Assembly: GCA_023701125.1 (NCBI GenBank)
Contig: JAMPXO010000003.1
Coordinates: 32,391 to 96,390, forward strand
Direction of reading: 5' to 3'
Source of the DNA: Vicinamibacteria bacterium
GTDB taxonomy: Bacteria; Acidobacteriota; Vicinamibacteria; Fen-336
DNA: 64,000 nucleotides
Both the position numbers and the translations under genes were made by a program. Within the stretch, counting starts at the first letter, position 1; each line of letters begins with the position of its first letter. Below the pieces are notes generated by a model, which had not been told where the DNA came from, ran no database searches, and worked only from the letters and a program-made list of their open reading frames with translations. Of the stretch, positions 1-64,000 are shown in pieces.

Positions 1-1
1 G

Positions 2-1084
2 CGGCCCGCCGCCCCTGTCGACGACTCGGCGCGGCTGGACCTGGGCGGCCCGGACGACGTTTCCGGGTTCGCCCGCGCCACGGAGCCGCGACCGCTGCGG
101 CTGCCCGAGGACCACGGCCCGCACTTCGAGTACCAGACGGAGTGGTGGTACTACACGGGCAATCTGGCGGCCGGGGACGGGCGGGCGTTCGCGTATCAGT
201 TCACGGTCTTCCGGCGCGGCCTCTCACCGGGAGACCCGCCCGCCGAGCCTGGCCTGCGCACGAACCAGGTGTACTTCGCGCATCTCGCGCTGACCGACGA
301 GCAGGGGCAGCGCCACGTGTTCGCCGAGCGCTGGGGGCGCGGCGCCGCCGATCTGGCGGGTGCTGCGGCCGAGCCGTATCGGGTCCACGTCGATCACTGG
401 CAGGCGCACGGCAACGCCGGAGGGGGCGTCCGGATAGACGCCCGCCACGAGGGGTTCGGCCTCGCCCTCGAGCTCGAGCCGCGCAAGCCACCCGTGCTGC
501 ACGGCGACCGCGGCCTGTCGCCGAAGAGCGACGAGCCGGGCAATGCCTCGTACTACGTGAGCCTGACCCGGCTCGCGACCCGCGGCCGTGTCGTGCTCGG
601 CGGGCACGAGTTCGAGGTCACGGGCGAGAGCTGGTTCGACCACGAGTGGAGCACGAGCGCGCTGGGGCCCGAGGCGGAGGGCTGGGACTGGTTCAGCCTG
701 CAACTGGACGACGGCCGGGAGCTGATGTTCTTCCGCATTCGCCGCCGCGACGGCGGCTTCGAACCGGCCTCGGGCGGCACCCTCGTGGAGCGCGACGGCA
801 CCACCCGGCGACTCGGGGCCGACGAGCTGCGGATCGAAGTCGGCGACCACTGGACGAGCCCGCGGACCGGCGCACGCTACCCCGCCGCGTGGGAGCTTCA
901 CCTGCAGTCGCCCGCCCTCCGCCTGCGGCTCGAGCCGATCGTCGCGGACCAGGAGATGCGGACCTCGATCGTGTACTGGGAAGGGGCGGTGCGAGTCAGC
1001 GGCACGGCCGGGGAGAGCCCGGTGCAGGGGCGCGGCTTCGTCGAGCTGTCCGGCTACCACGCGCCGATGCAGGGGCTGTTCTGA
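2..1084 (+). CDS. AttH/CrtC-family (hydroxyneurosporene-synthase-like) lipocalin-fold protein, 5' end outside window
   Basis: Frame 2 is open from the window edge. It translates ...LPEDHGPHFEYQTEWWYYTGNL... and continues into track ORF 269..1084. EWWY, FDHEW and VYWEG motifs are typical of this family. Confidence 0.7.
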   Translation, partial: RPAAPVDDSARLDLGGPDDVSGFARATEPRPLRLPEDHGPHFEYQTEWWYYTGNLAAGDGRAFAYQFTVFRRGLSPGDPPAEPGLRTNQVYFAHLALTDEQGQRHVFAERWGRGAADLAGAAAEPYRVHVDHWQAHGNAGGGVRIDARHEGFGLALELEPRKPPVLHGDRGLSPKSDEPGNASYYVSLTRLATRGRVVLGGHEFEVTGESWFDHEWSTSALGPEAEGWDWFSLQLDDGRELMFFRIRRRDGGFEPASGGTLVERDGTTRRLGADELRIEVGDHWTSPRTGARYPAAWELHLQSPALRLRLEPIVADQEMRTSIVYWEGAVRVSGTAGESPVQGRGFVELSGYHAPMQGLF

Positions 1085-1106
1085 CGGGCGAAGGCAAGGG
1101 GAAGGG

Positions 1107-1556
1107 ATGAAGACCATTCACGACGAAGCGACGCGGGCGGAAGTGCTGGCCCGGGTCGCGCGCCTCAGGGCGGACGGCAAGGCGCTCTGGGGCCGCTTCG
1201 ACGCCTCGCGCATGGTGTGCCACCTGATCGACGCGCTGGAGATGGCGAACGGTCAGCGATCGGTCCGGCTGAAGCCGCTGTGGCCCATGCGGCACTTCCC
1301 GCTCAAGCACCTCGTGCTGTACGTGCTCCCCTTCCCCAAGGGCGCTCCGACGGCGCCCGAGCTGCTGTCGACGGCGCCGGCGCCGAGCTTCGACGCCGAC
1401 CGCTCGCGGCTGGTCGACCTCGTCCACCGCTTCGCAGCGATGCCGCAGACGGGCCCCGGCGCCACCCACCCGCTGTTCGGAAAGCTCGACCAGGCCGAGT
1501 GGGGTGCGCTGGTCGCGAAACACCTGGACCACCACCTGCGCCAGTTCGGCGCGTAG
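1107..1556 (+). CDS. DinB-like / DUF1569-type small protein
   Basis: 149-aa ORF with a GGGA motif 6 nt upstream. It has a helical DinB-like pattern and the C-terminal HLDHHLRQFG. Confidence 0.55.
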   Translation: MKTIHDEATRAEVLARVARLRADGKALWGRFDASRMVCHLIDALEMANGQRSVRLKPLWPMRHFPLKHLVLYVLPFPKGAPTAPELLSTAPAPSFDADRSRLVDLVHRFAAMPQTGPGATHPLFGKLDQAEWGALVAKHLDHHLRQFGA

Positions 1557-1562
1557 ATGATC

Positions 1563-1591
1563 TTGACAGAAGAGCACGAGCGTACTATTTT
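1563..1591 (+). promoter_or_regulatory. sigma-70-like promoter (TTGACA-17 nt-TATTTT) driving a probably leaderless tetR transcript
   Basis: TTGACA at 1563-1568 and TATTTT at 1586-1591 with a 17-nt spacer. The GTG start of the TetR gene sits at 1598, about 7 nt after the -10 element. Confidence 0.5.
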
Positions 1592-1597
1592 AAGTTC

Positions 1598-2197
1598 GTG
1601 CGCAAGGGAGAGCTGACCCGGCAGAAGGTGCTCGAGGCCTCGGTGGGCCTCGCCTCCCGGCTCGGCCTCGAGGGCCTCACCATCGGCAACCTCGCGGACG
1701 AACTGGGCCTGTCCAAGAGCGGGCTCTTCGCTCACTTCCAGTCGAAGGAGGCGCTCCAGGTCCAGACCCTGGAGGCCGCCGCCGAGCGCTTCACGGAGGC
1801 CGTGATCCGGCCGGCCCTGGCGGCGCCCCGCGGCATCCCCCGGCTGCGCGAGCTGTGCGAACGCTGGCTGACGTGGCCGCGGGTCGTGCCGCAGGAAGGC
1901 GGCTGCCTGTTCGTCGCTGCCGCCGTGGAACTGGACGATCGTCCAGGCCCCGCCCGCGACACCCTGGTCCGCGTCCAGCGCGACTGGATGGACTTCCTGG
2001 CCGGGGCGGTGCGGATCGCCGTGGCAGAGGGCCACCTGAAGCCGCGGACCGACCCCGTGCAGTTCGCCTTCGAGCTGTACGGCGTGATGCTGTCCACCCA
2101 CCACGCCCATCGCCTGCTCGGCGACCCGAAGGCCACCACCCGCGCCCGCCGTGCGCTCGAAGACCTGATCGCTCGTCACGCGGTCGAGCCGCACTGA
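1598..2197 (+). CDS. TetR/AcrR family transcriptional regulator
   Basis: An in-frame GTG at 1598 lies inside the longer track ORF 1217..2197. N-terminal HTH: LTIGNLADELGLSKSGLFAHFQSKEAL. About 199 aa. Confidence 0.85.
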   Translation: MRKGELTRQKVLEASVGLASRLGLEGLTIGNLADELGLSKSGLFAHFQSKEALQVQTLEAAAERFTEAVIRPALAAPRGIPRLRELCERWLTWPRVVPQEGGCLFVAAAVELDDRPGPARDTLVRVQRDWMDFLAGAVRIAVAEGHLKPRTDPVQFAFELYGVMLSTHHAHRLLGDPKATTRARRALEDLIARHAVEPH

Positions 2198-2213
2198 GAC
2201 CCGGAGGTCCCGC

Positions 2214-3230
2214 TTGCCGACTCCCCCTCCCCCGTCCGTTAATAGCACGAACGTTCGCTCTAGAAAGGCGCCTCTGGCGTTGCGACTCGCTGGCGGATCG
2301 ATCCGCACGCTCGGTGCCGTCTCGCGCTCGGCGGCGGCTGTTCTTGCGGAGCACCTCTTCCTCTCGCCGCCCCGCTTCCCGGCGCCCGCCCGCGAGCGGG
2401 CCGCCTTTGCGCAGGCCCGACCCACGGCGATCGACAGCCCGGAAGGCCGGCTGCGACTGTGGCGCTTCGACGAGCGCCCCGTGGACGTGCTGCTGCTGCA
2501 CGGCTGGGGCGGCCGGTCGAGCCAGATGAGCGCTTTCGTCGCACCCCTGCGTGCGGCCGGCCTGGGGGTCGCAGCGCTCGACGGCCCGGCCCATGGGGCG
2601 TCGGCGGGGCGGCTCGCCACCGTACCCGGGTTCGCACGCGCTCTCCTCGCGGCGCATGCCGTACTCAGGTTCCGGGCGGTCGTCGCGCACTCCATGGGCG
2701 GCGCGGCCACGGGCGTCGCGGTCGGCCGCCACGGCCTCGCCCTCGACGCGGCGGTGCTGATCGGTTCGCCTGCGACGCCGAGCCGTTTCCTGCGCGACTT
2801 CGTCGACGCCGTCGCCCTGCCCGCGGGCATCGAGGCGGCCCTGCTGCGCCGGCTGGCGATCCGCACCGGGCTGACCCTGGCGGACATCGACATCACGTCG
2901 CTCGGTCCCACCCTGAGCGGCGGCGCCCTGGTCATCCACGACCGCGCCGACCGCGAGGTCCCGCACGCCGACGCCGAGGCGATCGCCCACGCCTGGCGCG
3001 GCGCGGAACTGCTGACGACGGCCGGCCTCGGCCACCGCCGCATCCTGCGCGACCCCCACGTCGTCGCCGCCGCCTGTCGCTTCGTGGCTGCGGCCCTCGG
3101 CCACCCGGTCCGCGGCTGCGTGACGCCGGGCTGCCTCGATGTCGCGACGCAACCCGGTGTGCGCTGCGAGCGCTGCGCGCTCGACGCCTTCCTGTTCGAT
3201 CCCCACGCGCGGTGGGCCCCGGCGGCCTGA
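2214..3230 (+). CDS. alpha/beta-fold hydrolase with Cys-rich C-terminal tail
   Basis: LLLHGWGG oxyanion region and AHSMGG nucleophile elbow. C-terminal CVTPGC...VRCERC. The start is uncertain: TTG 2214, or CTG 2274 / TTG 2280 downstream of an operator-like palindrome. Confidence 0.75.
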   Translation: MPTPPPPSVNSTNVRSRKAPLALRLAGGSIRTLGAVSRSAAAVLAEHLFLSPPRFPAPARERAAFAQARPTAIDSPEGRLRLWRFDERPVDVLLLHGWGGRSSQMSAFVAPLRAAGLGVAALDGPAHGASAGRLATVPGFARALLAAHAVLRFRAVVAHSMGGAATGVAVGRHGLALDAAVLIGSPATPSRFLRDFVDAVALPAGIEAALLRRLAIRTGLTLADIDITSLGPTLSGGALVIHDRADREVPHADAEAIAHAWRGAELLTTAGLGHRRILRDPHVVAAACRFVAAALGHPVRGCVTPGCLDVATQPGVRCERCALDAFLFDPHARWAPAA

Positions 3231-3261
3231 GGCGCCCGTCGCGGGGCTATGCTCGCGCCCT

Positions 3262-4362
3262 ATGAGGGTTGCGAGAGGCTTCCTGCCCGCCCTGGCGTTC
3301 TGTGCCGTCGTCCCCTCCATCGGCGCCGCCCAGCCCGCGAGCGGGCCCGTCTGGCTCAAGGGCAGCCTGCACACCCACACCGATCGCAGCGACGGCGACA
3401 CCGCGCCGGAAGTGGTCGTGCGCTGGTACCGGGAGCACGGCTACGGCTTCCTCGCGATCACGGATCACGACCGGATCACCGAACCGGCGCCACTCGCGGA
3501 AGCCGCGGGTCCCGACCTGCTGCTAGTCCCGGCCGAAGAAGTGACCGGCCTCGCCCTTCCTTCCGACGGGCGCAAGGTCCCGGTCCACGTCAACGCCTTC
3601 GTTCCGCGAGAGGTGATCCCACCGTTCAAGGGGGGCACGCCAGCGGAGGCGCTCGCGCAGAACGTGGCGCGGGCGCGGGCGGCGGGGGCCCTGGTCCTCG
3701 TCAATCACCCCAACTTCGGCTGGGCGCTGACGGCGGACGACCTGAAGGCCGCGGCCCCGGGCTTCCGCCTGCTCGAGATCTTCAGCGGCCATCCGCTCGT
3801 CCACTTCCTGGGCGGCGGCGGCGCGCTCTCGGCGGAGGCGCTGTGGGATGCGTTGCTCACGGCCGGCCACCGCGTCCACGGCGCCGCCGTCGACGACTCG
3901 CACCACTTCGCGGGCGAGTGCACGCCGGCCCGCGCCTGCCCGGGCCGCGGTTGGGTGGTCGTCCGGGTTGCCGAGCGCACACCCGCGGCCGTGCTGGCGG
4001 CACTCGAGCGCGGCGACTTCTACGCCTCGAACGGTGTCGCCCTGCGCGACGTGCGGGCGACCGAGGCCAGCCTCGAGCTGACGATCGAACCGCAGAAGAG
4101 CTTCCGTTATCGCACGGAGTTCGTGGGCTCCGGTGGCCGCGTGCTGGCCTCGATCGAGGGCGAGTCCGCCTCCTGGCGCTTCAGGGGCGACGAGGGCTAC
4201 GTTCGCGCCCGCGTCACCGACTCGATGGGCCGCCGGGCCTGGACCCAGCCGGTCTTTGTCCCGGACGGGGGCTTGGGGGCGGAGGAGCTGCGTTCGCGAC
4301 TGAGCCCCCATGGGACCGGCGCCGGGCTCCGCCCGGTGTCGGAAACCGACGAATCGCGCTGA
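3262..4362 (+). CDS. PHP-domain (CehA/McbA-like) metal-dependent phosphoesterase, secreted
   Basis: ATG 3262 is in frame within ORF 3139..4362. Signal peptide MRVARGFLPALAFCAVVPSIGAA and the motif GSLHTHTDRSDGD. The last ~30 codons come from a dispersed repeat. Confidence 0.75.
   Translation: MRVARGFLPALAFCAVVPSIGAAQPASGPVWLKGSLHTHTDRSDGDTAPEVVVRWYREHGYGFLAITDHDRITEPAPLAEAAGPDLLLVPAEEVTGLALPSDGRKVPVHVNAFVPREVIPPFKGGTPAEALAQNVARARAAGALVLVNHPNFGWALTADDLKAAAPGFRLLEIFSGHPLVHFLGGGGALSAEALWDALLTAGHRVHGAAVDDSHHFAGECTPARACPGRGWVVVRVAERTPAAVLAALERGDFYASNGVALRDVRATEASLELTIEPQKSFRYRTEFVGSGGRVLASIEGESASWRFRGDEGYVRARVTDSMGRRAWTQPVFVPDGGLGAEELRSRLSPHGTGAGLRPVSETDESR
4267..4347 (+). repeat. dispersed copy of the 85-bp GC-rich hairpin repeat family
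   Basis: gggggcttgggggcggaggagctgcgttcgcgactgagcccccatgggaccggcgccgggctccgcccggtgtcggaaacc. Near-identical to 60277-60358 and homologous to the tandem units at 56306-56560. Confidence 0.8.
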
Positions 4363-4369
4363 ACGCCTG

Positions 4370-4948
4370 CTACAGGCCGATCTCGTCCGCGATCGGCTTG
4401 AGCGCTTCGATCAGGAAGCCGACGTGCTCGTCGAGCGGGCGGCCGAGGACCTCGGCGCCGCCGTAGACGTAGGTGCGGTCGACCGAGCGCGCGAAGGCCT
4501 TGTCCTTCAGCTTCTTCGTGACCGACTCGACCGGCAGGTCGGCGATCTTCTTCGTCGGCCGCACCTTGACCGCCGCGCCGATGAAGCCGACCAGCTCGTC
4601 GCAGGCGTAGATCGCCTTCTTGAGCGGCGTGTCGCGCGGGATCTTCATGTAGTCGGCGTGGGAGCAGATCGCCTCGACGATCTCCTCCGGGTAGCCCCGC
4701 TCGCGCAGGATGCGGGCGCCGACGTGGAGGTGGGTCTCCTCGGTCGGGTTCTGCTCGTAGTCGAAGTCGTGCAGCAGGCCGACGATCCCCCACTTCTCCA
4801 CCTCGGCGGGATCGGTGATGCCGAACCAGCCGGCGTAGGCGCGCATGGCCTGCTCGACGCCGCGGCCGTGCTTGCGCAAGGCGTCCGACTGGGTGAACTC
4901 GAACAGCAGGGCTTCGGCCTCGGCCCGGGTCGGCACAAGTTCGCTCAT
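4370..4948 (-). CDS. HD/HDIG-domain phosphohydrolase
   Basis: ATG at 4948 (MSELVPTRAEAEALL...) inside the longer ORF 4370..5431. Motifs LLHDFDY and HADY. 192 aa. Confidence 0.8.
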   Translation of the reverse strand: MSELVPTRAEAEALLFEFTQSDALRKHGRGVEQAMRAYAGWFGITDPAEVEKWGIVGLLHDFDYEQNPTEETHLHVGARILRERGYPEEIVEAICSHADYMKIPRDTPLKKAIYACDELVGFIGAAVKVRPTKKIADLPVESVTKKLKDKAFARSVDRTYVYGGAEVLGRPLDEHVGFLIEALKPIADEIGL

Positions 4949-4968
4949 GGCGGCGAGGATACGAAAAT

Positions 4969-5850
4969 TCAGTGCTGACAGCGCGGGCAGTAGTGGGAGG
5001 AGCGACCGCCGATCACCCGCCGCGCGATGACGCCCTCGGCGCAGCGCAGGCAGCGCTCGCCCGTGCGCGCGTAAGCCTGGCGCTCGTCCTGGTAGCCGCC
5101 GTCGCTGCCGTCGGGCCGCACGTAGTCGCTGATGCTCGAGCCGCCGGTCTCGATCGAGCGCAGCAGCACGCGCCGGATCTCGACGGCGACCAGGTCGCAC
5201 TCCGCGCGAGTCAGGCGCCGCGCGCTCCGCGTCGGCCGCACGTGGGCCCCGAACAGCGCCTCGTCCGCGTAGATGTTGCCCACGCCGGCCAGTACGCCCT
5301 GGTCGAGCAGCAGCGTCTTGACCGGCGCCGTGCGCCGCCGCGAGGCCGTCCACAGCAGCGCCCCGTCGACGCCGAGGGCGTCGGGCCCGAGCTTGTCGAG
5401 CCGCGGATCGGAAGCTCCCGGCGCCAGCCACGCGACCTTGCCGAACTTGCGGGTGTCACGGAAGAGCAGGTCGCGCCCGCCGTCGTCGAAGGCCAGCCGC
5501 AGGTGCGTGTGCCGGTCCGGGCCCGGTGCGCTCTCCTGCTCCTCGGGCGACAGCGTGGCGCCCGCCGTCGACGAGAGCAGCCGCACGCTGCTCACCCCCG
5601 AGCCGTAGAGCTGCCCGGTCATGCCCAGGTGCAACAGCACCCGCGCGCCGTCGTCGAGCGCGGCGAGCAGGTACTTCCCGTGCCGCGCGACGGCGGTCGT
5701 CACCCTTCCCGTCAGTCGCCGTTTCAACGTCGCGGGCGGGGTGACGAAGAAGTAGCTCGGCCGCGTGGTGTGCACGGCGGCGATCCGCCGCCCCACCAGC
5801 AGTGGCACGACCTGCCGCCGCGTGACCTCGACCTCGGGGAGTTCAGGCAC
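4969..5850 (-). CDS. mutM: formamidopyrimidine-DNA glycosylase
   Basis: MPELPEVE N-terminus with the catalytic Pro2, an H2TH region and a C-terminal zinc finger C..C...CPRCQ. Confidence 0.9.
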   Translation of the reverse strand: MPELPEVEVTRRQVVPLLVGRRIAAVHTTRPSYFFVTPPATLKRRLTGRVTTAVARHGKYLLAALDDGARVLLHLGMTGQLYGSGVSSVRLLSSTAGATLSPEEQESAPGPDRHTHLRLAFDDGGRDLLFRDTRKFGKVAWLAPGASDPRLDKLGPDALGVDGALLWTASRRRTAPVKTLLLDQGVLAGVGNIYADEALFGAHVRPTRSARRLTRAECDLVAVEIRRVLLRSIETGGSSISDYVRPDGSDGGYQDERQAYARTGERCLRCAEGVIARRVIGGRSSHYCPRCQH

Positions 5851-5960
5851 ATCCGGAGCCTACCGCCTTCGCGCGTCGCCGGGCAGCATGCCCTTCCCGT
5901 GCACGCCCGAAGGGCGCATCATTCGCACGCCGCGCCACCCACTGAAGACCAGGAGCCCCG

Positions 5961-7235
5961 ATGACCCTCTCGCGACGACACTGGCTGGAAGCGACCGGAC
6001 TGGCGACGCTCGGTGCGGCCCTGCCCTCCGGCGCCGAAGCCGCCGACGCGGGGCGCGAGTGGCCGGCGGCGATCGCCGCCCTGAAGCCGATGCTGGACGG
6101 GGTCTCGCCGATCACTGTCGAAGAGCGCCAGGCCCGCATCGCCCGCGCCCGGCAGCGGATGGCCGAGCACGGACTCGACGCGATCGTGATCGCCTCCGGC
6201 ACGACGCTCGACTACTTCACGGGCGCGCGCTGGGGCAACTCGGAGCGCTTCTTCGGCGTCGTGATCCCTCGCGCGGGCGACGTCGCGTGGGTCACGCCGG
6301 CGTTCGAGAAGGGCCGGGCGCTGGAGCAGGTCCAGCCCGGAGACGACGTCCGGGCATGGGAGGAGCACGAATCTCCCTACGCGCTCGTCGCCGGCATCCT
6401 GCGCGACCGCGGCGCCGCATCCGGTCGCACTGGCATCGAGGAGACCGTGGCCTTCGTGTTCGCGGACGGCATCGGCCAGGCGCTACCCGCCGCCAGGGTC
6501 GTCAGCGCCACGCCGGTGACGGCCGGCTGTCGGATGATCAAGGACGCCCACGAGCTGGCGCTGATGCAGCGCGCGGCCGAGATCACGCTGACGGCCCATC
6601 GCGCCGTGTTCGCCTCGCTGAAGGAGGGCCTGAGCCAGGCCGAGGTCGGCGAGCTGTGCGCCGAAGCCCACCGCCGGCTCGGCATGCGCGGCGGCGCGCT
6701 CGTCCTGTTCGGAGCCGACGCGGCCTTCCCGCACGGGACCACGAAGCCCCAGCCGCTGCGCGCCGGCGACGTCGTGCTGATCGACGGCGGCGGGCGCCTG
6801 CACGGCTACGCTAGCGACATCACCCGCACCGGCGTGTTCGGCGCGGCCCCGACGGACCGCCAGCGCAAGGTCTGGGACGTGGTGAAGAAGGCCCAGGAAG
6901 CGGCCTTCGCCGCCGCGCGGCCCGGGGCGGCGTGCCAGGACGTCGACCGCGCCGCCCGCAAGGTGATCGAGGAGGCCGGCTTCGGGCCGGGCTACCGCTA
7001 CTTCACCCACCGCGTCGGCCACGGCATCGGCATGGACGGCCACGAGTGGACGTACCTCGTCGAGGGCAACGCCACGCCGCTGCAGCCGGGCATGTGCTTC
7101 AGCGACGAGCCGGGGATCTACGTGCCTGGCGAGCTGGGCGTGCGCCACGAGGACGCGATCGTGATCACCGAGGGCGGGGCGCGCAACCTGTCCCCGAAGT
7201 GGACGCTCAGCCCCGAGCAGCCCGCCGTCGTCTGA
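5961..7235 (+). CDS. M24-family Xaa-Pro peptidase with Tat signal
   Basis: AGGAG Shine-Dalgarno upstream. Twin-arginine signal LSRRHWLEATGLATLGAA. Motifs HRVGHGIGMDGHE and DEPGIY. Confidence 0.85.
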   Translation: MTLSRRHWLEATGLATLGAALPSGAEAADAGREWPAAIAALKPMLDGVSPITVEERQARIARARQRMAEHGLDAIVIASGTTLDYFTGARWGNSERFFGVVIPRAGDVAWVTPAFEKGRALEQVQPGDDVRAWEEHESPYALVAGILRDRGAASGRTGIEETVAFVFADGIGQALPAARVVSATPVTAGCRMIKDAHELALMQRAAEITLTAHRAVFASLKEGLSQAEVGELCAEAHRRLGMRGGALVLFGADAAFPHGTTKPQPLRAGDVVLIDGGGRLHGYASDITRTGVFGAAPTDRQRKVWDVVKKAQEAAFAAARPGAACQDVDRAARKVIEEAGFGPGYRYFTHRVGHGIGMDGHEWTYLVEGNATPLQPGMCFSDEPGIYVPGELGVRHEDAIVITEGGARNLSPKWTLSPEQPAVV

Positions 7236-7238
7236 AGC

Positions 7239-8111
7239 TCAGGCCTTGCGCGGCGGCGCGAAGACGTTCGCGTAGTCCTGGGCGAAGGTCTCGAAGGCCA
7301 GCGGGGCTCGCCCCAGCACCTTGTGCACGTCGGCGGTGACCCGCGCGCCCGCGCCCTCGCGGAACGACGCGTACAGCTCGAGCATGCCGTCGGCCAGCCA
7401 GTCCGGCAGGCCTGCCGCCCGCATCGACGCGCCCGCAGCGTGCGGGTCCGCGGGCACGTAGCGCACGGCGCGCCCGCTGGTCGCGGAGATCTGCTCGGCC
7501 ATCTCGTCGAAGCGCAGCGCGGCCGAGCCGGTCAGCTCGTACGCCCGGTTCTCGTGGGCCGCGGGGGCCAGCAGCACCGCCGCGGCGACGGCCGCCACGT
7601 CGCGGGCGTCGATGGCAGCGACGGCCGCGGCTCCCGCGGGGATCGAGAAGGCGCCCTGGCCGACGATCGTCGACGCGAACATCAGCAGGTTCTGCATGAA
7701 GTACGACGGGCGCAGCAGCGTGAAGGCCAGCCCCGACTCCTCCAGCCGCGTGTCCGTGGCGGCGTGCCAGCGCGAGAGGCTGACGGGCGCCCCGGCGCGC
7801 GCGCCCGCGCCCGACACGCGGACCACGCGCGGGACCCCGGCGCGGCGTGCGGCGCCGATCGCCCGGCCCTGGATCTCGTCCTGCCGCGGGTCCACGGGCG
7901 AGAGCAGGAACAGGGTGTCGATACCCGCGCAGGCGACCTCGACCTGCTGCGGCTGCTCGAGGTTGCCCTCCACGACTTCCACGCCGGCGGCGCGCAGGAC
8001 CCTGGCCTTGGCGGGGTTGCGGGCGAGCACGCGGAAGGCGACTCCACGGTCGCGGAGCAGGCGCACGAGTTCTGTGCCGATCGTCCCGGTTCCACCGGTC
8101 ACGAGGATCAT
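7239..8111 (-). CDS. NmrA-like / atypical SDR NAD(P)-binding protein
   Basis: MILVTGGTGTIGTELVRLL Rossmann motif. 290 aa. Confidence 0.8.
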   Translation of the reverse strand: MILVTGGTGTIGTELVRLLRDRGVAFRVLARNPAKARVLRAAGVEVVEGNLEQPQQVEVACAGIDTLFLLSPVDPRQDEIQGRAIGAARRAGVPRVVRVSGAGARAGAPVSLSRWHAATDTRLEESGLAFTLLRPSYFMQNLLMFASTIVGQGAFSIPAGAAAVAAIDARDVAAVAAAVLLAPAAHENRAYELTGSAALRFDEMAEQISATSGRAVRYVPADPHAAGASMRAAGLPDWLADGMLELYASFREGAGARVTADVHKVLGRAPLAFETFAQDYANVFAPPRKA

Positions 8112-8145
8112 CGAGGTGAGGCCTCCAGGAGGTCGAAGTTCTTCT

Positions 8146-9324
8146 TCAGAGATCGCGCAGCGCCACGGCGACCGGGACCCGTACCGCGCGTAGCGCAGGA
8201 GGCAGGCCCCCGACCAGGCCCATGGCGAGCGCGAATGCTACGCCCAGGCCGAGCAGGTCGGGGGTCACGCGGAAGGCGAACGAGACGTGGGAGAAGGTCT
8301 GGAAGTTCAGGGTCGAGGTGGTCAGGCCGTCCAGCGGCAGCGCCGCCGCGACTCCGACCAGGCCGCCGACGGCCGACAGCAGCAGCGACTCGGCCACGAT
8401 CGCGATCAGCACGGCGCCGCTGCCGAAGCCGAGTGCGCGGATCGTCGCCAGTTCGCGGGCCCGCTCGGCCACCGCCGAGTAGAGGGTGTTGAGCGCGCCG
8501 CACACGGCGCCGATGCCCATCACCGCGGCGACCAGCGCGCCCAGCGACAGGATCAGGCCGCGCATGGCCTCGGACGCCTTCGCGTAGTAGTCGGTCTCGC
8601 GGTCCACCTGGTGTCGCATCCGGGGGTCGGACGTCAGTCGTTGCCGCAGCAGGTCGAGGGTCTCACGTGAGGCGAGCCGCGCCGCCGCCGATTGATAGTA
8701 CCCCCGCGGTCGCTGGTAGGCGGGGCCGAGCACCGCGGCGTCGGCCCAGATCTCGGAGTCGAAGGCGCTGCCGCCGCCGTCGAGCACGCCCACGACCTGG
8801 AACGGCGTGCCGCCGAGGCGCACCGTGGCGCCGGGCTCGAGGCCGGCGTAGCTCTCCCGGGCGTAGCGGCCGACCACGATCTCGGCCGTGCCGGGCGTCA
8901 GCATCCGGCCCTGGGCGACCCGCACGCCCTGGTGGACGTCCAGGGCGCGGGCGCCGATCCCGCGCACCTGGACGTTGGCCTCGGCCCCTTCCGCGCGAAG
9001 GGCGCGCAGCGGGAGGGCGACGATCACGACGATCTCCGCGCTGACCAGCGGGCCGCGGGCGTCGCGCGCCACCTCGGGCGCGTCCTCGATCACCCGCAGC
9101 TCCTCCATGTCGATCACGCTGTCCATCTCCGAGGTGGCGCCGGCGCGGCGGATCATCGCGTTGTCCGGCGAGCCCGTGGACACGAGCGCCTGCTCGAAGC
9201 CGCGAGCCAGCGCCAGCATCGCGACGAAGACGGCCACGGAGCCGGCGATGCCGGCGACGGCCACCAGCGACGAGCGCCAGCGGGCGCGCAGGCTCTCGAC
9301 GGAGTAGACGAGCGGGAGCGCCAT
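8146..9324 (-). CDS. ABC transporter permease, FtsX/MacB type
   Basis: ATG at 9324 inside ORF 8146..9990. N-terminal TM, a periplasmic domain, and the C-terminal FtsX core ERARELATIRALGFG. Confidence 0.8.
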   Translation of the reverse strand: MALPLVYSVESLRARWRSSLVAVAGIAGSVAVFVAMLALARGFEQALVSTGSPDNAMIRRAGATSEMDSVIDMEELRVIEDAPEVARDARGPLVSAEIVVIVALPLRALRAEGAEANVQVRGIGARALDVHQGVRVAQGRMLTPGTAEIVVGRYARESYAGLEPGATVRLGGTPFQVVGVLDGGGSAFDSEIWADAAVLGPAYQRPRGYYQSAAARLASRETLDLLRQRLTSDPRMRHQVDRETDYYAKASEAMRGLILSLGALVAAVMGIGAVCGALNTLYSAVAERARELATIRALGFGSGAVLIAIVAESLLLSAVGGLVGVAAALPLDGLTTSTLNFQTFSHVSFAFRVTPDLLGLGVAFALAMGLVGGLPPALRAVRVPVAVALRDL

Positions 9325-9329
9325 CGGGA

Positions 9330-10475
9330 CTACAGGCGCCGCAGCGCCGTCGCGACCTCGAGGCGCATCGCGGCCAGGGCCGGCGCGAAGCCGGCGAACA
9401 GCCCGACGGCGACGGACAGGCCGAGCGCGGCCAGCAGGCCGGCGTCGGGCAGGTAGAACACGGGCAACATGCCGCCGGTGGGATCGCCCGCCAGCGTGAA
9501 CGCCTTGGCCAGCCCCGCGCCCAGCGCCCCGCCCATCACGGCGATCGCCAGCGACTCGGCCAGCACCAGGCCCAGCACGAAGCGGTCGCCGTAGCCGATC
9601 GCCTTCAGCACCGCGAGCTCGGACGTGCGCTCGCGCACGGCGCCGGCCATCGTGTTGCCGGTGACCAGCAGCAATGTGAAGACCACGACCGAGCCCACCG
9701 CCAGCATCAGCGTCTCGATGTTGCCCATCTGCTTGACGAACGAGGCGGCCATCGCCTTCTCGCTCTGGGCCCGCGTCTCCCACGCCGAGTTCGCGAAGCG
9801 CTCGTCGATGCGGCGGCAGATCTCGACCATGTCGGCGCCGGCCGCCATCCGCACGGAGTACCAGCCGACGTACCCCTCGGGGTAGCCGTCCGGCAGGTTC
9901 TCGTTCAGGTAGTCCCAGCGGAACCAGAACTGGGTCAGGTCGTCGTTGGCCTTGGTGCCCTCGTAGATGCCGACCAGCAGGAAATTCCACTCGCCCGCGA
10001 AGATCGCGCCCTGGATCGGGATCCGGTCGCCGACCTTCCAGCCGAAGCGTCTCGCGAGCGCCGCGCCCGCGATCGCGGCCGTGCGGTCGGACTGGAAGGA
10101 CTGCCAGGCCGCGTCGTCGATCCGGAACTCCCTGTACATCTCGCGGTAGGTGTCCTTGTCGACCGCGAACTGCGGGAAGAAGTTCTTCGGGTCCTGGTAG
10201 ACGCCGCCGAACCAGTTCGCGTAGCTGACCGCCTGCACGCCGGGGACCTTCAGGATCTGGTCGCGGTAGGCGAGCGGCAACGGCTGGATCAGCGACGTGC
10301 GGTTGGTGACGAAGATGCGGTCGGCACCGGCGGCGTCCACGCCCTGGTTGAACGAGGCGCGGATCGTGACCAGGATGCAGAACAGGAACAGCGCGATCGC
10401 GAACGAGGCCGCCGTGAGCGCGGTGCGCGCTTTCTTGCGCAGCAGGTTGGCCAGGACCAGGGGCAGGAAGCGCAC
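9330..10475 (-). CDS. ABC transporter permease, FtsX/MacB type
   Basis: MRFLPLVLANLLRKKARTALT N-terminus and ERTSELAVLKAIGYG FtsX core. 5 nt upstream of the next permease. Confidence 0.85.
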   Translation of the reverse strand: MRFLPLVLANLLRKKARTALTAASFAIALFLFCILVTIRASFNQGVDAAGADRIFVTNRTSLIQPLPLAYRDQILKVPGVQAVSYANWFGGVYQDPKNFFPQFAVDKDTYREMYREFRIDDAAWQSFQSDRTAAIAGAALARRFGWKVGDRIPIQGAIFAGEWNFLLVGIYEGTKANDDLTQFWFRWDYLNENLPDGYPEGYVGWYSVRMAAGADMVEICRRIDERFANSAWETRAQSEKAMAASFVKQMGNIETLMLAVGSVVVFTLLLVTGNTMAGAVRERTSELAVLKAIGYGDRFVLGLVLAESLAIAVMGGALGAGLAKAFTLAGDPTGGMLPVFYLPDAGLLAALGLSVAVGLFAGFAPALAAMRLEVATALRRL

Positions 10476-10479
10476 GGCG

Positions 10480-11217
10480 CTACGAAAGCTCCCCCTTGTC
10501 GAGGTGGAAGGTGACCTGGGCGCGGGCGGCGGCCCGTGGGTCGTGGGTCACCATCAGCACCGTCTTGCCGAAATCGCCCACCAGGTGGTGGAGCATGTCG
10601 AGGATCTCGTCCGCGCTGTGGCGGTCGAGGTCACCCGTCGGCTCGTCGCACAGCAGGAAGGTCGGGTCGCCGACGATCGCACGCGCGATGGCGACCCGCT
10701 GCTGCTGGCCGCCGGAGAGCTCGCGTGGCTTGTGGTCCATGCGGTCGTCGAGACCGACGACCCGCAGCGCGGTCGCCACCCGCTCGCGCCGCTCGGCCTT
10801 CGACAGCGGCAGCAGCAGCAGCGGCAGCTCGACGTTGCGGAAGGCCGACAGCACCGGGATCAGGTTGTACATCTGGAACACGAAGCCGACGTGGCGCGCC
10901 CGCCACGTCGTCAGCTTCGACCGCGAGAGCGACGTGATCGGGTCGCCGGCCACGCGGATGATCCCGGCCGACGGCACGTCGAGCCCGCCGATCAGGTTCA
11001 GCAGCGTGCTCTTGCCGGAGCCGGAGGGCCCCATCAGGGCGACGAACTCGCCGCGGTCGACGTCGAGGTTGACGTCCGTGAGGACGTGCAGGTCTTCGCT
11101 GCCGCGCCTGTAGTTCTTGGCGACGCCACGCAGACAGATCAGCGCTTCCGAGGGGGCCGTCGCTCCTACCCGGGCCATGATGGCGCTCATGCTACCGCCG
11201 CCCGAAAGAGCTTGCAT
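10480..11217 (-). CDS. ABC transporter ATP-binding protein (MacB/LolD-like)
   Basis: Walker A GPSGSGKST, signature LSGGQQQRVAIARA, Walker B LLCDEPTG. The start is ambiguous: ATG at 11217, 11190 or 11178. Confidence 0.9.
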   Translation of the reverse strand: MQALSGGGSMSAIMARVGATAPSEALICLRGVAKNYRRGSEDLHVLTDVNLDVDRGEFVALMGPSGSGKSTLLNLIGGLDVPSAGIIRVAGDPITSLSRSKLTTWRARHVGFVFQMYNLIPVLSAFRNVELPLLLLPLSKAERRERVATALRVVGLDDRMDHKPRELSGGQQQRVAIARAIVGDPTFLLCDEPTGDLDRHSADEILDMLHHLVGDFGKTVLMVTHDPRAAARAQVTFHLDKGELS

Positions 11218-11276
11218 TCCAGCCGCCGCGGGCCCATCTTGAAGGTGTAGGACACGAGGGTAGATGCTCGGAGGTC

Positions 11277-11396
11277 AAGTGACCATGGAGGGTCCCCCCG
11301 ACCACGATGGGCCCCGCGGAGGACGGCGGGGCCGGTAAAGAGGCGTAGCAGACCGGGTTCGTTGGGTTTCGTCCTCACCCGGTGTTTCGGTCACTT
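11277..11396 (+). promoter_or_regulatory. candidate structured RNA element (three-way junction with loop-loop complementarity); strand unresolved
   Basis: Closing helix aagtgacc (11277-84) / ggtcactt (11389-96). Hairpin ggccccgc/gcggggcc (11310-17/11326-33). Hairpin accgggt/acccggt (11352-58/11377-83). Loop gaggacg (11319-25) is complementary to loop cgtcctc (11370-76). Confidence 0.3.
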
Positions 11397-11441
11397 CAAA
11401 ACCCCCACCACCCGGGTGGGGCGCGAGAAGGAAGCCTCGCT

Positions 11442-11480
11442 GGCCCGGCAGCTGACGTCGCTGCCGGGCCTCTTTCGTCT
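11442..11480 (+). terminator. intrinsic-terminator-like hairpin upstream of btpA
   Basis: 11-bp stem ggcccggcagc / gctgccgggcc with a 7-nt loop, followed by tctttcgtctc. Confidence 0.45.
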
Positions 11481-11507
11481 CGGGCGCTGTGCTAACTTCC
11501 GCCGCGG

Positions 11508-12317
11508 ATGGACCAGCGCGGCGTCGTTCCAGCGCTCTTCGGCGTGCCTCGCGCCCTGATCGGCATGATCCACGCGGGCGCTCTGCCCGGCTCTCCCCTC
11601 TCCGCCGATCCCGTCGACGCCCTCTGCGCCCACGCCGTGGCCGAGGCGCGGGTGCTGGCCGCGGCCGGCTTCCACGGCCTGCTGCTCGAAAACATGCACG
11701 ACCGACCCTACGTGCGTGGCCAGGCCGCGGCCGAGACGGTCGCCGCGATGGCCGTGATCGCGCGCGAGGTCCGGCGCGAGGTGGCGCTGCCGCTGGGCCT
11801 GCAGGTGCTGGCCGGCGCCAACCGTGAGGCGATCGCGATCGCCCACGCGAGCGGGGCCTGTTTCGTGCGCGTCGAGGGCTTCGTCTTCGCCCACGTCGGC
11901 GACGAGGGCGTGCACGAGTCGGATGCGGCCGCCCTGTTGCGCCACAGGCGGGCGATCGGCGCCGGCGAGGTCCGCGTCTTCGCGGACATCAAGAAGAAGC
12001 ACTCCGCACACGCCATCACCGCGGACGTGTCGCTGGTCGAGACCGCCCGCGCCGCGGAGTTCTTCCTCGCCGACGGCGTGATCGTGACCGGCAGCGCCAC
12101 CGGCGACCCGGCCGACGCCCGCGCGGTGGCCGAGGTCGCCGCCGCCACCGGCCTGCCCACGCTGGTCGGCTCCGGCGTGGACCCTCACAACGTCGCCAGT
12201 TACCGGGCGGCGGACGCGCTGATCGTCGGCTCCTCCCTGAAGAAGGGCGGCCACTGGACCGGGTCGCTGGACGAGGCGCGCTGTGTCGCCGTCTCCCGCG
12301 CCTTCCGGGCCAGCTAG
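11508..12317 (+). CDS. BtpA/SgcQ-family TIM-barrel protein
   Basis: LIGMIHAGALPGSP and GFHGLLLENMHD motifs characteristic of the BtpA family. 269 aa. Confidence 0.75.
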   Translation: MDQRGVVPALFGVPRALIGMIHAGALPGSPLSADPVDALCAHAVAEARVLAAAGFHGLLLENMHDRPYVRGQAAAETVAAMAVIAREVRREVALPLGLQVLAGANREAIAIAHASGACFVRVEGFVFAHVGDEGVHESDAAALLRHRRAIGAGEVRVFADIKKKHSAHAITADVSLVETARAAEFFLADGVIVTGSATGDPADARAVAEVAAATGLPTLVGSGVDPHNVASYRAADALIVGSSLKKGGHWTGSLDEARCVAVSRAFRAS

Positions 12318-12326
12318 GAACTCCCC

Positions 12327-13253
12327 GTGACCGCTCCGGACCTCGTCCTGCTCGGCAACCTGCTGGTCGACGACGTCGTGCTGCCGGACGGTCGCACGCG
12401 GATGGCCGAAGCCGGCGGCTCCGTCCTCTACGGTGCGCTCGCCGCTCGCCTGTGGCAGACCCCGGTCGGCCTCGCGACCGTGCGCGGCAGCGACTACCCG
12501 CAGCCCGTGCTGGACGCGCTGCGCTCGCGCGGCGTGGATTTCGAAGGCGTGCGCGAGCTCGGCCGCGAGGGCCTCCGCACCTGGCTGCTCTACGAGGGCA
12601 AGCGCCGCCAGGTGCTGCACCGCCTCGACCGCCCCACCCACGCCGAGGTCTCGCCCACCCCGGGCTCGCTGCCCGAGCGCTACCAACACTCGCGCGCCTT
12701 CCACCTCGGGCCGATGCCGTTCGAGGTCCAGCGCGAGCTGGTGCTCGAGCTGTCCACGCTGCCGGGGGCGATGCTCTCGCTCGACCCGTTCCGGCCGCTG
12801 CGGCCGGATACGCTCGACGCCTGGCAGCCGATCTTCGCCCGCATCGACATGCTGTTCCTCAGCGAGGACGAGATGCAGTTGCCGGGGGCGGTCCAGCGGC
12901 CCGAGGACGTGCTGCGCTCGCTGCGCGGCGGTCGCCTGCGCCACGTGTTCTACAAGCGTGGCGCGCAGGGCGGCCTGGCCTACGACGTGGCGCGCGACCG
13001 GATCGACGCGTGGGGGGGCCGCGCGCCGGAGTACGCGGACGCCACCGGTGCCGGCGACGCCTTCGCCTCGGGTGTGATCAGCGGCCTGCTCCGCGGCGAA
13101 CCGACCGCGCGGGCCGTGGCCCGCGGCATCGTGGGCGCGAGCTTCGCGATCTCGAGCTGGGGCATCGACGGCCTGCTGGAGACTGGCGCAGAGGAGGCCG
13201 AAGGCCGGCTCGCGAACTGGTTCGCGCAGGGCGGAGCGTGGGCGGAGGCGTGA
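12327..13253 (+). CDS. PfkB-family carbohydrate/nucleoside kinase (pseudouridine-kinase-like by context)
   Basis: PfkB signature DATGAGDAFASG. Its stop overlaps the psuG start (GTGA). Confidence 0.8.
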   Translation: MTAPDLVLLGNLLVDDVVLPDGRTRMAEAGGSVLYGALAARLWQTPVGLATVRGSDYPQPVLDALRSRGVDFEGVRELGREGLRTWLLYEGKRRQVLHRLDRPTHAEVSPTPGSLPERYQHSRAFHLGPMPFEVQRELVLELSTLPGAMLSLDPFRPLRPDTLDAWQPIFARIDMLFLSEDEMQLPGAVQRPEDVLRSLRGGRLRHVFYKRGAQGGLAYDVARDRIDAWGGRAPEYADATGAGDAFASGVISGLLRGEPTARAVARGIVGASFAISSWGIDGLLETGAEEAEGRLANWFAQGGAWAEA

Positions 13254-14167
13254 TTCGCGGCCGCCTCCGGATCGCGCCCGCGATCGCGGCGGCCCTGCGC
13301 GCCGACCGTCCCGTGGTCGCGCTGGAGACCACCCTCGTCACCCACGGGCTGCCCGCTCCGGAGGGGGTCGCCACGGCCCGGCAGATGGAGGCCGAGGTCC
13401 GCGACGCGGGCGCCGTGCCCGCGACCATCGGCGTCCTGGACGGCGCGATCGTGGTCGGCCTCGAGGACGTGCAGCTCGATGCGCTCTCCGCCCCGGGGGC
13501 CGTCAAGCTCAACCTCTCGAACCTGGCGGCGGCCCTCGCCCGCGGTCAGCGCGGGTCCACGACCGTGGCGGCCACGGCGTGGTGCGCGTCGCTCGCCGGC
13601 ATCCGGGTCTTCGCGACCGGCGGCATCGGCGGCGTTCATCGTGGATTCGCCGATCGCGGAGACGTCTCTGCGGACCTCGAGGCGCTGGCCCGCTTCGCCG
13701 TGGTCGTGGTCTCGGCCGGGGCCAAGGCCGTGCTCGACCTCCCCCGCACCCGCGAGCTGCTGGAGACGCTCGGCGTGCCCGTCTACGGCTTCGGCACCGA
13801 CACCTGGCCCGCGTTCTACCGCCGTGGCAGCGCGCTGGCCGTCGACGCCCGCTTCGACGACCCCACGGCCCTCGCGGCCGCGGCCGCCGCCCACTTCGAA
13901 CTCGGCGGCGGTGGCGTGCTGGTCGGCAACCCGATCCCGATGGAGCACGAGCTCCCCGCCGAGGTCGAGCGCGAGGCGATCGCCGCAGCGCTGGCCGACG
14001 CGGAAGCCTCGGCCGTGGCCGGGCGCGACCTCACCCCGTTCCTGCTCGATCGCTTGCGCGTGGCGACCGCGGGGCGCAGCGTCGTCAGCAACGTGGCGCT
14101 GCTGCGGAACAACGCGCGCCTCGCCGGGCGAATCGCTGCCGCGCTACCTCCGCGACCGCGCGAATAA
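13250..14167 (+). CDS. psuG: pseudouridine-5'-phosphate glycosidase (IndA family)
   Basis: GTG 13250 is in frame in ORF 12452..14167. Motifs VVALETTLVTHGLP, FATGGIGGVHRG and VVSAGAKAVLDLPRTRELLETLGVPV. Confidence 0.85.
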   Translation: MIRGRLRIAPAIAAALRADRPVVALETTLVTHGLPAPEGVATARQMEAEVRDAGAVPATIGVLDGAIVVGLEDVQLDALSAPGAVKLNLSNLAAALARGQRGSTTVAATAWCASLAGIRVFATGGIGGVHRGFADRGDVSADLEALARFAVVVVSAGAKAVLDLPRTRELLETLGVPVYGFGTDTWPAFYRRGSALAVDARFDDPTALAAAAAAHFELGGGGVLVGNPIPMEHELPAEVEREAIAAALADAEASAVAGRDLTPFLLDRLRVATAGRSVVSNVALLRNNARLAGRIAAALPPRPRE

Positions 14168-14659
14168 CGAGCGCAGGGGCACGCGGGCCAGCGGCCCGTC
14201 GAAGGCCTCCTGCAGGGCGCGCAGTCGCTCCTCCCACGGGCCGAGGGTCCAGCAGCGATCCGGCGGCAACTCCGTCAACGGGGGCCCGGTCTCGTCGTTG
14301 AGCGGGCAGATGTCCCGCTGCTCGACCACGGTGCCGGGGTCCGCCTCGTCTTCCTCGACCCAGCGCAGCGGCAGCCCCTGGGTGCGGCAGACGTAGGGGC
14401 GCAGCGCGTAGACGCGGCAGGCGCCGTCGGCGTCGAGGAAAGCACAGGTGCCCTCGGGCCCCGGCTCGCCTTCCGCCAGCAGCTCCGGCGCGCCGGCGCG
14501 GATGCGCTCGGCCTCGACGGCGAAGACCGTGATGCCGTCGACGCAACACGACGAACAGCCGCGACCGCAGCGCAGCCGCGATCCGTGCGCGGCAGCGACC
14601 CGATTCGCGGCGGCGTCCACCGCGGCGTGGAAGGCCTCGACGTCAGCCGTGCGGTTCAC
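14144..14659 (-). CDS. YkgJ-family (UPF0153) cysteine-cluster protein
   Basis: GTG 14659 overlaps the upstream stop (GTGA). CxxxCxxCC motif CGRGCSSCC plus CAFLDADGACRVYALRPYVCR. Confidence 0.75.
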   Translation of the reverse strand: MNRTADVEAFHAAVDAAANRVAAAHGSRLRCGRGCSSCCVDGITVFAVEAERIRAGAPELLAEGEPGPEGTCAFLDADGACRVYALRPYVCRTQGLPLRWVEEDEADPGTVVEQRDICPLNDETGPPLTELPPDRCWTLGPWEERLRALQEAFDGPLARVPLRSLFARSRR

Positions 14660-15615
14660 GCTCCGCCCGGGCGGCCCTCGGGCGCGTAGATCAGGCCGAT
14701 GTGGTACGTCCCGTCCGGCACGTCCAGCACGGCCCCGCCGAGCGCATCGAGCCGGAGATCGAAGAGGGTCGTCGACGATTCCTGCGGGACCAGCCGCAAC
14801 ACGACGTCGCGCAGGTGGGTCAGGCCCGGGATGTGAACCTGGATGATCCAGCTCTCGTCGCCCAGCATCTGCTCGCGCAGGCAACGCAACGGACCGTAGT
14901 CGCCCAGGTGCGGCAGGTCGCCCGGCACGCGCAGCCGCGGCGTCGAGTAGCCGAGCTTGTCCTTCAGGTAGTTCTGGACGCTGACCTCGACCTCCATCAG
15001 CCGGTACAGGGCGCGCGCGATCTTGTTGCGCTGGATGATCGAGAGCAGTTGTGTCGAGATGATGCCCGCGGCCATCGCGTAGTCGCCGACCACGATGAAG
15101 CCCGCCATCTGGTCGATGCTGCGGAACACGAGGTCGCTCTCCGACGGGGCGAGCTTGACGTCGGAGATCTCGATCAGCACCTTCTCCATCTCGCGCAGCG
15201 CCATCCGACCGTCGGCGCGCTGGGTGTCGCTCGCGCCGAAGTCGTTCCAGGCCACGTGCAACAGGGTCGGCGCCAGGCGGAAGAAGAAGCGCTTGATCAG
15301 GCCGGCGCCTTCGACGGAGAGGGCCGGGACCAGGGTCTGGACGAAGACGACGAAGGCTTCGACGGCCTGGGCGGCGCCGCTGCCCCGGGCCTCGCGGCAG
15401 ATCTCGATCAGCAGGTTGGTGCGCTCGGCGAAGCTCGTCGCGGGCAGCGCGACGAACGCCTCCTCGTCGAGCGGCGTCTCGCCCGGGCCGCCGAGAAAGG
15501 CCTGCCAGCGAACCTGCAGCCCGCTGGTCTCGGCCCCGAAGCCGCCCGGCCCCTGGCCCTCGGCCAGTTCCTCGAGTTCGGTGAGGAACTGGTCGTCGAA
15601 GAACTCGTCGCTCAC
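14656..15615 (-). CDS. hypothetical cytoplasmic protein (acidic N-terminus, no family recognised)
   Basis: 319-aa ORF with normal composition, translationally coupled to ykgJ. MSDEFFDDQFLTELEELAEG... Confidence 0.6.
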   Translation of the reverse strand: MSDEFFDDQFLTELEELAEGQGPGGFGAETSGLQVRWQAFLGGPGETPLDEEAFVALPATSFAERTNLLIEICREARGSGAAQAVEAFVVFVQTLVPALSVEGAGLIKRFFFRLAPTLLHVAWNDFGASDTQRADGRMALREMEKVLIEISDVKLAPSESDLVFRSIDQMAGFIVVGDYAMAAGIISTQLLSIIQRNKIARALYRLMEVEVSVQNYLKDKLGYSTPRLRVPGDLPHLGDYGPLRCLREQMLGDESWIIQVHIPGLTHLRDVVLRLVPQESSTTLFDLRLDALGGAVLDVPDGTYHIGLIYAPEGRPGGA

Positions 15616-15642
15616 GCGGCTATAGGTTACGGCCTTTCCACG

Positions 15643-16257
15643 TCAGGAGCCGAGCACGTGGCGGACCGCCTGCACGAGCCAGACCACGCCGACGACGCGG
15701 AACAGCCAGACCACCGTGAGGCTGCCGACCAGGGCCTGGATGTGGAGCGGGAGCGGCGAGCGGGCGTGGGTCGGCGCCGGACAGCCCGGGCCGAAGAGCG
15801 AGAGCGGGAGCACGCTGAGCGCGACACTGCCCTGGAACAGGGCGACGGCGTCGGAGTAGCGCTCCGACGGGAGAGCGCCCGCAACGACGGCCACGCCCAC
15901 GGCCAGCAGGACGAGCAGCGAGCCGAGGATTCCGGCCTTCAGCAAGGCAGCCCGGCGCTCCGCCCAGCCGACGAAGGCCAGCAGCGGCGTGGCGTGAAGC
16001 GGGCATGCGCTCCAGGCCGCCGCGCCGAGGGGGTCGGAGACCGCGACCCGCTCGACGGCGGAGTTGGCGCCGCACCACAGGCAGCGCTTCGCCGCCCGCG
16101 CGATGACCCAGGGCCGAGCGTACGAACGGTGGCTCGCCATCACCGCGACGCCCAGGCCGAGCGAAAGGCCGAGGCCCAGCGAGGCCCGCACGAACAACAC
16201 GAGGACCAGCGGGACCGGCAGGAACAGCAACGCCCCGATCCAGCGCTCCGCGTTCAT
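15643..16257 (-). CDS. hypothetical polytopic membrane protein with CxxC...C..H cluster
   Basis: ATG 16257 overlaps the upstream stop (ATGA). Several hydrophobic segments. Motif CLWCGANSAVERVAVSDPLGAAAWSACPLH. Confidence 0.6.
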   Translation of the reverse strand: MNAERWIGALLFLPVPLVLVLFVRASLGLGLSLGLGVAVMASHRSYARPWVIARAAKRCLWCGANSAVERVAVSDPLGAAAWSACPLHATPLLAFVGWAERRAALLKAGILGSLLVLLAVGVAVVAGALPSERYSDAVALFQGSVALSVLPLSLFGPGCPAPTHARSPLPLHIQALVGSLTVVWLFRVVGVVWLVQAVRHVLGS

Positions 16258-17726
16258 GCGCCCGGTGCTGCCGCGCGCTTTCGCAGCTCCTCGAGGATCG
16301 CCTCGAACTCCGCGTCGCCGCGCAGCGACGCGAGCTCGGGGTCCTCGGCCAGGGGTACCATCGGACGCGGGACGCCCTTCTCCAGCGCCTTGCGCAGCGC
16401 CGCGATCGCCTCGGCCTTGCGGCCGGCGAGAGCGTGAGCTCGAGCCTGGTTGACCAGCGGCCCGGGCGACTCCGGGTCGATCACCGCGGCCAGCTCCGCC
16501 GACACCATGGCGTTGACCAGCAGGCCGCGCTCGCGCAGGGTGCGCGGGACGTAGGAGTTCGCCTGGGCCATGATCGCGCTCAGGCGCCGGGTCGCGGACA
16601 GCGCCGTGATGCGATCGGCCGCCTCCAGTTGCTGCCGGAGCTGGACGACGTCGAGCTGCTGCACGAGCTGGGCGAGCGGGGGCGGCGGGGTCTGGCCCAG
16701 GCTGGCGATCGTGCGCATCGCCTTCTCGGTCCACTCCTGGTCGCGCTTCACCTGCGCCCGCTCGCGCTCCAGCTCCTTGCGCGCCGCGGTCCCGAGCCGC
16801 TCGGCCTCCTTGACGGCCGCGGTCGAGCCGCCGAAGCCGGCCAGGTCGTCGGCCAGCGCTTCCCACGTCCGCAGCGCCTCGCCGACCCGCCCCTCCTGCT
16901 CGTATCGCGCAGCCCGCGCCGACACGGACGCCCGGTAGCGATCGGCCACCTTCGGATCGGTCGGCGTGCGGTCCTCGGCCATCGCCTGGAGGGCCATCCA
17001 GTCGAGCGCCTCCAGGGCCAGCCCGGAAGGCAGCCATTGGTGACCACCTTCGAACGAGACGATCCGGGACGGCGTGTGCGAAGCCCGGAGCTGCTGCTCC
17101 AGTTGTCGCATCTCGGTGTAGTTGAAGTCCGTCTCCCCCATCGCCCCGTACAACGCGAAGGGCTGCTTGAGCCGGGCGTCGGCCTCGGGCGGCAGGCCCG
17201 CGCCGACCGCGATCACCCCGGCCAGGCCGCCCTTGAGCACTGCGCCGACGCGGGCCGAGAGCCGAGCGCCGCCGGAGAAGCCGCCGGCGTAGAGCCGGCG
17301 CGGGTCCAGGCTGAGCCGCGAGTAGGCGTCCGCCCAGGTCGCCATCACCGCCTCGTTGTTGGGCGCCCTGGGGTCGTCGCTGCGGGTGTCGTTGGAAGAC
17401 ACGAGGATCATGCCGTGCAGCGCAGCGGCTTCCTTGAAGAGTGCCGCGGCCAGCGGGCCGCGCTCGCGCGGGTCGAACAGGAACAGCGCCGGCCACTTCC
17501 TGGCCGGGTCGTAGTCGGCAGGCAGGTACAGCGCGTAGCTGAAGCGCGGCTCCGCGGCGCACTCGACCTTCGGCGTGATCGCGCCGCGCACGACCGAAAG
17601 CGGCGCGGCCGTCGGGCTCGCGGCGGCGGTCGGCGGAGGGGGTGGCGGCGGGGTCTGCGCTGCGGTGGACACGGCGAGCAGGAAGCCGAAGAGCGACGTC
17701 GAACGATGTCTCACGCCTGGCACCAA
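16254..17726 (-). CDS. secreted alpha/beta-hydrolase (esterase/depolymerase-like) fused to a helical TPR-like C-terminal domain
   Basis: Signal-like RHRSTSLFGFLLAVSTAAQ followed by a poly-Pro linker. GGFSGGA nucleophile-elbow-like motif. The C-terminal half is helical-repeat-like. The likely true start is GTG 17714. Confidence 0.65.
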   Translation of the reverse strand: MVPGVRHRSTSLFGFLLAVSTAAQTPPPPPPPTAAASPTAAPLSVVRGAITPKVECAAEPRFSYALYLPADYDPARKWPALFLFDPRERGPLAAALFKEAAALHGMILVSSNDTRSDDPRAPNNEAVMATWADAYSRLSLDPRRLYAGGFSGGARLSARVGAVLKGGLAGVIAVGAGLPPEADARLKQPFALYGAMGETDFNYTEMRQLEQQLRASHTPSRIVSFEGGHQWLPSGLALEALDWMALQAMAEDRTPTDPKVADRYRASVSARAARYEQEGRVGEALRTWEALADDLAGFGGSTAAVKEAERLGTAARKELERERAQVKRDQEWTEKAMRTIASLGQTPPPPLAQLVQQLDVVQLRQQLEAADRITALSATRRLSAIMAQANSYVPRTLRERGLLVNAMVSAELAAVIDPESPGPLVNQARAHALAGRKAEAIAALRKALEKGVPRPMVPLAEDPELASLRGDAEFEAILEELRKRAAAPGA

Positions 17727-17735
17727 GACCCGCGC

Positions 17736-18281
17736 CTAGCGCCCCCGGACTCCTCCCCGCCGGCGCGACGGGTCGCGCGGCGCGGTCGCCCGCGCGCGGG
17801 ACGCGGACGCTGCCCATTGTGGCAGTTCCGGCTTCGAAATCCTCTCGAACAGCAGGTGGGTCTCGAGGTGGGCGACCTCGCGCCGGGTGGTGAAGCCCTC
17901 GAGCGCAATGTCCCGCAGATGGTCGGCGTCTCGCACGGCCAGGTGGACGAGGAAGTCGTGGCGCCCGCCCACGTGGTAGAGCGCGACGGTCTCGGGCAGC
18001 GACAGGGCGTGGGCGCGGAAGGCCTCCACCTGCTTGCGCGAGTGGCGCGCCAGCCGCACGAACAGCAACGCTTGCAGGCCGATGCCGAGGGCCCGCGGAT
18101 CGGCCTCCGCGTGGAAGCCGCGCAGCACGCGGTCGTCGGTCAGCCGCCGCACGCGGCCGAGGCACGTGGACGGCGCGAGCCCGACCCGGGCCGCGACCTC
18201 CTTGTTCGACAATCGAGCATCGTTCTGAAGAAGGCGCACGATTTCGAAGTCGATTCGATCCAGTGACGTGTTTTCCGCCAT
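17736..18281 (-). CDS. Lrp/AsnC family transcriptional regulator
   Basis: ATG 18281 inside ORF 17736..20108. LDRIDFEIVRLLQNDARLSNKEVAARVGLAPSTCLGRVRRL HTH plus an RAM/ASNC domain. Confidence 0.85.
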   Translation of the reverse strand: MAENTSLDRIDFEIVRLLQNDARLSNKEVAARVGLAPSTCLGRVRRLTDDRVLRGFHAEADPRALGIGLQALLFVRLARHSRKQVEAFRAHALSLPETVALYHVGGRHDFLVHLAVRDADHLRDIALEGFTTRREVAHLETHLLFERISKPELPQWAASASRARATAPRDPSRRRGGVRGR

Positions 18282-18282
18282 G

Positions 18283-18301
18283 AATCGAAGTGTATTCGAT
18301 T
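18283..18301. promoter_or_regulatory. inverted repeat in the lrp / PLP-lyase divergent intergenic (candidate Lrp operator)
   Basis: AATCGAA-gtgta-TTCGATT. Related GATTCGAT/TTCGAA words occur just upstream at 18241-18262. It is a locally AT-rich island. Confidence 0.35.
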
Positions 18302-18335
18302 GCGGGGCCTCGCCGCCGAACGTCATCATTCGGTC

Positions 18336-19565
18336 ATGAAGCCTGACACCCGCCGCCCACTCGCCGACACGACCCGCGCCGTCCACGCCGGGCGCCACGA
18401 CCTCGCCGAGTTGGGCCTGCACGCGCCGCCGATCGACCTCTCCAGCACCTACCCGACTCCCGACCTCGAGGCCGCGGGGCTCAGCATGGGTTCGCTGGGC
18501 GCTGGCGGCCGGCCGAAGGGCAGCTTCATCTACTCGCGCATGCACAACCCCACGGTTGCCCGCTTCGAGGACGGCATCGCGGAGCTGGAAGGCGCCGAGG
18601 CCGCGGTCGCGTTCGGCTCGGGCATGGCGGCGATCACGGCCGCGCTGCTGGCCGCGGCCGACAACGGCAAGCGGCGCCACGTGCTGGCGGTGCGCCCGCT
18701 GTACGGCGGCACCGACCATCTGCTCGAGGCCGGCACGCTCGGCCTCGACGTGACCTTCACGGACGCAGCGCATGCTGCCGAGCACATCCGGCCGGACACG
18801 GGGCTCGCCATCGCCGAGACGCCGGGCAACCCGACCCTCGACCTGGTCGACATCCGCGCGCTGGCGACCCGCCTGGGCGACGTGCCGCTGATGCTCGACA
18901 ACACGTTCTCGACGCCGATCCTGCAGAACCCGCTGGCATTCGGCGCTGCGCTCGCTCTCCACTCCGCCACCAAGGCGATCGGCGGCCACGGCGACGTGCT
19001 GGCCGGCGTGATCGCCTGCTCGGAGGCGTGGGCCGAGCGGCTGCGCAAGGTGCGGGTGCTGACCGGAGCGGTGCTGCACCCGCTGGCGGCCTACCTGCTC
19101 CACCGCGGCCTGCCGACGCTGCCGCTGCGCGTGCGCGCGATGCAGGCGACGGCCCAGGTGCTGGCCGAGCGCCTCGCGGCCCACCCGGGGATCTCCCGCG
19201 TGCTGTTCCCCGGCCTGCGTGGCGCGGACCCGAACGGGTTGCTCGGTCGCCAGATGCGCGGCCCCGGCTCGATCATGGCCTTCGAGGTCGAAGGCGGGAT
19301 CGAAGCGGCCGCGCGGATGATGAAGACGCTGCAGATCGTCACCCCCGCGGTCAGCCTCGGCTCGACCGACACGCTGATCCAGCACCCGGCGGCGCTCACC
19401 CACCGCTCGGTGTCCGAGGCGGCGCGGCGCGCCGAGGGCATCACCGGTGGCCTGCTCCGCCTCTCGGTCGGCCTCGAGGACGTCGAGGACCTGTGGCACG
19501 ACCTGGAGACCGGCCTGGCCGCCGCGGCCGAGGTCGCGCATCCGGCGGAGATGGCGAAGGCCTGA
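18336..19565 (+). CDS. Cys/Met-metabolism PLP-dependent enzyme (methionine gamma-lyase / cystathionine gamma-synthase family)
   Basis: ATG 18336. PLP-lysine motif HSATKAIGGHGD. Family-typical SRMHNPT and LSVGLEDVEDL. Confidence 0.85.
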   Translation: MKPDTRRPLADTTRAVHAGRHDLAELGLHAPPIDLSSTYPTPDLEAAGLSMGSLGAGGRPKGSFIYSRMHNPTVARFEDGIAELEGAEAAVAFGSGMAAITAALLAAADNGKRRHVLAVRPLYGGTDHLLEAGTLGLDVTFTDAAHAAEHIRPDTGLAIAETPGNPTLDLVDIRALATRLGDVPLMLDNTFSTPILQNPLAFGAALALHSATKAIGGHGDVLAGVIACSEAWAERLRKVRVLTGAVLHPLAAYLLHRGLPTLPLRVRAMQATAQVLAERLAAHPGISRVLFPGLRGADPNGLLGRQMRGPGSIMAFEVEGGIEAAARMMKTLQIVTPAVSLGSTDTLIQHPAALTHRSVSEAARRAEGITGGLLRLSVGLEDVEDLWHDLETGLAAAAEVAHPAEMAKA

Positions 19566-19637
19566 CGAGCGGCAGGCTCTGCCTGCCGCGAGCCGCCCGA
19601 CTGCCCGCGGGGCGGGGTTCGCGTAAGATCCGGCCCC

Positions 19638-19970
19638 GTGGCAGCAGCCAAGCGACTCTACAAGGTCACCTTCCTGAACCAGGGCCAGGTCTACGAGATC
19701 TACGCCCGCAACGTGAGCCAGGCGAACCTGATGGGGTTCGTGCAGGTCGAGCACCTGGTGTTCGGCCAGCGGACCACGGTCGTGGTCGACCCCGCCGAAG
19801 AACGGCTGCAGCGCGAATTCGAGGGCGTCAAGCGCTGCTTCCTGCCGATGCAGGCGATCGTCCGCATCGACGAGGTCGAGAAGCAGGGCCCGTCGCGGAT
19901 CTCCGAGGCCGGCAAGGGCGACAACGTGGCCTCCTTCCCGATCCCGCTCTTCAAGCCCAAGGGAGAATGA
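19638..19970 (+). CDS. DUF1820-family small protein
   Basis: LYKVTFLNQGQVYEIYARNVSQANLMGFVQVEHLVF matches my recollection of the DUF1820 N-terminal pattern. 110 aa. Confidence 0.6.
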   Translation: MAAAKRLYKVTFLNQGQVYEIYARNVSQANLMGFVQVEHLVFGQRTTVVVDPAEERLQREFEGVKRCFLPMQAIVRIDEVEKQGPSRISEAGKGDNVASFPIPLFKPKGE

Positions 19971-19971
19971 G

Positions 19972-21582
19972 ATGAAGCTCGTCGAGTGCGTCCCCAACTT
20001 CTCCGAGGGCCGCGACCGGGCGGTGATCGACGCGATCGCCGAGGCCGTGCGCCAGACTCCGGGCTGCGCGCTGCTCGACGTCGACCCGGGCGCCTCCACG
20101 AACCGCACCGTCTACACTTTCGTCGGCGAGCCCGAGGCGGTGGTCGAAGGCGCGCTGGCCGCGGCCCGCGTCGCCCGCCAGAAGATCGACATGCGCCGCC
20201 ACCAGGGCGAGCACCCGCGGATGGGCGCGCTCGACGTGTGCCCTTTCGTGCCGATCTCGGGTGTCACGATGGAGGACTGCGTCGCTCTCTCGAAGCAGTT
20301 CGGCCAGCGCCTCGGCGAGGAGTTGGGCGTGCCGGTGTTCCTGTACGAGGCTGCTGCCACGCAAGCCCACCGCAAGGCGCTCTCGCAGATTCGCGCCGGC
20401 GAGTACGAGGGGCTCGCGGCCCGACTGCCGAAGCCCGAGTGGAAGCCGGACTTCGGGCCGCAGGCCTTCGTGGCCGAGTGGGGCGCGACCGCGACTGGCG
20501 CCCGCTTCTTCCTGATCGCCTACAACGTCAACATCCTCGGCACCAAGGAGCAGGCCCACCGCATCGCGCTCGACGTGCGCGAGCAGGGCCGCGGGCCAGG
20601 CGAGCCGGGCGCACTCAAGGCGGTCAAGGCGATCGGCTGGTTCGTCGACGAGTACCAGATGGCTCAGGTCTCGATGAACCTCGACGACTTCACGACCACC
20701 CCGCCCCACGTCGCGTTCGAGGCCTGCGCCGAGCGGGCGCGGGCGCTCAACCTCGGCGTGGTGGGCTCGGAAATGGTGGGCCTCGTCCCGAAGCAGGCGC
20801 TCCTGATGGCGGCCGACCACTACATCGCCCGCGAGAACCTTTTCGTCCTCGACGAGCGGCAGAAGATCCGCCTCGCCGTCGAGCGCCTCGGCCTCTCCTC
20901 CTGCCAGCCCTTCGTGCCCGAGAAGCGGGTCATCGAGTACATGATCCCGGCCGCCACGACACCCACGCTCACGGGCCTCACGCTGCGCGGCTTCATCGAG
21001 CAGGTCGGCGCTCGCACACCCGCGCCGGGCGGCGGCTCCGTGTCCGCCGCGGTCGCCGCGATGGGCGCCGGGCTGGGCGCGATGATGGGCTGGATGACCT
21101 ACGGCAAGCGCAAGTTCGAGGCGCACGACGCGCGCATGCGGCAACTGATCCCGCCCATGCACGAGGCGATGACCGCCCTGATTCCGCTGGTCGACGCGGA
21201 CACGGCGGCGTTCGACGCCTACATGGGGGCGATGGGGTTGCCGAAGGACACGCCCGAAAAGGCCGCGGCGCGCACGGCCGCGATGCAGGCGGGCCTGCGC
21301 CGGGCGATCGAGGTGCCGCTGTCCGTGATGCGGATCGCCGACCGTTGCTGGGAGCCGATGATCGAACTCGCCCGGTACGGCAACCCGGCCTCGCGCTCCG
21401 ACCTCGACGTCGGCGCCAAGGCGCTGGAGGCCGGCATCTGGGGCTGCGGTCAGAACGTGCTGATCAACCTCGCGGACGTGAAGGACGACGGCTTCCGCAC
21501 GGCCGCGCGCACGGAAGCGGAGGCGCTCGCGGCCCGCGCGAAGGCCCAGCTCGAGGCCGTCCTGGCGACGAAGTCGTCGTAG
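19972..21582 (+). CDS. ftcD: glutamate formimidoyltransferase / formimidoyl-THF cyclodeaminase fusion
   Basis: GGGAG Shine-Dalgarno upstream. MKLVECVPNFSEGRD N-terminus typical of FTCD_N, plus a helical cyclodeaminase C-terminal domain. 536 aa. Confidence 0.85.
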   Translation: MKLVECVPNFSEGRDRAVIDAIAEAVRQTPGCALLDVDPGASTNRTVYTFVGEPEAVVEGALAAARVARQKIDMRRHQGEHPRMGALDVCPFVPISGVTMEDCVALSKQFGQRLGEELGVPVFLYEAAATQAHRKALSQIRAGEYEGLAARLPKPEWKPDFGPQAFVAEWGATATGARFFLIAYNVNILGTKEQAHRIALDVREQGRGPGEPGALKAVKAIGWFVDEYQMAQVSMNLDDFTTTPPHVAFEACAERARALNLGVVGSEMVGLVPKQALLMAADHYIARENLFVLDERQKIRLAVERLGLSSCQPFVPEKRVIEYMIPAATTPTLTGLTLRGFIEQVGARTPAPGGGSVSAAVAAMGAGLGAMMGWMTYGKRKFEAHDARMRQLIPPMHEAMTALIPLVDADTAAFDAYMGAMGLPKDTPEKAAARTAAMQAGLRRAIEVPLSVMRIADRCWEPMIELARYGNPASRSDLDVGAKALEAGIWGCGQNVLINLADVKDDGFRTAARTEAEALAARAKAQLEAVLATKSS

Positions 21583-21591
21583 GCCGTCCGA

Positions 21592-22905
21592 CTAGAACAG
21601 CACCGTGAAGCGGGTCGGCCCTCCGGGCGCGGCCTCCAGCGAGAACGCGCAGCGGTGCTGGGCCAGGATTTCCTGGACGAGCGTGAGCCCGATGCCCTGG
21701 CCGCCCTCCTTCGTGCTGAAGAAGGGGGTGAACAGGTTCGCGCGGACCTCTTCGCTCAACCCGGGTCCCGTGTCGCGGACCTCGATCAGGCCGCGACCCT
21801 CGCGCCGCCCGGTCACCAGCGTGACGGTGCCGCCGCGGCCCGCCGCTTCGATGGCGTTCTTGATCACGTTGGCGAGTGCCTGCTCCAGCAGCGCCCGGTC
21901 CGCGTCCACGATGACCGGCGCCGGCGCCAGCTCCCAGGCGATGGCGACGCCTCGGGCCCGGGCGTGGGCCGCCAGCAGGCGGGCGAGATCGCCCAGCAAC
22001 TCCCCCACGTCCAGGCGCTCCCGGCGCGGAGGTGGCAACCGGAACAGCGCGGCGAAGCGGCCCAGGAAGTCGGCCAGCGCGCGGGTGCGTTCGATCACGA
22101 CGCCCAGCGCGTTTTCGTAGTCGCCACGGTCCTCGTCGCGCAACTGCGGCGCGTAGGCGAGGCAGGACTGCAGCAGCGAGCCCGAGGCGGCGACGGTGGT
22201 GTTGACCTCGTGCGACATCGTGCGGATCAGCTTCTCGTAGGCCGCGCGCTCGGAGCGCCGCAGTTCTTCGGTCAGCTCGTCGAGCACGAAGAAGCGCCTT
22301 CGGAATCCGCGATCGAGGAAGTGCCCACATTGCGCGCGGACGCGCCGCCCCGCGCTGAGGGTCGCGACCCGGGCCTCGCCATCCGCGAGGCCCGCCACCG
22401 CCTCGCCGAGCGGGCCCGGTAGCGACAGGAGGGCGACCCCGCGCAGCGCCGCAGGCTCGCTGTCGAGCAGGCGGGCGGCCGCCGGGTTGGCGACGTCGAC
22501 CCGCTCGTCGAAGTCCAGGACCAGGACGCCCGTGGCCGAGACCTCCAGGATGCGGCTCAGGAAGTGGTGCCGCTCCTCCGCGTGGACCCGTTCCGAGCGC
22601 AACTGGTCGGCCATCCGGTTGTAGACGTGGACCAGTTCGTCGACCTGCGGCTGGCCCGTGGCCACGAAGCGGGTCGTGAAGTCGCCCTCCTCCAGCAGCC
22701 GCGCGCTGTCGCGCGCCAGCTCCAGCGGCTCGAACAGCGCGGCCGTCAGACGGAAGCCGAGCAGCAGGCTGGCCACGAACAGCGTCTCGACCACGATCAG
22801 CGCCGAGCGGTTCTCGACGAGCAGCACGAAGGCCAGGGCGGCGAACACGCCGTGGATGGCGGCCAGGTACACGAGCACCCGCCCTCGTGGGCTCAGCAGC
22901 TTCAC
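21592..22905 (-). CDS. sensor histidine kinase (2 TM, HAMP, PAS, HisKA, HATPase)
   Basis: Two N-terminal TM segments. H-box IRTMSHEVNT, N-box NVIKNAIEA, G-boxes DTGPGL and GQGIGLTLV. Confidence 0.85.
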   Translation of the reverse strand: MKLLSPRGRVLVYLAAIHGVFAALAFVLLVENRSALIVVETLFVASLLLGFRLTAALFEPLELARDSARLLEEGDFTTRFVATGQPQVDELVHVYNRMADQLRSERVHAEERHHFLSRILEVSATGVLVLDFDERVDVANPAAARLLDSEPAALRGVALLSLPGPLGEAVAGLADGEARVATLSAGRRVRAQCGHFLDRGFRRRFFVLDELTEELRRSERAAYEKLIRTMSHEVNTTVAASGSLLQSCLAYAPQLRDEDRGDYENALGVVIERTRALADFLGRFAALFRLPPPRRERLDVGELLGDLARLLAAHARARGVAIAWELAPAPVIVDADRALLEQALANVIKNAIEAAGRGGTVTLVTGRREGRGLIEVRDTGPGLSEEVRANLFTPFFSTKEGGQGIGLTLVQEILAQHRCAFSLEAAPGGPTRFTVLF

Positions 22906-24128
22906 GTCGCCAGTCCTCCCGCGGTGTCACAATCCGGCATGCGTCCTGACGGGTCCTGGCACCCGGTCCTGCTGTGGATCACCGCCATTCTCCTGGCCCT
23001 CGGGTTCCACGTTCTGGCCCCGGTACTCGAAGTGCCTGACAGCGCGTCGTACCTCGCGCCGGCCCGTTCATGGGCGCGTGGCGACGGGCTGCTGGAGGCG
23101 GACGGATCGCCGATGTCCTACCGGATGCCGGCCTTCCCGCTGGTCGTCGGCATCGGGATCCGGCTCTCCGGCGATCCCGGGAACCTGGCCTCCGTCAGCC
23201 TGACGAACTTCGTCTGCCTGCTGCTCACCGCGCTGCTGACCCGACGCGCGATCCGGAGTCTCGGGGCGCCCGACCTCGCCGATCTCGGCGGGGCCGTGTG
23301 CCTCCTGTACCCGCCGCTGCTGACCTCCACGGCCCTCGTGCTGCAGGAGACCCTGCTCACGTTGTTCGTGACGCTGCTCTTCTCCTGCCTGGTGACGGCG
23401 ACGAAGGAGGACAGCTGGGGGCCAGCGGGCCTCGCCGGAGCCGCGCTCGGCCTCACGCTGCTGACCAAGCCCGTGATCGCTCCGACGGCGCCGCTGCTGC
23501 TGCTGCTGCTGGCTGCGACGCAGCGCAATGTTCGCAAGCGGGTCGCCGCGTTCTGCCTGCTGGCCGCCCTCGTGGTCGCGCCCTGGGCCATCCGCAACGC
23601 GGTGGTGCTGGGCCGCATCGAGCTGGCGCCGGGCAACACCGGGCACACGCTCCTGGGAGGCACCGTCTCCAACCAGATCGACGACTGGTACGGCTTCGAC
23701 GAGTACGAGAGCGCCGCTCGCGACTGGGCCGCGAGTGCTGCGGGCGCCGACACCCTCGACCGTCACCTGACCCGGGTCGCGCTCCACCGGATCGCGCAGG
23801 ACCCGGCCCGCTGGGCCCGGCTCTGCCTCGAGCGCGTGGGCCGCTTCATGCTTCCCTCGCGGGTCTTCTTCGTGCAGGCGGGGCTCTCGCGGACCGGCAG
23901 CTTCGGCCCCCTGTACGTGGTCGCCAGCCTGGTCAGCGTGGCGCTCTTCGCGCTCACGCTGTTCGTCGGCGGGCTGGCCTGGCGAAGGCGCGACCCCGCG
24001 CTGGCCGTCGGTCCGGTGCTCGTGTTGGGCCACGTGCTGGTCTACGCCGCCACCTACGTGAGCCCCCGCTACGCCCTGCCGATCACCCCGGCGCTGATCG
24101 CCTGCGCCGCCTGGGCCGCGCAAGTCGC

Positions 24129-25502
<1,374 letters not shown>

Positions 25503-25529
25503 GCGCGCTCCGGGGGCCAGGCCTGCGGG

Positions 25530-26741
25530 CTACTCGTAGCGCAGGGCCTCGGCCGGTTCCAGCGAGGCCGCAAGGCGCGCCGGGTAGGCGGCAGCGGCGA
25601 GAGCCAGACCATAGAGGCCGAGGACCGAGAGCGCAAGAGAGCGGGCGAAGACCTCCGGACGGATGCCGCTGACGATGTCCATCAGCGGTACCTGGACCAC
25701 GAGCGCGACGCCAGCCAGCACCGCGATCGTGACCAGCAGCGCCACCTCGGCCAGCACCTGGCGGAACACATCGGCCGCCGCGGCGCCGTGGGCGCGACGC
25801 AGACCGATCTCGCGGGTACGCTGGGTGACGTTCTGCCACAGCACGCCCGACAGGCCGAGCGCCACCATGACCAGCAGGAACAACCCGATCACCCCGCCCG
25901 TCGCCAGCGGCACCAGGCTGATCGAGTTACGCGTGGACCGCATCTGGGACAGCGGCTCGATCTGAAACGTGTAGCCCGGGCGCTCCCGCTCGAGCCGCCG
26001 GAGCAGGCGCTCCTCGAGCGCCACCCCGCTGTCCGGCGCCACCCGGACCAGCATCACCCGCGGCAGCCGCCGGATCGCGCCGCTCGCGGGCTCCGCTCGC
26101 CGGAAGACGTAGTGCTCCGGCCCCATCAGTTCGCCGTCCTGGCGGTAGTCGGCGAGCACGCCGACGATGCGCCGGGCCGGGGGCGGCGCCGAGTCGCGCC
26201 CCTCCTGCTCCGCGGTCGCATCGCGCCCGACCACGTCCGCGGTGTCGAACACGTGGCGGGCGAACGACTCCGTGACGACGATCGGCTCGGCCGCGGCGCC
26301 GTCGTCTTCGCGGGAGAACCAGCGGCCGGCAAGCAGTTTGATCCCCAGCGCTTCGGGCAGCCCGTCGTCCGCGCTCGCGATCCGGAACCTGACCCGCCGG
26401 CCGGCGATGCGTCCGGCGTCCATCCACTGCGACTGCTGGAACGGGGCGGGGTCGATGAATGCCGCGGCCTGCACCTCGGGAAACTCGCGCACGGCAGCGC
26501 GCAGGGCGATCAGGTCTGCGCTCGCCATCACCTCGTCGCGGCGTTCGCCGGTGGACGGGCGGATCTGCACGAACCAGGCGTTCTCCCACTCGAAGCCCAG
26601 CGGCCGTCGCCAGTTGTCCGCTGCGACGACGGAGCCGAGCGTGACGCCGAACAGGACCAGGAACGAGGCGAACAGCTCGGCCAGCAACAGCGCCGACTGG
26701 CGCTTGCGGTGCCACACGAGACGCAGCAGGTGGAGGATCAT
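25530..26741 (-). CDS. ABC transporter permease, FtsX/MacB type
   Basis: ATG 26741 (MILHLLRLVWHRKRQS) overlaps the upstream stop (ATGA). FtsX core QRTREIGLRRAHGA. Confidence 0.8.
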   Translation of the reverse strand: MILHLLRLVWHRKRQSALLLAELFASFLVLFGVTLGSVVAADNWRRPLGFEWENAWFVQIRPSTGERRDEVMASADLIALRAAVREFPEVQAAAFIDPAPFQQSQWMDAGRIAGRRVRFRIASADDGLPEALGIKLLAGRWFSREDDGAAAEPIVVTESFARHVFDTADVVGRDATAEQEGRDSAPPPARRIVGVLADYRQDGELMGPEHYVFRRAEPASGAIRRLPRVMLVRVAPDSGVALEERLLRRLERERPGYTFQIEPLSQMRSTRNSISLVPLATGGVIGLFLLVMVALGLSGVLWQNVTQRTREIGLRRAHGAAAADVFRQVLAEVALLVTIAVLAGVALVVQVPLMDIVSGIRPEVFARSLALSVLGLYGLALAAAAYPARLAASLEPAEALRYE

Positions 26742-27975
26742 CGCGCGGCTCCCTTCAGCGCCTGCACGGGATGGAGGCGGGCCAGGCGCCACGCCGGGTA
26801 GGCCCCCGACAGCACGCCGAAGAAGACGGCCAGGCCGAGGCCGAGGCCGAACGTGCGCAGGTTGAGGCCCAGTTGCGCGTAGGGGATCAGGCCGCTGTGA
26901 TTGATCGCGGCCAGCACCAGCGGCGCGGCCAGCAGGGCGAGAGCGCCACCCAGCAGCGTGAGCACGACGTTCTCCAGTACGAACTGGCCGACCAGGCTCA
27001 ACGCCGACGCGCCGAACGCCTTGCGTACGCCGATCTCCGGGGCTCGCTCCAGGATGCGGCTGACCGAGAGGTTGACCAGGTTGATCGTCGGCAGTCCCAG
27101 GAACAGCAGGGTCAGCAGGCCCAGAACGCCGACCAGCCGCTCGGGCCGGCTCTCCGCTTCGTCATGGGTGTCGAAGAGCATCCGCGAGGTGCTGGCGAAC
27201 AGGGTCTCGGGCAGCGCCAGGATGCGCTCGAACCCGGGCTCCGCCGACAGGTCGATCCGCTGCAGGCGCGATCGGAACTCGGCCTGGATCTGCGGGAAGG
27301 CCGCCGCGTCGCGGGCCAGCAGGAGCCCCCAGAAATCGCCGCCGAGTTCCTTGCGGTAGGCCTGGTCCTTGGCCGCGGAGTGCGGGACCCAGACGTCGGA
27401 GAACGGCAGGGCCCGCAGCATCGAGACGTCCGCGACGACGCCCATCACGCGGTAGTTCACCCCGTCCACCTCGACGTCGCGGCCCAGCGCTGGAGCGTCG
27501 CCGAAGATCCGCTCGCGTGTGGAACGGTTCAGCACCGCCACCCGCGAGCCCGCCTCGACCTCGGCCTCGGCGAACGGAGCGCCCTCCAGGAACTCGAACT
27601 GGAGGACCCGCCAGTACTCGGCGTCGGTGCGCTTCATGTAGAGCCGGTGCTTCTGGCCGCCCTGGTAGGAAAACGCCTCGCGCATCGTCGAGGTGATCGC
27701 CATCCGCTCGACCCCGGGCAGGTCGCGCGCGTAGCGGTCGAGCAGGCCGAAGCCGGCCGGCGAAGTCGACTGCGCGTTCTTGCCCTCCATCCGGACGTTG
27801 AAGATCAGCAGCGTGCGATCGTGGTGGACCTCCGGCGGGAACGCCCCGAACACGTTGTCGAGCAGCGCCCCGGCCACGATCAGGACGAGCAGGGTCAGCG
27901 CGATGCCGAACAGGCTGATGGCCGTGAACACCTTGCGGCGCTGGAGCACGGCCAGGGCCAGGCGCAGGTGGCTCT

Positions 27976-27982
<7 letters not shown>
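26738..27982 (-). CDS. ABC transporter permease, FtsX/MacB type
   Basis: MLKSHLRLALAVLQRRKVFTAISLFGIAL N-terminus and FtsX core ERAPEIGVRKAFGA. Confidence 0.85.
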
Positions 27983-28644
<662 letters not shown>

Positions 28645-28657
28645 CCCTGCTCCTCCG

Positions 28658-29902
28658 TCAGCGCAGCCGCAACCGGCGCGCGGTCCCGAAGGCGCTCGTG
28701 TCGGAGACGAGCACCTCCTCCCCCTCCTGCAGTCCTTCGAGCACCTCGATGTGCTCGTAGCTCGCGACGCCCAGCCGCACGCTGCGGCGGCGGGCTTCCC
28801 CGCCTTCGACCACGAACACGTCCTGCACGCCGAGCCCGGTCAGGCCCGGACCGCGCGCGACCCGCAGCACGCCGGCTCGCTGCTCGGTGAGCACCTCGAC
28901 GTCGACCCGCAGATTCGGCCGCAGCGCCGCGTCGCTGGCGTCCTCCAGGGCCACCCGGAAGCTGACCGCCCCGCCCTGCACCGAGGGCTCGACCGCGGCC
29001 ACCGTGCCGGGCAGCGCCCGCTCGCCGAGCCGCACGCGGACGGGCATCCCGGGCCGGAGGACGTTCGCGTGCACGTCCGACAACGTGGCCTGCACGCGGA
29101 ACCGGGTCAGGTCGGCGACCCGGGCCAGCACGTCGCCCGGCCGCACCGTGGAGCCCTCGTCGGTGATCACGAACGTCAGCACCCCCGCCCGCTCGGCGCG
29201 GGCGGTCGCCCGCTGCAGCGTCCGCCACGCCTCGGCCCGCTCCTGGCGCAGGGTGCCGCCCTCGAGCGCGATCTGGCGCAGCCGGGCCGCGGTGCTGGCC
29301 GCCGCGTTCTTCTGCTCGAACTCGAGCTGCGCCACCTCGATCCGGGCCTGGGCGGTCGCCAGCTCGCTCTGCTGCAGCACTTCTTCCGCGATCAGGCCCT
29401 CGGCGTGCAGCTTGCGGTTGCGGGAGAGCTGGGATTCCAGGCTGGCGAGCTGCAGGCCGCGCACGTTGCGCCGGGCCTCGAGGTCGGACTGGGTGCGCTC
29501 GAGGGCCAGTCGCTCGCGCTCCTCGTCGGTCTCGCGCAGCGAAATCTGCTGGTCGAGCCGCTCCACCGCCAGCCGCGCCGGGGCCACGTCCAGTTCCAGG
29601 ATCGGCTCGCCCGCCGCGAGGGTCGCGCCCGGGCGCTTCAGGACGCGGAGCACACGCGCCTCGACAGGGCTGGTCAGGGCCTGCTCCGACTCGGGCAGCA
29701 CCGTCCCGCTGGCGGAGAGCGAGGCCGCGAGATCGCCACGCTCCACCCGCGCGAGCCGGACGCGGTCGCGGGCGATACTCGGTCCGAACCAGTACGGAAA
29801 CGCGAACCAGGCGGTCAGGCTGGCCACGACCACAGCCGCTGCGAGGCGGATGCGGCGGCGGCGCTGGTCAGCGACGAATTCGGCGTCGAGGGGGCGGTCC
29901 AT
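28658..29902 (-). CDS. HlyD-family periplasmic adaptor (membrane fusion protein)
   Basis: N-terminal TM (IRLAAAVVVASLTAWFAF), a coiled-coil hairpin region, and beta-barrel/lipoyl-like segments. ATG 29902 is preferred over 29965 because a sigma-54 promoter lies between them. Confidence 0.8.
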   Translation of the reverse strand: MDRPLDAEFVADQRRRRIRLAAAVVVASLTAWFAFPYWFGPSIARDRVRLARVERGDLAASLSASGTVLPESEQALTSPVEARVLRVLKRPGATLAAGEPILELDVAPARLAVERLDQQISLRETDEERERLALERTQSDLEARRNVRGLQLASLESQLSRNRKLHAEGLIAEEVLQQSELATAQARIEVAQLEFEQKNAAASTAARLRQIALEGGTLRQERAEAWRTLQRATARAERAGVLTFVITDEGSTVRPGDVLARVADLTRFRVQATLSDVHANVLRPGMPVRVRLGERALPGTVAAVEPSVQGGAVSFRVALEDASDAALRPNLRVDVEVLTEQRAGVLRVARGPGLTGLGVQDVFVVEGGEARRRSVRLGVASYEHIEVLEGLQEGEEVLVSDTSAFGTARRLRLR

Positions 29903-29923
29903 GTCGGTTCCGAGCCGACGTAG

Positions 29924-29939
29924 AGCAACCGCGATGCCA
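29924..29939 (-). promoter_or_regulatory. sigma-54 (-24/-12) promoter
   Basis: The minus strand reads CTGGCATCGCGGTTGCT. This is TGGCAT-N5-TTGCT with exact GG-N10-GC spacing, about 22-37 nt upstream of ATG 29902. Confidence 0.6.
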
Positions 29940-29997
29940 GCCAGAAACCCCTGTTTCAGGGGCACTTGTGGCTGATTCCGTGCGCCTTCGGACGAAC

Positions 29998-30019
29998 GGC
30001 CGTCCGGAACCGGACGGCC
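29998..30019. promoter_or_regulatory. 22-bp perfect palindrome: terminator of the lipid operon and/or bEBP upstream activating site
   Basis: GGCCGTCCGG-AA-CCGGACGGCC. It lies 11 nt after the stop of the CDP-alcohol transferase gene and roughly 95 bp upstream of the predicted sigma-54 start site. Confidence 0.45.
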
Positions 30020-30029
30020 CGGCCCGAGG

Positions 30030-30773
30030 CTAGCGGGAGCGCTCGATCAAGCGCCTCGAGATCCAGATCGTGCGATGGGTCGCGGTCCAGAAGGTGCCGA
30101 CCGCGATCGCGCCGAGCACGAACAGCGACGGCGTCCCGCTCTGCCAGCCGAAGCGCTCGCACAGCGCCGTGTCGGACAGGCAGACGAGACAGGTGAGCAC
30201 GAGTCGCTCCGCGCGCTGCATCAGGCCCTCCTTGCACAGCACGCCGAGCGACTCGCCGCGGGCCCGCGCGTAGCTGACCAGCAGCGAGCCGGACAGCGCC
30301 GCGGCGGCCACCAGCGCACCGTGCTCGCGGTCGCGCAGGAAGTAGACGAAGCCGAGCAGGCAGAACACCTCGACGAAGCGGTCCAGCGTGCTGTCGATGA
30401 ACTTGCCGTAGTCCGAGTCGAGCTTGCGCGCGCGCGCGATGCGGCCGTCGAGGATGTCGCAAACGCCGCCGGCCGCGATCGCCCAGCCGCCGGCCTCGAG
30501 GTGACCGAGCCCGATGCAGACGCCCGACACCGCGCCGAAGAACAGGCCGGCGAAGTTGAACACGTCGGGCGTCGCCCCCATCGCGAGGAAGAGCCGCTCG
30601 ACCGGCCCGATCACCCACATGAACCAGTGAACCAGGAAGTTGCCCGCGCCGCCCGCGAACTGGGTGTTCTTCTTCGTGGCGTCGGCGTCGCGACCTGCGC
30701 CGGTCAGGGCGAACACGGCCATCGAGGCGAACGCGGTGCCGAAGATGGCGAGAAGGATCTGCAAGCTGCTCAT
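30030..30773 (-). CDS. CDP-alcohol phosphatidyltransferase family protein
   Basis: DILDGRIARARKLDSDYGKFIDSTLD matches the DGx2ARx8Gx3Dx3D signature. Multi-TM, 247 aa. Confidence 0.85.
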   Translation of the reverse strand: MSSLQILLAIFGTAFASMAVFALTGAGRDADATKKNTQFAGGAGNFLVHWFMWVIGPVERLFLAMGATPDVFNFAGLFFGAVSGVCIGLGHLEAGGWAIAAGGVCDILDGRIARARKLDSDYGKFIDSTLDRFVEVFCLLGFVYFLRDREHGALVAAAALSGSLLVSYARARGESLGVLCKEGLMQRAERLVLTCLVCLSDTALCERFGWQSGTPSLFVLGAIAVGTFWTATHRTIWISRRLIERSR

Positions 30774-31709
30774 CTACCGTTTCCCCCTGGAGTCCTTGGT
30801 GGCGAAGTAGCGCACGACCCGCGGCCACAGGAACACGAGCGGCCAGCGGCGCTCGCGCGGGGTCAGCTCGATCCGCTGCCCCGTGTGGCGCTCCGCCTTG
30901 CGCACGATGTAATCGAGCCAGTCGTCGAAGGTGACGACGTACTTGGCCCAGCGCAGCGTCGCGCGCAGGCGCGAGCGCTGGAAGAAGATCCACAGCCGGG
31001 CCCGCTCGGCCGAGCCGACCCGCCGCACGAGCGCGAAGCGGCCCGGCGCGACCTCGCGCAGTGCCCCCCGCGCCGCCGCCTCGGCCAGCACCGGGGCGAA
31101 CGCGGGCACCTGCTGCACCCGCTGCGCGTTCCACAGTGCCTCGGCGCGCCCGGCGGGCTCGGGCCGGATCTCGTGCCGCATCGAGACCTGCAGCGCACGA
31201 TGGCAGAACTGCTCGGCGTCGAAGCTCTCCGGCAGCCACGGCCGCGCCCAGTCCAGGGTCACCCGCCGTGCCTCGGCCAGCGCCGTGTCCGCCGCGGTCC
31301 GGGCCTGCTCGTCGGCGGCATAGACGATCGACGCGGGCTGGAACAGCCGCCCCGCGCAGAAGTGGTCGTGGCGGCGTGGCCCGGTCTCGCGCACGAGCGT
31401 CGCCAACTGGATCACCGCGCACTTCGCCGTGCGCTCGCCCGCGCGGACCCGGACCTGGTTGGGCGCCAGTACCGCGTTGATCGAAGCCGCCAGCCCGGGC
31501 GAGCGCCGGTAGGCCCCGGCTCGAACCAGCGCCTCGTAGAACGGGGCGTAGTCGGAGACCGCGACGAAGAAGTCGTAGCCGCTGTGGGGATCCGTCGGCG
31601 TGCCCGTGCGACGCGAGCCGAAGAACACGATCGCCCGCACGGCCTCCCCGCCGACCCGGGCGACCGCCGCGGCGAGGTCGCGCGCGTCCGGGGCCACCTC
31701 GCCCACCAT
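30774..31709 (-). CDS. Tam41/Mmp37-like nucleotidyltransferase (putative lipid-phosphate cytidylyltransferase)
   Basis: ATG 31709 in ORF 30774..32582. FFGSRRTG...GYDFFVAV NTase motif. AKCAVIQLATLV...FCAGRLFQP resembles Tam41 KYGVVS..TLL...YLAGRLQKP. 311 aa. Confidence 0.6.
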   Translation of the reverse strand: MVGEVAPDARDLAAAVARVGGEAVRAIVFFGSRRTGTPTDPHSGYDFFVAVSDYAPFYEALVRAGAYRRSPGLAASINAVLAPNQVRVRAGERTAKCAVIQLATLVRETGPRRHDHFCAGRLFQPASIVYAADEQARTAADTALAEARRVTLDWARPWLPESFDAEQFCHRALQVSMRHEIRPEPAGRAEALWNAQRVQQVPAFAPVLAEAAARGALREVAPGRFALVRRVGSAERARLWIFFQRSRLRATLRWAKYVVTFDDWLDYIVRKAERHTGQRIELTPRERRWPLVFLWPRVVRYFATKDSRGKR

Positions 31710-31714
31710 CGCGC

Positions 31715-32548
31715 TCAGGCCGGAAGCGCGGGCTGACCCGCCGCCGCGCCGCCCTCGGGCTCGCGGCCGCGCATCTGCGCCAGGTGCGCCCGCATGCGGG
31801 CCTCGATCTGCTCCACGAACGCCGGCAGCACCGCGGGGTCCGTCGGCGCCTCGAGCACCGCCGCGACCTCGGTCCGGCCGCGCAGGTGGTGGACGTTGGT
31901 GACGAAGTCGACGAAGGTGCGCGCCTTCCAGAAGCCGTCGGTGACGACCAGCGTGACCGGGGCGCCGGGCTGCTCGCGCAGGATCGCCAGCAACCCGCCC
32001 GTGCGGAAGCCGCCGAGCTCGCCGTTCTTCGTCCGGTGCCCCTCGGGGAACAGCGCGAAGGTGCGGGCCTGGGTCGCGGCCAGCCGCGTCAGCAGGTCGA
32101 CCGCGCCGCGCGCGTCGCGCTTCGGGTCGATCCTGGGCCCGTCGATCAGCCAGATGCCGCCGCCGACCAGCGGGACGTACCAGTGCCCGTAGCGCTGGCG
32201 GGCGATGAAAGCCGGGATCGCCGGGCTCGCCATCAGGCTCAGCGCGGGGATGTCGAGCAGCGACTGGTGGTTCATCACGACCAACCCGCGGCCGCGGGTG
32301 TCGACCTGGCCGACGCGGACGAAGCGGGCGCCGCCCAGCTTGAAGAAGAAGAAGATCCCGGTGCACGTCATGCGGAAGTACCAGAGCGCGATCCGCGACC
32401 GCCAGCCGGGCAGCAGCGCGCAGAGCGGGATCGCGAGCAGGTACATGATCGGCCCGCACGGGAACGCCATCCAGCTCAGCACGAGCAGGAACGAGACCGC
32501 GCTGCGGACCTGACGCAGGCGTTCGACGAACGACACGCCAGCCGTCAC
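31715..32548 (-). CDS. PlsC-type (lysophospholipid/1-acyl-G3P-like) acyltransferase, membrane anchored
   Basis: GTG 32548 overlaps the upstream stop (GTGA). HX4D motif NHQSLLD, plus FPEGHRT. N-terminal TM segments. Confidence 0.8.
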   Translation of the reverse strand: MTAGVSFVERLRQVRSAVSFLLVLSWMAFPCGPIMYLLAIPLCALLPGWRSRIALWYFRMTCTGIFFFFKLGGARFVRVGQVDTRGRGLVVMNHQSLLDIPALSLMASPAIPAFIARQRYGHWYVPLVGGGIWLIDGPRIDPKRDARGAVDLLTRLAATQARTFALFPEGHRTKNGELGGFRTGGLLAILREQPGAPVTLVVTDGFWKARTFVDFVTNVHHLRGRTEVAAVLEAPTDPAVLPAFVEQIEARMRAHLAQMRGREPEGGAAAGQPALPA

Positions 32549-33438
32549 GGGACCAGCACCTCCAGCGCGGCCGGCTCGACATGCACGTCGAGGGTGTCTG
32601 CGTGGGCGCGGTTCCACTCGCCGTCCGTCTCGTAGGTCGGCGCCGTCTCGAAGCGCAGCCTGAGCCGCGCGGGCTGGCCCATCTTCACGTCGGGCGCCTG
32701 CTCGTGGGTCCCGCGCAGCAGCTTGCCCATCAGCGAGAGCCGACGACCGAGGCCCATGTTGGCGAAGGCGACCGAGTCCAGCCGGCCGTCGCCGAGGTCG
32801 GCCCCGGGCGCAATCTTGAAGGCGCCGCCGAACACCCGCGCGTTGGCGACGATCAGCATCAGCAGGTCGTGGGCCTGCTCGGGCTGGTCGTCCGCGGTGA
32901 TCCACACCCGGAAGCCCGGGAAGTTCCGCAACTGGCGCAGCGCGCAGTACAGGTAGAGCAGGTCACCCTGCAGCCGGGTCACCGTCCACGAGTCCTCGAG
33001 CACGGCGACATCGAAGCCGAACCCGAGCACGTTCAGGAAGCGCTTGCCTTCGACGACGCCGACGTCCACGCGTCGCGTGCGTCCCGCGGCCAGGATGTGC
33101 AGGCACTGCCGCAGGTCCTTGCCCGGGATGCCCAGCGTCTTGACGAAATCGCAGCCCGTGCCGCCGGCGATGAAACCGAGCCGGGTCGGCTTGCCCGCCT
33201 CGAGCACGCCGTTCGCCGCATTGCCCCAGGTGCCGTCGCCGCCGACCGCGACGATCGTCCCGAAGCCCCGCGACGCCGCTTCGCGCGCCAGGCGACGCTC
33301 GTCGCCCGGCGCCTCGGTCAGGCCGTGGTCGACCTCGAAGCCCTGCGCGCGCAGCCACGAGGTGACCGGCTCGATGAGCGTGGCGCCGCGCCCCTTGCCG
33401 GAGCGCGGGTTGAACACGACGTAGTAGGACGCGGCCAC
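32545..33438 (-). CDS. DAGK_cat / YegS / LCB5-family lipid kinase
   Basis: YVVFNPRSGKGRG and IVAVGGDGTWGNAANG motifs. 297 aa, GTG start. Confidence 0.85.
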   Translation of the reverse strand: MAASYYVVFNPRSGKGRGATLIEPVTSWLRAQGFEVDHGLTEAPGDERRLAREAASRGFGTIVAVGGDGTWGNAANGVLEAGKPTRLGFIAGGTGCDFVKTLGIPGKDLRQCLHILAAGRTRRVDVGVVEGKRFLNVLGFGFDVAVLEDSWTVTRLQGDLLYLYCALRQLRNFPGFRVWITADDQPEQAHDLLMLIVANARVFGGAFKIAPGADLGDGRLDSVAFANMGLGRRLSLMGKLLRGTHEQAPDVKMGQPARLRLRFETAPTYETDGEWNRAHADTLDVHVEPAALEVLVP

Positions 33439-33466
33439 GCGAACGTCCGTCGACGCGCCCGCCCGC

Positions 33467-34135
33467 TCAGGCCGTCTGCAGCGTGAGCAGCGGGTCGAAG
33501 GTCTGCTTCCCGTTCCGCATCCAGATCTCGCGGAACGGCATCGTCGCGACCTCGCCGATCGACAGCGCCCGGTTGAAGGGATGGTCGTGCAGGACCAGCG
33601 CCCCGGTCTCTTCTTCGTGCTCGCTCTGCTCGCCCTGCATCACGATGTTGGCCTGGTAGGCCCCGGAGTCGTCCTTCATGAAGGACTGGTAGAGCTGGTC
33701 CACGGGCTGCCAGGAGTGCTCGCCGATCGACAGGTCCGCGAGCGGCGTGCCGTCGAGGGTGACCTTCGCCGCGAGCGCGCGCTCGGCGCGCACCCACTCG
33801 ATGCCGACGTCCTCCATCCAGTGCGGCAGGTGCCAGCGCTCGATCGCGTGCTCGCGCGCGGCCCGGGTCGTCGTGCCGACCATGTAGGGGTACAGCGCGA
33901 ACTTGGGCAGCCGCTCGCCGGCCTTGACGATCGGCGCGACCATCACCGACATCACGACCTCGCCGTAGGGACCCACCGAGCTCTGGTCGAAATCGAAGCA
34001 GGTCATCGCGAAGATCGACGTGCCGTGGTGCAACTCGGCCAGTTGCAGGTGATCGGGCACGATGCGCCGCGCGTTCTCGGTCGGAAACTCGAAGAAACCG
34101 GCGATGACGTCGGCGTAGCCGTAGACGGTCTTCAA
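33467..34135 (-). CDS. acetoacetate-decarboxylase-fold (ADC-like) protein, function unknown
   Basis: TTG 34135 overlaps the SPT stop (TTGA). ARRIVPDHLQL...FAMTCFDFDQSSVGPYGEVVMSVMV resembles the ADC-family N-terminal beta pattern. The ADC catalytic KK motif is not evident. Confidence 0.45.
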   Translation of the reverse strand: MKTVYGYADVIAGFFEFPTENARRIVPDHLQLAELHHGTSIFAMTCFDFDQSSVGPYGEVVMSVMVAPIVKAGERLPKFALYPYMVGTTTRAAREHAIERWHLPHWMEDVGIEWVRAERALAAKVTLDGTPLADLSIGEHSWQPVDQLYQSFMKDDSGAYQANIVMQGEQSEHEEETGALVLHDHPFNRALSIGEVATMPFREIWMRNGKQTFDPLLTLQTA

Positions 34136-35415
34136 CGGATGATGCCCTCCTCGCGGAGCACGCCCGCGATGACGTGAACGGCCGTCTCGAGATCCTCCTC
34201 GCTGTGCGCCGCCGAGACCGAGACGCGAAGCCGCGACTTGTGCTTCGGCACGGCCGGGTAGGTCACGGGCTGCAGGAACAGGCCACGGTCCTGGACCTTC
34301 TCGGCGACCGCGAACACGCGAGCGTCGTTGTTGACCATCACCGGCATCACCTGCGAGGTCGACTTGCCGATGTCGACGCCTTCCTCCGCGAAGCGGCGGC
34401 GCAGGTAGGCGACGTTCGACCACAGCTTGGTGCGGAGCTGCGGCTCGGACTGGGCGATGCGCAGGCCGGCCAGCAGCCCGGCCGCGACGGGCGGCGCCAG
34501 GTTGCAGGAGAAGAAGCGCGAGCGGCCGAAGGCGTTGACGTAGTCGATCAGGTCGCGGCTGCCGCACACGAAGCCGCCCTGCCCGCCCAGGCTCTTGGAG
34601 AACGTGCCGAGGTGGAAGTCGATCTCGTTGTCGAGCCCGAAGTGCTCCGCCACGCCGCGGCCGTTGGGGCCGAACAGGAACGTGGAGTGCGCCTCGTCGA
34701 TCAGGATGCGAGCGCCGTGGCGCTTGGCCACCTCGACGATCTCGGGCAGCACGCAGACGTCGCCGTCCATCGAGTAGACGCCCTCGACCACGACCAGCTT
34801 CTTGCCCTTGGCCTTCTGCAGCTTGCGCTCGAGGTCGAGCGGGTTGTTGTGGCGGAACCAGAGCGTGTTCGACTTGGCCAGGATCGCGCCGTCGACGATC
34901 GACGCGTGCGAGTACTGGTCGAGGATGATGTAGTCGCCCGAGCGCATCAGCGCGGCGATGAAGCCCACGTTCGCCGAGTAGCCGGTCGGGAACAGGATCG
35001 CGGCTTCCTTGTCCTTGAACTCGGCCATCTCGCGGGCCAGGTCGAGGTGGACCTGCAGGGTCCCGGACAGCATCGGGGAGCCCGAGGCGCCCAGGCCGTA
35101 GAGGTTGGTGGCATCGATCGCCGCCTGCTTGACCTCGGGCCGGTAGGAGATGCCCAGGTAGTTGTAGGAGGCGAGGTTGATCAGGTCCTGGATGCGGCCG
35201 GTCTTGCGGTTGCGGACCCTGACCCGGGACTCCGGGGCGGTCTGCAGCGGCTCGGAGTAGAGGTAGTAGCCGTTCGGCAACGCCTCGCGATACCACTCGT
35301 TGAACGGACCGAGCAGGTTCAGCGGGTCGTCGCCCGCGCCGTAATAGAAATTGCTGTAGTCGTACTCGGCGAACGTCGACGACTTCCCGGGGTCCTTGCC
35401 GTGGACCGGATCCAT
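34132..35415 (-). CDS. spt: alpha-oxoamine synthase, serine-palmitoyltransferase-like
   Basis: ATG 35415 preceded by AAGGAG. LASYNYLGISY (SPT-type SYNYLG), DEAHS, PLP lysine in GTFSKSLGG. 427 aa. Confidence 0.7.
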   Translation of the reverse strand: MDPVHGKDPGKSSTFAEYDYSNFYYGAGDDPLNLLGPFNEWYREALPNGYYLYSEPLQTAPESRVRVRNRKTGRIQDLINLASYNYLGISYRPEVKQAAIDATNLYGLGASGSPMLSGTLQVHLDLAREMAEFKDKEAAILFPTGYSANVGFIAALMRSGDYIILDQYSHASIVDGAILAKSNTLWFRHNNPLDLERKLQKAKGKKLVVVEGVYSMDGDVCVLPEIVEVAKRHGARILIDEAHSTFLFGPNGRGVAEHFGLDNEIDFHLGTFSKSLGGQGGFVCGSRDLIDYVNAFGRSRFFSCNLAPPVAAGLLAGLRIAQSEPQLRTKLWSNVAYLRRRFAEEGVDIGKSTSQVMPVMVNNDARVFAVAEKVQDRGLFLQPVTYPAVPKHKSRLRVSVSAAHSEEDLETAVHVIAGVLREEGIIR

Positions 35416-35462
35416 AGGGCGGTCTCCTTGTGCGCCACGCACCACCGGCACGCGGCAGCGGG

Positions 35463-35471
35463 ATTCTACCA
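35463..35471 (-). promoter_or_regulatory. possible extended -10 (TGGTAGAAT) in front of spt
   Basis: The minus strand reads ...GGCTGGTAGAATCCC... about 47 nt upstream of the spt ATG, inside the 130-nt SDR-spt gap. No good -35 element. Confidence 0.3.
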
Positions 35472-35545
35472 GCCCCGGCCAGCGGCCGGAAGCGCCCACT
35501 GCGGCAAATCGCCGGACGGCTTGGACTTGCGGCGCAGGGAATGCG

Positions 35546-36343
35546 TCAGCGCGGTCGGAACAACTCCCCCGCCAGGCGCCGGGTCAGGCTGCGTGGCACC
35601 AGCGACTGGGCCGCCACGGTGAGCCGGTTCTGCAGGCCGGGGATCACGACCAGGGTCCCCCGCTCCAGGCCGGCGAGCGAGGCGGCCACCACGTCCTCGG
35701 GAGGACTGGCCGGGGTCTTGTCGAACAGCACCTTGTCGGTGCCGGCGACCTGCTGGAACTCCGTCTTGATGTTCCCGGGACAGAGCGCCTGGACGCGGAC
35801 GCCGGTCCCCTCCAGCTCCACTGCCAGCGACTCGGTGAACGAGAGCAGAAACGACTTGGAGGCGGCGTAGACGGCGAAGAACGGCACCGGCTGGAACGCG
35901 GACATCGACACCACGTTGACCACCCGGCCGCGACCGCGGGCGGCCATCGCCGGCACCAGCCGCGCGCACAACTCCACGGTGGTCCGCACGTTCAGGTCGA
36001 TCACCTCCAGCGACGCTTCGACGGGACGTTCGACGAAACGGCCCGTGTCGCCGCGCCCCGCGTTGTTGACGAGCAGGTCGATCTCCCGACCCCGCTTGCC
36101 CAACTCGGCCTCCAGCCGCGCGGGGCCTTCGGGTCGGGCGAGGTCCAGGGTGATGACGTCCACCTGGTCTGCCCCGCCGAGTTCCTCCTGCAGAGCCCTC
36201 AGCCGTTCGACCCGCCGGGCCACCACCACGACCCGCTCGCCGCGGCTGACCAGGGCGCGCGCGAAGGCGGCGCCGATCCCGCTCGACGCGCCCGTGACCA
36301 GCGCCCAAGGCCCGTCCGCCGACTTGTTTCGCCCTCGCGCCAT
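35546..36343 (-). CDS. classical short-chain dehydrogenase/reductase (3-ketosphinganine-reductase-like by context)
   Basis: ATG 36343 in ORF 35546..37183. Motifs TGASSGIG, NNAG and YAASK. 265 aa. Confidence 0.8.
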   Translation of the reverse strand: MARGRNKSADGPWALVTGASSGIGAAFARALVSRGERVVVVARRVERLRALQEELGGADQVDVITLDLARPEGPARLEAELGKRGREIDLLVNNAGRGDTGRFVERPVEASLEVIDLNVRTTVELCARLVPAMAARGRGRVVNVVSMSAFQPVPFFAVYAASKSFLLSFTESLAVELEGTGVRVQALCPGNIKTEFQQVAGTDKVLFDKTPASPPEDVVAASLAGLERGTLVVIPGLQNRLTVAAQSLVPRSLTRRLAGELFRPR

Positions 36344-36517
36344 GCCGCGTCCCTCTTCGGCGAGCGCCCACCCGGAACCGCGGGTCCGTCGCGCTCGTCG
36401 CGGGGCGACAATAGCAGACGGTCCCGCGGGCTTTAGGCTATGCTCCGCCTTCCGCCGCGGGCCGTCGGCCCGGGTACCAAGGGCGCCCCGAAACCGAAGA
36501 GACCTCGAAGACCCGCA

Positions 36518-37624
36518 ATGGCCAACCTCGCCGCCGCCAACGTGATGCACCGCAAGACCCGGACCCTCGTCTCGGTGCTGGCGGTGGCGATGGAAGTCGC
36601 GATGGTGATGGTGCTGGTCGGGCTGGCCAGCGGCACCCTGGGCGAGATCGCCGACCGCCTCCAGAACGTGGGGGCCGACGTGCTGTTCCAGCCGCCGGAC
36701 GCCTCGCTGCTGCTGGGCGCCACGGCCGCCGTGATGCCGGTGAAGTACATCGACATCATGAAGACCGTCCCGGGCGTGGTCGAGGCCACCCCCGTGCTCA
36801 ACTGGCACGTCTCCAAGGTCAAGGGCGAGACCCGGGCGATCAACCTGTGGGCGATCGACTACCCCTCCTTCACCCGCATCTCGGGCGGCTTCGACCTGCT
36901 CGAGGGCCGCGGCCTTGAGCAGCCCCACGACCTCGTGATCGACACCGTGCTGGCCAACGCCAGCGGCCTGCAGGTCGGCGAGGCGATGCCGATGATGAAC
37001 CGCGAGTTCCGCGTCGCCGGCATCTGCCGCGCGGGCGCGGGCGGCCGGCTGTACGCCCGCATCGAGGACGTGCAGGAGGCGATCGGGGAGCCGGGCAAGG
37101 CCTCGTTCTTCCTGGTCAAGGGCACCGACTCGAAGCAGGCCGACGCGCTGGCGCAGGCGCTCCAGGAGAAGTTCAAGGGCCACAAGATCACGCCCGTCGC
37201 CCAGGTTTCGAGGGCGATGCAGGAGAACGCGATCGGCCTCCAGCAGTTCAAGGAAGCGCTGACCGGGATGGCCGTCATCATCTCGTTCATGGTGGTACTG
37301 CTGGCCATGTACACCACGATCATCGAGCGCACCCGCGAGATCGGCATCCTGCGCGCGATCGGCGCGACCCAGGGCAAGGTCGTGCAGTACGTCGTGGCCG
37401 AGAGTTTCCTGATCTGCCTGGCCGGCGTGCTGCTCGGCAACGCACTGGCGGTCAGTGCGCAGTGGCTGCTACCGAAGATTTTCCCGATGCTGAACATCGC
37501 CTTGAGCCGCGAGTGGGCGCTGATCGCCGCCGCTCTCGGCCTCGTCGGCGGGCTGCTCGGCGCGATCTACCCTGCGATCAAGGCCGCCCGCCTCGACCCC
37601 GTGCAAGCACTCAATTTCGAGTAA
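36518..37624 (+). CDS. orphan FtsX/MacB-type ABC permease (no adjacent ATPase)
   Basis: ATG 36518 in ORF 36440..37624. N-terminal TM, periplasmic domain, and FtsX core ERTREIGILRAIGAT. Confidence 0.8.
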   Translation: MANLAAANVMHRKTRTLVSVLAVAMEVAMVMVLVGLASGTLGEIADRLQNVGADVLFQPPDASLLLGATAAVMPVKYIDIMKTVPGVVEATPVLNWHVSKVKGETRAINLWAIDYPSFTRISGGFDLLEGRGLEQPHDLVIDTVLANASGLQVGEAMPMMNREFRVAGICRAGAGGRLYARIEDVQEAIGEPGKASFFLVKGTDSKQADALAQALQEKFKGHKITPVAQVSRAMQENAIGLQQFKEALTGMAVIISFMVVLLAMYTTIIERTREIGILRAIGATQGKVVQYVVAESFLICLAGVLLGNALAVSAQWLLPKIFPMLNIALSREWALIAAALGLVGGLLGAIYPAIKAARLDPVQALNFE

Positions 37625-37654
37625 CTCCGAAAAGGACTTGGCCCCTTTCAGCTC

Positions 37655-38269
37655 ATGAAACTTCTCAATACCCTGATCGAGAAGGTCTCCGACCACCCGG
37701 TGCTGTTCATCTTCTTCCGGGCGATCCTGGAGAACGATTTCAAGGCGATCCGTGCGGTGATCCGGCGCGAGTTGAACCTCGGCCCCGGCCAGCGGACCCT
37801 GGACCTCGGCTGCGGGCCCGGCGCCTTCTCGGACCTGTTCGAGAAGCACGACTACGTCGGCGCCGACCTCAACAAGCGCTACATCGACTACGCCCGCGAG
37901 CACCGCCGCGGCACGTTCATCGCCTCTGACGCGCGCAAGGTGGACCTGCCGGACGCCCGCTTCGACCAGGTGCTGATCTTCGGCCTGCTCCACCACCTCT
38001 CGGACGAGGACACGCGGGCCGTGTTGTCGGAGGCGCGGCGCATGGTCGTCCCCGGCGGCGTGATCCTGGCGATCGAGGACATCCCGGCCCAGCATCGGCT
38101 CAACCTGATCGGCCACCTGCTGCACGCGATCGAGAACGGCGAGCACATCCGCCCGACCGCGGACTACAAGGGGCTGTACGCCGAGGCCGGCACGATCGAA
38201 CTCGAAGAAGAACTGCGCAGTGGCGTCTGCGACTACTACGTCGCGCGGATTCGCACGCCCAGGGTGTGA
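37655..38269 (+). CDS. class I SAM-dependent methyltransferase
   Basis: SAM motif I LDLGCGPGAF and post-I DLNKRYIDYA. 204 aa. Its stop overlaps the next start (GTGA). Confidence 0.8.
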   Translation: MKLLNTLIEKVSDHPVLFIFFRAILENDFKAIRAVIRRELNLGPGQRTLDLGCGPGAFSDLFEKHDYVGADLNKRYIDYAREHRRGTFIASDARKVDLPDARFDQVLIFGLLHHLSDEDTRAVLSEARRMVVPGGVILAIEDIPAQHRLNLIGHLLHAIENGEHIRPTADYKGLYAEAGTIELEEELRSGVCDYYVARIRTPRV

Positions 38270-40266
38270 GCGGCCGGCGCCTCGCCGGCACGCTGGCCTG
38301 GGCGCTCGCCGCCGCCGTGCTGGCGGTCGCCGGCCTCGCTGCGGGGTTGCGGCAGGCGCGCCCGCTGGTGCTCGACCTGGGGCCCAACGACGCGGCGCAA
38401 CTTGCCGGCTTCCGCGAGGACTGGGAGCGCGAGGGATCGGTCGCGTTCCGCTGGACGACGCTGCGCTCGGAGGTGCGCTTCCCCTTCGCGCTCGCCGAGC
38501 CCGGGGGCCGCGTCGTACTCCGCTATCGGCGCCACTTCGACGACCCCGCTCGGGTGCGCATCGTCTCCGCGGGCGCCACGGTCGTTCAGTTCGAGGCCAG
38601 GGCCGATCGCAAGAGCCCCTACCTCGAGCTCGAGGCTCCGCTCGGCGCGACGCGCGGGCCGCTCACGCTGGTGTTCGAGTCCCACGTCACCAACGAGCGC
38701 CCGCTGGGCATCGCTCTCGACTGGGTGCGGGTCGAAGGCCGAGGCGGCTACCAGACGACGGGAAGCCTGTCCGTCGCGGTCGCCCTGCTGGCGGCAGGCA
38801 CCGTGTTGCTCGTCGCGGCCGCCGGGGCTCCGGCCCTCCCGGCCGCGGCGGCCGGATTGCTGGTTGCGGCGGCGATCGGACTGGGCGGCTGGTGGGACCC
38901 GATGGCACTGGACCGGATCGTCCAGGGCGGCCTGGCGCCGTGGCTGCTCACGGGTGCGGCTGCGGTCCTGCTGCTCCGGGCGCGGCCGTCCTCGGCCTGG
39001 CTGCGTGTCGAAGTCGCGCACCGGCCCGCGCTGCTCGCGCTGGCCCTCGTGGCGCTGGCTGTGCGGCTCGTGCTGGTGCTCCACCCCCGCTTCTACTACC
39101 CGGACGTGCGCACCCATGCGCTCTTCGCGGGACAACTCGCCCGCCACGGGCTCGAGCGCTTCTTGCAGGGCTTCACCGAGAACCAGTTCCGCTACTCGCT
39201 GGGCATCCAGCTCGAGGGCGATCACTGGTACGCGTTCCCCTACCCGCCGCTGTTCTACGTCTTCGCCCAGCCCCTGATCGGATTGTTCCGCCTCGCGCCC
39301 GAGCTCGCCGTCTCGGCGCTGCCGGCGATGGTCAACGCGCTCGAGGTGCTGCTCGTCTACGCGCTCGCCCGTCGCCTGGCGGCCGTCGCGCCGCTGCGCG
39401 CCGCGGCGCTCGTGGTGGTGCTACCGATCTTCCTGGCCCGGGCGTCGCTGGCGCTCTTCCCCGCCCTGGTCGGCCATGCCCTCGATACGTTGCTGCTGGT
39501 CTGCCTGCTCGACCTGTTCCAGGCCGCGCGCCCTCGCGTCCGCAGCGGGGTCGTGTCGGGCCTGCTGCTGGCGACGGCCTTGCTGGCGTACACACAGGGC
39601 GTCCTGAACTTCGGCCTGCTGCTGCCGCTGGTGCTGGCCTGGGATTTTTTCGCGGACCGCACGCCGACGGGCCGCGATCGGCAACGGGCTCTGCTGACCG
39701 CGGGCGTCCTCGGTGTGACGCTGGCAGCCGGGCTCTTCTACGCGCGCTACGTGCCGGTGTTCGTGGACATGCAGCGGGGCATCCCCCAGCCCGAGGAGCG
39801 CATCTGGCTGGAGTTGCAGGAGCGGCGGGCGCTGCAGGGGGACGACGATCAGCCCGAGGAGCCCAACGACCCCTACGCCGCCCCGACGTTCGAGGCCACC
39901 CGGGGGCTGGCCAAGGCGGGCTCGCGCTTGTGGATTTTCTGGGGCCCGTTCGCGCTCCTGCTACCGGTCGGGGTGGGACTACTGGCCGCGGGCGAAGCCG
40001 CGGCCAGCCGGCGCTTCCTGATCGCGTGGGCCAGCCTCTACATCGTGCTGAACTTCGCATCCGGCAGCCTGCCCGGCCCGAACCTCTTCCGCCACAGCAA
40101 GGACGTCGAGGTCGTCGCGCCGCTCTGCGCGCTCTCTCTCTCTCTCGCCGGCTCCGGGCCCCGCTCGCGCCTGGCGTGGCGCGCGGTATGGATGGCCTTC
40201 GTCGTCTACGCAGCCTGGCGAGTCGTCGAGATCTACGGGCGCATCACACCCGCTCCGTTGCCCTAG
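38266..40266 (+). CDS. large polytopic membrane protein, GT-C/PMT_2-like, with N-terminal extracytoplasmic domain
   Basis: 666 aa. An N-terminal TM is followed by a ~150-aa soluble domain and then more than 10 hydrophobic segments. HPRFYYPDVRTHA loop motif. Confidence 0.55.
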   Translation: MSGRRLAGTLAWALAAAVLAVAGLAAGLRQARPLVLDLGPNDAAQLAGFREDWEREGSVAFRWTTLRSEVRFPFALAEPGGRVVLRYRRHFDDPARVRIVSAGATVVQFEARADRKSPYLELEAPLGATRGPLTLVFESHVTNERPLGIALDWVRVEGRGGYQTTGSLSVAVALLAAGTVLLVAAAGAPALPAAAAGLLVAAAIGLGGWWDPMALDRIVQGGLAPWLLTGAAAVLLLRARPSSAWLRVEVAHRPALLALALVALAVRLVLVLHPRFYYPDVRTHALFAGQLARHGLERFLQGFTENQFRYSLGIQLEGDHWYAFPYPPLFYVFAQPLIGLFRLAPELAVSALPAMVNALEVLLVYALARRLAAVAPLRAAALVVVLPIFLARASLALFPALVGHALDTLLLVCLLDLFQAARPRVRSGVVSGLLLATALLAYTQGVLNFGLLLPLVLAWDFFADRTPTGRDRQRALLTAGVLGVTLAAGLFYARYVPVFVDMQRGIPQPEERIWLELQERRALQGDDDQPEEPNDPYAAPTFEATRGLAKAGSRLWIFWGPFALLLPVGVGLLAAGEAAASRRFLIAWASLYIVLNFASGSLPGPNLFRHSKDVEVVAPLCALSLSLAGSGPRSRLAWRAVWMAFVVYAAWRVVEIYGRITPAPLP

Positions 40267-41105
40267 TCGGCCGCCTTCTCCAGGTCCTCGAGGATGCGGC
40301 GCAGGGCCGCGATGACCTCGTCGCGGGAGACCTCGGTCTTGCGGAACTTCAGGTCGAGAGCGAAGGTCTTCTCGGCTGGCTGAAACTGGAACACGTAGTT
40401 CCGGGGCCGTCCCGGCTTCTTCGAGACCTCCTTCGCGGCCCGGCGTGCGACCTCGCGAGTGCCGCCGCCCTCCTGGATTTTTTTGATGAGGGACAGCATC
40501 TTACCCGGGTCTCCCTGCCGAACTACTTGAAGCAGGAGGGACTTCGACTGGATGTCCGCCAGGCGACACAGCTCCCGGATATCGGCCGGCATCGAGGTCA
40601 GCGACAGCATCTCGGTGACGGAGGTCCGGCTCTTGCCCAGCCGCTCGGCCATCAGCTCGTGCGTGTAGCCGTAGCTCTCGGCCAGTTGCTTGAGACCGTC
40701 TGCCTCCTCGAAGGCGCTCAGGTCCTTGCGCTGGAGGTTCTCGATCAGCGCGATCTCGGTGACCTCGGCGTCCGAGCACTCCCGGATCACACAGGGCACC
40801 TCGTCGAGTTCGGCCTCGCGAGCCGCGCGAAAGCGCCGCTCACCCGCGATGATCTGGTAGCGCCCGCCTTGGGGCCGAACCAGGATCGGCTCCAGCACGC
40901 CCTTCTCGCGGACCGAAGCGACCAGTTCAGCCAGGTCTCCGATCTCGCGCCGGGGCTGATCCGGGTTCGGGTCGATCTGGTCGAGCGCGATCAGGCGGCC
41001 GATCGGCTCGCCCGGAGTCCGTCCGAGTTGCTCGACGAAGTGCGTGTCGTGGCGCATGCGGAGCGAACCCGGCAGCCCGAAACGGCGCGCGGCGGTGTTA
41101 GACAC
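40263..41105 (-). CDS. parB: ParB/Spo0J chromosome partitioning protein
   Basis: IIAGERRFRAA ParB box and the HTH region GKSRTSVTEMLSL. GTG 41105 overlaps the parA stop by 8 nt. The longer ORF to 41261 is rejected. Confidence 0.85.
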   Translation of the reverse strand: MSNTAARRFGLPGSLRMRHDTHFVEQLGRTPGEPIGRLIALDQIDPNPDQPRREIGDLAELVASVREKGVLEPILVRPQGGRYQIIAGERRFRAAREAELDEVPCVIRECSDAEVTEIALIENLQRKDLSAFEEADGLKQLAESYGYTHELMAERLGKSRTSVTEMLSLTSMPADIRELCRLADIQSKSLLLQVVRQGDPGKMLSLIKKIQEGGGTREVARRAAKEVSKKPGRPRNYVFQFQPAEKTFALDLKFRKTEVSRDEVIAALRRILEDLEKAAD

Positions 41106-41859
41106 GTTCGATGACCTCCTCGCAGAGCCGGTAGTACTCGAAGGCGCCGCTGGACTGGGGTGCGAAGGTGAAGATGGACTCCTTGTGCGCCGGGCTCTCC
41201 TCGAGGCGAATGCTCTTGGAGATCGTCGTCTGGAACACACGGTCGCCGAACACGTCGGCAACCGCCTTCTGGACGTCCCGAGCCAGCGTCGTACGCTTGT
41301 CGTAGAGCGTGATCACCGCTCCCAGCAGCTTGAGCTGCGGGTTGGGCCGCGAGCGGATCTTCTCCACCGTCTCGAGCAGGTCGTCGGTGCCTTCGAGCGC
41401 GAAGTAGGACGACTGCACGGGAACCAGCAGATGAGTCGCGGCCACGAGCGCGTTGACCGTGATCAGGCCCAGGGCCGGCGGGGTGTCGATCACAGCGAAG
41501 TCGAACTCGTCCGCCACCGCCGCCATCCGGTCCTTCAGGCGGAAGTGACCGTCGATCTCCCCGACCAGCTTGGCCTCGACCTTGGCAAGCGCGATGCGCG
41601 AAGGCGCGACGAACAGGTTGTCCACCGATGTCGGCCGGATGATGTCCTTGAGTTCGCTGTCCCCGGACAACACGTCGTACATCGATCGCTCCAGGGACCG
41701 GACATCCAGATAAGAGATCGACGAATTGGCCTGGGGATCGAGGTCGATCAGCAGGGTCCGTTTGCCCCTCATCGCCAGGGCTGCCGCGAGGTTGATCGCG
41801 GTCGTGGTTTTGCCGACGCCGCCCTTCTGATTCGCGATCGCAATGATCGTCAAAGACAC
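41098..41859 (-). CDS. parA: ParA/Soj partitioning ATPase
   Basis: Deviant Walker A KGGVGKTT. GTG 41859 gives ~253 aa, with TTG 41919 as an alternative start. Confidence 0.9.
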   Translation of the reverse strand: MSLTIIAIANQKGGVGKTTTAINLAAALAMRGKRTLLIDLDPQANSSISYLDVRSLERSMYDVLSGDSELKDIIRPTSVDNLFVAPSRIALAKVEAKLVGEIDGHFRLKDRMAAVADEFDFAVIDTPPALGLITVNALVAATHLLVPVQSSYFALEGTDDLLETVEKIRSRPNPQLKLLGAVITLYDKRTTLARDVQKAVADVFGDRVFQTTISKSIRLEESPAHKESIFTFAPQSSGAFEYYRLCEEVIERV

Positions 41860-41934
41860 CTCGTCAAGGCTGGAGAACGTGCAGGAGCGGATCGTAGGGG
41901 ACTCGATCCGTGGGGTCAAGGGGAGAAGGCACCC

Positions 41935-42426
41935 TTACATCTTGTATTTTCCGAGATCCTCGTCCGAGAGGCCCTCAAGCCACCTCTGGAGCCGCTCGAC
42001 GTCCGCCGAACGAGGTGAGGACTCCTCGGTCGGCACCTCGGGAGCCTCGATCACGTGGTCCTCGACGAAGATCGGCGCCCCGGCTCGGAGGGCCAGGGCG
42101 ATCGCGTCCGACGGGCGGGAGTCGACGAGAACCCGCCCTGCCGGGGTGTCGAGGTGGATCGAGGCGTAAAAGGTGTTCTCACGCAGGTCGCAGACGACCA
42201 CTCGCGCCACTGCACCCCGCAGGTTCTCGATCACGCTCCGCAGGAGGTCGTGGGTCATCGGACGAGGCGTCTGCACGTTTTCGATCTGGAGCGCGATGGC
42301 GTTGGCCTCGAAGACGCCAACCCAAATCGGGAGCATCCGGTCCCCGCCCGGCTCACGGAGGACCACGATCGGCATGCTCGTGATCGGGTCGATCATCAGC
42401 CCCCGGATCGTCATCTCGACCAACAA
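41935..42426 (-). CDS. bifunctional nuclease (DUF151/BFN) family protein
   Basis: Motifs PIVVLRE...LPIWVGVFEA.AIA and RPMTHDLL, plus a C-terminal UVR-like tail. 163 aa. Confidence 0.75.
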   Translation of the reverse strand: MLVEMTIRGLMIDPITSMPIVVLREPGGDRMLPIWVGVFEANAIALQIENVQTPRPMTHDLLRSVIENLRGAVARVVVCDLRENTFYASIHLDTPAGRVLVDSRPSDAIALALRAGAPIFVEDHVIEAPEVPTEESSPRSADVERLQRWLEGLSDEDLGKYKM

Positions 42427-42486
42427 GCAGTCCTCCGCTCGGCAATATAGGCGGGCCGGAAGTGAGCGTCAATGAAGTGTTTGCGG

Positions 42487-42512
42487 GTCATTGTCGGCCG
42501 GCCGACAATGAC
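42487..42512. repeat. 26-bp perfect palindrome, core TGTCGGCCGGCCGACA
   Basis: GTCATTGTCGGCC|GGCCGACAATGAC in the nuclease/miaB intergenic region. Confidence 0.8.
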
Positions 42513-42572
42513 GGGAATATCGAGGCAGGACAAGGCTTAAGCCAAATACCCATGAGGTGTTACGTGAGAGGA

Positions 42573-42590
42573 ATGTCGGCCGGCCGACAT
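42573..42590. repeat. 18-bp perfect palindrome with the same core TGTCGGCCGGCCGACA
   Basis: ATGTCGGCC|GGCCGACAT, 14 nt after the miaB stop. Could act as the miaB terminator hairpin. Confidence 0.8.
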
Positions 42591-42603
42591 CGGGCCGAAG
42601 CCC

Positions 42604-43932
42604 TCAGGCGCTTGTTTCGAGCGCAGAGTCCTCAACACGACTGCCACGGAAGGCGTTTGGGCCCGCCGAGTCGATCCGGACCGCGACCTCACGGCCAAGC
42701 AGTTCGGCCTCGCCGTCGACATGGACCAACCGGAAGTGCATGGTCCGCCCCGACACCCGGCCCGGGCCATCGATGGTATCGACCAGGATCGTCTCCTGCT
42801 CGCCGACGCGGCCCCGATTTCGCTCCTCCTGGAATCGCTGCTGCATGCGCTGGAGGGTGTGCAGCCGATGGCGCTTTTCTTCCTCGGGCACGTCGTCCAC
42901 CTGCCGGAACGCGGTCGTGCCCGGCCGAGGTGAGTACATGAACGAGAAGATGGACTCGAAGCCCACTTGTCCGACCAGGCGGAGGGTGTCCTCGAACTCC
43001 TCTTCGGTCTCTCCGGGATAGCCCACGATCACGTCGGTCGAGAGCGCCAGGTCGGGCCGGTGGGCGCGCAGGAGCGCGACTTTCTCGAGGTACTCCGCGG
43101 GCGTGTAGCCCCGTCGCATGTCCGCCAGCACCCGAGGCGCTCCCGACTGCACCGGCAGATGGAGATAGCCGCCCAGCTTGGGCAACTCGCGGAACGCCCG
43201 AGCGAGGTCCTTGTTCACGTGCTCGGGATGTGACGTCGTGAACCGCAGGCGCCGCAGTCCGGACACCTCGTGGACCCGGTGGAGCAACTCCGCGAAATCG
43301 ATCCCGTCGCTGGCATAGGCGTTGACGGTCTGTCCCAGCAGCATGACCTCTGCAAAGCCCTGCTCGACGACGTGCCGCACCTCGCGGAGGATCTCGCCGG
43401 GCGTCCGGTTGACCTCGGGTCCGCGGGTCCGCGGCACGACACAGAAGCTGCACACGTGGTTGCAGCCTTCCATCACCGTCACGAAGGCGCGAACGCGATT
43501 CGAGTGCACGACGTCGACGGCCTCGACGGCGAAGGCGTCCGCCTTGCGGTCGAGTTCGAGCAACGGCTCCGAAGAGTCCCGAGAGCGCTCCAGGAGTTCC
43601 GGCAGCGACGACAGATTGTGGGTGCCGATCACCACGTCGACGCCAGGCGCGCGATCGAGAATCTCCTTGCCCTGGAGCTGGGCGACACAGCCGCCGACCG
43701 ACACGCGGAGTTCCGGGCGCTGCTTCTTGATCCGGCGGAAGCGTCCGAGCGAGTGGTAGAGCTTCTCGGACGCCTTTTCTCGGACCGCGCAGGTGTTCAC
43801 GAAGACCACGTCGGCCTGGTCGACCGAGGTCGCCTCTTCGTAGCCCTCGCGGCGGAGCAGGCCAGCCACCTTTTCGGAGTCGTTGACGTTCATCTGACAG
43901 CCGAACGTCTCGATGAAATAGCGCTGGGTCAT
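42604..43932 (-). CDS. miaB: tRNA (i6A37) methylthiotransferase
   Basis: FIETFGCQMNVNDSE N-terminus, radical-SAM CNHVCSFCVVP, and a TRAM C-terminus. Confidence 0.9.
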   Translation of the reverse strand: MTQRYFIETFGCQMNVNDSEKVAGLLRREGYEEATSVDQADVVFVNTCAVREKASEKLYHSLGRFRRIKKQRPELRVSVGGCVAQLQGKEILDRAPGVDVVIGTHNLSSLPELLERSRDSSEPLLELDRKADAFAVEAVDVVHSNRVRAFVTVMEGCNHVCSFCVVPRTRGPEVNRTPGEILREVRHVVEQGFAEVMLLGQTVNAYASDGIDFAELLHRVHEVSGLRRLRFTTSHPEHVNKDLARAFRELPKLGGYLHLPVQSGAPRVLADMRRGYTPAEYLEKVALLRAHRPDLALSTDVIVGYPGETEEEFEDTLRLVGQVGFESIFSFMYSPRPGTTAFRQVDDVPEEEKRHRLHTLQRMQQRFQEERNRGRVGEQETILVDTIDGPGRVSGRTMHFRLVHVDGEAELLGREVAVRIDSAGPNAFRGSRVEDSALETSA

Positions 43933-43977
43933 CCGGCCCGCTCCCGAAAAAATGCTGAATTGATCAAAAGGTAGGCG

Positions 43978-45645
43978 TCACTCGCCGGCGGCTTCGACGA
44001 GCTCGCGGGCGTGCTTGCGAGCGGCGTCCGTGACCCGTTCGCCGGCCAGCATCCGGGCCAGCTCGTCGACTCGCTCCCCGGGTTCGAGGCGGTGGACGCG
44101 CGTGAACGTGCGACCGCTTCGGATCTCCTTGGAGACCCGCCAATGGGTGTTCGCCTGGGCTGCGATCGGGGCCAGGTGAGTCACGCAGAGCACCTGATGC
44201 CGCTCCGCCATCGCCCGGAGCCGCCGCCCGACGACTTCGGCAACGCGACCGCCAATGCCGGCGTCGATCTCGTCGAAGACCAGGGTGTGCCCCTGTTCCC
44301 GGATGGCGGCCGACTTGAGAGCGAGAAGCAGGCGCGACAACTCACCGCCCGAGGCGATCCGCGCCAGTGGCCGGAGGTCTTCGCCGAGGTTCGGGGCGAT
44401 GAAGAACTCGCCCCGCTCGAGCCCATGCTCGCCCGCGGCCGACAGGTCTTCCACCGCCGGCGTGAAACGCACCTCGAAGCGGGTGCCCTCGAGCGCCAGC
44501 TCGCGCAGCCCCTTCTGCATCCGCCGCTCGAGATCCCGCGCCGCCGACCGGCGTCGACCCGATAGGGTGCGGCCCGTGTCCAGATAGCGGGCACGGGCCT
44601 CGGTGGCCGCAGTAGACAGCTGTTCGCGACGAGCCTCCGGGGCCTCGAGGGTGGCGAGCTGCCGCCGTGCGTCCTCCGCGAACGTCAGGACCTCGTCGGC
44701 GGTCGCGCCGTACTTTCGGCGAAGGCGGTCGATGGCGGCGAGCCGGGACTCGATCTCGTCGAGCCGGCCCGGGGCGACCTGCAGGTCGTCCGAGAAGTCG
44801 CGAAGCGTGTAGGCCAGGTCCTCGAGCGCCGAGTTGACGGCCGCCCTTGCTTCGAGCGCCGCCGTGAAGCGAGGTTCGAGCGCCGCCAGGTCGTCCACCT
44901 TGCGGTAGACCTGGCGAAGCCGGGAGAGGATCGCGGCGTCTTCATCATAAAGGGAGGCATAAGCCTCAGCGCACAGGGCGGCGAGGCGGTCGGCGTTGGC
45001 GACGACGGCCTTCTCCCGAAGCAGCGCCGTGTCCTCGCCAGGCTGCAAGTGGGCTCGCTCGATCTCCGCGACCTGTTGCTCGAGGGCCTCGCGGTGTCGC
45101 TCGAGCTCGCGGCGATCGCGCTCGAAGCCCGCCAGTTCCGACTCGGCGCGCTGCCAGCGCTGCCAGGCGGCGGCAACCTCGACTGCCAGTTCCTCGAGTT
45201 CGCCGTGCTGATCGACGAGCGGCGTATGGCTGTCCGGGTCGAGCAGGCCCTGGGGCTCGTGCTGTCCATGGACTGCCGCGACCCGGGGAGCCAGTTCGCG
45301 AAGGAGCGCGACCGGGACCAGGACGCCATTGACGGTCGCCCGGCCCTTGGCGCCGGACTGGATCTCGCGGCGCAGGATCACTTCTTCGCCGTCCGCGTCG
45401 ATCGCGTGCTCCTGCAGCCAGCCGCCGATCGCCGGCAGGTCGACGATCGCCTCGACGGCGGCCTTCGTCTCTCCCGTGCGGATCAGATCGGCTCCGGCCC
45501 GGCCACCCAGGACGAGGCCGAGCGCGTCGAGCAGGATCGACTTGCCCGCGCCCGTCTCGCCCGTCAGCACCGTCAGCCCGGGGCCCAGTTCGAGCTCGAC
45601 GCCGGAGGCCAGGGCGATGTTGCTGATACGCAGGAACTTGATCAC
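43978..45645 (-). CDS. recN: DNA repair protein RecN
   Basis: GTG 45645 (VIKFLRISNIAL) with AGGGGG upstream. Walker A GETGAGKS, coiled-coil middle, and C-terminal SGGELSR / LVFDEIDAGIGG. Confidence 0.9.
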   Translation of the reverse strand: MIKFLRISNIALASGVELELGPGLTVLTGETGAGKSILLDALGLVLGGRAGADLIRTGETKAAVEAIVDLPAIGGWLQEHAIDADGEEVILRREIQSGAKGRATVNGVLVPVALLRELAPRVAAVHGQHEPQGLLDPDSHTPLVDQHGELEELAVEVAAAWQRWQRAESELAGFERDRRELERHREALEQQVAEIERAHLQPGEDTALLREKAVVANADRLAALCAEAYASLYDEDAAILSRLRQVYRKVDDLAALEPRFTAALEARAAVNSALEDLAYTLRDFSDDLQVAPGRLDEIESRLAAIDRLRRKYGATADEVLTFAEDARRQLATLEAPEARREQLSTAATEARARYLDTGRTLSGRRRSAARDLERRMQKGLRELALEGTRFEVRFTPAVEDLSAAGEHGLERGEFFIAPNLGEDLRPLARIASGGELSRLLLALKSAAIREQGHTLVFDEIDAGIGGRVAEVVGRRLRAMAERHQVLCVTHLAPIAAQANTHWRVSKEIRSGRTFTRVHRLEPGERVDELARMLAGERVTDAARKHARELVEAAGE

Positions 45646-45795
45646 GCCCGCCCCCTGGTTCCGAACTCCCGGCAACTCTCGTAAGTCAATGATTCCAAAC
45701 AGCTTATATAGCCAGCAGAGGCGCGGGATCGCGCCGCGAAATCGTTGACACCCCCTAGGGATTGTGGCATCCTCTGACGGCAGCGCAATTTAGAG

Positions 45796-46530
45796 GTGAT
45801 CACCCTGCTTTTTTCCACGCTGTTGGCCCAGGCGGGCGGGACCGCATTTTCCGGAGGCGTGTTCGGACTGATCCGCGACAGCGGCCCGGTCGCGATCGCC
45901 GTCCTGTTCACGCTCCTCGTGTTCTCCTTCGTCTCGTGGGCGATCATCGTCTACAAGGGCCTCGCGTTGCGTCAAGCGTACCAGCACTCCGAGACGTTCC
46001 TGGAGATCTTCCGGAAGAGCTCCAAGTTCTCCGAGGTGCACTCCGTCTGCGTCCAGCTCAAGGCGAGCCCGCTGGTCGGTGTCTTCCAGGCCGGCTACCA
46101 GGAGGTCAACCAGCAGGTGCGCGCCGGCCAGCAACCGGCCGCAGCCGCTGCCGCGCGCCCGGTCGTGAAGAGCCTGGAGTCCCTCACCCGTGCGCTGGTC
46201 CGCGCCGCCACCGCCGAGTCCACCCGCCTCGAGCGACGGCTGAGTTTCCTCGCGACCACTGCCGCCGTGTGTCCGTTCGTCGGCCTTTTCGGCACCACGT
46301 GGGGCATCATGAACGCCTTCCAGGAGATCGGCTCGCAGGGATCGGCCAACCTGGCCGTCGTCGCGCCGGGCATCTCCGAGGCGCTGATCACGACGGCGAC
46401 CGGCCTGGCCGCGGCGATCCCCGCGGCCGTCTTCTACAACTACTTCGCCAGCCGCGTGCGGGTGCTGACCGCGATGGTCGACGACTTCGCGCTCGAGTTC
46501 CTCAACATCGTCGAGCGGAACTTCACTTAA
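45796..46530 (+). CDS. tolQ: MotA/TolQ/ExbB proton-channel protein
   Basis: Three TM segments and the C-terminal GLFGTTWGIMNAF...EALITTATGL motif. First gene of the tol-pal cluster. Confidence 0.85.
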   Translation: MITLLFSTLLAQAGGTAFSGGVFGLIRDSGPVAIAVLFTLLVFSFVSWAIIVYKGLALRQAYQHSETFLEIFRKSSKFSEVHSVCVQLKASPLVGVFQAGYQEVNQQVRAGQQPAAAAAARPVVKSLESLTRALVRAATAESTRLERRLSFLATTAAVCPFVGLFGTTWGIMNAFQEIGSQGSANLAVVAPGISEALITTATGLAAAIPAAVFYNYFASRVRVLTAMVDDFALEFLNIVERNFT

Positions 46531-46531
46531 G

Positions 46532-47002
46532 GTGGCGATCGGGACGGGCGGCGGAGGCGGCGGACGCGCGAGCGCGCTGTACTCCGGGTTCCGCTCCAAG
46601 CGCGGCCTGCAGCAGATGGGCGAGATCAACATCACACCGCTGGTCGACGTGGTGCTGGTGCTGCTGCTCGTCTTCATGGTGACAGCGCCGATGATGAGCC
46701 GCGGCATCGACGTGTCGCTGCCGGTGGCGGGCCTCAAGGACCCGCAACCCGAGGACCGGCTGACGGTCTCGGTCAATGCCGAGGGCCGCGTCTACCTCGG
46801 CGACCGGCCGATCGCTCTCGAACTGCTCGAGGACGAGTTGCGGGGCCGCCTGCAGGGCGTCGGCCAGCGCATTGCCTACCTGCGGGCCGACGAGCGCATC
46901 GCCTACGGCCGGGTGATCGCGGTCGTCGACCGAATGAAGAGGGCAGGCGTCGAAAACATCGGGTTCGTCTACGAGCTTCCCGAGGAGAAGGCCGCGCGTT
47001 GA
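46532..47002 (+). CDS. tolR: TolR/ExbD biopolymer transport protein
   Basis: EINITPLVDVVLVLLLVFMV motif. The start is uncertain: GTG 46532 or ATG 46616. Confidence 0.8.
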   Translation: MAIGTGGGGGGRASALYSGFRSKRGLQQMGEINITPLVDVVLVLLLVFMVTAPMMSRGIDVSLPVAGLKDPQPEDRLTVSVNAEGRVYLGDRPIALELLEDELRGRLQGVGQRIAYLRADERIAYGRVIAVVDRMKRAGVENIGFVYELPEEKAAR

Positions 47003-47805
47003 AGGATGCCGTCGATAGCGTGATCGCCGAGCGCGAACGGCTCGACCGGGGCTTCCCGGCCGGGCTCGTGATGTCGCTGGCCGGTCACCTGCTGATCGCG
47101 GGGGCCGCGTTCGCGCTGCCGATCCTGATGCCGGCCAAGCCGAAGCTGCAGGTCTCGATCGGCATCGCCATCCCGATCCCGCGTGGGGGCGGCGGCAGCC
47201 CGACGGCCGGCTCGCCCGACGGCGGCGCCGCACAGCAGCCCCCGGTCACCCAGGCCCCGGAGCCGGAACCGCCCAAGCCCGAGCCTGTCAAGGTCGTGAA
47301 GCCCCCGAAGGAAGCCGAGCGCAAGGGCCTGCCCGACCCGAAGGCGGACAAGAAGAAGGCGAAGGCGAAGAAGCCCGAGCCCGCGCGGCCGTCCAGCACC
47401 ACGTCCGCGAAGTCCACCGCGAGCAAGAAACCGGCCGGCACCGGGGCGCAGAGCACGACCGCCTCCAGCGCGACCCCGGGGGTGGGACTCGGTCCGGTCG
47501 GACCCGGGCTGCCTGGCGGCACGACCTCGACCGGCGACTGGTACCTTGCGGCCGTCCAGCAGAAGATCTGGATGATCTGGAATCAGCAGCTCCGGACCGG
47601 CACGTATCCGCCGGTGACTGTTCGCTTCACCATCCTCGGCGACGGCCAGGTCACCGACGTCGCCATCGTCCAGTCGAGCGGGCAATACCTGCTCGACCAG
47701 GCGGCCCAGCGGGCCGTGCTCACCGCCGGGCCATTCTCGCCGCTGCCCAGGAGCTATGACACCAAGGCCTTCACACTCCAGGCCGTCTTCCAGCCGGTCG
47801 GTTAG
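46999..47805 (+). CDS. tolA: TolA-position energy transducer with TonB-type C-terminal domain
   Basis: The TTG start overlaps the tolR stop (TTGA). N-terminal TM, a Pro/Lys/Ala-rich linker, and a TonB_C-like C-terminus (VTVRFTILGDGQVTDVAIVQSSG). Confidence 0.7.
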   Translation: MKDAVDSVIAERERLDRGFPAGLVMSLAGHLLIAGAAFALPILMPAKPKLQVSIGIAIPIPRGGGGSPTAGSPDGGAAQQPPVTQAPEPEPPKPEPVKVVKPPKEAERKGLPDPKADKKKAKAKKPEPARPSSTTSAKSTASKKPAGTGAQSTTASSATPGVGLGPVGPGLPGGTTSTGDWYLAAVQQKIWMIWNQQLRTGTYPPVTVRFTILGDGQVTDVAIVQSSGQYLLDQAAQRAVLTAGPFSPLPRSYDTKAFTLQAVFQPVG

Positions 47806-49141
47806 CCTCGGCGCCGCCGTCGCGGCGCTGGTGCTCGTACTGACGGGCCGAGAGGCGACGCCTGTCCTTGCGGCGCCCCAGGCCCCGCCTCCCGACACCC
47901 AGATCGTGATCACGAGCGGGACCCAGGGTCCGCGGCTGGCGATCGCCGACTGCGCGCCGCGGCGCGAGGACCCCGCCCTGCGCGCGGCGTGCGGCACCAT
48001 CTCCCAGGTGCTCCGCGCCGACCTGCGCTTCGAGGGACTGTTCCAGTTCGTGCCCGACAGCCTGCTGCGCGCGATCCCGCCGCTCAACCCCGAGTCCCCC
48101 AACATGGAGGACTGGAAGTCGATCGGCGCCGGGGTGCTGGTCGTGACCCGCGTCGACGGCACCGCAGCCGAGCTCGGCGTCGACCTGCGCGTCTACTTCG
48201 TGGAGAACGGCCAGGTGATGCTGGCCAAGCGCTACGCCGGCCCGGCCAGGAACCCGCGCGTGTTCGCCCACCAGGCCTCGGACGACATCGTGCTGCTGAC
48301 CCAGAACCGGGGGGTCGCCCGCACCAAGATCGCCTTTTCCTCCGACCGCGACGCGACCAAGGAGCGCCGCGCGAAGGAGATCTACATCATGGATTACGAC
48401 GGGTTCAACCCGCGCCGGGTCACGGTCAACAACTCGCTGAACATCCTGCCGAACTGGACGCCGGACGCCACCGGGCTCGCCTACGTCTCCTACCGCCAGG
48501 GCCGGCCGCTGGTCTTCCTGTCGCGGATCTACGCGGGGACCAACACCCCGAACCTGACCGGCGAGAAAGAGTCGAGCCAGGCCTTCGCCCCGTCCTTCAG
48601 CCCGGACGGATCGCGCATCGCCTGGGCCAGCAACCGCAGCGGCAACATGGAGGTGTGGGTTGCCAACGCCGACGGCTCCGGGGCCCACGCGGTGACCCAG
48701 AGCGCGGCCTCGGACACGGCCCCGACCTGGAGCCCCACCGGCCGCGAGATCGCCTTCACCTCGAACCGCGGCGGCACGCCCCAGATCTACGTGATGGACG
48801 CCGAGGGCCTGAACGTGCGCCGGCTCTCGACGGTCGGCAATTACAACGACGCCCCGTCGTGGAACCCGAACAAGCAGTTCCTCGAGGTCGCCTACACCTC
48901 TCGGCTGGAGGGCCAGTTCCAGATCGCGATCGTCGACATCGCCAGCGGCCAGGTCCGTCAGATCACCGAGAACCGCGGCTCGTGCGAGTACCCGACCTGG
49001 GCGCCCTCGGGTCGGCACCTCGCGTTCTCGTGCCAGCGCGGCGCGACGTGGCAGATCCACGTCGCGGACCGCGAGGGGCGCATCGTGCAACCGCTCCAGG
49101 CCGGGCCGGGCAGCAACGTCCAGCCCGACTGGAGCAATTGA
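47756..49141 (+). CDS. tolB: Tol-Pal system beta-propeller protein TolB
   Basis: TolB N-domain plus repeated ...P.WSPDG..IAF.S.R.G...I... blades. The ATG 47756 start overlaps tolA by 50 nt. Confidence 0.85.
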   Translation: MTPRPSHSRPSSSRSVSLGAAVAALVLVLTGREATPVLAAPQAPPPDTQIVITSGTQGPRLAIADCAPRREDPALRAACGTISQVLRADLRFEGLFQFVPDSLLRAIPPLNPESPNMEDWKSIGAGVLVVTRVDGTAAELGVDLRVYFVENGQVMLAKRYAGPARNPRVFAHQASDDIVLLTQNRGVARTKIAFSSDRDATKERRAKEIYIMDYDGFNPRRVTVNNSLNILPNWTPDATGLAYVSYRQGRPLVFLSRIYAGTNTPNLTGEKESSQAFAPSFSPDGSRIAWASNRSGNMEVWVANADGSGAHAVTQSAASDTAPTWSPTGREIAFTSNRGGTPQIYVMDAEGLNVRRLSTVGNYNDAPSWNPNKQFLEVAYTSRLEGQFQIAIVDIASGQVRQITENRGSCEYPTWAPSGRHLAFSCQRGATWQIHVADREGRIVQPLQAGPGSNVQPDWSN

Positions 49142-49155
49142 GGAGCGAACCCGAG

Positions 49156-49731
49156 ATGCACGCCCGACGTCTGAACCTGCTCGCGGCCGTGGTGCTGGCC
49201 GTCTTCGCCCTGGCCTGCGGCGGCGGCAAGCGCCCGTCCGCGCTCACCCAGCCCCCGCCCCCGCCCCCGCCCGGCACCGGCTCCACGTACGGCGGCCCGC
49301 GGCCGCAGCCCGTCGATGCCGGTCCCGACGTGGTGCCGCTCGACGGCGAGGGCGTGGCCGCTTCCGATTTCGAGGAGTCGCGCGCCGACGGCGAAGGCGG
49401 GCCGCTGGCCGACGTGCTGTTCGGCTACGACCAGGCCAACCTGTCGGACGAGGGCCGCGCGCTCGTGGAGCGTCACGCGGTCTGGCTCCAGGCCCGTCGC
49501 GAGGCCAAGATCATCATCGAGGGCCACTGCGACGAGCGCGGCACCGTGGAGTACAACCTCGCCCTCGGCGAGTTGCGGGCCAGGGCCGTCCGCGACCTGC
49601 TGGTCAGCCTCGGCGTCGACGGGGCGCGGCTGAACGTCGTCTCCTACGGCAAGGAGCGGCCCCTCGACGGCGGCTCGGGCGAGGCGTCCTGGGCCCGGAA
49701 CCGGCGCGCGCACTTCGTCGTCCGCCGCTGA
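49156..49731 (+). CDS. pal: peptidoglycan-associated lipoprotein (OmpA-family)
   Basis: GAGGAG Shine-Dalgarno upstream. Lipobox VFALAC|G. OmpA_C motifs GHCDERGTVEYNLALGELRA and NRR. Confidence 0.9.
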   Translation: MHARRLNLLAAVVLAVFALACGGGKRPSALTQPPPPPPPGTGSTYGGPRPQPVDAGPDVVPLDGEGVAASDFEESRADGEGGPLADVLFGYDQANLSDEGRALVERHAVWLQARREAKIIIEGHCDERGTVEYNLALGELRARAVRDLLVSLGVDGARLNVVSYGKERPLDGGSGEASWARNRRAHFVVRR

Positions 49732-49834
49732 CGGTCACCACGACTTTCGCGCCGGGCGCGGTCCTCCCGCGGTCTGGCGATTGTCTACCATGCGCCGCAT
49801 GACGGTTGCGGCGCGCTCGATCGAGGAGGTCCCC

Positions 49835-50632
49835 GTGATCCGCCGCACTCTCGCGTTCGCCCTGCTCGTCGCCCTCGTGGCCGTGCCCGCGCGAGCGGAC
49901 GACAAGCAGGAGATCCAGCGCCTCCAGGTCCAGGTGGCGACGCTGCAGGTCCAGGTCTCAGACCTGCTTCGCCTGGGCCAGGACAACCAGCGCGAGATCA
50001 AGCGCCTCAACGAAGCTCTCGCGGAACAGACGCAGCTCGTCCGCAAGCTCGTGCAGGACCAGCGCCTGCAGCTCGAGTCGTTGCAGACCGCGATGCGCGA
50101 GAACGGTGAGCGCCTCGCCGAGATGGGCGAACGCCTCCAGGGCCTGCAGGGTTCGGCCCTGCCCCCGGCCGGCTATGCCCCGGCGCCGACGGCTGCGCCG
50201 GGTGCGGCAACCGACCCCGCGGCTCCCGGCGCCACGCCGCCCGCGGGCGCCGCGGCCCCGCCCCCGCGCGAGCTCTACACCCAGGCCTACGCCGACTTCG
50301 CGCGCGGCAACTACGATCTCGCCATCCAGGGCTTCCAGGAGTACCTGCGCAACTACTCCGGCACCGACTTCGCCGACAACGCGCAGTACTGGATCGGCGA
50401 GTGCCTCTACGGGAAGCTCAAGTACGAGGAGGCGATCGAGGCGTGGAACGGGCTGCTGCGCGACTACGCCGCCAGCGACAAGCTGCCCGACGCGCGGGTC
50501 AAGAAGGGCATGGCGCTCGAGAAGCTCGGCCGCCGCTCCCAGGCCCAGCTCGAGTACCGCTTCGTCGTCGAGCGCTTCCCCAACACCCAGGCCGCGCGCA
50601 TCGCGCGCGAGAAGCTCAACCCCCAGCAGTAA
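49835..50632 (+). CDS. cpoB: Tol-Pal system protein CpoB/YbgF (coiled coil + TPR)
   Basis: GTG 49835 lies 5 nt after GAGGAGG. Signal peptide, coiled coil, and the TPR block YTQAYADFARGNYDLAIQGFQEYL. Confidence 0.85.
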   Translation: MIRRTLAFALLVALVAVPARADDKQEIQRLQVQVATLQVQVSDLLRLGQDNQREIKRLNEALAEQTQLVRKLVQDQRLQLESLQTAMRENGERLAEMGERLQGLQGSALPPAGYAPAPTAAPGAATDPAAPGATPPAGAAAPPPRELYTQAYADFARGNYDLAIQGFQEYLRNYSGTDFADNAQYWIGECLYGKLKYEEAIEAWNGLLRDYAASDKLPDARVKKGMALEKLGRRSQAQLEYRFVVERFPNTQAARIAREKLNPQQ

Positions 50633-50653
50633 GGCTTTCGCGAAGGAGATCGC

Positions 50654-51097
50654 ATGGCCAGCGTCAACAAGGTGATCCTGATCGGCAACCTCGGGCGAGA
50701 CCCCGAGATCCGGTACACGCAGGGCGGCGAGCCGATCGCCAACTTCTCGGTCGCCACCAGCGAGCGCTGGACCGACAAGTCCGGCCAGAAGCAGGAGCGC
50801 ACGGCCTGGCACCGGGTCGAGGTGTTCGGCAAGACCGCGCAGATCGCCAAGGACTACCTGTCCAAGGGCCGCCCGGTCTACCTCGAGGGCAGCATCTACT
50901 ACGACGAGTGGACCGACAAGGACGGCAACAAGCGCAACAGCACCAAGATCCGGATCTCGGGCCCCAACTCGAAGCTGGTTCTGCTCGGCTCGCGCGGGGA
51001 AGGCGGCGCAGGCGGTGGCGGCTCGCGTGGCGGCTCGCCCGACGAGGGCCCGGCCGGGGAGGACTTCGTTCCCGGCGACGAGGACGTCCCGTTCTAG
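50654..51097 (+). CDS. ssb: single-stranded DNA-binding protein
   Basis: AAGGAG Shine-Dalgarno upstream. MASVNKVILIGNLGRDPEIRYT OB fold, a Gly-rich linker, and the acidic tip DEDVPF. Confidence 0.95.
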   Translation: MASVNKVILIGNLGRDPEIRYTQGGEPIANFSVATSERWTDKSGQKQERTAWHRVEVFGKTAQIAKDYLSKGRPVYLEGSIYYDEWTDKDGNKRNSTKIRISGPNSKLVLLGSRGEGGAGGGGSRGGSPDEGPAGEDFVPGDEDVPF

Positions 51098-51114
51098 CCC
51101 ACGGGCGCGCTCCG

Positions 51115-52191
51115 GTGACAGCGGTCGCCGGCCTCCTGCCGATCGCTCGCTGGGCGACGCCGTACGTCTGCTCCCAGGCCCAAGTGGCCGAGCGCGTGCG
51201 CGCTTGGCTCGGCGAACCGGGTACCCCGCCCTCGCTGCAGCGGTTGATGGCGGTGTACGCGGTGGCCGGCGTCGAGGCGCGCTCGTCGGCGCTGCCGATC
51301 GACGAGATCTTCGCGGGCAGCGACTTCGAGTCCCGGAACGACCGCTACGCTGCGGTGATGATCGAGGCCGCCACCGCCGCCTCCCGCGAAGCGCTGGCGC
51401 TCGCCGGCGTGGATGGGACGTCGATCGGCCTCGTCACCAGCGTCTCGTGCACGGGCTTCATGATCCCGGCCGTCGATGCTCACGTCGCCAACGCGCTCCG
51501 GCTCGGGCCGCGCCTGGCCCGGCTGCCGATCACGCAGAGCGGCTGCGCGGGTGGCGCCGTCGGCCTCGCGCGCACCGTCGACTTCCTGGCGGCGCATCCC
51601 GCGCAGGCGGCACTGCTGATCGCGGCGGAGTTCCCGTCGCTGACGTTCCAGCGCTGGGATCGGTCGGCCACCAACGTGATCTCCACCGCGCTGTTCGGCG
51701 ACGGGGCCGCCGCGTGCGTGCTGGTCGGCCGCGACCACCCCCGCTTCGCCTCGGCACCGGTGCACTGGGAGCACGCGGCCAGCCGCTTCTTCGCGGACTC
51801 GCTGCCGATGATGGGCTTCCGGCTCCGCAATCCCGGCCTGCAGATCATCCTCGACAAGGGCCTGGCCCCGTTCGTGCGCCGCCACGCGGGCGAGGCGCTG
51901 GCCACATTTCTCGATGAAGCGCAGGTCTCCCGCGACGAGCTGACGCGCTTCGCGCTCCACCCCGGGGGGCGCAAGGTGATCGAGGGCCTCGCCTCCGCCT
52001 GGGGCCTCACCGCAGCGGACCTCGAGGCCACCCGCCGAGTGCTGCGCGAGCGCGGCAACATGAGCTCGGTGACCGTTCTCCACGTGCTCGCCGAGGTGCT
52101 CGCGGAGCGGCCTGCGGCAGGCGAGCGCGGCCTGCTGGTCGCGTTCGGGCCGGGTTTCGGAGCCGAACTGGCGCTACTGCGCTTCACGTGA
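51115..52191 (+). CDS. type III polyketide synthase (chalcone/stilbene-synthase family)
   Basis: GTG 51115 in ORF 50401..52191. Catalytic Cys in VSCTGFMIPA, His in ALHPGGRKV, Asn in RGNMSSVTV. Confidence 0.85.
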   Translation: MTAVAGLLPIARWATPYVCSQAQVAERVRAWLGEPGTPPSLQRLMAVYAVAGVEARSSALPIDEIFAGSDFESRNDRYAAVMIEAATAASREALALAGVDGTSIGLVTSVSCTGFMIPAVDAHVANALRLGPRLARLPITQSGCAGGAVGLARTVDFLAAHPAQAALLIAAEFPSLTFQRWDRSATNVISTALFGDGAAACVLVGRDHPRFASAPVHWEHAASRFFADSLPMMGFRLRNPGLQIILDKGLAPFVRRHAGEALATFLDEAQVSRDELTRFALHPGGRKVIEGLASAWGLTAADLEATRRVLRERGNMSSVTVLHVLAEVLAERPAAGERGLLVAFGPGFGAELALLRFT

Positions 52192-52889
52192 GCCGGCTGC
52201 CCGACCTCCGCGAGCGGTCGCGCGAGCCGGAGTTGCTGGACCTCGGCGGGGTGCCCGACCACGAAGTCGCGGCCTCGCTCGCCGACATCCGCTTCGTGAA
52301 CACCTGGCTCGGCGGCCACCGGACGTTCGCGATGGTGCTGCGGCCCTTCCTCGCCGAGGCCCGAAAACGCGGCGGGCCGCTGACGCTGCTCGACGTCGGC
52401 TGCGGTTCGGCCGACCTGCCCTCCCACCTGCAGGCGCGCGAGCCGAGGCTGGTCCGCGCGTTCGGCGTCGACCTCAAGCCCGGGCACCTGCGCCAGGCCC
52501 CCGCCTCGATTCACCGCGTGGCCGGCGACGTGTTCGCGCCTCCTTTTGCGGAGCGCTCCTTCGACGTCGTGGCCTGCTCGTTGTTTCTCCATCACCTCGA
52601 CGGCGACGACGTTCCACGGGTGCTCTCGTCCCTCTGGCGCCTGGCCCGCCGGGCGCTGGTCGTCAACGACCTGCGCCGTGCCCAGGTCCCGCACGCGTTC
52701 GCGCGGCTGGTCTTCCCCCACCTCTTCCGCTCCCCGGTCAGCGTGCATGACGGCCTGGTGTCGATCCGCCGCTCCTTCACGCCCGGCGAGTTGCGCGAGG
52801 CCTTCGCCGCCGCGGGCTTGCCCGCCCCGACCGTGACCCGCGTCTTCCCCTACCGCCTCGCCGCCGTCGTGCGACGCGAGTCGCCGTGA
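52188..52889 (+). CDS. class I SAM-dependent methyltransferase (SrsB-like by context)
   Basis: Start overlaps the PKS stop (GTGA). Motif [12 protein letters not shown]. 233 aa. Confidence 0.8.
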
Positions 52890-54094
52890 GCCAGGCGGAG
52901 CGCGAGGTCGTGATCGTGGGTGGCGGCCCGGCCGGTGCCGCCGCGGCGCTGTTCCTGCGGCAGCAGGGCGTCGACGTGCTGCTGCTCGAAGCCGCCCGTT
53001 TTCCCCGCGACAAGATCTGCGGCGAGGGCGTGTCGCCCGAGGCCTGGCGGCTGTTGCGAGCGATGGGGGCCGCAGAGGACGTCGCCCGACTCGCGCCGCG
53101 GCCGCTGCGCGGCATGCGCGTGATCGCGCCCGACGGAACGGTCTTCGAGGGCGTCTACCGGCGCGGCGGCGAGACGCTGACCGGGTTCGCGGTGCGCCGG
53201 ACGCGCCTCGACGCCACCCTGCTCGACGCCGCCCGCCGCGCGGGAGCGGAAGTCCGCGAGGGCGCCCGGGTTGCCGAGGCCGTTCGGTCCGCTGGCGGCG
53301 TCACCGGCGTCCGGATGCAGGACGGCGAATCGATCCGGGCCCGCTTCGTGCTCGGCTGCGACGGCCGCTGGGGGGCCTGCGCGCGGGCCGTGGGCGGCCT
53401 GCGCGGATCCCGCTTCTTCCGGCGCTTCGCGTTGCGCCTTCACCTCGAAGGCGTGGCGGGCCTTGGCTCCGTCGGCGAAATGCACGTGGGCCGCGGCGGG
53501 TACTGCGGCATCGCCCCGCTCTCGGACACGTCGGCCAACGTGGCCTTCGTGCTGGACGCTTCCGCCTTCGCCGCCGCGGCCGGCCGGCTCGAGGACTTCG
53601 CCCGCGAGACGCTCGCGCAGCGCTTCCCCGCGGTCGCGGCCCGCTGTCGCGACGCCAAGTGGCTGGGACCGCCGCGCGCCATCGGGCCGCTCGCGGTCTC
53701 GGTCCCCCGCCGCGCCCTGCCCGGCCTCCTGCTCCTGGGGGACGCCGCAGGCTTCTACGATCCCTTCACCGGCGAAGGCGTGACCCTCGCCCTGCGCAGC
53801 GCCGAACTCGCCGTCGGGCCCGTGGTCGACGCCCTGCACGGCCGCGTGTCGTCTGCGGCTGCCGCCGCGCGCTACGAGCGCGAGTATGCTGGCGCCACTC
53901 GCGACAAGTTCCGCCTCAACCGCCTGCTGCAGTGGGTCGTGGCCTGGCCGGCGGTCGCCAACGCGGTCGCCCGCCGCTTGCGCGCGCGCCCGCGCACGTG
54001 CGACGAACTGGTCGGCATCGCCGGCGATTTCGTGCCGGCGCGGCGCGCCCTGGGCCCCCGCTTCCTGCTCCAGTTGCTCCAGCCCGGCGCCTGA
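52886..54094 (+). CDS. FAD-dependent oxidoreductase, geranylgeranyl-reductase/aromatic-hydroxylase family (SrsC-like by context)
   Basis: Start overlaps the methyltransferase stop (GTGA). [17 protein letters not shown] dinucleotide fold, [25 protein letters not shown]. Confidence 0.8.
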
Positions 54095-54183
54095 CGGCGG
54101 GCCCGAAACCGGGGGGCGGCTCCGCGGGGGGTGCAGTAGAATTCCTTTTTCTCGGCAGCCTGCCGTTCCCGGAGGTAATTCGC

Positions 54184-56298
54184 GTGGCCACGACCGCCCT
54201 CAGCCAGGAGACCGGACTCGACCGCCAGACTCTGGTGGGGATCTACCGGACGATGTACCAGTCGCGCCGGGTCGACGACAAGGAGATCCAGCTCAAGCGC
54301 CAGAACAAGATCTTCTTCCAGATCAGCGGCGCGGGCCACGAAGCGGTGCTGGCGGCGGCGGGCCTCGTGCTCAAGCCCAACCACGACTGGTTCTACGCGT
54401 ACTACCGCGACCGCGCGCTGATGCTGGCGCTGGGCATGACGCCGCTGGAGATGCTGCTCTCCGCGACCGGCGCCGCGGACGACCCGAACTCCGGCGGCCG
54501 CCAGATGCCCTCGCACTGGGGTCACGCGGGCCTCAACATCGTCACCAAGTCTTCGCCCACCGGCACCCAGTTCCTGCAGGCGGTCGGCTGCGCGGAGGCC
54601 GGCATCTACGCTGCCGCCCAGGAGGGAGCCGGCACGAAGCTCGGGCTGCCCTTCCGCTCGGACGAAATCGTGTACGTCTCGACCGGCGACGGCACGACGT
54701 CCGAGGGCGAGTTCTGGGAGAGCCTCAACACCGCCTGCAATCGCAAGCTGCCCGTCCTCTACCTGGTCGAAGACAACGGCTACGCGATCTCGGTCCCGGT
54801 CGAGGTCCAGACGGCCGGTGGCAGCATCTCGAAGCTGGTCTCTTCCTTCCCCAACCTGCTGGTGCGCGAGGTGGACGGTTGCGACCCGCTGGCGAGCCTC
54901 GGCACCCTGCGCGAGGCGGCGACCTGGTGTCGCGAGCGACGCGGGCCTGCGCTCGTCCACGCCAAGGTGATCCGGCCGTACTCGCACTCGTTGTCCGATG
55001 ACGAGGCCCTGTACCGCCCCGGCCACGAGCGCGAGGCCGACGCGGCGCGCGACCCGCTGGTCTCCTGGCCGGCCTTCCTGCTACGCGAGGGACACGCGAC
55101 CGAGGCCGAACTGGAGGCGCTGCGCGCCGAGGTCGACCGCGAGGTGGCCGAGGCCGGCGATCTCGCCTGTGCCGCGCCCCAGCCCGAGCCGGCTTCAGCC
55201 CTGCTCCACGTCTACTCGCCCGAGGTCGACCCGACCTCGAAGGCGTTCGACACCGAGCCGGCCTTCGCGGGCGATCCCAAGACCGTCGTCGACCTGCTCA
55301 ACGCCTGCCTGCACGAGGAGATGGCTCGCGACCCGCGGGTCGTCGTCTTCGGCCAGGACGTCGCCGACTGCAGCCGCGAGGACAACCTGCCCCACGTCAA
55401 GGGCAAGGGCGGCGTGTTCAAGGTCACCCACAACCTGCAGCGGCGCTTCGGCGGTGAGCGCGTGTTCAACTCGCCGCTGGCCGAGGCCAACATCGTCGGC
55501 CGCGCGATCGGCATGGCCACCCGCGGGCTGAAGCCGGTGGTCGAGATCCAGTTCTTCGACTACATCTGGCCCGCGTACATGCAGATGCGCAACGAGCTGG
55601 CGCTGATCCGCTGGCGCTCGAACGGGGCGTTCAAGTGTCCCGCCGTCGTGCGCGTGACCTACGGCGGCTACCTCCAGGGCGGCGCCGTCTATCACTCCCA
55701 GTGCGGTGAGGTGCTGTTCACCCACATCCCCGGCCTGCGGGTCGTGCTGCCGTCGAACGCCGAGGATGCGAACGGCTTGCTGCGCACCGCGATCCGCTGC
55801 GACGACCCCGTGCTCTTCCTCGAGCACAAGCACCTGTACCGTCAGACCTACAACAAGGGCCGCAACCCCGGCCCCGACTACTGCATCCCGTTCGCCAAGG
55901 CGCGCACGGCGCGGCCCGGCAAGGACCTGACGATCGTCACCTTCGGCGCGCTCGTGCAGCGCAGCCTGGTGGCCGCCAAGCAGGTGGCCGAGAGCGACGG
56001 CATCGAGGCCGAGGTGATCGACCTGCGCACGCTGTCGCCCTACGACTGGGACGCGATCGCGGAGAGCGTGAAGCGCACTGGCAAGGTGATCGTGGCCCAG
56101 GAGGACCAGATCTCCTGGGGCTACACCGCGGAGATCGCGGCCCGCATCTCGGACGAGCTGTTCGAGTGGCTGGACGCCCCGGTCAAGCGCATCGGCGCCA
56201 CCGACACCTTCGTCGGCTACGCGCCGTCGCTCGAGGACTTCATCCTGCCCCAGATCCCGGGCATCGCCGCGGAGATCCGCAAGCTCGCCCGCTATTAG
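54184..56298 (+). CDS. 2-oxoacid dehydrogenase E1 component, fused alpha+beta subunits (TPP-dependent)
   Basis: GTG 54184 lies 8 nt after GGAGG. TPP motif [15 protein letters not shown]. The beta-like half carries [13 protein letters not shown]. 704 aa. Confidence 0.85.
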
Positions 56299-56305
56299 GA
56301 CTAGG

Positions 56306-56560
56306 TGGGGGTGCGGGGGCGGAGGAGCGTCCGTTCGCGCCGTAGCCCCCGCGGGACCGGCGACGGGTTCACCCCGGCGCTGGAACCCTATGGGGGTGCG
56401 GGGGCGGAGGAGCGTCCGTTCGCGACGTAGCCCCCGCGGGACCGGCGACGGGTTCACCCCGGCGGTGGAACCCTATGGGGGTGCGGGGGCGGAGAGCGTC
56501 CGTTCGCGCCGTAGCCCCCGCGGGACCGGCGACGGGTTCACCCCGGCGCCGGAACCCTAT
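56306..56560 (+). repeat. three head-to-tail copies (85, 85, 84 bp) of a GC-rich hairpin repeat
   Basis: Units start at 56306, 56391 and 56476. Unit: tgggggtgcgggggcggaggagcgtccgttcgcgccgtagcccccgcgggaccggcgacgggttcaccccggcgctggaacccta. They differ by 2-3 substitutions and a 1-nt deletion. Internal 8-bp stem gcgggggc/gcccccgc. Confidence 0.95.
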
Positions 56561-56928
56561 GGCTTGCTCGTGCCGGCTCGGCCGTAGCGGTCTTCGAGGC
56601 GGACGACGTCGTCCACCTCGGGCGTCGAGACCTCGAGGATGTCCGTGTCCTCGAGTCCGGTCATGCGGTGCAGGGTGCCGGGCGTGATGTGGTAGCTCTC
56701 GCCCGGGGCCATCTCGACCCGGCGCAGCTCGCCCGGCTCGTCCTTGCCCTTGACCTCGAACAGCAGCTTTCCGCTCTGGATCAGGATCGTCTCGTCCTTG
56801 ACCTCGTGGTACTGGAGGGACAGGCTCTCGCCCTTCTTCACGTGCAGCAGCTTGCCCACGTAGCGCTCGGTGCGCGCCCACCAGACCTCGTGCCCCCAGG
56901 GCTTTTCGACCCGCTTGTGCTCGGTCAC
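56557..56928 (-). CDS. cupin-domain protein (mannose-6-phosphate-isomerase type II C-terminal-like)
   Basis: KPWGHEVWW...SLQYHEVKDETILIQSG...PGTLHR cupin motifs. 123 aa. Confidence 0.8.
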   Translation of the reverse strand: MTEHKRVEKPWGHEVWWARTERYVGKLLHVKKGESLSLQYHEVKDETILIQSGKLLFEVKGKDEPGELRRVEMAPGESYHITPGTLHRMTGLEDTDILEVSTPEVDDVVRLEDRYGRAGTSKP

Positions 56929-56931
56929 GTC

Positions 56932-58671
56932 TCAGGACTCCCCGGCGTCGGCCGCGGCCAACGCCTCGTGCAGTTCCGTTCTCAGGTGCGATTCGACCGC
57001 AGCCGCGGACGACAGCCGCAGGGCGCGCAGCGTGGCCTCTCGCACGTGCGCCAGGTCCGCGGCCCGCAGGACCTGCTTGACGCGCGGGATCGCCGTCGGG
57101 CTCATCGACAGCTCGCGCGCGCCAAGGCCGGCCAGCACCAGCGATTGTAGCGGGTCGCCCGCCATCTCCCCGCAGACGCCGACCGGGCGGCCGGCGGCCC
57201 GCGCCTGGTCGAAGGCCGTGACGAGCAGCGCCAGCACCGCGGGGTGCAGTGGCTCGTAGAGGCTCGCCACCCGCGGGTCGGCGCGGTCCACGGCGAGCAG
57301 GTACTGGATCAGGTCGTTGGTGCCGATGCTGAAGAAATCCGCCGCCGGGGCGAGCTGGCCGAGCGTCAGCGCGGCGCTCGGGATCTCGATCATCACGCCG
57401 ACCGGCAGCTCGGCCGCGTACACCCGGCCCTCGGACTCCAGCTCCTGCGCCGTCTCCGCCAGGAACGCCCGCACCTCCGCGAGGTCGGACGCCCCGCGCA
57501 GGAACGGGAACAGGATGCGCAGCGGCCCGTGCACGGCAGCCCGCAGCAGCGCCCGCAGTTGCGGCCGGAAGGCGCCGGGGGCGCGGCTGAGCATGCGCAG
57601 TGCGCGCGGCCCGAGCGCCGGGTTGGGGCTCGAAGGTCCGCCCGGTGCGATGTCCTCGGGCCCCAGGTCCCAGACCCGGACCGTGACCGGGTGCGGGTGC
57701 ATCTGGTCCAGCAGGCGCCGGTACAACTCGTACTGACGCTCCTCGTCGAGGCTGCCGCGCCCGAGCAGGTACTCGCTGCGGAACAGGCCGATGCCCTCCG
57801 CGCCGTACTGCATTGCGGTCGCCGCTTCTTCGGCGAACTCCGCGTTGGCGAGCAGCGCGACGCGCACGCCGTCGCGCGAGGCCGCGGGCTCGCCGCGGGT
57901 CGACTGCAGGCTGATCTCGCGCCGCTGCTGGCGCTCGCGCAGCGCGCGAAAGCCCGCCACCACCGGTTCGGACGGCTCCACGACGAGGCGGCCCTGGGTG
58001 CCGTCGAGCACGACCAGCGCCCCGGGCGGAACCCGCTGGGTCGCGTCGCGCAGCCCGGCGACGGCCGGGATGCCACGCGAGCGGGCGAGGATCGCCGTGT
58101 GGTAGGTGCGCGAGCCGCCATCGAGGGCGATCCCCATCACCTTCGCCCAGTCCAGCTCGGCGGCCTCGGACGGGGTCAGGTCCTGGGCCACCAGCACCAC
58201 CGGCCCCGGCAGCCGCGCCAGCGACGGCCCGTCGGCGGCCCCGGCCAGGTTGAGCAGCACGCGCCCGAGCACGTCGTCGAGGTCGCTGCTGCGCTCCTTC
58301 AGGTACTCGTCTGTGAAGCCGTCGAACAACGCGTGCAACTGCTCGGAGACCTGGCGCAGGGCCCACTCGGCGTTGACGTGGTCCTGGCGCACGATGCCCG
58401 CGGCGCGATCGCGCAGCAGCGGATCCTCGAGCATCAGCAACTGGGCGTCGAAGATGTAGGCGTGGAGCGCGCCGACTTCGCGCGACAGCCGGGCCTTGAT
58501 CGCCTCGAGCTGCTTGCGCGACGCGGCGACGGCCCGCAGCAGCCGCTGCACCTCGCGCTCGACGGCATCCGGCGCGAGCAGCAGCCGGAACACCGGCACC
58601 CGCTCGCGCTCCATGACCAGCGCCTGGCCGACGGCGATTCCCGGCGAGACGCCGTTGCCGGTCAGCTCCAC
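56932..58671 (-). CDS. ptsI: phosphoenolpyruvate-protein phosphotransferase (PTS Enzyme I)
   Basis: Phospho-His region GGSRTYHTAILARSRGIPAV and a PEP-utilising TIM barrel (FFSIGTNDLIQY). 579 aa. Confidence 0.9.
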   Translation of the reverse strand: MELTGNGVSPGIAVGQALVMERERVPVFRLLLAPDAVEREVQRLLRAVAASRKQLEAIKARLSREVGALHAYIFDAQLLMLEDPLLRDRAAGIVRQDHVNAEWALRQVSEQLHALFDGFTDEYLKERSSDLDDVLGRVLLNLAGAADGPSLARLPGPVVLVAQDLTPSEAAELDWAKVMGIALDGGSRTYHTAILARSRGIPAVAGLRDATQRVPPGALVVLDGTQGRLVVEPSEPVVAGFRALRERQQRREISLQSTRGEPAASRDGVRVALLANAEFAEEAATAMQYGAEGIGLFRSEYLLGRGSLDEERQYELYRRLLDQMHPHPVTVRVWDLGPEDIAPGGPSSPNPALGPRALRMLSRAPGAFRPQLRALLRAAVHGPLRILFPFLRGASDLAEVRAFLAETAQELESEGRVYAAELPVGVMIEIPSAALTLGQLAPAADFFSIGTNDLIQYLLAVDRADPRVASLYEPLHPAVLALLVTAFDQARAAGRPVGVCGEMAGDPLQSLVLAGLGARELSMSPTAIPRVKQVLRAADLAHVREATLRALRLSSAAAVESHLRTELHEALAAADAGES

Positions 58672-58714
58672 GCGTCCATCCTGTCCCGTTGTGCGGCAGC
58701 CTGCACGAGTGCGC

Positions 58715-58984
58715 TCAGGCGCCCTCCCCGAAGCCGCTCTCGACCAGCGCGGCCAGCGCGTCGGAGGCGGCCTGCTCGTCGTCGCCGTCGGTCTCGATCC
58801 GCAGCGTGGTGCCGCGCGACGCCGCCAGCAGCAGGATGCCGAGGATCGACTTGCCGTCCATCATGTGCCCGTCGCGACTGACCCGCACCTTGCTCCGGAA
58901 GGTCGACGCGCGGTGGACGAAGCGGGCGGCGGCCCGCGCGTGCAGGCCCAGCCGGTTGGGGATCTTGACCTCGCGCGAGATCAC
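58715..58984 (-). CDS. ptsH: phosphocarrier protein HPr
   Basis: His15 context NRLGLHARAA and Ser46 context GKSILGIL. 89 aa. Confidence 0.9.
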   Translation of the reverse strand: MISREVKIPNRLGLHARAAARFVHRASTFRSKVRVSRDGHMMDGKSILGILLLAASRGTTLRIETDGDDEQAASDALAALVESGFGEGA

Positions 58985-59379
58985 GCCTTGCGCGGCTCCA
59001 GCAGTTCCGACGCCACGTGGATGGCCGCCTGGCCGTACTCGCGGATCGCCCGCGCGACGACCTTGAGCTCGCCGTCGCGCAGGCTGGAGAGCTTGATCAG
59101 CATCGGCAGGTTGACGCCGGTGACGATCTCGACGGTCGGCCCCATCGAGGGCAGCGCCAGGTTGGTGGGCGTGCCGCCGAACATGTCCGTCAGCACCAGC
59201 GCGCCCTCGGCGCCGACATCTGCGATCGCCTTCTCCACGGCCTCGCGGGCCGCCACGGGGTCGTCGCTCCAGCCGATCGAGACCGCGGCCGAGAGCGGAA
59301 GCTCGCCCACGATCTGGGTGGCCGCCGCCACCAGCTCGGAGGCCAGCCCGCCGTGGGTCACGACCACGATCCCGATCAC
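58981..59379 (-). CDS. PTS EIIA component, mannose/fructose family
   Basis: GTG 59379 overlaps the rapZ stop (GTGA). IGIVVVTHGGLA with the phospho-His. 132 aa. Confidence 0.8.
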   Translation of the reverse strand: MIGIVVVTHGGLASELVAAATQIVGELPLSAAVSIGWSDDPVAAREAVEKAIADVGAEGALVLTDMFGGTPTNLALPSMGPTVEIVTGVNLPMLIKLSSLRDGELKVVARAIREYGQAAIHVASELLEPRKA

Positions 59380-60248
59380 GACAGCCTCGCGTCGCGATGG
59401 CGGACCTGGACGCCGTAGCGGCCCTTGCGAAGGGCCTCGCCGATGCGGGTCGCCAGCATCACCGAGCGGTGGCGGCCGCCGGTGCAACCGACTGCGATCG
59501 TCACGTAGCTCCTCCCTTCCTTGCGGTGCCGAGGCAGCACGAACGCCAGCAGCCCCATCACCTTGCGCAGGAACCGCGCCGTGTCCGGCTGGGCGTCGAG
59601 GAAGCGCTGCACGGGGGCCTGCTCGCCTGTCAGCCGCCGCAGCCGCGGCACGAAGTTGGGGTTGGGCAGGAAGCGGGCGTCGAACACCAGGTCCGCCTCG
59701 GCCGGCACCCCGTACTTGTAGCCGAACGAGGTGACGGTGACCATCATCGGCGCGTCCGCCGTGCGGGCGCCGAAGCGCTCCCGCACCCAGGCCCGCAACT
59801 CGTGGACCGTGAATGCCGAGGTGTCGACGATGCGGTCGGCGGTCTTGCGGATCGGCCGCAGCGCCTCGCGCTCCTGGCGCAGTCCCTCGACCACCGGCTC
59901 GTCCACCGCCAGCGGGTGCGGCCGCCGGGTTTCGCTGAAGCGGCGAACGAGGGTGCGCTCGTCGGCCTCCAGGAACAGCAGCTCGACCGGCAGCCCGCGC
60001 TGGCGCAGGCTGCGCAGCGCCGTCGGGAACTGGCGGGTGAAGGCGGGCTCGCGCAGGTCCACCACCAGCGCCGCCCTGCGCAGGCTGGGCGTGTCGCGGA
60101 TCAGCTCCGCGAAACGGGGGATCAGGGCGGTCGGCAGGTTGTCGACGCAGAAGAAGCCGAGGTCCTCCAGTGCGCGCAGGACGTGCGTCTTGCCGGAGCC
60201 CGAGAGCCCGGTCACGATCACCAGCTTGTCGGTCTGCTCGGCCTTCAT
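59376..60248 (-). CDS. rapZ: RNase adapter / nucleotide-binding protein RapZ (YvcJ)
   Basis: ATG 60248. Walker A GLSGSGKT, DLGFFCVDNLP, C-terminal GCTGGRHRSV. 290 aa. Confidence 0.9.
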   Translation of the reverse strand: MKAEQTDKLVIVTGLSGSGKTHVLRALEDLGFFCVDNLPTALIPRFAELIRDTPSLRRAALVVDLREPAFTRQFPTALRSLRQRGLPVELLFLEADERTLVRRFSETRRPHPLAVDEPVVEGLRQEREALRPIRKTADRIVDTSAFTVHELRAWVRERFGARTADAPMMVTVTSFGYKYGVPAEADLVFDARFLPNPNFVPRLRRLTGEQAPVQRFLDAQPDTARFLRKVMGLLAFVLPRHRKEGRSYVTIAVGCTGGRHRSVMLATRIGEALRKGRYGVQVRHRDARLS

Positions 60249-61315
60249 GCCCGCCCCCGCGCCGCCTTCCGCCGTGTGGGGGCTTGGGGGCGGAGGAGCT
60301 CCGTTCGCGACGTAGCCCCCATGGGACCGGCGACGGGCTCCGCCCGGCGTCGGAACCCGTCGGCCGCTGGCCCGGCGATGATCGCCTCCAGTCGGTGGGC
60401 GAAGCGCTGCGCGCCGTCGAGGCCCCGCTCCTTGAGCAGGTGGTTGCGAGCCGCCACCTCGATCAGGATCGCCAGACTGCGGCCGGGCGCCACCGGCATC
60501 CGCAGCCGCGGCACGTCGACGCCCAGCACGTCGACGCTCTCCTGCTGGAGCCCGAGACGGTCGTACTCCTTGCCCGGCTCCCAGCGCTCGAGGTCCACCA
60601 CCAGCTCCACGCGCTGGCTGACCCGCAGCGACGAGACGCCGTACAGGTCGCGGATGTTGATCACGCCGAGGCCGCGCAGCTCCATGTGGTCGCGCAGCAG
60701 CAGCGGCGAGGTGCCGACCAGGGTGTCGCCGATGCGCTTGACCTCCACGACGTCGTCCGCGACCAGCCCGTGGCCGCGGTCGACGAGGTCGAGCGCGCAC
60801 TCCGACTTGCCGATGCCGCTCTCGCCGCTGATCAGCACGCCGAGGCCGAAGACGTCGACCAGCACGCCGTGCAACTGCGCCCGGCGCGCGAGCTGCTCGT
60901 CGAGGTACGCCGTCAGCCGCTTGATGAACGGCGTCGACTCCAGCGGCGTCACCAGCAGCGGCACGCCGCGGCTGTCGGCCGCCTGGACCAGCTCGCGTGG
61001 CGGCGGCAGGCCCTTGGTGACGACGAAGCAGGTCACGTCGCAGGCCGCCAGCCGGGCCAGCAGTCGCCGGCGGGCCACGGCCGACAGCTTCTGGAGGTAG
61101 GTCGACTCGCTGACGCCGAGGATCTGGACGCGACCGTAACGCAGGTACTCGAAGTAGCCGGACAGCGCCAGCCCGGGCCGCTGTACGCGCGACTGCAGGA
61201 TGGCGCGGGCGAGGCCGGTGCGGCCGGCCACCAGCCGCAGCTTCAGCTCCGCTCGCCGCTCCCGCAGCAGGCGGCGGACGCTGACGGCGGGCTCCGGTGC
61301 CGCCTTCCCCGCCAC
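60245..61315 (-). CDS. hprK: HPr kinase/phosphorylase with repeat-derived C-terminal extension
   Basis: Walker A GESGIGKSE, LVADDVV, GLGVINIRDLYG. The ORF reads through the repeat and stops in an ATGA overlap with rapZ. Confidence 0.85.
   Translation of the reverse strand: MAGKAAPEPAVSVRRLLRERRAELKLRLVAGRTGLARAILQSRVQRPGLALSGYFEYLRYGRVQILGVSESTYLQKLSAVARRRLLARLAACDVTCFVVTKGLPPPRELVQAADSRGVPLLVTPLESTPFIKRLTAYLDEQLARRAQLHGVLVDVFGLGVLISGESGIGKSECALDLVDRGHGLVADDVVEVKRIGDTLVGTSPLLLRDHMELRGLGVINIRDLYGVSSLRVSQRVELVVDLERWEPGKEYDRLGLQQESVDVLGVDVPRLRMPVAPGRSLAILIEVAARNHLLKERGLDGAQRFAHRLEAIIAGPAADGFRRRAEPVAGPMGATSRTELLRPQAPTRRKAARGRA
60277..60358 (+). repeat. dispersed copy of the 85-bp repeat family, embedded in the 3' end of hprK
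   Basis: tgggggcttgggggcggaggagctccgttcgcgacgtagcccccatgggaccggcgacgggctccgcccggcgtcggaaccc. About 90% identical to 4267-4347 by eye. Confidence 0.8.
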
Positions 61316-62743
61316 CTAGTGCGCCGACTTGCGAAGGTTGGACGGCGGGATGCGCAGCTCCTCGCGGTACTTGGCGACCGTGCGCCGCGCCAGCGGCACG
61401 CCCTCCGCCTGCAACAGCTCGGCGATCCGCGAGTCGGACAGCGGGTGCTGCGAGTCCTCGGCCTCGATCATCTTGCGGATGCGGTCCTTGATCGTGACCG
61501 AGCTGACCGACTCGCCCATCGAGGAGGTGATGCCGCTGTGGAAGAAGAAGCGCATCTCGTACACCCCGCGCGGGGTGTGCATGTACTTGTTGGCGACCAC
61601 GCGCGACACCGTCGACTCGTGCATGCCGATGTCGTTCGCCACGTCGCGCAGCACCAGCGGCCGCAGGTGCTCGATGCCGCGGTCGAGGAAGGCGCGCTGG
61701 TGGCGCACGATCGACTCGGCGACGCGGAAGATCGTGCGCTGGCGCTGGTCGACGCTCTTCAACAGCCACAGCGCGCTGCGCAGCTTGTCCTTGACGTAGG
61801 CCCGGGTCTGCTCCGAGCCCGGCTCCTTGTCGTCGAGCATGCGCCGGTAGGTCGGGCTGATCCGCAGCCGCGGCAGTCCCTCGTTGTTGAGCTCGATCCG
61901 GTACTCCTCGGCGTCCTTGATCACGAACACGTCGGGCGTGACGTAGGCGGCGTCCTGCGGCGAGTACCGCATCCCGGGCTTGGGGTCGAGGCGCTGGATG
62001 ATCTCCAGGTGGTGGGCGACCTCGTCCTGGGTCAGGTTCATCGCCCGCGCGATCTCGGAGTACTGGTGGGTCTGCAGTTGCTTCAGGTGGTCGCGGACGA
62101 TCAGGTCGGTGACCGAGCCGTCGAGGTGGAGCGCGCGGAGCTGCAGCCGCAGGCACTCGCCGATGTCGCGGGCCGCCACCCCGGCCGGGTCGAGCTGCTG
62201 GACGATGGCGAGTGCCCGCGTCACCTCGTCGGCCGGGTACGGCCCCATGTTGGCGATGTCGTCGAGCGACACCCGCAGCATGCCGTCCTCGTCGAGGCTG
62301 TCGATGATCTTCTCCGCGATCTCGACCAGCAGGTCGTCGGAGACCGACAGCACCAGCTGCCACTTGAGGTGGTCGTAGAGGTTGGTCGCCGCGGTCAGCG
62401 TGTTCTCGATCGGCGGCGCCTCGGGGATCTCGGTGCCGCGCGTGCGGCGCTGCTCGCGGTCGGCCTCGGCGTACTCCTCGAAGAACTTCTCGATGTCGAT
62501 CTGCTCCAGCGGGTCGTCCGCTTTCGCCTTTTCGGCCGCGGCTTCTTCCTGCGTCTCCTCGGCCGTCTGCGCCTCCTGCGGCGCCTCCTCCAGCAGGGGG
62601 TTCTCCATCACCTCCTGCTCCAGGACCTCGGCCAGCTCCAGGGTGGTGAGGGGCAACAGCTTGATCGCCTGCTGCAGCGACGGCGTGAGGACGAGCCGCT
62701 GCGAGAGGCGTGCCTGCAGTCCCAGCTTCTGTTGAATCGCCAA
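61316..62743 (-). CDS. rpoN: RNA polymerase sigma-54 factor
   Basis: N-terminal Gln/Leu region (QKLGLQARLSQRLVLTPSLQQAIKLL), an acidic region II, and the RpoN box ARRTVAKYRE. Confidence 0.95.
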   Translation of the reverse strand: MAIQQKLGLQARLSQRLVLTPSLQQAIKLLPLTTLELAEVLEQEVMENPLLEEAPQEAQTAEETQEEAAAEKAKADDPLEQIDIEKFFEEYAEADREQRRTRGTEIPEAPPIENTLTAATNLYDHLKWQLVLSVSDDLLVEIAEKIIDSLDEDGMLRVSLDDIANMGPYPADEVTRALAIVQQLDPAGVAARDIGECLRLQLRALHLDGSVTDLIVRDHLKQLQTHQYSEIARAMNLTQDEVAHHLEIIQRLDPKPGMRYSPQDAAYVTPDVFVIKDAEEYRIELNNEGLPRLRISPTYRRMLDDKEPGSEQTRAYVKDKLRSALWLLKSVDQRQRTIFRVAESIVRHQRAFLDRGIEHLRPLVLRDVANDIGMHESTVSRVVANKYMHTPRGVYEMRFFFHSGITSSMGESVSSVTIKDRIRKMIEAEDSQHPLSDSRIAELLQAEGVPLARRTVAKYREELRIPPSNLRKSAH

Positions 62744-62752
62744 GATCGGTCC

Positions 62753-63550
62753 CTACGCTCCCGCCGGTCGGGGCGCCTCGGCGTCGAGCCGGAAACCCTC
62801 GCCGAGATAGACCCGTCGGACTTCTTCGTCGCCAGCGAGCGCCTCGGGCGTGCCCGCGCGGAACACCTCGCCGTCGCGAAGAATATAGGCGCGGTCGGTG
62901 ATCTTCAACGTCTCGCGCACGTTGTGGTCGGTGATCAGCACGCCGATCCCACGGTCCTTCAGGTGACTGATGATCTTCTGGATGTCGATCACGGCGATCG
63001 GGTCGATGCCCGCGAACGGCTCGTCCAGCAGGATGAAGGACGGCTCGGTCGCCAGCGCCCGAGCGATCTCCAGCCGGCGCCGTTCGCCACCCGACAGGGT
63101 GTCGGCCCGCTGCCGGGCGAGGCCGTGGATGCCCAGTTCCTCGAGCAGTTCGCGGGTGCGCTGGCGGCTCTCGCCCTGCGGCTCGCCGAGCGCCTCGAGG
63201 ATGGCCAGCACGTTGTCCTGCACGGACATCTTGCGGAAGACGCTGGCCTCCTGCGGCAGGTAGCCGATGCCCGCCCGCGCCCGCTCGTACATCGGCAGGT
63301 CCGTGATGTCGTCCTCGCCCAGCATCACGGTGCCGCCGTCCGGCCGGGCCAGGCCGACGACCATGTAGAAGGTCGTGGTCTTGCCGGCCCCGTTGGGCCC
63401 GAGCAGGCCGACCACCTCGCCCTCCTGGACGTGGAGGTCCACGCCGCGCACGACCGTGCGTCGGCCGTAGCTCTTGGTCAGTCCGCGGGCGTCGAGGGTT
63501 TTCATCGGCGTCCCGATGGTAGCCCGAGCGGCCGCGTCGGCGTCGGTCAT
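62753..63550 (-). CDS. lptB: LPS export ABC transporter ATP-binding protein
   Basis: Walker [14 protein letters not shown], signature [18 protein letters not shown] 63550 overlaps the lptA stop (ATGA). Confidence 0.9.
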
Positions 63551-64000
63551 GGCGTCTTCGTCGGCGCCGGGCTGGCGGCCGGCGGCCGGCCCTGGAAGAT
63601 GGTCTCCGTCCGCGTCTCCTCGCGGCCGTCGATCAGGATCAGGTCGTCGCCCAGGTGGAAGGTCACGCTGCGTCCGCGGGCCGTGCGGTCCGGGTCCTTG
63701 AGCACGACCTCGGGACCGGTCAGCAGCACCTTGCCGTCGGCCGGGGTATAGACGACGCGGGCGCCGTCCGCGACCCGGGCGCCCTGTCGCACCCGTACCG
63801 GCTCGCCTGCCACCAGCCGCTCGAAGCCGCCGCCGGCCGGCTCGAGATGGAGCGTGGCCTGCTCGCTGTCGACCTGGATCTCGCCCTGGGTCAGCGCCAC
63901 GTGGCCCGTGTAGACGACCTCGCGCTTCTTCTCGTCGTAGACCATCGCGTCGGAGCGGCTCTCGACCTGCGGCGGGCCGGCCTTGGCCTTGTCGGCGCCC
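63547..64000 (-). CDS. lptA: LptA/OstA-family LPS transport protein, 5' end outside window
   Basis: OstA-like beta-jellyroll repeats ([23 protein letters not shown]..., [14 protein letters not shown]). The frame stays open to the window edge. Confidence 0.75.

Follow-up and report, generated by a model that had tools for sequence, protein, structure and literature searches.

The locus and its gene boundaries

The window, i.e. the complete stretch of 64,000 nt analysed here (Vicinamibacteria bacterium, GCA_023701125.1, JAMPXO010000003.1:32391-96390), contains in its region 36344-40266 three plus-strand genes for an FtsX-type permease, a small methyltransferase and a polytopic membrane protein, which are divergent from a lipid operon whose SDR gene starts at position 36343 on the minus strand (Table 1). 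A sequence-only reading had proposed this three-gene operon, and its gene boundaries and junctions were all confirmed. Third-position GC is 0.91-0.94 in all three open reading frames, and the N-terminus MANLAAAN of the permease is kept in all relatives, which supports the start at 36518. The permease stop codon TAA (37622-37624) is separated by 30 nt from the ATG of the methyltransferase, and the methyltransferase TGA (38267-38269) overlaps the GTG (38266-38268) of the third gene in the sequence GTGA, giving a junction of -4 nt. This third gene ends with a TAG (40264-40266) that shares the tetranucleotide CTAG with the stop codon of the convergent parB. As the junctions are this tight and a scan of the window found no internal promoter and no terminator between the three genes, these real genes probably form one transcription unit in this genome.

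Table 1. Features of the divergent locus (positions count from the first nucleotide of the window)
Feature	Position	Strand	Remarks
Divergent intergenic region, SDR (lipid operon, minus)/FtsX (plus)	36344..36517	.	174 bp, read directly
Extended -10-like box TGCTATTGT facing the lipid operon	36408..36416	-	gacaatagcag on the minus strand; putative promoter element
Degenerate -35 CAGACG	36415..36420	+	paired with the candidate -10 hexamers of the plus-strand operon
Candidate -10 hexamers TAGGCT (36434-36439) and TATGCT (36439-36444)	36434..36444	+	plus-strand operon
MacB/FtsX-type ABC permease, 368 aa	36518..37624	+	Pfam FtsX, MacB_PCD
Class I SAM-dependent methyltransferase, 204 aa	37655..38269	+	Methyltransf_25/11 matches
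GT-C-fold membrane protein, 666 aa, unannotated family	38266..40266	+	assigned at fold level
Periplasmic CBM35/CBM6-like beta-sandwich, residues 34-158	38365..38739	+	after N-terminal membrane anchor, residues 3-29
YYPD motif, residues 277-280, with D280 as candidate catalytic base	39094..39105	+	tip of first juxtamembrane helix

The divergent intergenic region

The intergenic region contains two AT-rich words, gacaatagcag (36407-36417) and ctttaggctatgct (36431-36444), both of which coincide, beyond chance, with promoter motifs of relatives. The first one corresponds to the box TGCTATTGT, which has the counterparts TGCTATGAT or TGCTATCAT in relatives. The resulting motif cTG(C/T)TAT(C/G/T)(A/G)T, mostly within the context TCTGCTATGATCCCG, is present in the window and in L002, L003, L007, L008, L014, L015, L016, L018 and L022. 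The second word sits where relatives have the -10 of a promoter of the form TTGACG/TTGCGY-N17/18-TAnnnT. Of the 22 loci compared (the window and 21 relatives), 19 have this promoter ahead of their first plus-strand gene, at a background of 0.019 (about 0.02) per 260 nt. In the window itself, the -35/-10 copy fails a strict sigma-70 scan, which found no promoter there. If the candidate -10 is used, the transcription start falls after an ATG at 36440, which favours 36518 as start codon of the permease gene. The 174-bp region is nearly identical in the close relative L112, and this shared region is limited to the sub-lineage of the window; a radical-SAM gene is interposed in most relatives. This radical-SAM gene lies on the strand of the lipid operon. 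The back-to-back motifs between the lipid operon and the plus-strand genes are conserved, and their sequences suggest that they act as promoters.

The permease and the methyltransferase

The first gene product matches PF02687 (FtsX, 60.2 bits) and PF12704 (MacB_PCD, 47.8 bits) above the respective cut-offs, and thus combines the FtsX four-TM domain with the MacB periplasmic core domain of type VII ABC transporters. It had been described as a permease without an ATPase gene next to it, which holds true: neither in the window nor in relatives is a cognate ABC ATPase fused or adjacent, and the nearest ATPase genes (27976-28644 and 10480-11217) are each accompanied by their own permease genes. The protein shares no more than 24-35% identity with the other three permeases of the window, and its orthologues, where present, are 67-91% identical to it. 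The gene is missing or decayed in many loci: 8 of 19 GT-C-anchored loci and 5 of 20 lipid-anchored ones lack it, and in L112 it is a pseudogene. The permease would need an ATPase that is encoded elsewhere and is probably not functionally tied to the methyltransferase or to the GT-C protein.

The second gene product has 631 homologues, with orthologues 68-91% identical, and the Pfam and NCBIfam matches confirm a class I methyltransferase of a generic kind. A PmtA-type or UbiE-type orthology was not seen in any of the comparisons (HMMs, PDB sequences, Foldseek), in which only the generic SAM-binding core was recognized. All NCBIfam equivalog matches are far below their cut-offs. At the equivalog level, the UbiE/MenG quinone methyltransferases are not matched (TIGR01934, 31.2 bits at a cut-off of 158; NF001241, 36.9 bits at a cut-off of 327), and PF01209 is matched only partially (23.3 bits, 118 of 233 profile positions). 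PEMT or PmtA models are not found among the 10 Pfam matches or the 25 of 26 NCBIfam matches listed. In the PDB, plant phosphoethanolamine N-methyltransferases (38 bits) are matched over the SAM core only, and so are many other classes. The structural model (pLDDT 83.5) has generic small-molecule methyltransferases as Foldseek neighbours, with natural-product C- and O-methyltransferases as best matches. The gene is present in 19 of 24 GT-C-bearing loci. As it usually travels with the GT-C gene, its product may act from the cytoplasmic side and methylate either the sugar donor or the acceptor.

A GT-C-fold protein of an undescribed family

The 666-residue protein consists of an N-terminal TM helix, the beta-sandwich and about 14 subsequent helices. 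An extracytoplasmic N-terminal domain of roughly 150 residues, more than 10 TM segments and a YYPD loop had been recognized before, all of which stand, whereas the proposed ArnT/PMT-like nature does not extend to family membership. At the fold level, the protein has the multi-pass architecture of GT-C proteins, with their conserved TM core and with juxtamembrane helices in periplasmic loop 1. D280 is located between a TM helix (250-272) and a further helix (279-309), is periplasmic according to the positive-inside rule and does not vary among 42 sequences with 23-34% identity to the window protein. P274, Y278, R554 and Y492 hardly vary within the broad family, and all of these residues are kept in the divergent L112 allele. 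The catalytic Asp of GT-C_A enzymes sits at the tip of the juxtamembrane helix JM1 (PMC12041525), and judged from position and topology we infer that D280 is its equivalent. Some GT-C-fold proteins, such as PIGU, are not transferases (PMC12041525); a glycosyltransferase activity of the window protein, its donor and its acceptor are accordingly put forward here as predictions from the modelled fold.

PMT_2 (PF13231) and PMT (PF02366) do not match the window protein above the gathering score; one of the 42 distant family members reaches an E-value of 1.7e-4 with these models, and 2 of 120 close members have a precomputed PF13231 match. An hhalign comparison with the true PMT_2 protein of the window (22564-24165) gives a probability of 0.4%. 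By HMM, the protein is therefore not a member of PMT_2/PMT/ArnT (GT39, GT83). The same applies to STT3/PglB (GT66), since there is no Pfam, NCBIfam or PDB-sequence match and the protein ends in TM helices; the C-terminal soluble domain with WWDYG is absent. A PDB sequence search with the protein was empty, and PimE/GT87 HMMs did not match it; PmtA HMM matches were not listed at the locus. The three-gene set also matches none of the PADLOC defence-system models, which overlap only generically with the methyltransferase core (mad2) and the TM region of the permease (a LolE_TM fusion), and not at all with the GT-C protein.

We conclude that the protein belongs to a previously undescribed, fast-evolving family with a GT-C fold. 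This family comprises 595 cluster representatives, with several paralogues per genome. The paralogues adjoin genes for GT4, GT2 (in one case only, L031), AlgX/GDSL, acetyltransferase, carbamoyltransferase and PMT_2/TMEM260 proteins, and thus stand in polysaccharide-type clusters.

A variable slot flanked by the lipid operon and parB

The neighbourhood with the Spt-containing lipid operon is variably, rather than never, conserved in relatives. Among 34 SDR-to-ParB loci, nine different gene combinations occupy the slot. In the unbiased sample of lipid-operon-anchored loci that reach parB (n=17), the GT-C gene is missing from ten, and so is the methyltransferase gene from ten. A close relative with 83% nucleotide identity (L032) lacks exactly the GT-C gene, leaving 6 nt between the stop codons of the methyltransferase gene and parB. 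Conversely, in L019 the methyltransferase moves together with the GT-C gene, and the pair follows dnaKJ-prmA-rsmE, away from any lipid operon. A tree based on Spt, SDR and ParA implies at least three independent losses of the GT-C gene and at least four of the permease gene. The three genes are therefore not supported as a conserved unit; they appear as optional extras that were independently gained, lost and rapidly diverged, rather than as constant partners in the lipid pathway. It follows that any functional link to the lipid operon must be optional. Of the co-regulated lipid partner operon that had been suggested, the genes, their position and the promoter motifs remain, and the conserved unit does not.

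The GT-C gene also diverges strongly between close relatives. Its L112 allele is only 60% identical to that of the window, inside flanks that are 95-99% identical. Between both genomes, its dN is 0.329, its dS 0.851 and its omega 0.39, compared with a dN of 0.005-0.030, a dS of 0.14-0.35 and an omega of 0.03-0.14 for the flanking genes. The raised dS could stem from the import of an allele by recombination instead of fast evolution in place. Repeated loss together with the highest omega of the neighbourhood might be taken as a sign of relaxed selection on a gene that is being lost and has no important function in this genome. We think that this is very unlikely, as the open reading frame of 666 codons is intact with a GC3 of 0.91, omega is well under 1, hundreds of family members are intact, and the family-invariant residues are all kept in both alleles, of which the catalytic loop and the loop 602-612 are the most conserved parts. 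Frequent loss and an evolution much faster than that of the neighbours rather fit an optional, strain-variable surface decoration.

Proposed function and its alternatives

On balance, we consider it reasonably probable that the locus is a mosaic in which three envelope genes, each dispensable independently of the others, share a variable slot, led by the new fast-evolving GT-C family. In the predicted layout of the GT-C protein, a membrane anchor with N-in orientation is followed by a periplasmic domain that is CBM35-like and would bind sugar, and three additional TM helices precede the GT-C core. On the outer side of the inner membrane, the protein would use a polyprenyl-phosphate-sugar as donor, with the invariant Asp280 of the YYPD motif acting as base, and would transfer the sugar to a carbohydrate-bearing envelope acceptor that may be held with the help of the CBM-like domain. 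Pfam scans of the window showed no gene for the synthesis of such a donor and no flippase gene, which counts against this reading. The acceptor is possibly the lipid made next door, which is required by none of the evidence.

One alternative is that the target of the GT-C protein has nothing to do with the neighbouring lipid and is an exopolysaccharide, a lipopolysaccharide or a protein, as for serotype-converting Gtr-type GT-C enzymes or protein O-mannosyltransferases, so that its location is a historical accident and diversifying pressure by phages or predators explains loss and divergence. The CBM35-like domain, the gene neighbours of the paralogues, the different context in L019 and a presence/absence polymorphism and divergence island confined to the GT-C gene are in line with this idea. 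It nevertheless appears somewhat doubtful: there are no polysaccharide genes near this orthologue in the window, a donor synthase or flippase is not found nearby, unlike in the classical three-component systems (PMC11127046), and 24 of the 34 SDR-to-ParB loci have a member of this orthologous group, in contrast to its paralogues, next to the lipid operon, with L019 as the one GT-C-bearing locus away from it.

It has also to be considered that the slot serves a strain-variable tailoring or export of the lipid from the adjacent operon. The GT-C protein would then glycosylate the head group periplasmically, in the way that PimE acts on phosphatidylinositol mannosides, the methyltransferase would modify the head group or the donor, and FtsX with a trans-encoded ATPase would extract or export the lipid. 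The last gene of the lipid operon encodes a PIP-synthase-like CDP-alcohol transferase, and the operon also includes a weakly Tam41-like nucleotidyltransferase, which makes a sugar- or inositol-bearing head group plausible. Further slot genes in relatives encode lipid enzymes, namely FA_hydroxylase (L017, L081), KAS-III (L001) and the radical-SAM protein; 15 of 20 lipid-anchored loci carry the permease gene as well, and in the sub-lineage of the window an HlyD/ATPase/two-permease set directly follows this operon. The conserved back-to-back motifs point in the same direction. In the deep clade L026, L029, L094, L096 and L100, moreover, the GT-C orthologue is directly divergent from the SDR gene although it is only 34-36% identical, versus about 81% for Spt, and this lasting position across deep divergence could reflect a real lipid link. 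Against this, adjacency is no specific evidence, as the whole 20-kb block is syntenic, including the unrelated housekeeping genes parBA, miaB and recN, and may be plainly inherited. The frequent absence of the GT-C and methyltransferase genes from lipid-anchored loci, the L019 pair without lipid operon, the polysaccharide-type clusters of the paralogues and the lack of PmtA, PimE or GT87 HMM matches also speak against it. Emb and AftD, the GT-C enzymes with CBM domains, act on polysaccharides. We therefore regard lipid tailoring as unlikely. A more explicit version, which we think is quite improbable, assumes an unusual sphingolipid-like, possibly inositol-phosphate-bearing lipid with the slot as its tailoring cassette; by analogy to PimE, the GT-C protein would glycosylate the head group, the methyltransferase, and elsewhere the FA hydroxylase, KAS-III or radical-SAM enzyme, would vary the lipid, and FtsX would help in its outward movement. 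Clear orthology to non-lipid systems (protein O-mannosylation, ubiquinone methylation) was found for neither the methyltransferase nor the GT-C protein.

Coming back to the mosaic of dispensable envelope genes, the locus defines a GT-C family that is sizeable, has no annotation and carries, unusually, a CBM35-like domain at its N-terminus, and a tempting guilt-by-association with the lipid operon is corrected. One orthologous group of this family is a hotspot of loss and divergence among otherwise near-identical genomes, a pattern that surface structures typically show under diversifying pressure. The Vicinamibacteria, an abundant group of soil Acidobacteriota, have few cultured members, and to our knowledge their envelope chemistry is essentially undescribed. 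If the lipid link is true, strain-variable glycolipids would be indicated; as a tailoring cassette, the slot would through gain, loss and divergence generate strain-level diversity of surface glycolipids in a highly abundant soil group. If it is false, envelope glycobiology still gains a new target in the GT-C family.

Comparison with known systems

Like the MacB/LolCE/FtsX type VII permeases, the first gene product has the FtsX four-helix and MacB periplasmic core domains, but it lacks a fused or adjacent ATPase and an adjacent adaptor, is far under the curated cut-offs for MacB, LolC/E, DevC and FtsX, and is dispensable in many relatives. The methyltransferase shares the Rossmann methyltransferase fold (TM 0.65-0.70) and the SAM-binding motifs with CouO/NovO, RebM/AtmM and UbiE/MenG, without belonging to any of these specific families, and a lipid N-methyltransferase signal was not found with Pfam, NCBIfam, PDB or Foldseek.

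At the sequence level, the third protein is not a member of the GT-C_A group (STT3/PglB/AglB, ArnT, PMT, AftA/AftD, ALG9/12), as PMT_2, PMT and STT3 are unmatched. Its accessory sugar-binding domain is N-terminal, between the anchor helix and three extra TM helices, whereas such domains are C-terminal in Emb, AftD and STT3 and lie in a loop in PMT (MIR domain). PimE (GT87) is a polyprenyl-phosphomannose-dependent GT-C_A enzyme that decorates an inositol glycolipid periplasmically and has its catalytic Asp at the JM1 tip (PMC12041525). This activity is what a lipid link would require of the window protein, but a sequence relationship was not detected, PimE has no CBM-like domain, and the lipid acceptor of the window protein is purely hypothetical in this comparison, with the neighbouring lipid itself being of putative nature.

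In three-component systems (GtrA/GtrB/Gtr*; Citrobacter ORF12/14/15, GT136), a GT-C protein decorates an assembled envelope glycan in an optional, strain-variable manner (PMC11127046). These systems combine the GT-C protein with a polyprenyl-phosphate-sugar synthase (GT2/PRTase) and a flippase (GtrA, SMR, MATE), whereas its partners here are a methyltransferase and a MacB-type permease, and Pfam scans of 43 ORFs of the 64-kb window gave neither a GT2 polyprenyl-phosphate glycosyltransferase nor a flippase gene. The optional, strain-variable decoration by these systems nevertheless matches the pattern of presence, absence and divergence that is seen for the GT-C gene of the window.

Gene organization

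True genes in the window (G+C about 72%) were told from the many spurious open reading frames by third-position GC. Three plus-strand genes, encoding an FtsX-type permease, a methyltransferase (MTase) and a 666-residue membrane protein (GT-C), lie next to a lipid operon of seven minus-strand genes (30030-36343), which is situated just upstream of the permease gene. The junctions are as the sequence-only reading had described them, with 30 nt between the FtsX and MTase genes and a GTGA start/stop overlap (38266-38269) between the MTase and GT-C genes. The stops of the GT-C gene and parB have a CTAG in common. All FtsX orthologues keep the N-terminus MANLAAAN, in support of the start at 36518 and an intergenic region of 174 bp. 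The 666-residue protein is 100% identical to the NCBI protein NDJ94_01360 of a Vicinamibacteria MAG.

A Pol-beta nucleotidyltransferase motif is present in the 338-residue protein of the lipid operon, and two of its 11 orthologues weakly match Tam41_Mmp37 (E 0.0017), the family of soluble CDP-diacylglycerol synthases. As a lead, the kinase, the Tam41-like enzyme and the CDP-alcohol transferase could make up a self-contained pathway in which a lipid phosphate becomes a CDP-lipid and then receives an inositol-phosphate-type head group.

Features of the window discussed in the text
Feature	Position	Strand	Remark
CrtC-like two-lipocalin protein	269-1084	+	left end; hydroxyneurosporene-synthase family domains; no relation to the finding
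MacB-type permease	9330-10475	-	with ATPase 10480-11217
ABC ATPase	10480-11217	-	
Histidine kinase	21592-22905		
PMT_2 GT-C protein	22564-24165	+	PF13231, E 8.5e-10; between histidine kinase and sigma-54 regulator genes
MacAB-like set	24129-29965	-	includes the next four entries
MacB-type permease	25530-26792	-	
MacB-type permease	26738-27982	-	
ABC ATPase	27976-28644	-	
HlyD adaptor	28658-29965	-	precedes the ATPase gene
CDP-alcohol phosphatidyltransferase	30030-30773	-	nearest PIP synthases
338-aa protein	lipid operon	-	no assigned function
PlsC-type acyltransferase	lipid operon	-	
YegS-type lipid kinase	lipid operon	-	
Acetoacetate-decarboxylase-like (ADC-like) protein	lipid operon	-	
Alpha-oxoamine synthase (Spt)	34132-35499	-	nearest serine palmitoyltransferase and BioF; under every curated cut-off
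SDR	35546-36343	-	
FtsX permease	36518-37624	+	alternative ATG start 36440
Methyltransferase	37655-38269	+	
GT-C (666-aa) protein	38266-40266	+	
parB, parA, bifunctional-nuclease gene, miaB, recN	downstream of the three plus-strand genes		convergent

A mosaic slot between the lipid operon and parB

The GT-C family retrieved 22 genome loci, all from Vicinamibacteria or Acidobacteriota, in which synteny extends over the full 20 kb (lipid operon, slot, parBA, miaB, recN, tol-pal), so that adjacency in these loci is not specific evidence. FtsX is absent in 8 of 19 of them, and most have a radical-SAM gene (rSAM) that separates SDR from the plus-strand genes, in one locus together with a KAS-III gene (L001); the shared 174-bp region is thus peculiar to the sub-lineage of the window. 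The rSAM protein (about 350 residues, motif CNLSCTYCNEYD) heads the lipid operon in most relatives (L003 6295-7356, L016 7060-8115). It is missing in the window and its relatives L032, L033 and L112, and no other copy occurs within the 64-kb window.

To avoid ascertainment bias, 80 metagenome loci were also retrieved with the ADC-like protein as a marker of the lipid operon; all matches were relatives with 63% identity or more, so that this sample of the lipid operon stays within the class. Seventeen of these loci span the interval from SDR to parB, and another three pass SDR and end short of parB. Of the 17, 7 have the GT-C gene and 10 lack it, and the same counts were obtained for the methyltransferase gene. 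FtsX occurs in 15 of the 20 loci that continue past SDR. Among 34 loci with both flanks, nine slot combinations are found. According to a neighbour-joining tree of Spt, SDR and ParA, GT-C was lost independently at least three times and FtsX at least four times. The slot is a mosaic of dispensable genes, and the three-gene partner of the lipid operon expected from the sequence-only reading is not conserved; an obligate partnership is contradicted. In L019, the methyltransferase-GT-C pair is found downstream of hrcA-grpE-dnaK-dnaJ-prmA-rsmE, and the surrounding 9 kb contain no lipid operon. A fatty-acid hydroxylase gene (PF04116; 939-1679 in L017) occupies the slot of L017 and L081; in L017 it is placed between the FtsX and methyltransferase genes, and a gene for an RCC1-repeat protein follows.

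Gene content of the slot in loci with both flanks
Slot content	Loci
rSAM + FtsX + MTase + GT-C	9
rSAM + FtsX	7
GT-C only	5
rSAM + MTase + GT-C	4
MTase + GT-C	4
FtsX + MTase	2
FtsX + MTase + GT-C	1 (window; L112 is a second)
KAS-III + rSAM + MTase + GT-C	1
rSAM + FtsX + MTase	1

The closest relatives show both loss and divergence of the GT-C gene. L032 is collinear with the window, with about 83% nucleotide identity on either side, and is missing exactly window positions 38290-40266, which leaves 6 nt from the methyltransferase stop to the parB stop and no GT-C remnant. Scans for terminators, Rfam families and flanking repeats turned up nothing that would account for this indel. L112 has the arrangement of the window, and its lipid-operon and parBA proteins are 94-99% identical, but nucleotide identity, 90-98% in the flanks, is down to 60-76% over exactly the GT-C gene and recovers at about 40.4 kb. 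Nei-Gojobori estimates against L112 gave dN 0.329, dS 0.851 and omega 0.39 for the GT-C gene, compared with 0.071, 0.477 and 0.15 for the methyltransferase gene and 0.005-0.030, 0.14-0.35 and 0.03-0.14 for eight flanking genes. A divergence island thus lies on the GT-C gene. The divergence extends along the entire protein, with the putative catalytic loop and the loop 602-612 most conserved, and as the family-invariant residues are all retained in both alleles, both look functional. Searches for an RNA or mobile-element explanation of the locus found none, and a reading as defence island was rejected, as PADLOC gave generic matches only.

A new family within the GT-C fold

A confident AlphaFold model of the 666-residue protein, built with 42 homologues, reached a pLDDT of 89.3 and a pTM of 0.90. 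In it an N-terminal transmembrane helix (3-29) and a beta-sandwich (34-158) are followed by about 14 more helices. At E<=1e-3 an exhaustive profile search yielded 595 cluster representatives, and seven residues (G39, F49, P73, D152, D280, P325 and Y442) are invariant among members that are 23-34% identical to the window protein. D280 is the aspartate of the YYPD loop noted in the sequence-only reading. It comes directly after the transmembrane helix 250-272, where helix 279-309 begins, and the positive-inside rule (RR 4-5, RARPSS 239-244, RRLAAV 370-375) places it on the periplasmic side. GT-C_A enzymes carry their catalytic aspartate at the tip of juxtamembrane helix 1 (PMC12041525), and the position of D280 in the model fits this.

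The protein gave no match in Pfam, NCBIfam or PDB sequences, and membership in PMT_2, ArnT or STT3 was rejected at the sequence level; one of 42 distant family members matched PMT_2 weakly. The sequence-only reading was right as to the YYPD loop and the GT-C-like fold, but membership in the PMT_2/ArnT family was not supported. The window does encode a true PMT_2 protein, which has no sequence relation to the 666-residue protein, and hhalign of the family profile against it gave a probability of 0.4%. The 666-residue protein belongs to a new family inside the known GT-C fold and has an unusual N-terminal extension of anchor, CBM and three transmembrane helices. A literature search found no work on the family, nor any on sphingolipids of Vicinamibacteria.

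Distant members of the family (23-34% identity) are present in the same genomes, and their neighbourhoods point to glycan chemistry. In L024 and L031 these comprise GT4 glycosyltransferases, methyltransferases, an acetyltransferase, AlgX/GDSL and a GT2 gene, and in L030 AlgX genes with a PMT_2/TMEM260 protein. L023 (8628-11890), L025 (221-4391) and the contig P0282 carry a conserved operon for a 290-residue methyltransferase, an FAD amine-oxidase/phytoene-desaturase-like protein of about 468 residues, a GT-C-like protein and a cNMP-binding/FHA protein; the surroundings of a paralogue in L027 and L028 gave no such clue. The methyltransferases next to paralogues resemble that of the window through the SAM core only, so the recurring pairing reflects an enzyme class and not orthology.

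The methyltransferase and the permease

By its domain matches the second gene encodes a generic class I SAM methyltransferase, in agreement with the class named in the sequence-only reading. It is far more conserved among orthologues (68-91% identity) than the GT-C protein (about 46%). No test favoured a PmtA-type or UbiE-type assignment, the two possibilities raised by the sequence-only reading: all NCBIfam equivalog matches are far under their cut-offs (UbiE/MenG 31-37 bits against 158-327). PDB sequence matches, to enzymes of many substrate classes, span the SAM-binding core alone, and the nearest folds to the model (pLDDT 83.5) found by Foldseek are natural-product C- and O-methyltransferases, including CouO, NovO, AtmM, RebM and TleD; neither set discriminated a substrate class. 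A large protein search gave only close orthologues with generic names.

The first gene encodes FtsX and MacB periplasmic-core domains. It was considered an orphan, and indeed no ATPase gene is adjacent, but elsewhere the window contains two ABC ATPase genes, each accompanied by its own MacB-type permease or permeases, and four MacB-type permease genes in total. The complete MacAB-like set (HlyD adaptor, ABC ATPase, two FtsX/MacB permeases and a sigma-54 response regulator) is directly downstream of the lipid operon, 64 nt past the CDP-alcohol transferase gene, and is common only to the closest relatives L032, L033 and L112, not to more distant ones. It is a possible source of the ATPase for the lone permease. 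In L112 the FtsX gene (8047-8847) is decayed by a 99-residue in-frame deletion of the periplasmic domain and a C-terminal frameshift; the deletion falls exactly between two imperfect 17-nt direct repeats, seen in the window at 36810-36826 and 37107-37123. An assembly error in the contig may also account for this decay.

Divergent, probable promoter motifs

The two AT-rich words that the sequence-only reading had picked out in the intergenic region match up with a plus-strand and a minus-strand motif conserved in relatives, and they are probably promoter elements. An alignment of the stretch ahead of the first plus-strand gene shows TTGACG/TTGCGY-N17/18-TAnnnT in 19 of 22 loci (window and 21 relatives; background 0.019 per 260 nt), whether that gene is FtsX, methyltransferase or GT-C. 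The second motif, ATAGCAGA, when read on the minus strand, has the form of an extended -10 element (cTGCTATGAT or cTGCTATCAT; in the window TGCTATTGT) facing the lipid operon. In the window itself the plus-strand -35 is degenerate and a strict sigma-70 scan gave no promoter, so that the assignment rests on comparison with the relatives. Because most FtsX-bearing loci have no separate promoter ahead of the methyltransferase gene, the three plus-strand genes are probably one transcript in this genome. The back-to-back motifs are conserved, but such promoters alone do not show the proposed co-regulation with the lipid operon.

Vicinamibacteria promoters at this locus (36408-36444 in the window and equivalents in L002-L022) seem to conform to TTGACG-N17-TAnnnT and to an extended -10 TGnTATnAT. 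With just 85 matches in 1.16 Mb on both strands, the pattern could act as a promoter model for these poorly studied bacteria.

Possible function

The GT-C enzyme would act as a glycosyltransferase on a polyprenyl-phosphate sugar donor, with D280 as the putative catalytic base, and its CBM-like domain may hold a carbohydrate-bearing acceptor. That this acceptor is the lipid of the neighboring operon, which the enzyme would decorate as PimE does, seems rather unlikely to us: the persistent position next to the lipid operon speaks for it, including a deep clade (L026, L029, L094, L096 and L100) in which the GT-C gene alone is directly divergent from SDR (GT-C protein 34-36% identical, Spt about 81%), as does the presence of lipid enzymes, such as the hydroxylase, in the slot, yet the evidence does not require it. 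While the GT-C locus differs from Gtr-type systems (PMC11127046) in having no donor synthase or flippase nearby, it resembles them in that the pattern of loss and divergence fits an optional, strain-variable surface decoration.

Follow-up and report, generated by a model that had tools for sequence, protein, structure and literature searches.

Positions 51,115–54,094 of the window (the whole stretch of Vicinamibacteria DNA, phylum Acidobacteriota, that was analysed, 64,000 nucleotides long) carry what is most likely a tailored phenolic-lipid operon. Its product, whose chemistry and chain length we infer, would be a methylated lipid of the hydroquinone or quinone kind derived from an alkylresorcinol. 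The operon, which like its two neighbours and the motifs located below lies on the plus strand, consists of genes for a type III PKS (51,115–52,191; 358 aa, GTG start; Pfam Chal_sti_synt_N/C), a class I SAM methyltransferase (MT; 52,188–52,889; 233 aa; Pfam Methyltransf_11/25) and an FAD flavoprotein (52,886–54,094; 402 aa; Pfam FAD_binding_3). All these Pfam domains exceed the curated cut-offs. An ORF scan found the three co-directional frames exactly where the original prediction had placed them. Third-position GC content is 0.91–0.93 in the three frames versus 0.58–0.86 in overlapping alternative or antisense ORFs, and it thus follows that these are the coding frames. Both of the GTGA overlaps that had been described are present: the GTG start of the MT gene overlaps the TGA stop of the PKS gene at 52,188–52,191, and the GTG start of the flavoprotein gene overlaps the TGA stop of the MT gene at 52,886–52,889. 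The PKS–MT and MT–flavoprotein junctions both have a median gap of −4 across 25 related loci; since the −4 overlaps recur in relatives, the tight junctions are not due to chance. The three genes are real and form one operon, in which they are apparently translationally coupled. A scan of positions 49,000–54,600 for promoters and terminators returned no site, and is uninformative because shuffles of this 72% GC DNA likewise yield about zero promoters. Rfam and tRNA scans of the whole window returned nothing.

The PKS start codon is located 17 nt past the stop codon of ssb (50,654–51,097; Pfam SSB matched on the Logan contig), the conserved upstream neighbour. More than 40 Vicinamibacteria loci share the gene order ssb–PKS–MT–FAD (PKS identities 54–75%). 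Within Vicinamibacteria, co-conservation of the PKS with its MT and flavoprotein is strict; a lack of such co-conservation is what the original prediction had named as evidence against itself. We treat ssb as context that probably shares a transcription unit with the operon and stands outside the pathway. A gene for a fused E1 alpha/beta 2-oxoacid dehydrogenase component (54,175–56,298; Pfam E1_dh, Transket_pyr and Transketolase_C) lies downstream of the operon here and, by synteny, in roughly half of the related loci; it is likewise context, and any functional link to the operon would be putative. Elsewhere in the window, the check on a putative second membrane-lipid pathway, proposed originally for this DNA, covered domain matches at 30–35.5 kb.

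The enzymes were compared with those of known clusters, SrsA/B/C and HidA/B/C being represented by stand-ins: the PKS–ICMT–FAD operon of a Streptomyces plasmid, annotated plasmid cassettes and G. maris genes. The G. maris genes were codon-optimised sequences taken from the supplement of PMC10896814 and are damaged by OCR, and identities to them are lower bounds. Plain tblastn gave fragments with these genes, and a frameshift-tolerant aligner was used instead.

On sequence evidence, the MT is a class I enzyme of the PRK06202/HidA type, a family whose genes are found alongside those of type III PKSs. Its SAM motif I (LLDVGCGS) is located at 52,386–52,409, and matches to PF08241 and PF13649 (Methyltransf_11/25) above cut-offs bear out the class I assignment made originally. 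The top NCBIfam match, NF004851 (PRK06202), scores 130 bits, which is below the equivalog cut-off of 243. The MTs encoded beside type III PKS genes in Paludisphaera, Deinococcus, Novosphingobium and Psychrobacter are homologous over their full length at 27–37% identity, and the Saprospiraceae one at 24%. The cassette MTs compared come from five phyla and have 18 invariant family positions in common with the window MT. In all six plasmid records inspected, the MT of the T3PKS+FAD cassette showed full-length homology with the window MT. The MTs of hid-like clusters are true homologues (35–37% identity to the Mtr proteins of G. maris and P. borealis); for G. maris Mtr the frameshift-tolerant alignment gave at least 35% identity and a score of 165, versus 35 ± 5 for shuffles. 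The signatures REPELxD, LHH, NDLxR and DGxxS are common to the window MT and both Mtr proteins. Co-expression of G. maris Mtr with its PKS led to methylation of C15/C17 alkylresorcinols (PMC10896814), and HidA methylates 5-pentadecylresorcinol (PMC6836626).

As to the likeness to srsABC that had been predicted, the order PKS–MT–flavoprotein holds, as in srsABC of Streptomyces griseus and pkqABC of Mycobacterium smegmatis, and so does the presence of an SrsC-type flavoprotein homologue, but the MT is not a homologue of SrsB. Enzymes of the SrsB/BpsB type belong to the ICMT family of membrane proteins (PMC6669644, PMC9827899), and the second gene of the Streptomyces operon carries Pfam PF04140 (ICMT). 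The window MT, in contrast, is a soluble class I Rossmann enzyme, and a BLASTP comparison with that ICMT gene revealed no similarity (E 9.2). Type III PKS cassettes exchange one MT family for another, either ICMT or class I PRK06202, while the flavoprotein is common to them, and “srs-like” calls made from gene order alone therefore mislabel cassettes. NF004851/PRK06202, still titled “hypothetical protein” in NCBIfam, is the type III PKS-associated methyltransferase family.

The flavoprotein is an FAD-dependent oxidoreductase of the geranylgeranyl-reductase (GGR)/halogenase-like group. It contains a GGGPAG motif (52,919–52,936), a 10-residue motif (53,000–53,029), GGYCGIAPL in place of the halogenase WxWxIP (53,495–53,521) and a 14-residue motif (53,738–53,779). 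Its AF2 model (pLDDT 87.7) retrieved FasV, ChlB4, Bmp2, PltA, CndH, 3nix and the GGR 3oz2 as top Foldseek matches, and the halogenases FasV, CndH, PltA and Bmp2 together with 3oz2 are the nearest solved folds (TM 0.8–0.84). These halogenases and GGR share GxGxxG and GDAAxxxDP with the flavoprotein. The third, SrsC-type gene product of the Streptomyces operon is 30% identical over 281 aa (E 2e-14), and both proteins have CGEG and GDAAGxxDxxTGEG; the Streptomyces enzyme is 337 aa long, whereas the window protein has an extra C-terminal helical region. On the hid side, homologues were found at 28–33% identity: 33% for the P. borealis (E 5e-25) and Bdellovibrionales partners and, as a lower bound, 28% for G. 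maris Fdo. The window flavoprotein and the stand-in SrsC-type and Fdo enzymes show the same pattern of NCBIfam matches. The flavoprotein is of a subfamily that srs-type and hid-type clusters have in common.

The role of the hid-type flavoprotein is disputed, having been described as hydroxylation (PMC6836626) or, for HidB, as acting in “reduction” (PMC8086630), and co-expression of G. maris Fdo caused no detectable change (PMC10896814). The window enzyme could be a GGR/MenJ-like reductase that saturates a double bond of the side chain or of a prenyl group added elsewhere. Its top NCBIfam match is TIGR02032 (GG-red-SF), at 142.9 bits just under the cut-off of 158.8; the motif RxKxCGEG, with a conserved Cys, is common to the flavoprotein and GGR, halogenases being without that Cys; and JGI names its homologues GGR family or menaquinone-9 beta-reductase (MenJ). 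Against a reductase stands the homology of the enzyme with the third gene product of the srs-type operon, whose reaction has been described as a hydroxylation on the way to a benzoquinone (PMC9927152, PMC6669644). The aromatic-ring monooxygenase QhpG also scores (126.7 bits), as do LodB and GoxB; hierridin B requires a ring hydroxylation for which HidB is the sole candidate (PMC6836626); and no prenyltransferase adjoins the window operon. We consider a reductase unlikely and favour ring hydroxylation.

The type III PKS carries the Cys/His/Asn triad, with one correction to the original prediction: the His of HPGG and the Asn of GNMSS were named correctly, but the catalytic Cys is not that of SCTGF. 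In the alignments the catalytic residues are C144 in TQSGCAGG (51,544–51,546), H282 in HPGG (51,958–51,960) and N315 in GNMSS (52,057–52,059), and this triad is invariant among 13 homologues. C144 aligns with Pks11 Cys138, which is Ser in the mutant chain of 4jat. The Cys of SCTGF, C112 (51,448–51,450), occupies a cavity-lining, non-catalytic position in alignments with Pks11, THNS and others, and is also Cys in THNS. The two Chal_sti_synt domains, PF00195 and PF02797, score 51.1 and 60.1 bits (cut-off 27). With the triad, both domains and a thiolase-like fold, the protein is a type III PKS of the CHS/STS superfamily.

The best solved relative of the PKS is M. tuberculosis Pks11 (E 7e-56), and profile scores were 257 bits for Pks11, 210 for CylI and 204 for THNS. 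The AF2 model of the PKS (pLDDT 82; TM 0.87 to Pks11) ranked Pks11 first, CylI next and THNS 17th in Foldseek. Pks11 and CylI thus outscore THNS by both sequence and fold, which agrees with the lipid-type reading put forward originally; these scores do not show the clustering with RppA/THNS that had been named as evidence against it. Among annotated comparators the srs/pkq-type enzymes are the closest, at 37% identity (196 bits) to the SrsA-type PKS of the Streptomyces operon and 34% to Pks11; the HidC-type PKS of P. borealis scored 128 bits. The SrsA/Pks10/Pks11 clade gives the best scores, yet identities to it are 34–37%, motifs differ and the deep tree branches are unsupported. The actinomycete motifs VTGVAxP, GLGCVAGAAG and MGW differ from those of the window PKS, and HidC/ArsB-like enzymes have “GFMGC...[ST]W” with Trp at ArsB-281, whereas the window PKS has TQSGCAGG, MGF and Phe235. 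The PKS falls in an uncharacterised clade, no more than 37% identical to any enzyme compared and by score nearer to SrsA/Pks11 than to HidC. Homologues at 57–60% identity are named “alkylresorcinol/alkylpyrone synthase” by JGI. Genes of clade relatives adjoin YceI, FabA-like, KAS and MMPL exporter genes, or ACP and KAS genes, and we count these neighbours in favour of a putative lipid-type clade.

The PKS might nevertheless lactonise its product to long-chain alkylpyrones, as do Pks11 in vitro, BpsA and DquA; in that case the pyrone would be O-methylated by the MT, and the flavoprotein would catalyse a reaction other than quinone formation. Pks11, the best solved relative, is deposited as an alpha-pyrone synthesis PKS, and the position of ArsB Trp281 (THNS Tyr224, CHS Gly256), which is treated in PMC5916927, PMC9927152 and PMC9827899, is occupied by Phe rather than Trp (F235; 51,817–51,819). 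This Phe is invariant throughout the Vicinamibacteria clade; Pks11 has Trp, CylI Leu and THNS Tyr. As a predictor of ring type the residue was rejected: CylI, the second-best match and a proven resorcinol synthase, has Leu, and DquA has Trp and yet makes only pyrones (PMC9827899), so that sequence cannot decide the ring type. What speaks against a pyrone is the company of the PKS, since the MT and the flavoprotein belong to families found in clusters that tailor resorcinols (hid, planctomycete and srs/pkq), whereas the pyrone-making bps and dqu systems pair their PKS with an ICMT and have no flavoprotein (PMC9827899). A pyrone product is thus unlikely, and an alkylresorcinol remains the preferred one.

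It is very unlikely that the PKS is instead an RppA/THNS-like or phloroglucinol-type enzyme with a malonyl-CoA starter, making a small methylated and hydroxylated aromatic pigment or quinone rather than a lipid. SCTGF, GCA[AG]G and an aromatic residue at the Tyr224 position make the PKS resemble THNS as much as Pks11, and the flavoprotein has PltM, which acts on phloroglucinol, among its neighbours in structure. An NJ tree that combined the PKS with Pks11, CylI, THNS, EsPKS1 and the PKSs of the loci compared also set THNS nearer than Pks11, without support; bootstrap values of its deep branches were 1–23, so that it gives no placement of the clade with respect to either enzyme. Besides the lower THNS scores and fold rank given above, the operon has no P450 or cupin partner of the kind typical of rppA loci beside it, the MT is of a family associated with clusters proven to make alkylresorcinols (PMC10896814), and the genes next to clade relatives are lipid genes.

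Although the flavoprotein's top ten Foldseek matches and top solved-structure sequence matches are phenol or pyrrole halogenases (FasV, ChlB4, Bmp2, PltA, CndH and CmlS) and hierridin C has no known halogenase (PMC6836626), a flavin-dependent halogenase of the phenolic ring is extremely improbable and was rejected on motifs, for WxWxIP is replaced by an invariant GGYCGIAPL, Leu74 stands at the catalytic Lys position of FasV and CndH, and a GGR-like FPRDKxCGEG stands where halogenases have FPRxxIGES.

The same three enzyme classes are found in hidABC (hierridin, Cyanobium sp. LEGE 06113) and in planctomycete mtr–fdo–t3pks clusters (PMC6836626, PMC8086630, PMC10896814). The order hidC>hidA>hidB, as in the window, is reported for cyanobacteria (PMC8086630), and the same order is also present in Deinococcus, Paracoccus and Sphingobium cassettes. 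A Rhizobium plasmid type III PKS was rejected as an example of the same cassette, having no MT or FAD partner. The bpsAB and dquAB systems resemble the operon in their long-chain phenolic-lipid type III PKS but lack the flavoprotein, and their MT (ICMT) is non-homologous; their products are alkylpyrones and alkylresorcinols. PKS+ICMT pairs also occur in other Acidobacteriota (locus L075) and on Stenotrophomonas and Sphingomonas plasmids. Azotobacter vinelandii arsABCD likewise makes membrane phenolic lipids with type III PKSs; it needs two such enzymes together with ArsA and ArsD, which are type I FAS-like, and has neither an MT nor a flavoprotein. The relation to ars that had been suggested holds at the superfamily level only: the operon and the flanking ORFs examined contain a single type III PKS, and there is no type I synthase, the longest ORF in the whole-window scan being 879 aa, with no megasynthase.

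From the known chemistry of the srs/pkq and hid clusters (PMC9927152, PMC5916927, PMC6836626), the following pathway can be proposed. The PKS would load a fatty acyl thioester (CoA or ACP), add three malonyl units on Cys144 and close the tetraketide into a 5-alkylresorcinol or an alkylresorcylic acid, aldol condensation being the most likely route. The MT would then methylate the ring, on O like HidA or on C like G. maris Mtr. The FAD enzyme, using O2 and either reduced nicotinamide or reduced flavin as donor, would hydroxylate the ring to a methoxy-alkyl-hydroquinone, which could oxidise to an alkylbenzoquinone. Methylation followed by ring hydroxylation and quinone formation is the chemistry expected of srs/pkq as well. 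The place of the product would be the membrane, where it would be a lipid, an antioxidant or a quinone.

By sequence comparison the operon is an apparent evolutionary mosaic of a PKS nearer to SrsA/Pks11, a hid-type MT and a flavoprotein common to both types. The cassette is already known from cyanobacteria, planctomycetes and actinomycetes, and the operon adds a member rather than a new type of system; the picture of how such pathways work is unchanged by it. In the literature searched, Acidobacteriota are a new host phylum for the hid-like cassette, and no specific type III PKS product of Vicinamibacteria or Acidobacteria was found.

In soil, Vicinamibacteria are an abundant and largely uncultured group, and little is known of their lipids and quinones. 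Since the operon is fixed in position and tightly coupled, it could supply soil with lipids of the alkylresorcinol type or with polyketide quinones. For mycobacterial and Streptomyces PkQ, a function as an auxiliary electron carrier in respiration or as a redox buffer of the membrane has been shown. A bolder idea, which we hold to be unlikely, is that the operon is a near-core, vertically inherited trait of Vicinamibacteria, retained at a single locus next to tol-pal and ssb, its polyketide quinone serving as an auxiliary respiratory carrier or redox buffer. The enzymes in that reading include a soluble MT of a different family and a PKS from a never-characterised clade. If it were true, soil Acidobacteriota, which are abundant and for the most part uncultured, would widely use polyketide quinones as a bioenergetic cofactor.

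An ORF scan returned three consecutive + strand frames between positions 51115 and 54094: a type III polyketide synthase (PKS; 51115-52191, 358 aa, starting with GTG), a methyltransferase (52188-52889, 233 aa) and a flavoprotein (52886-54094, 402 aa). Matches over the Pfam cut-offs were obtained for the PKS (Chal_sti_synt_N/C), the methyltransferase (Methyltransf_11/25/23/12) and the flavoprotein (FAD_binding_3). The three frames have a third-position GC of 0.91-0.93, and every alternative or antisense ORF that overlaps them has less (window GC is ca. 72%), which marks all three as coding; the same genes were called on a 4.7-kb contig of identical sequence from a public run. The predicted three-gene arrangement is borne out, and GTGA is present as claimed at both junctions (52188-52191 and 52886-52889), with a GTG start codon overlapping the TGA stop.

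The genomes nearest to the window are Vicinamibacteria (Acidobacteriota) MAGs. Out of 80 loci fetched, ca. 45 carry a PKS 54-75% identical to that of the window, and the order ssb-PKS-methyltransferase-flavoprotein is found in each of them where the contig is long enough; in a few error-prone long-read assemblies, the methyltransferase or the flavoprotein was matched partly or not at all. The median junction in 25 complete related loci is -4 at both boundaries. Because this order is kept, the methyltransferase and the flavoprotein are co-conserved with the PKS within the clade. PKS genes at ca. 40% identity (Terriglobia, Versatilivoraceae and others) stand without these partners.

Directly upstream of the PKS, at 45796-51097, lie tolQ-tolR-tolA-like-tolB-pal-cpoB (the last encoding a ybgF-like TPR protein) and then ssb. 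The PKS start codon is 17 nt past the ssb stop and the adjacency is kept across Vicinamibacteria loci, so the polyketide operon may be read through from ssb. The gene that follows the flavoprotein, after 80 nt, encodes a 707-aa fused E1 alpha/beta 2-oxoacid dehydrogenase component (54175-56298) and holds this place in about half of the related loci; should the enzyme be specific for branched chains, branched acyl primers could come from it. Across the whole 64-kb window, scans detected neither tRNA genes nor Rfam families at gathering score.

The original prediction had likened the operon to srsABC. SrsB/BpsB-type methyltransferases are ICMT-family membrane proteins (PMC6669644, PMC9827899), and a Streptomyces plasmid operon used here in place of srs encodes a type III PKS, an ICMT protein (PF04140) and an FAD-dependent monooxygenase. 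The window methyltransferase showed no similarity to this ICMT protein (E 9.2). When plasmids were searched with it by tblastn, ten records were retrieved; among them, the gene order is methyltransferase-flavoprotein-PKS in Paludisphaera borealis, PKS-methyltransferase-flavoprotein in Deinococcus radiodurans, Paracoccus and Sphingobium, and other orders of the same three genes in Novosphingobium and Psychrobacter. The methyltransferases of these cassettes are 27-37% identical to the window enzyme over their full length and share 18 invariant positions, among them PExxD, LDxGxG, LHH, ND..R and DG..S signatures. A frameshift-tolerant alignment with mtr of G. maris, taken from OCR-damaged published DNA, gave 35% identity over 225 columns (score 165 vs 35 +/- 5 for shuffles). 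G. maris Mtr methylates C15/C17 alkylresorcinols in vivo (PMC10896814), and its cyanobacterial counterpart HidA methylates 5-pentadecylresorcinol (PMC6836626). The lack of ICMT similarity, together with homology to the cassette enzymes including Mtr, places the window methyltransferase, by sequence, with the class I hid type and not with the srs type.

The best NCBIfam model for the window methyltransferase is NF004851/PRK06202, which also ranks first for all these cassette enzymes and is above cut-off (334 bits) in D. radiodurans (locus L088, 3986-4696). It was the sole or top model for every type III-PKS-associated class I methyltransferase tested and, still titled "hypothetical protein", could be given a functional name.

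Between the flavoprotein and the third gene product of the Streptomyces operon, identity is 30% (E 2e-14), with DKxCGEG and GDAAGxxDxxTGEG common to both; it is 33% with the partners in P. borealis and Bdellovibrionales and 28% with G. maris Fdo. All these proteins give one NCBIfam pattern, with GG-red-SF slightly under cut-off, followed by QhpG and MenJ. The closest structures to its AF2 model (pLDDT 87.7) are phenol/pyrrole halogenases, followed by the 3nix flavoprotein and geranylgeranyl reductase. A halogenase function was rejected, as the hallmarks are missing: WxWxIP is replaced by GGYCGIAPL, and Leu74 occupies the position of the catalytic Lys. Fold, homology and the failed hallmarks therefore assign the protein to a geranylgeranyl reductase/halogenase-like subfamily common to srs-type and hid-type clusters. 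Its putative reaction would be ring hydroxylation, modelled on SrsC and on the step proposed for HidB.

The catalytic Cys of the PKS had been located in SCTGF; alignment with Cys138 of Pks11 (Ser in the 4jat mutant chain) shows that the nucleophile is instead C144 of TQSGCAGG. C144, H282 and N315 are invariant across the family. The SCTGF Cys (C112) is a cavity residue, which is Cys in THNS too. Phe235 occupies the position equivalent to Trp281 of ArsB. Since CylI has Leu at this position, and DquA makes pyrones despite its Trp (PMC9827899), the residue cannot tell aldol from lactone closure.

Among solved structures, Pks11 was the top match of the PKS (E 7e-56; profile 257 bits, vs 210 for CylI and 204 for THNS), and Foldseek with the AF2 model (pLDDT 82) placed Pks11 first, CylI next and THNS 17th. 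Among annotated comparators, a Streptomyces SrsA-type PKS scored 196 bits and a HidC-type PKS 128. Identity to all of these enzymes, solved structures included, is just 30-37%, and the deep nodes of a neighbor-joining tree were left without resolution. Homologues at 57-60% identity are labelled "alkylresorcinol/alkylpyrone synthase" in JGI. The motifs SVSCTGFMIP, TExGCA[AG]G and MG[FY] set apart a separate, uncharacterised clade of Acidobacteriota, Bacteroidota, Bdellovibrionota and Nitrospinota enzymes. PKS genes of clade relatives adjoin YceI, FabA-like, KAS and MMPL exporter genes, which supports a lipid product. Such loci in Saprospiraceae, Bdellovibrionales and Nitrospinota (L058, 3460-11474; L066, 3382-8532; L081, 6004-9533) encode YceI-like lipid-binding proteins, a FabA-like dehydratase, KAS and MMPL-family exporters, and suggest that the product there is an exported lipid. 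ACP and KAS genes are found in the sphingomonad cassettes, which have a PKS of the other, GFMGC type, and are consistent with fatty-acyl starters there also. Cellular acyl-CoAs are turned into C15-C17 alkylresorcinols by planctomycete enzymes of both the HidC type and the Pks11 type (PMC10896814).

The proposed kinship with the Azotobacter ars cluster does not extend to architecture, which is unrelated. Of the srsABC comparison, gene order and flavoprotein homology stand, but the operon is not orthologous to srsABC, since its methyltransferase differs. Through its methyltransferase and flavoprotein, it belongs to the hid-like cassettes in the broad sense; it stands apart from the typical hid cluster because the PKS clade differs. 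The operon would work like srsABC/pkqABC and hidABC. A two-gene bpsAB-type form (type III PKS and ICMT methyltransferase) occurs in another Acidobacteriota locus (L075, 5896-7499), so both cassette types exist within this phylum, and also on Stenotrophomonas and Sphingomonas plasmids (L085/L086). On the Streptomyces sp. NBC_00184 plasmid (L082, 3977-9158), the srs-type operon has genes for a UbiA prenyltransferase and two additional methyltransferases on its flanks, a setting that resembles clusters for prenylated alkylresorcinols/quinones, agq among them.

Elsewhere in the window, domain hits identify on the minus strand (30030-35499) a CDP-alcohol phosphatidyltransferase (30030-30773), a DAGK/YegS-type lipid kinase (32545-33438) and, on the same strand as these two lipid genes, a 454-aa class I/II aminotransferase (34132-35499), which could be serine-palmitoyltransferase/KBL-like; these are probably what the original prediction meant by the "lipid operon 15 kb away". 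The + strand genes at 36440-40266, apparently one operon, encode an FtsX/MacB-type permease, a 204-aa class I methyltransferase unrelated to the first, and a 666-aa protein that has no match in Pfam.

The most likely product of the operon is a lipid derived from an alkylresorcinol by methylation followed by hydroxylation, and would be a methoxy-alkyl-hydroquinone/benzoquinone or a hierridin-like phenol; the starter length, the choice between O- and C-methylation, the ring type and the chemistry of the flavoprotein are inferred. Cassettes of this kind are well known and occur widely; for the Vicinamibacteria cluster, a literature search returned no paper. The operon is mildly interesting for its mosaic of component families, its uncharacterised PKS clade and the putative role of its flavoprotein, and because the locus is fixed, apparently by vertical inheritance, in a soil class that is abundant and uncultured. 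The boldest reading, of low probability, is that its product is a polyketide quinone for respiration, as in mycobacteria and Streptomyces (PMC9927152, PMC5916927).

Follow-up and report, generated by a model that had tools for sequence, protein, structure and literature searches.

A tandem array in the genome of a Vicinamibacteria bacterium probably consists of three locally amplified copies of a small, non-autonomous selfish element, the family of which has spread within Vicinamibacteria genomes; we put the probability of this reading at about 0.75. The array lies in a 64,000-nt stretch of a metagenome-assembled genome (MAG), hereafter the window, which has a G+C content of about 72%. The finding is an instance of a known phenomenon, in which a small palindromic selfish element and coding sequence tolerate each other, and its closest analogues are the Rickettsia palindromic elements (RPEs) and intragenic REPs. 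Most descriptions of protein-coding palindromic repeats concern Rickettsia and Wolbachia, apart from scattered intragenic REPs, and no account of their spread has been given. A family in Acidobacteria that are free-living and rich in G+C, with filled and empty sites between near-identical genomes and with copies of near identity inside a single genome, makes the phenomenon broader and supplies fresh insertion junctions from which the mechanism could be worked out.

A tandem array and two dispersed copies

Among the tandem repeats of the window, the array stands far above all others (TRF: 56306–56562, period 85, 3.0 copies, 96% matches, score 486). Its three units run head to tail on the plus strand, at 56306–56390, 56391–56475 and 56476–56559, and were found both by TRF and by a covariance-model search, in which unit 1 scored 96.3 bits. 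Each unit (85, 85 and 84 nt) consists of a core, of 82 nt in unit 1 (56306–56387) and unit 2 and of 81 nt in unit 3, followed in every case by the 3-nt spacer CTA. Two substitutions distinguish unit 1 from unit 2; unit 3 carries one further substitution and a 1-nt deletion in the loop of its first hairpin, where GGAGGAGC has become GGAGAGC. TRF, the sequence itself and alignment agree on the triplet, its unit starts and lengths, the substitutions and the deletion, all as given in a preliminary description of this DNA.

That description had also placed the array between two convergent stop codons, and this proved correct. Upstream, 7 nt before the array, is the stop of an E1 dehydrogenase gene (longest ORF 53659–56298, plus strand; orthologues have 704 amino acids). 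Downstream is a convergent gene for a cupin or mannose-6-phosphate-isomerase-like protein (56557–56928, minus strand), whose stop codon, TAG, is taken from the spacer after the last unit: it reads CTA on the plus strand at 56557–56559 and is the final triplet of the array.

Two diverged single copies, likewise noted before, lie on the same strand at 4266–4346 and 60277–60357, each with a core of 81 nt. They are 66–72% identical (ungapped) to the array units, which are 98% identical to one another. The first copy, read in frame A, forms the C-terminal tail (GGLGAEELRSRLSPHGTGAGLRPVSE...) of a CehA/McbA-family ORF (3139–4362, plus strand) and occupies a convergent gap, the facing HD-domain gene ending at 4370. 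The second is antisense to the hprK–rapZ operon and, read in frame D, lies within the C-terminal tail of HprK (gene at 60245–61315, minus strand; the protein matches MCM2254315.1, of a Vicinamibacteria MAG, at 100% identity). In this protein of 356 residues the Hpr_kinase_C domain extends to residue 308, the tail beyond it includes 27 element-derived residues, and the HprK frame passes through the element to an ATGA that overlaps the rapZ start (ATG, minus strand, 60248–60246). A repeat finder, the covariance-model search and motif searches agree on a total of five copies in the window, all on the plus strand, and the last two methods detected no decayed remnants of the element in it.

The near-identity of the three units, and their source in a MAG, would suit a tandem duplication confined to this locus, or an artefact of assembly, with no wider family behind it. 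However, the units bear distinct substitutions, two more copies lie elsewhere in the window, and independent assemblies hold copies with diverse flanks, which refutes this as a complete explanation; we give it next to no credence. All data used here come from MAGs, and short-read assembly may have miscounted the units of a 257-bp tandem array.

A family dispersed in Vicinamibacteria

A strict pattern scan of one genome per species returned eight loci, six of them in two Vicinamibacteria/Acidobacteria MAGs (ACD1 and ACD2) and the other two on contigs recorded as binned to Armatimonadetes and Actinomycetota, respectively. A metagenome scan relied on a pattern of the hairpin-1 loop only, and the matches listed were mostly GC-rich coding sequence (Ala-Glu-Glu...Pro-Phe-Ala); among them were at least two new real copies, in two further MAG assemblies. 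Element copies thus occur in at least four other MAG assemblies, mostly from Vicinamibacteria/Acidobacteria, and were seen with diverse flanks in independent assemblies and raw-read assemblies (NCBI, JGI and Logan). So far the element has been seen almost only in Vicinamibacteria, which are soil and groundwater Acidobacteria. Three element-bearing proteins, HisF (MCM2256983.1), an FHA-domain protein (MCM2254958.1) and a GDE_N protein (MCM2255982.1), share the accession series of the window's MAG, which indicates that the source genome holds the element at at least seven loci. The dispersed family of hairpin-bearing repeats that had been proposed is borne out by these additional copies in the source genome and its relatives, which make the array more than a local duplication, and by the compensatory changes described below.

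A six-frame peptide query gave three matches at E ≤ 0.001 in a database of 5.8 billion sequences; that they are few is understandable, since a match of 27–29 residues scores little in a database that large. Exact-sequence look-ups of RpoN and of the proteins P0001–P0005 matched no record. Two patterns found no match in viral contigs, and no Rfam family reached its gathering threshold anywhere in the window. An incomplete search of the literature found no report of such an element in Vicinamibacteria or other Acidobacteria. The Pxr small RNA was considered and set aside as a chance match: one permissive scan aligned it at full length with 14.5 bits against a threshold of 80 (E = 5), and a second scan did not yield it again. 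CsrC was another match below threshold (8.4 bits against 279).

Two unlike hairpins that fold on one strand

The family core, of 81–82 nt, runs from TGGGGG to GGAACC and contains two unlike hairpins. In array unit 1, hairpin 1 (56313–56352, plus strand) has the 8-bp stem already described, GCGGGGGC (56313–56320) paired with GCCCCCGC (56345–56352), around a 24-nt loop, GGAGGAGCGTCCGTTCGCGCCGTA; in a second subfamily the stem is TGGGGGC/GCCCCCA. The loop, GGAGGAGC(G)TCCGTTCGCGACGTA, is nearly invariant across genomes. Hairpin 2 (56353–56388, plus strand) is made of GGG-A-CCGGCGACGGG (56353–56367), the loop TTCAC and CCCGGCGCTGG-AA-CCC (56373–56388); across copies it has an 11-bp stem, a loop of 3–5 nt and a GGG/CCC closing.

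We aligned 15 copies from the window and other genomes. Standard pairs form in 93.6% of the cells of the two-hairpin structure, and six pairs have changed on both sides. None of 500 column shuffles equalled the observed pairing and covariation, and controls in which the 3′ partner was slid by 1–3 columns gave 38–54% pairing and 0–1 doubly changed pairs. Covariation across copies had been named as a check on the hairpins. Hairpin 2, with 93.8% of its cells paired, accounts for five of the six doubly changed pairs, and in L083, L001 and L006 it is rewritten by compensatory changes. Hairpin 1 contributes one compensatory pair, the outer one, for which an exchange of C:G for T:A had been noted earlier: pair 10–47 is UA in eight copies and CG in seven, and is never broken. 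In L035 each arm of hairpin 1 is one base shorter. The second stem of the preliminary description, GGGTTC/GAACCC, has to be replaced: it is complementary in the array copy but shows no covariation, five of its six pairs varying only by breaking, and the pairing that the alignment supports is CCGGCGACGGG/CCCGGCGCTGG. Compensatory changes in a palindrome can also come from templated repair without selection.

The two strands are not equivalent. On the plus strand there are nine G·T wobble pairs and no A·C, and in RNA folding the plus strand of dispersed copies folds better than shuffles (z = −5.0 and −3.2), whereas the minus strand does not. The wobble asymmetry and this strand-specific folding argue that the plus strand is the one that must fold. 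The same features, together with the stability of both hairpins and a Shine–Dalgarno-like GGAGGAG in the almost invariant 24-nt loop, would also suit a selected cis-acting RNA placed for its function, be it a terminator or attenuator, an mRNA-stabilising 3′ hairpin or a family of small RNA genes. Rfam speaks against such an RNA, its best matches being Pxr and CsrC at the scores given above, and so do the settings in which the copies lie.

Settings of the copies

For this comparison, real ORFs were chosen by a codon-position G+C test and direct reading. Convergent gene ends account for five of about 13 loci: the array, the window copy at 4266, L005, L035 and L083. At L083 the convergent gene stops at a CTA right after the core, and at L035 it stops inside the 3′ part of the element. 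A divergent spacer, the promoter region between a BON-domain gene and sthA, holds the copy at L004. The window copy at 60277 and L001 are each intercistronic within a single operon and antisense to it, and at L008 a copy upstream of a signal-peptide gene adjoins a diverged second copy. Copies occur in both orientations relative to transcription, also inside ORFs. To judge from these sequences, this is a dispersed element that occurs in every intergenic context and inside genes, and no single regulatory role fits convergent, divergent, intercistronic, upstream and in-gene settings alike.

The convergent loci count in favour of a cis-acting RNA. Against it, the hairpins run directly into AACCC or GGGAC and not into a T-tract; no terminator-like site was found on either strand between 55800 and 57100, and no promoter-like site at the array. 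Copies antisense to hprK–rapZ, in the divergent promoter region of L004 and within ORFs in both directions also speak against it. A terminator-type element, one of the suggestions in the preliminary description, is contradicted by the same absence of T-tract and terminator-like site and by copies in all spacer types, in both orientations and inside ORFs.

Copies read in frame within unrelated proteins

In-frame copies were found in HisF, an acyl-CoA synthetase, a BNR/sortilin-like protein, a GDE_N (glycogen-debranching N-terminal domain) protein, an FHA-domain protein and a 597-residue membrane protein, the last three added by an exhaustive peptide search. In HisF (P0003), residues 1–138 and 166–280 align to consecutive positions of a solved HisF, so that nothing is lost. 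The insert in the acyl-CoA synthetase (L006/L104) lies between PGERG and GELLLRGP, and the AMP-binding match stops exactly there. At L007, GGLGAEELRSRRSPHGTGDGLRPATEP is added to a BNR/sortilin-like protein of 1153 residues, in which the Sortilin-Vps10 match is split. The GDE_N domain is split by two tandem opposite-strand copies, and the C-terminus of the same protein consists of two sense copies, with a period of 28 residues (84 nt).

All sense inserts are read in one frame, as GGLGAEELRSRRSPHGTG.G..P..EP. The antisense reading, GFRRRAEPVAGPMGA.SRTELLRPQ.P, is the codon-for-codon complement of the sense frame, and codon phase is therefore constant relative to the element. The core is 81 nt (27 codons) long in all five translated copies with DNA and 80 or 82 nt in eight of ten untranslated ones. 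The resulting difference in cores of 3n length (5/5 against 2/10; Fisher, about 0.007) is to be read with the array units not being independent and the frame statistics biased in part, some copies having come from a frame-A peptide query. Versions of 82 nt hit a TAG when read from the sense frame, and a protein of 127 residues (P0001) has the element in another frame and then seemingly runs out of frame, as a non-3n insertion would give. The restriction of translated copies to 3n lengths, to one phase and to stop-free reading argues for translation of the inserts under a filter of selection, and against splicing.

This pattern bears directly on the idea that the element is an intervening sequence removed from RNA or protein, such as a mini-intron or an intein-like element, which would leave host proteins unaffected. 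Its conserved, strand-specific structure and its presence in housekeeping genes such as hisF would agree with removal, but translated copies that are all 3n and stop-free, while untranslated ones mostly are not, are expected only if the inserts are translated. Known self-splicing introns and inteins are also all far larger than the 81 nt of the element, Rfam gave no match to a ribozyme or intron family, and antisense copies lie inside genes as well; we consider removal extremely improbable.

Selection could instead act on the protein, with the element a mobile peptide-coding module that provides a flexible loop or recognition motif and the DNA hairpins incidental. All translated copies share one phase and a recognisable peptide, the N-terminal half of which, GGLGAEELRSRRSPHGTG, is well conserved. 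Yet compensatory changes in hairpin 2 alter the peptide while keeping the pairs (GDGLRPASE, GGGFTPPPE and GADFTSAPE), the opposite strand is also read, giving an unrelated peptide, and the host proteins are mutually unrelated. Most copies, moreover, are intergenic, and the majority of these have lengths not divisible by three. A peptide module is thus very unlikely.

Filled and empty sites in relatives

In relatives, two of the window's three sites lack the element. Three syntenic relatives have the gene order rpoN–hprK–rapZ–EIIA–HPr–ptsI–cupin, convergent with E1, and an HprK 85% identical to that of the window. In all three, hprK shares a 4-bp overlap with rapZ, and so does the cupin gene with E1, at CTAG, which leaves no spacer where the window has its array; no element copies were found in the 21-kb loci of these relatives. 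A closer relative has an HprK that is 96% identical and 27 residues shorter. The difference in DNA at its hprK is exactly 81 nt, from TGGGGG to GGAACC, which amounts to a net insertion of 81 nt with no duplication and sets the core at 81–82 nt. The hexamer after the window's hprK copy, CGTCGG, pre-exists at this empty site as CGCCGG; the CGNCGR that follows most copies therefore belongs to the target, or reflects microhomology, and lies outside the element. A longer element of 86–88 nt that included a 3′ CGNCGG was rejected on the same ground.

In the CehA/McbA family, the tail formed by the copy at 4266 recurs in a 99%-identical homologue and is missing from homologues of about 70% identity, while an 87%-identical orthologue retains only the decayed 3′ third of the element, with the stop codon created there by a G-to-T change. 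A second, internal site in the same family holds an in-frame, diverged full copy in one homologue and an 18-nt 5′ remnant in another, and is empty in the window. With these remnants and the empty and filled sites, gain, retention and decay all become visible: by comparison of sequences, the element is present at some sites and absent from the same sites in close relatives, and copies decay by partial deletion. Mobility we infer from this pattern of presence and absence and from the differing sites.

One orthologous site is occupied in two species, with the element 94% identical and flanking coding DNA 77–95% identical, and such conservation could hint at a local function of the kind that a cis-acting RNA would have. 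Sites that are empty in close relatives of the same gene order, and copies that decay by deletion, weigh against that explanation, and with the settings described above they make it unlikely.

How the array and the family may have arisen

In the selfish-element reading, one copy would have inserted where the stop codons of the convergent E1 and cupin genes overlapped (CTAG), and the array would then have grown to three units by unequal recombination or slippage. Local amplification is suggested by the 98% identity among units as against 66–72% with the other window copies, and by the constant CTA spacer. Comparable arrays occur in the GDE_N protein (84-nt period) and at L008, and the two adjacent, diverged copies at L008 would fit repeated insertion beside a copy already in place. 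At the empty site the sequence is TAC TAG GGC CTC, and in the window it is TAT TAG GACTAGG (array) CTATGG CTT GCT C, a comparison that reveals a CTAGG-like motif on both sides of the array. Direct repeats of 5–8 bp are present at L083 (CCCTACTT), at L003 (CGACGG) and at the array (CTAGG/CTATGG, against CTAGGG at the empty site), at inconsistent distances.

The hairpins may be retained since the plus strand must fold as a single-stranded nucleic acid, most likely a single-stranded DNA intermediate, with a transposase or recombinase supplied in trans that could be of the HUH/Y1 type. A single-stranded route of this type would be the most natural one given the strand-specific fold, the sub-terminal hairpin at each end and the pre-existing conserved flank. 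No transposase domain was found among neighbouring genes with precomputed Pfam matches or in nine scanned window and host proteins, and no longer, autonomous relative of the element was found. Persistence inside genes would follow the course seen for RPEs, in that only stop-free 3n copies that add a hydrophilic loop rich in Gly, Pro, Ser and Arg survive.

A bolder version, possible but doubtful in our view, is that this is a recently active mobile element adapted to the genes of free-living bacteria, which inserts in either orientation and in one codon phase next to a CGNCGR-like target through a strand-specific single-stranded hairpin intermediate, both of its readings having evolved to be stop-free. 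If that were so, the 'protein-coding palindrome' phenomenon of Rickettsia would be generalised beyond intracellular bacteria, and filled and empty sites between 96%-identical genomes would provide a system for finding the mechanism.

Relation to known repeat families

RPEs, of 100–150 bp, are found in Rickettsia and Wolbachia within ORFs that they do not destroy (PMC3767692). Each family adds a conserved peptide to unrelated proteins, with no transposase and no known mechanism (PMC10969869, PMC3767692), and a review of prokaryotic MITEs singles RPEs out for frequent in-frame insertion into unrelated genes, which may happen elsewhere too (PMC10969869). Like RPEs, RPE-1 to RPE-3 above all, and the protein-coding repeats of Wolbachia, the element is a dispersed hairpin repeat that lies between genes and in frame in ORFs, and its domain-splitting inserts in HisF, AMP-binding, sortilin-like and GDE_N proteins are an RPE-like trait. 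The hosts differ, however: those of RPEs are A+T-rich, reduced, obligate intracellular Alphaproteobacteria, whereas those of the element are free-living Acidobacteria with 72% G+C. The element is also shorter (81–82 nt against about 100–150 bp) and has two distinct hairpins, a near-invariant 24-nt loop, head-to-tail arrays and readings in both orientations. RPE-1 to RPE-3 insertions are reported to be common to Rickettsia orthologues (PMC3767692), whereas the element is present or absent between 96%-identical relatives. It works like an RPE but is no member of the RPE, REP or MITE families, being set apart by host, size and architecture; relatedness in sequence to RPEs would not be expected. 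The nearness to RPEs, the in-frame copies inside genes and the two empty window sites did not figure in the preliminary description.

REPs are single palindromes of 20–40 bp whose stem bears a GTAG or CGTC tag at its foot; those of the CGTC type have stems of 8–9 bp that start with AT pairs, loops of 4–5 nt and a CCA tail (PMC3733652). They go with genes for RAYTs (REP-associated tyrosine transposases), which the repeats flank. Mostly inverted dimers, REPs are enriched after genes and between convergent genes, and a single-strand, hairpin-dependent mobilisation has been proposed for them; intragenic REPs encoding 20–30 residues occur in several species (PMC3733652). The element resembles them as a G+C-rich hairpin repeat with some copies inside genes, and GTAG and CGTC strings prompted us to consider membership. 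This was rejected on its 81–82 nt, two unlike hairpins, G+C-only stems and head-to-tail arrangement; its GTAG, unlike the REP tag, sits inside the hairpin-1 loop and varies (TGAG, GGAG and GCAG).

MITEs can be co-transcribed and can create in-frame fusions (PMC10969869). The element is small, non-autonomous and dispersed, as are the bacterial MITEs Correia/NEMIS, ERIC and BOX. Four copies with flanks have no terminal inverted repeats, all inverted pairs being internal (hairpin 1, hairpin 2 and alternatives), and MITE membership was rejected as well. The element also shows no consistent target-site duplication and has no known related insertion sequence. The label REP/MITE-like, given earlier, thus fails on size, tags and terminal inverted repeats.

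With regard to transposition, the IS200/IS605-derived PATEs come to mind. These elements, mobilised by HUH/Y1 enzymes, have neither terminal inverted repeats nor a duplication, and show sub-terminal hairpins, strand bias and a short specific target. The element shares with them the lack of terminal inverted repeats, a sub-terminal hairpin at each end, strand-asymmetric folding and, in the window, copies of one orientation; its hprK site is without duplication and the CGNCGR flank pre-exists at the empty site. IS608-type elements differ in having their target 5′ of the left end on the folding strand, whereas the conserved flank here lies 3′ of the folding strand; in addition, the two hairpins are unlike each other and no TnpA or RAYT was seen.

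Mycobacterial interspersed repetitive units (MIRU/VNTR) offer a further parallel, with units of 46–101 bp in head-to-tail arrays of variable number between operon genes and with reading frames that pass through the repeat and overlap the next start codon. The HprK frame, which continues across the element and overlaps rapZ at ATGA, is a MIRU-like trait. MIRUs are not known as hairpin elements, are oriented with their operon and have not been reported inside enzyme domains.

Public records carry the element within HprK, HisF and other proteins, where inserts or tails of 27 residues could be mistaken for lineage-specific features or assembly errors. The array and the polymorphic sites could be used to tell strains apart in metagenomes.

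Insertion sites and neighbouring reading frames

In three relatives whose syntenic loci (L130, L131 and L132) lack the element, the cupin and E1 genes converge with a 4-bp overlap on the palindrome CTAG (14650–14653 in each locus), which serves as the stop codon on both strands. The array in the window occupies the site of this shared cupin/E1 stop. A second gene end carries the element within the coding sequence: 27 element-derived residues lie in the C-terminal tail of the publicly annotated HprK (MCM2254315.1, 356 aa; window 60245–60390, − strand). Translational coupling of hprK to rapZ looks to have been preserved despite this insertion, because the hprK frame, element included, still terminates in an ATGA that overlaps the rapZ start.

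Possible alternative pairing and Shine–Dalgarno likeness of the hairpin-1 loop

The near-invariant loop of hairpin 1 starts with GGAGGAG (window 56321–56327), at the same position in every copy. This is a perfect Shine–Dalgarno-like sequence, the only exception being array unit 3 (GGAGAG), and the complement of the loop start, CUCCUCC, mimics the anti-Shine–Dalgarno sequence, which might bear on how adjacent genes are translated. In the CTCC-loop subfamily, GGGCGGAG, with which the hairpin-1 loop begins, is an exact complement of CTCCGCCC, which spans the hairpin-2 loop and 3′ arm (window 60288–60295 with 60338–60345, and 4277–4284 with 4327–4334); this complementarity is absent in the subfamily of the array. 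The two segments could form an alternative fold or engage in long-range pairing.

Diverged copies and occurrence in other bins

Canonical copies were also found on two short contigs binned to other phyla, namely Armatimonadetes (L005) and Actinomycetota (L008). These could be mis-binned Vicinamibacteria contigs, or the element could have been transferred horizontally. Immediately upstream of the canonical copy in L008 is a second, diverged copy (1406–1492, − strand) in which the G5 boxes and hairpin 2 are recognisable and the hairpin-1 loop differs. The covariance model did not detect this diverged copy, and the element family is therefore broader than the counts given. In another locus (L134 1960–2070), the convergent spacer 3′ of a CehA/McbA homolog contains degenerate pieces of the element, oriented both ways, suggesting that one spot was hit repeatedly or was rearranged. 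Just upstream of the copy in the element-bearing locus L001 lies GGGACGGAACCC (2709–2730, − strand), which resembles the element minus the entire hairpin-2 interior; it may be the trace left by a deletion, or the similarity may be due to chance.

Other features of the window and syntenic loci

A cluster encoding a type III polyketide synthase, a methyltransferase and an FAD-dependent monooxygenase adjoins the E1 gene in L130 (16836–19677), is syntenic with the window region upstream of E1 (about 50–53.6 kb) and may direct small-molecule biosynthesis. The window repeat families D2, D4 and D6 (10636–11072, 28138–28574 and 63014–63441; recurring spacing 17502) appear to be − strand paralogues encoding ABC-transporter ATPases, because the reverse complement of TCTTGCCGGAGCCGGAGGGCCC, found in these families, translates to the Walker A motif GPSGSGK. 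They have no connection with the hairpin element.
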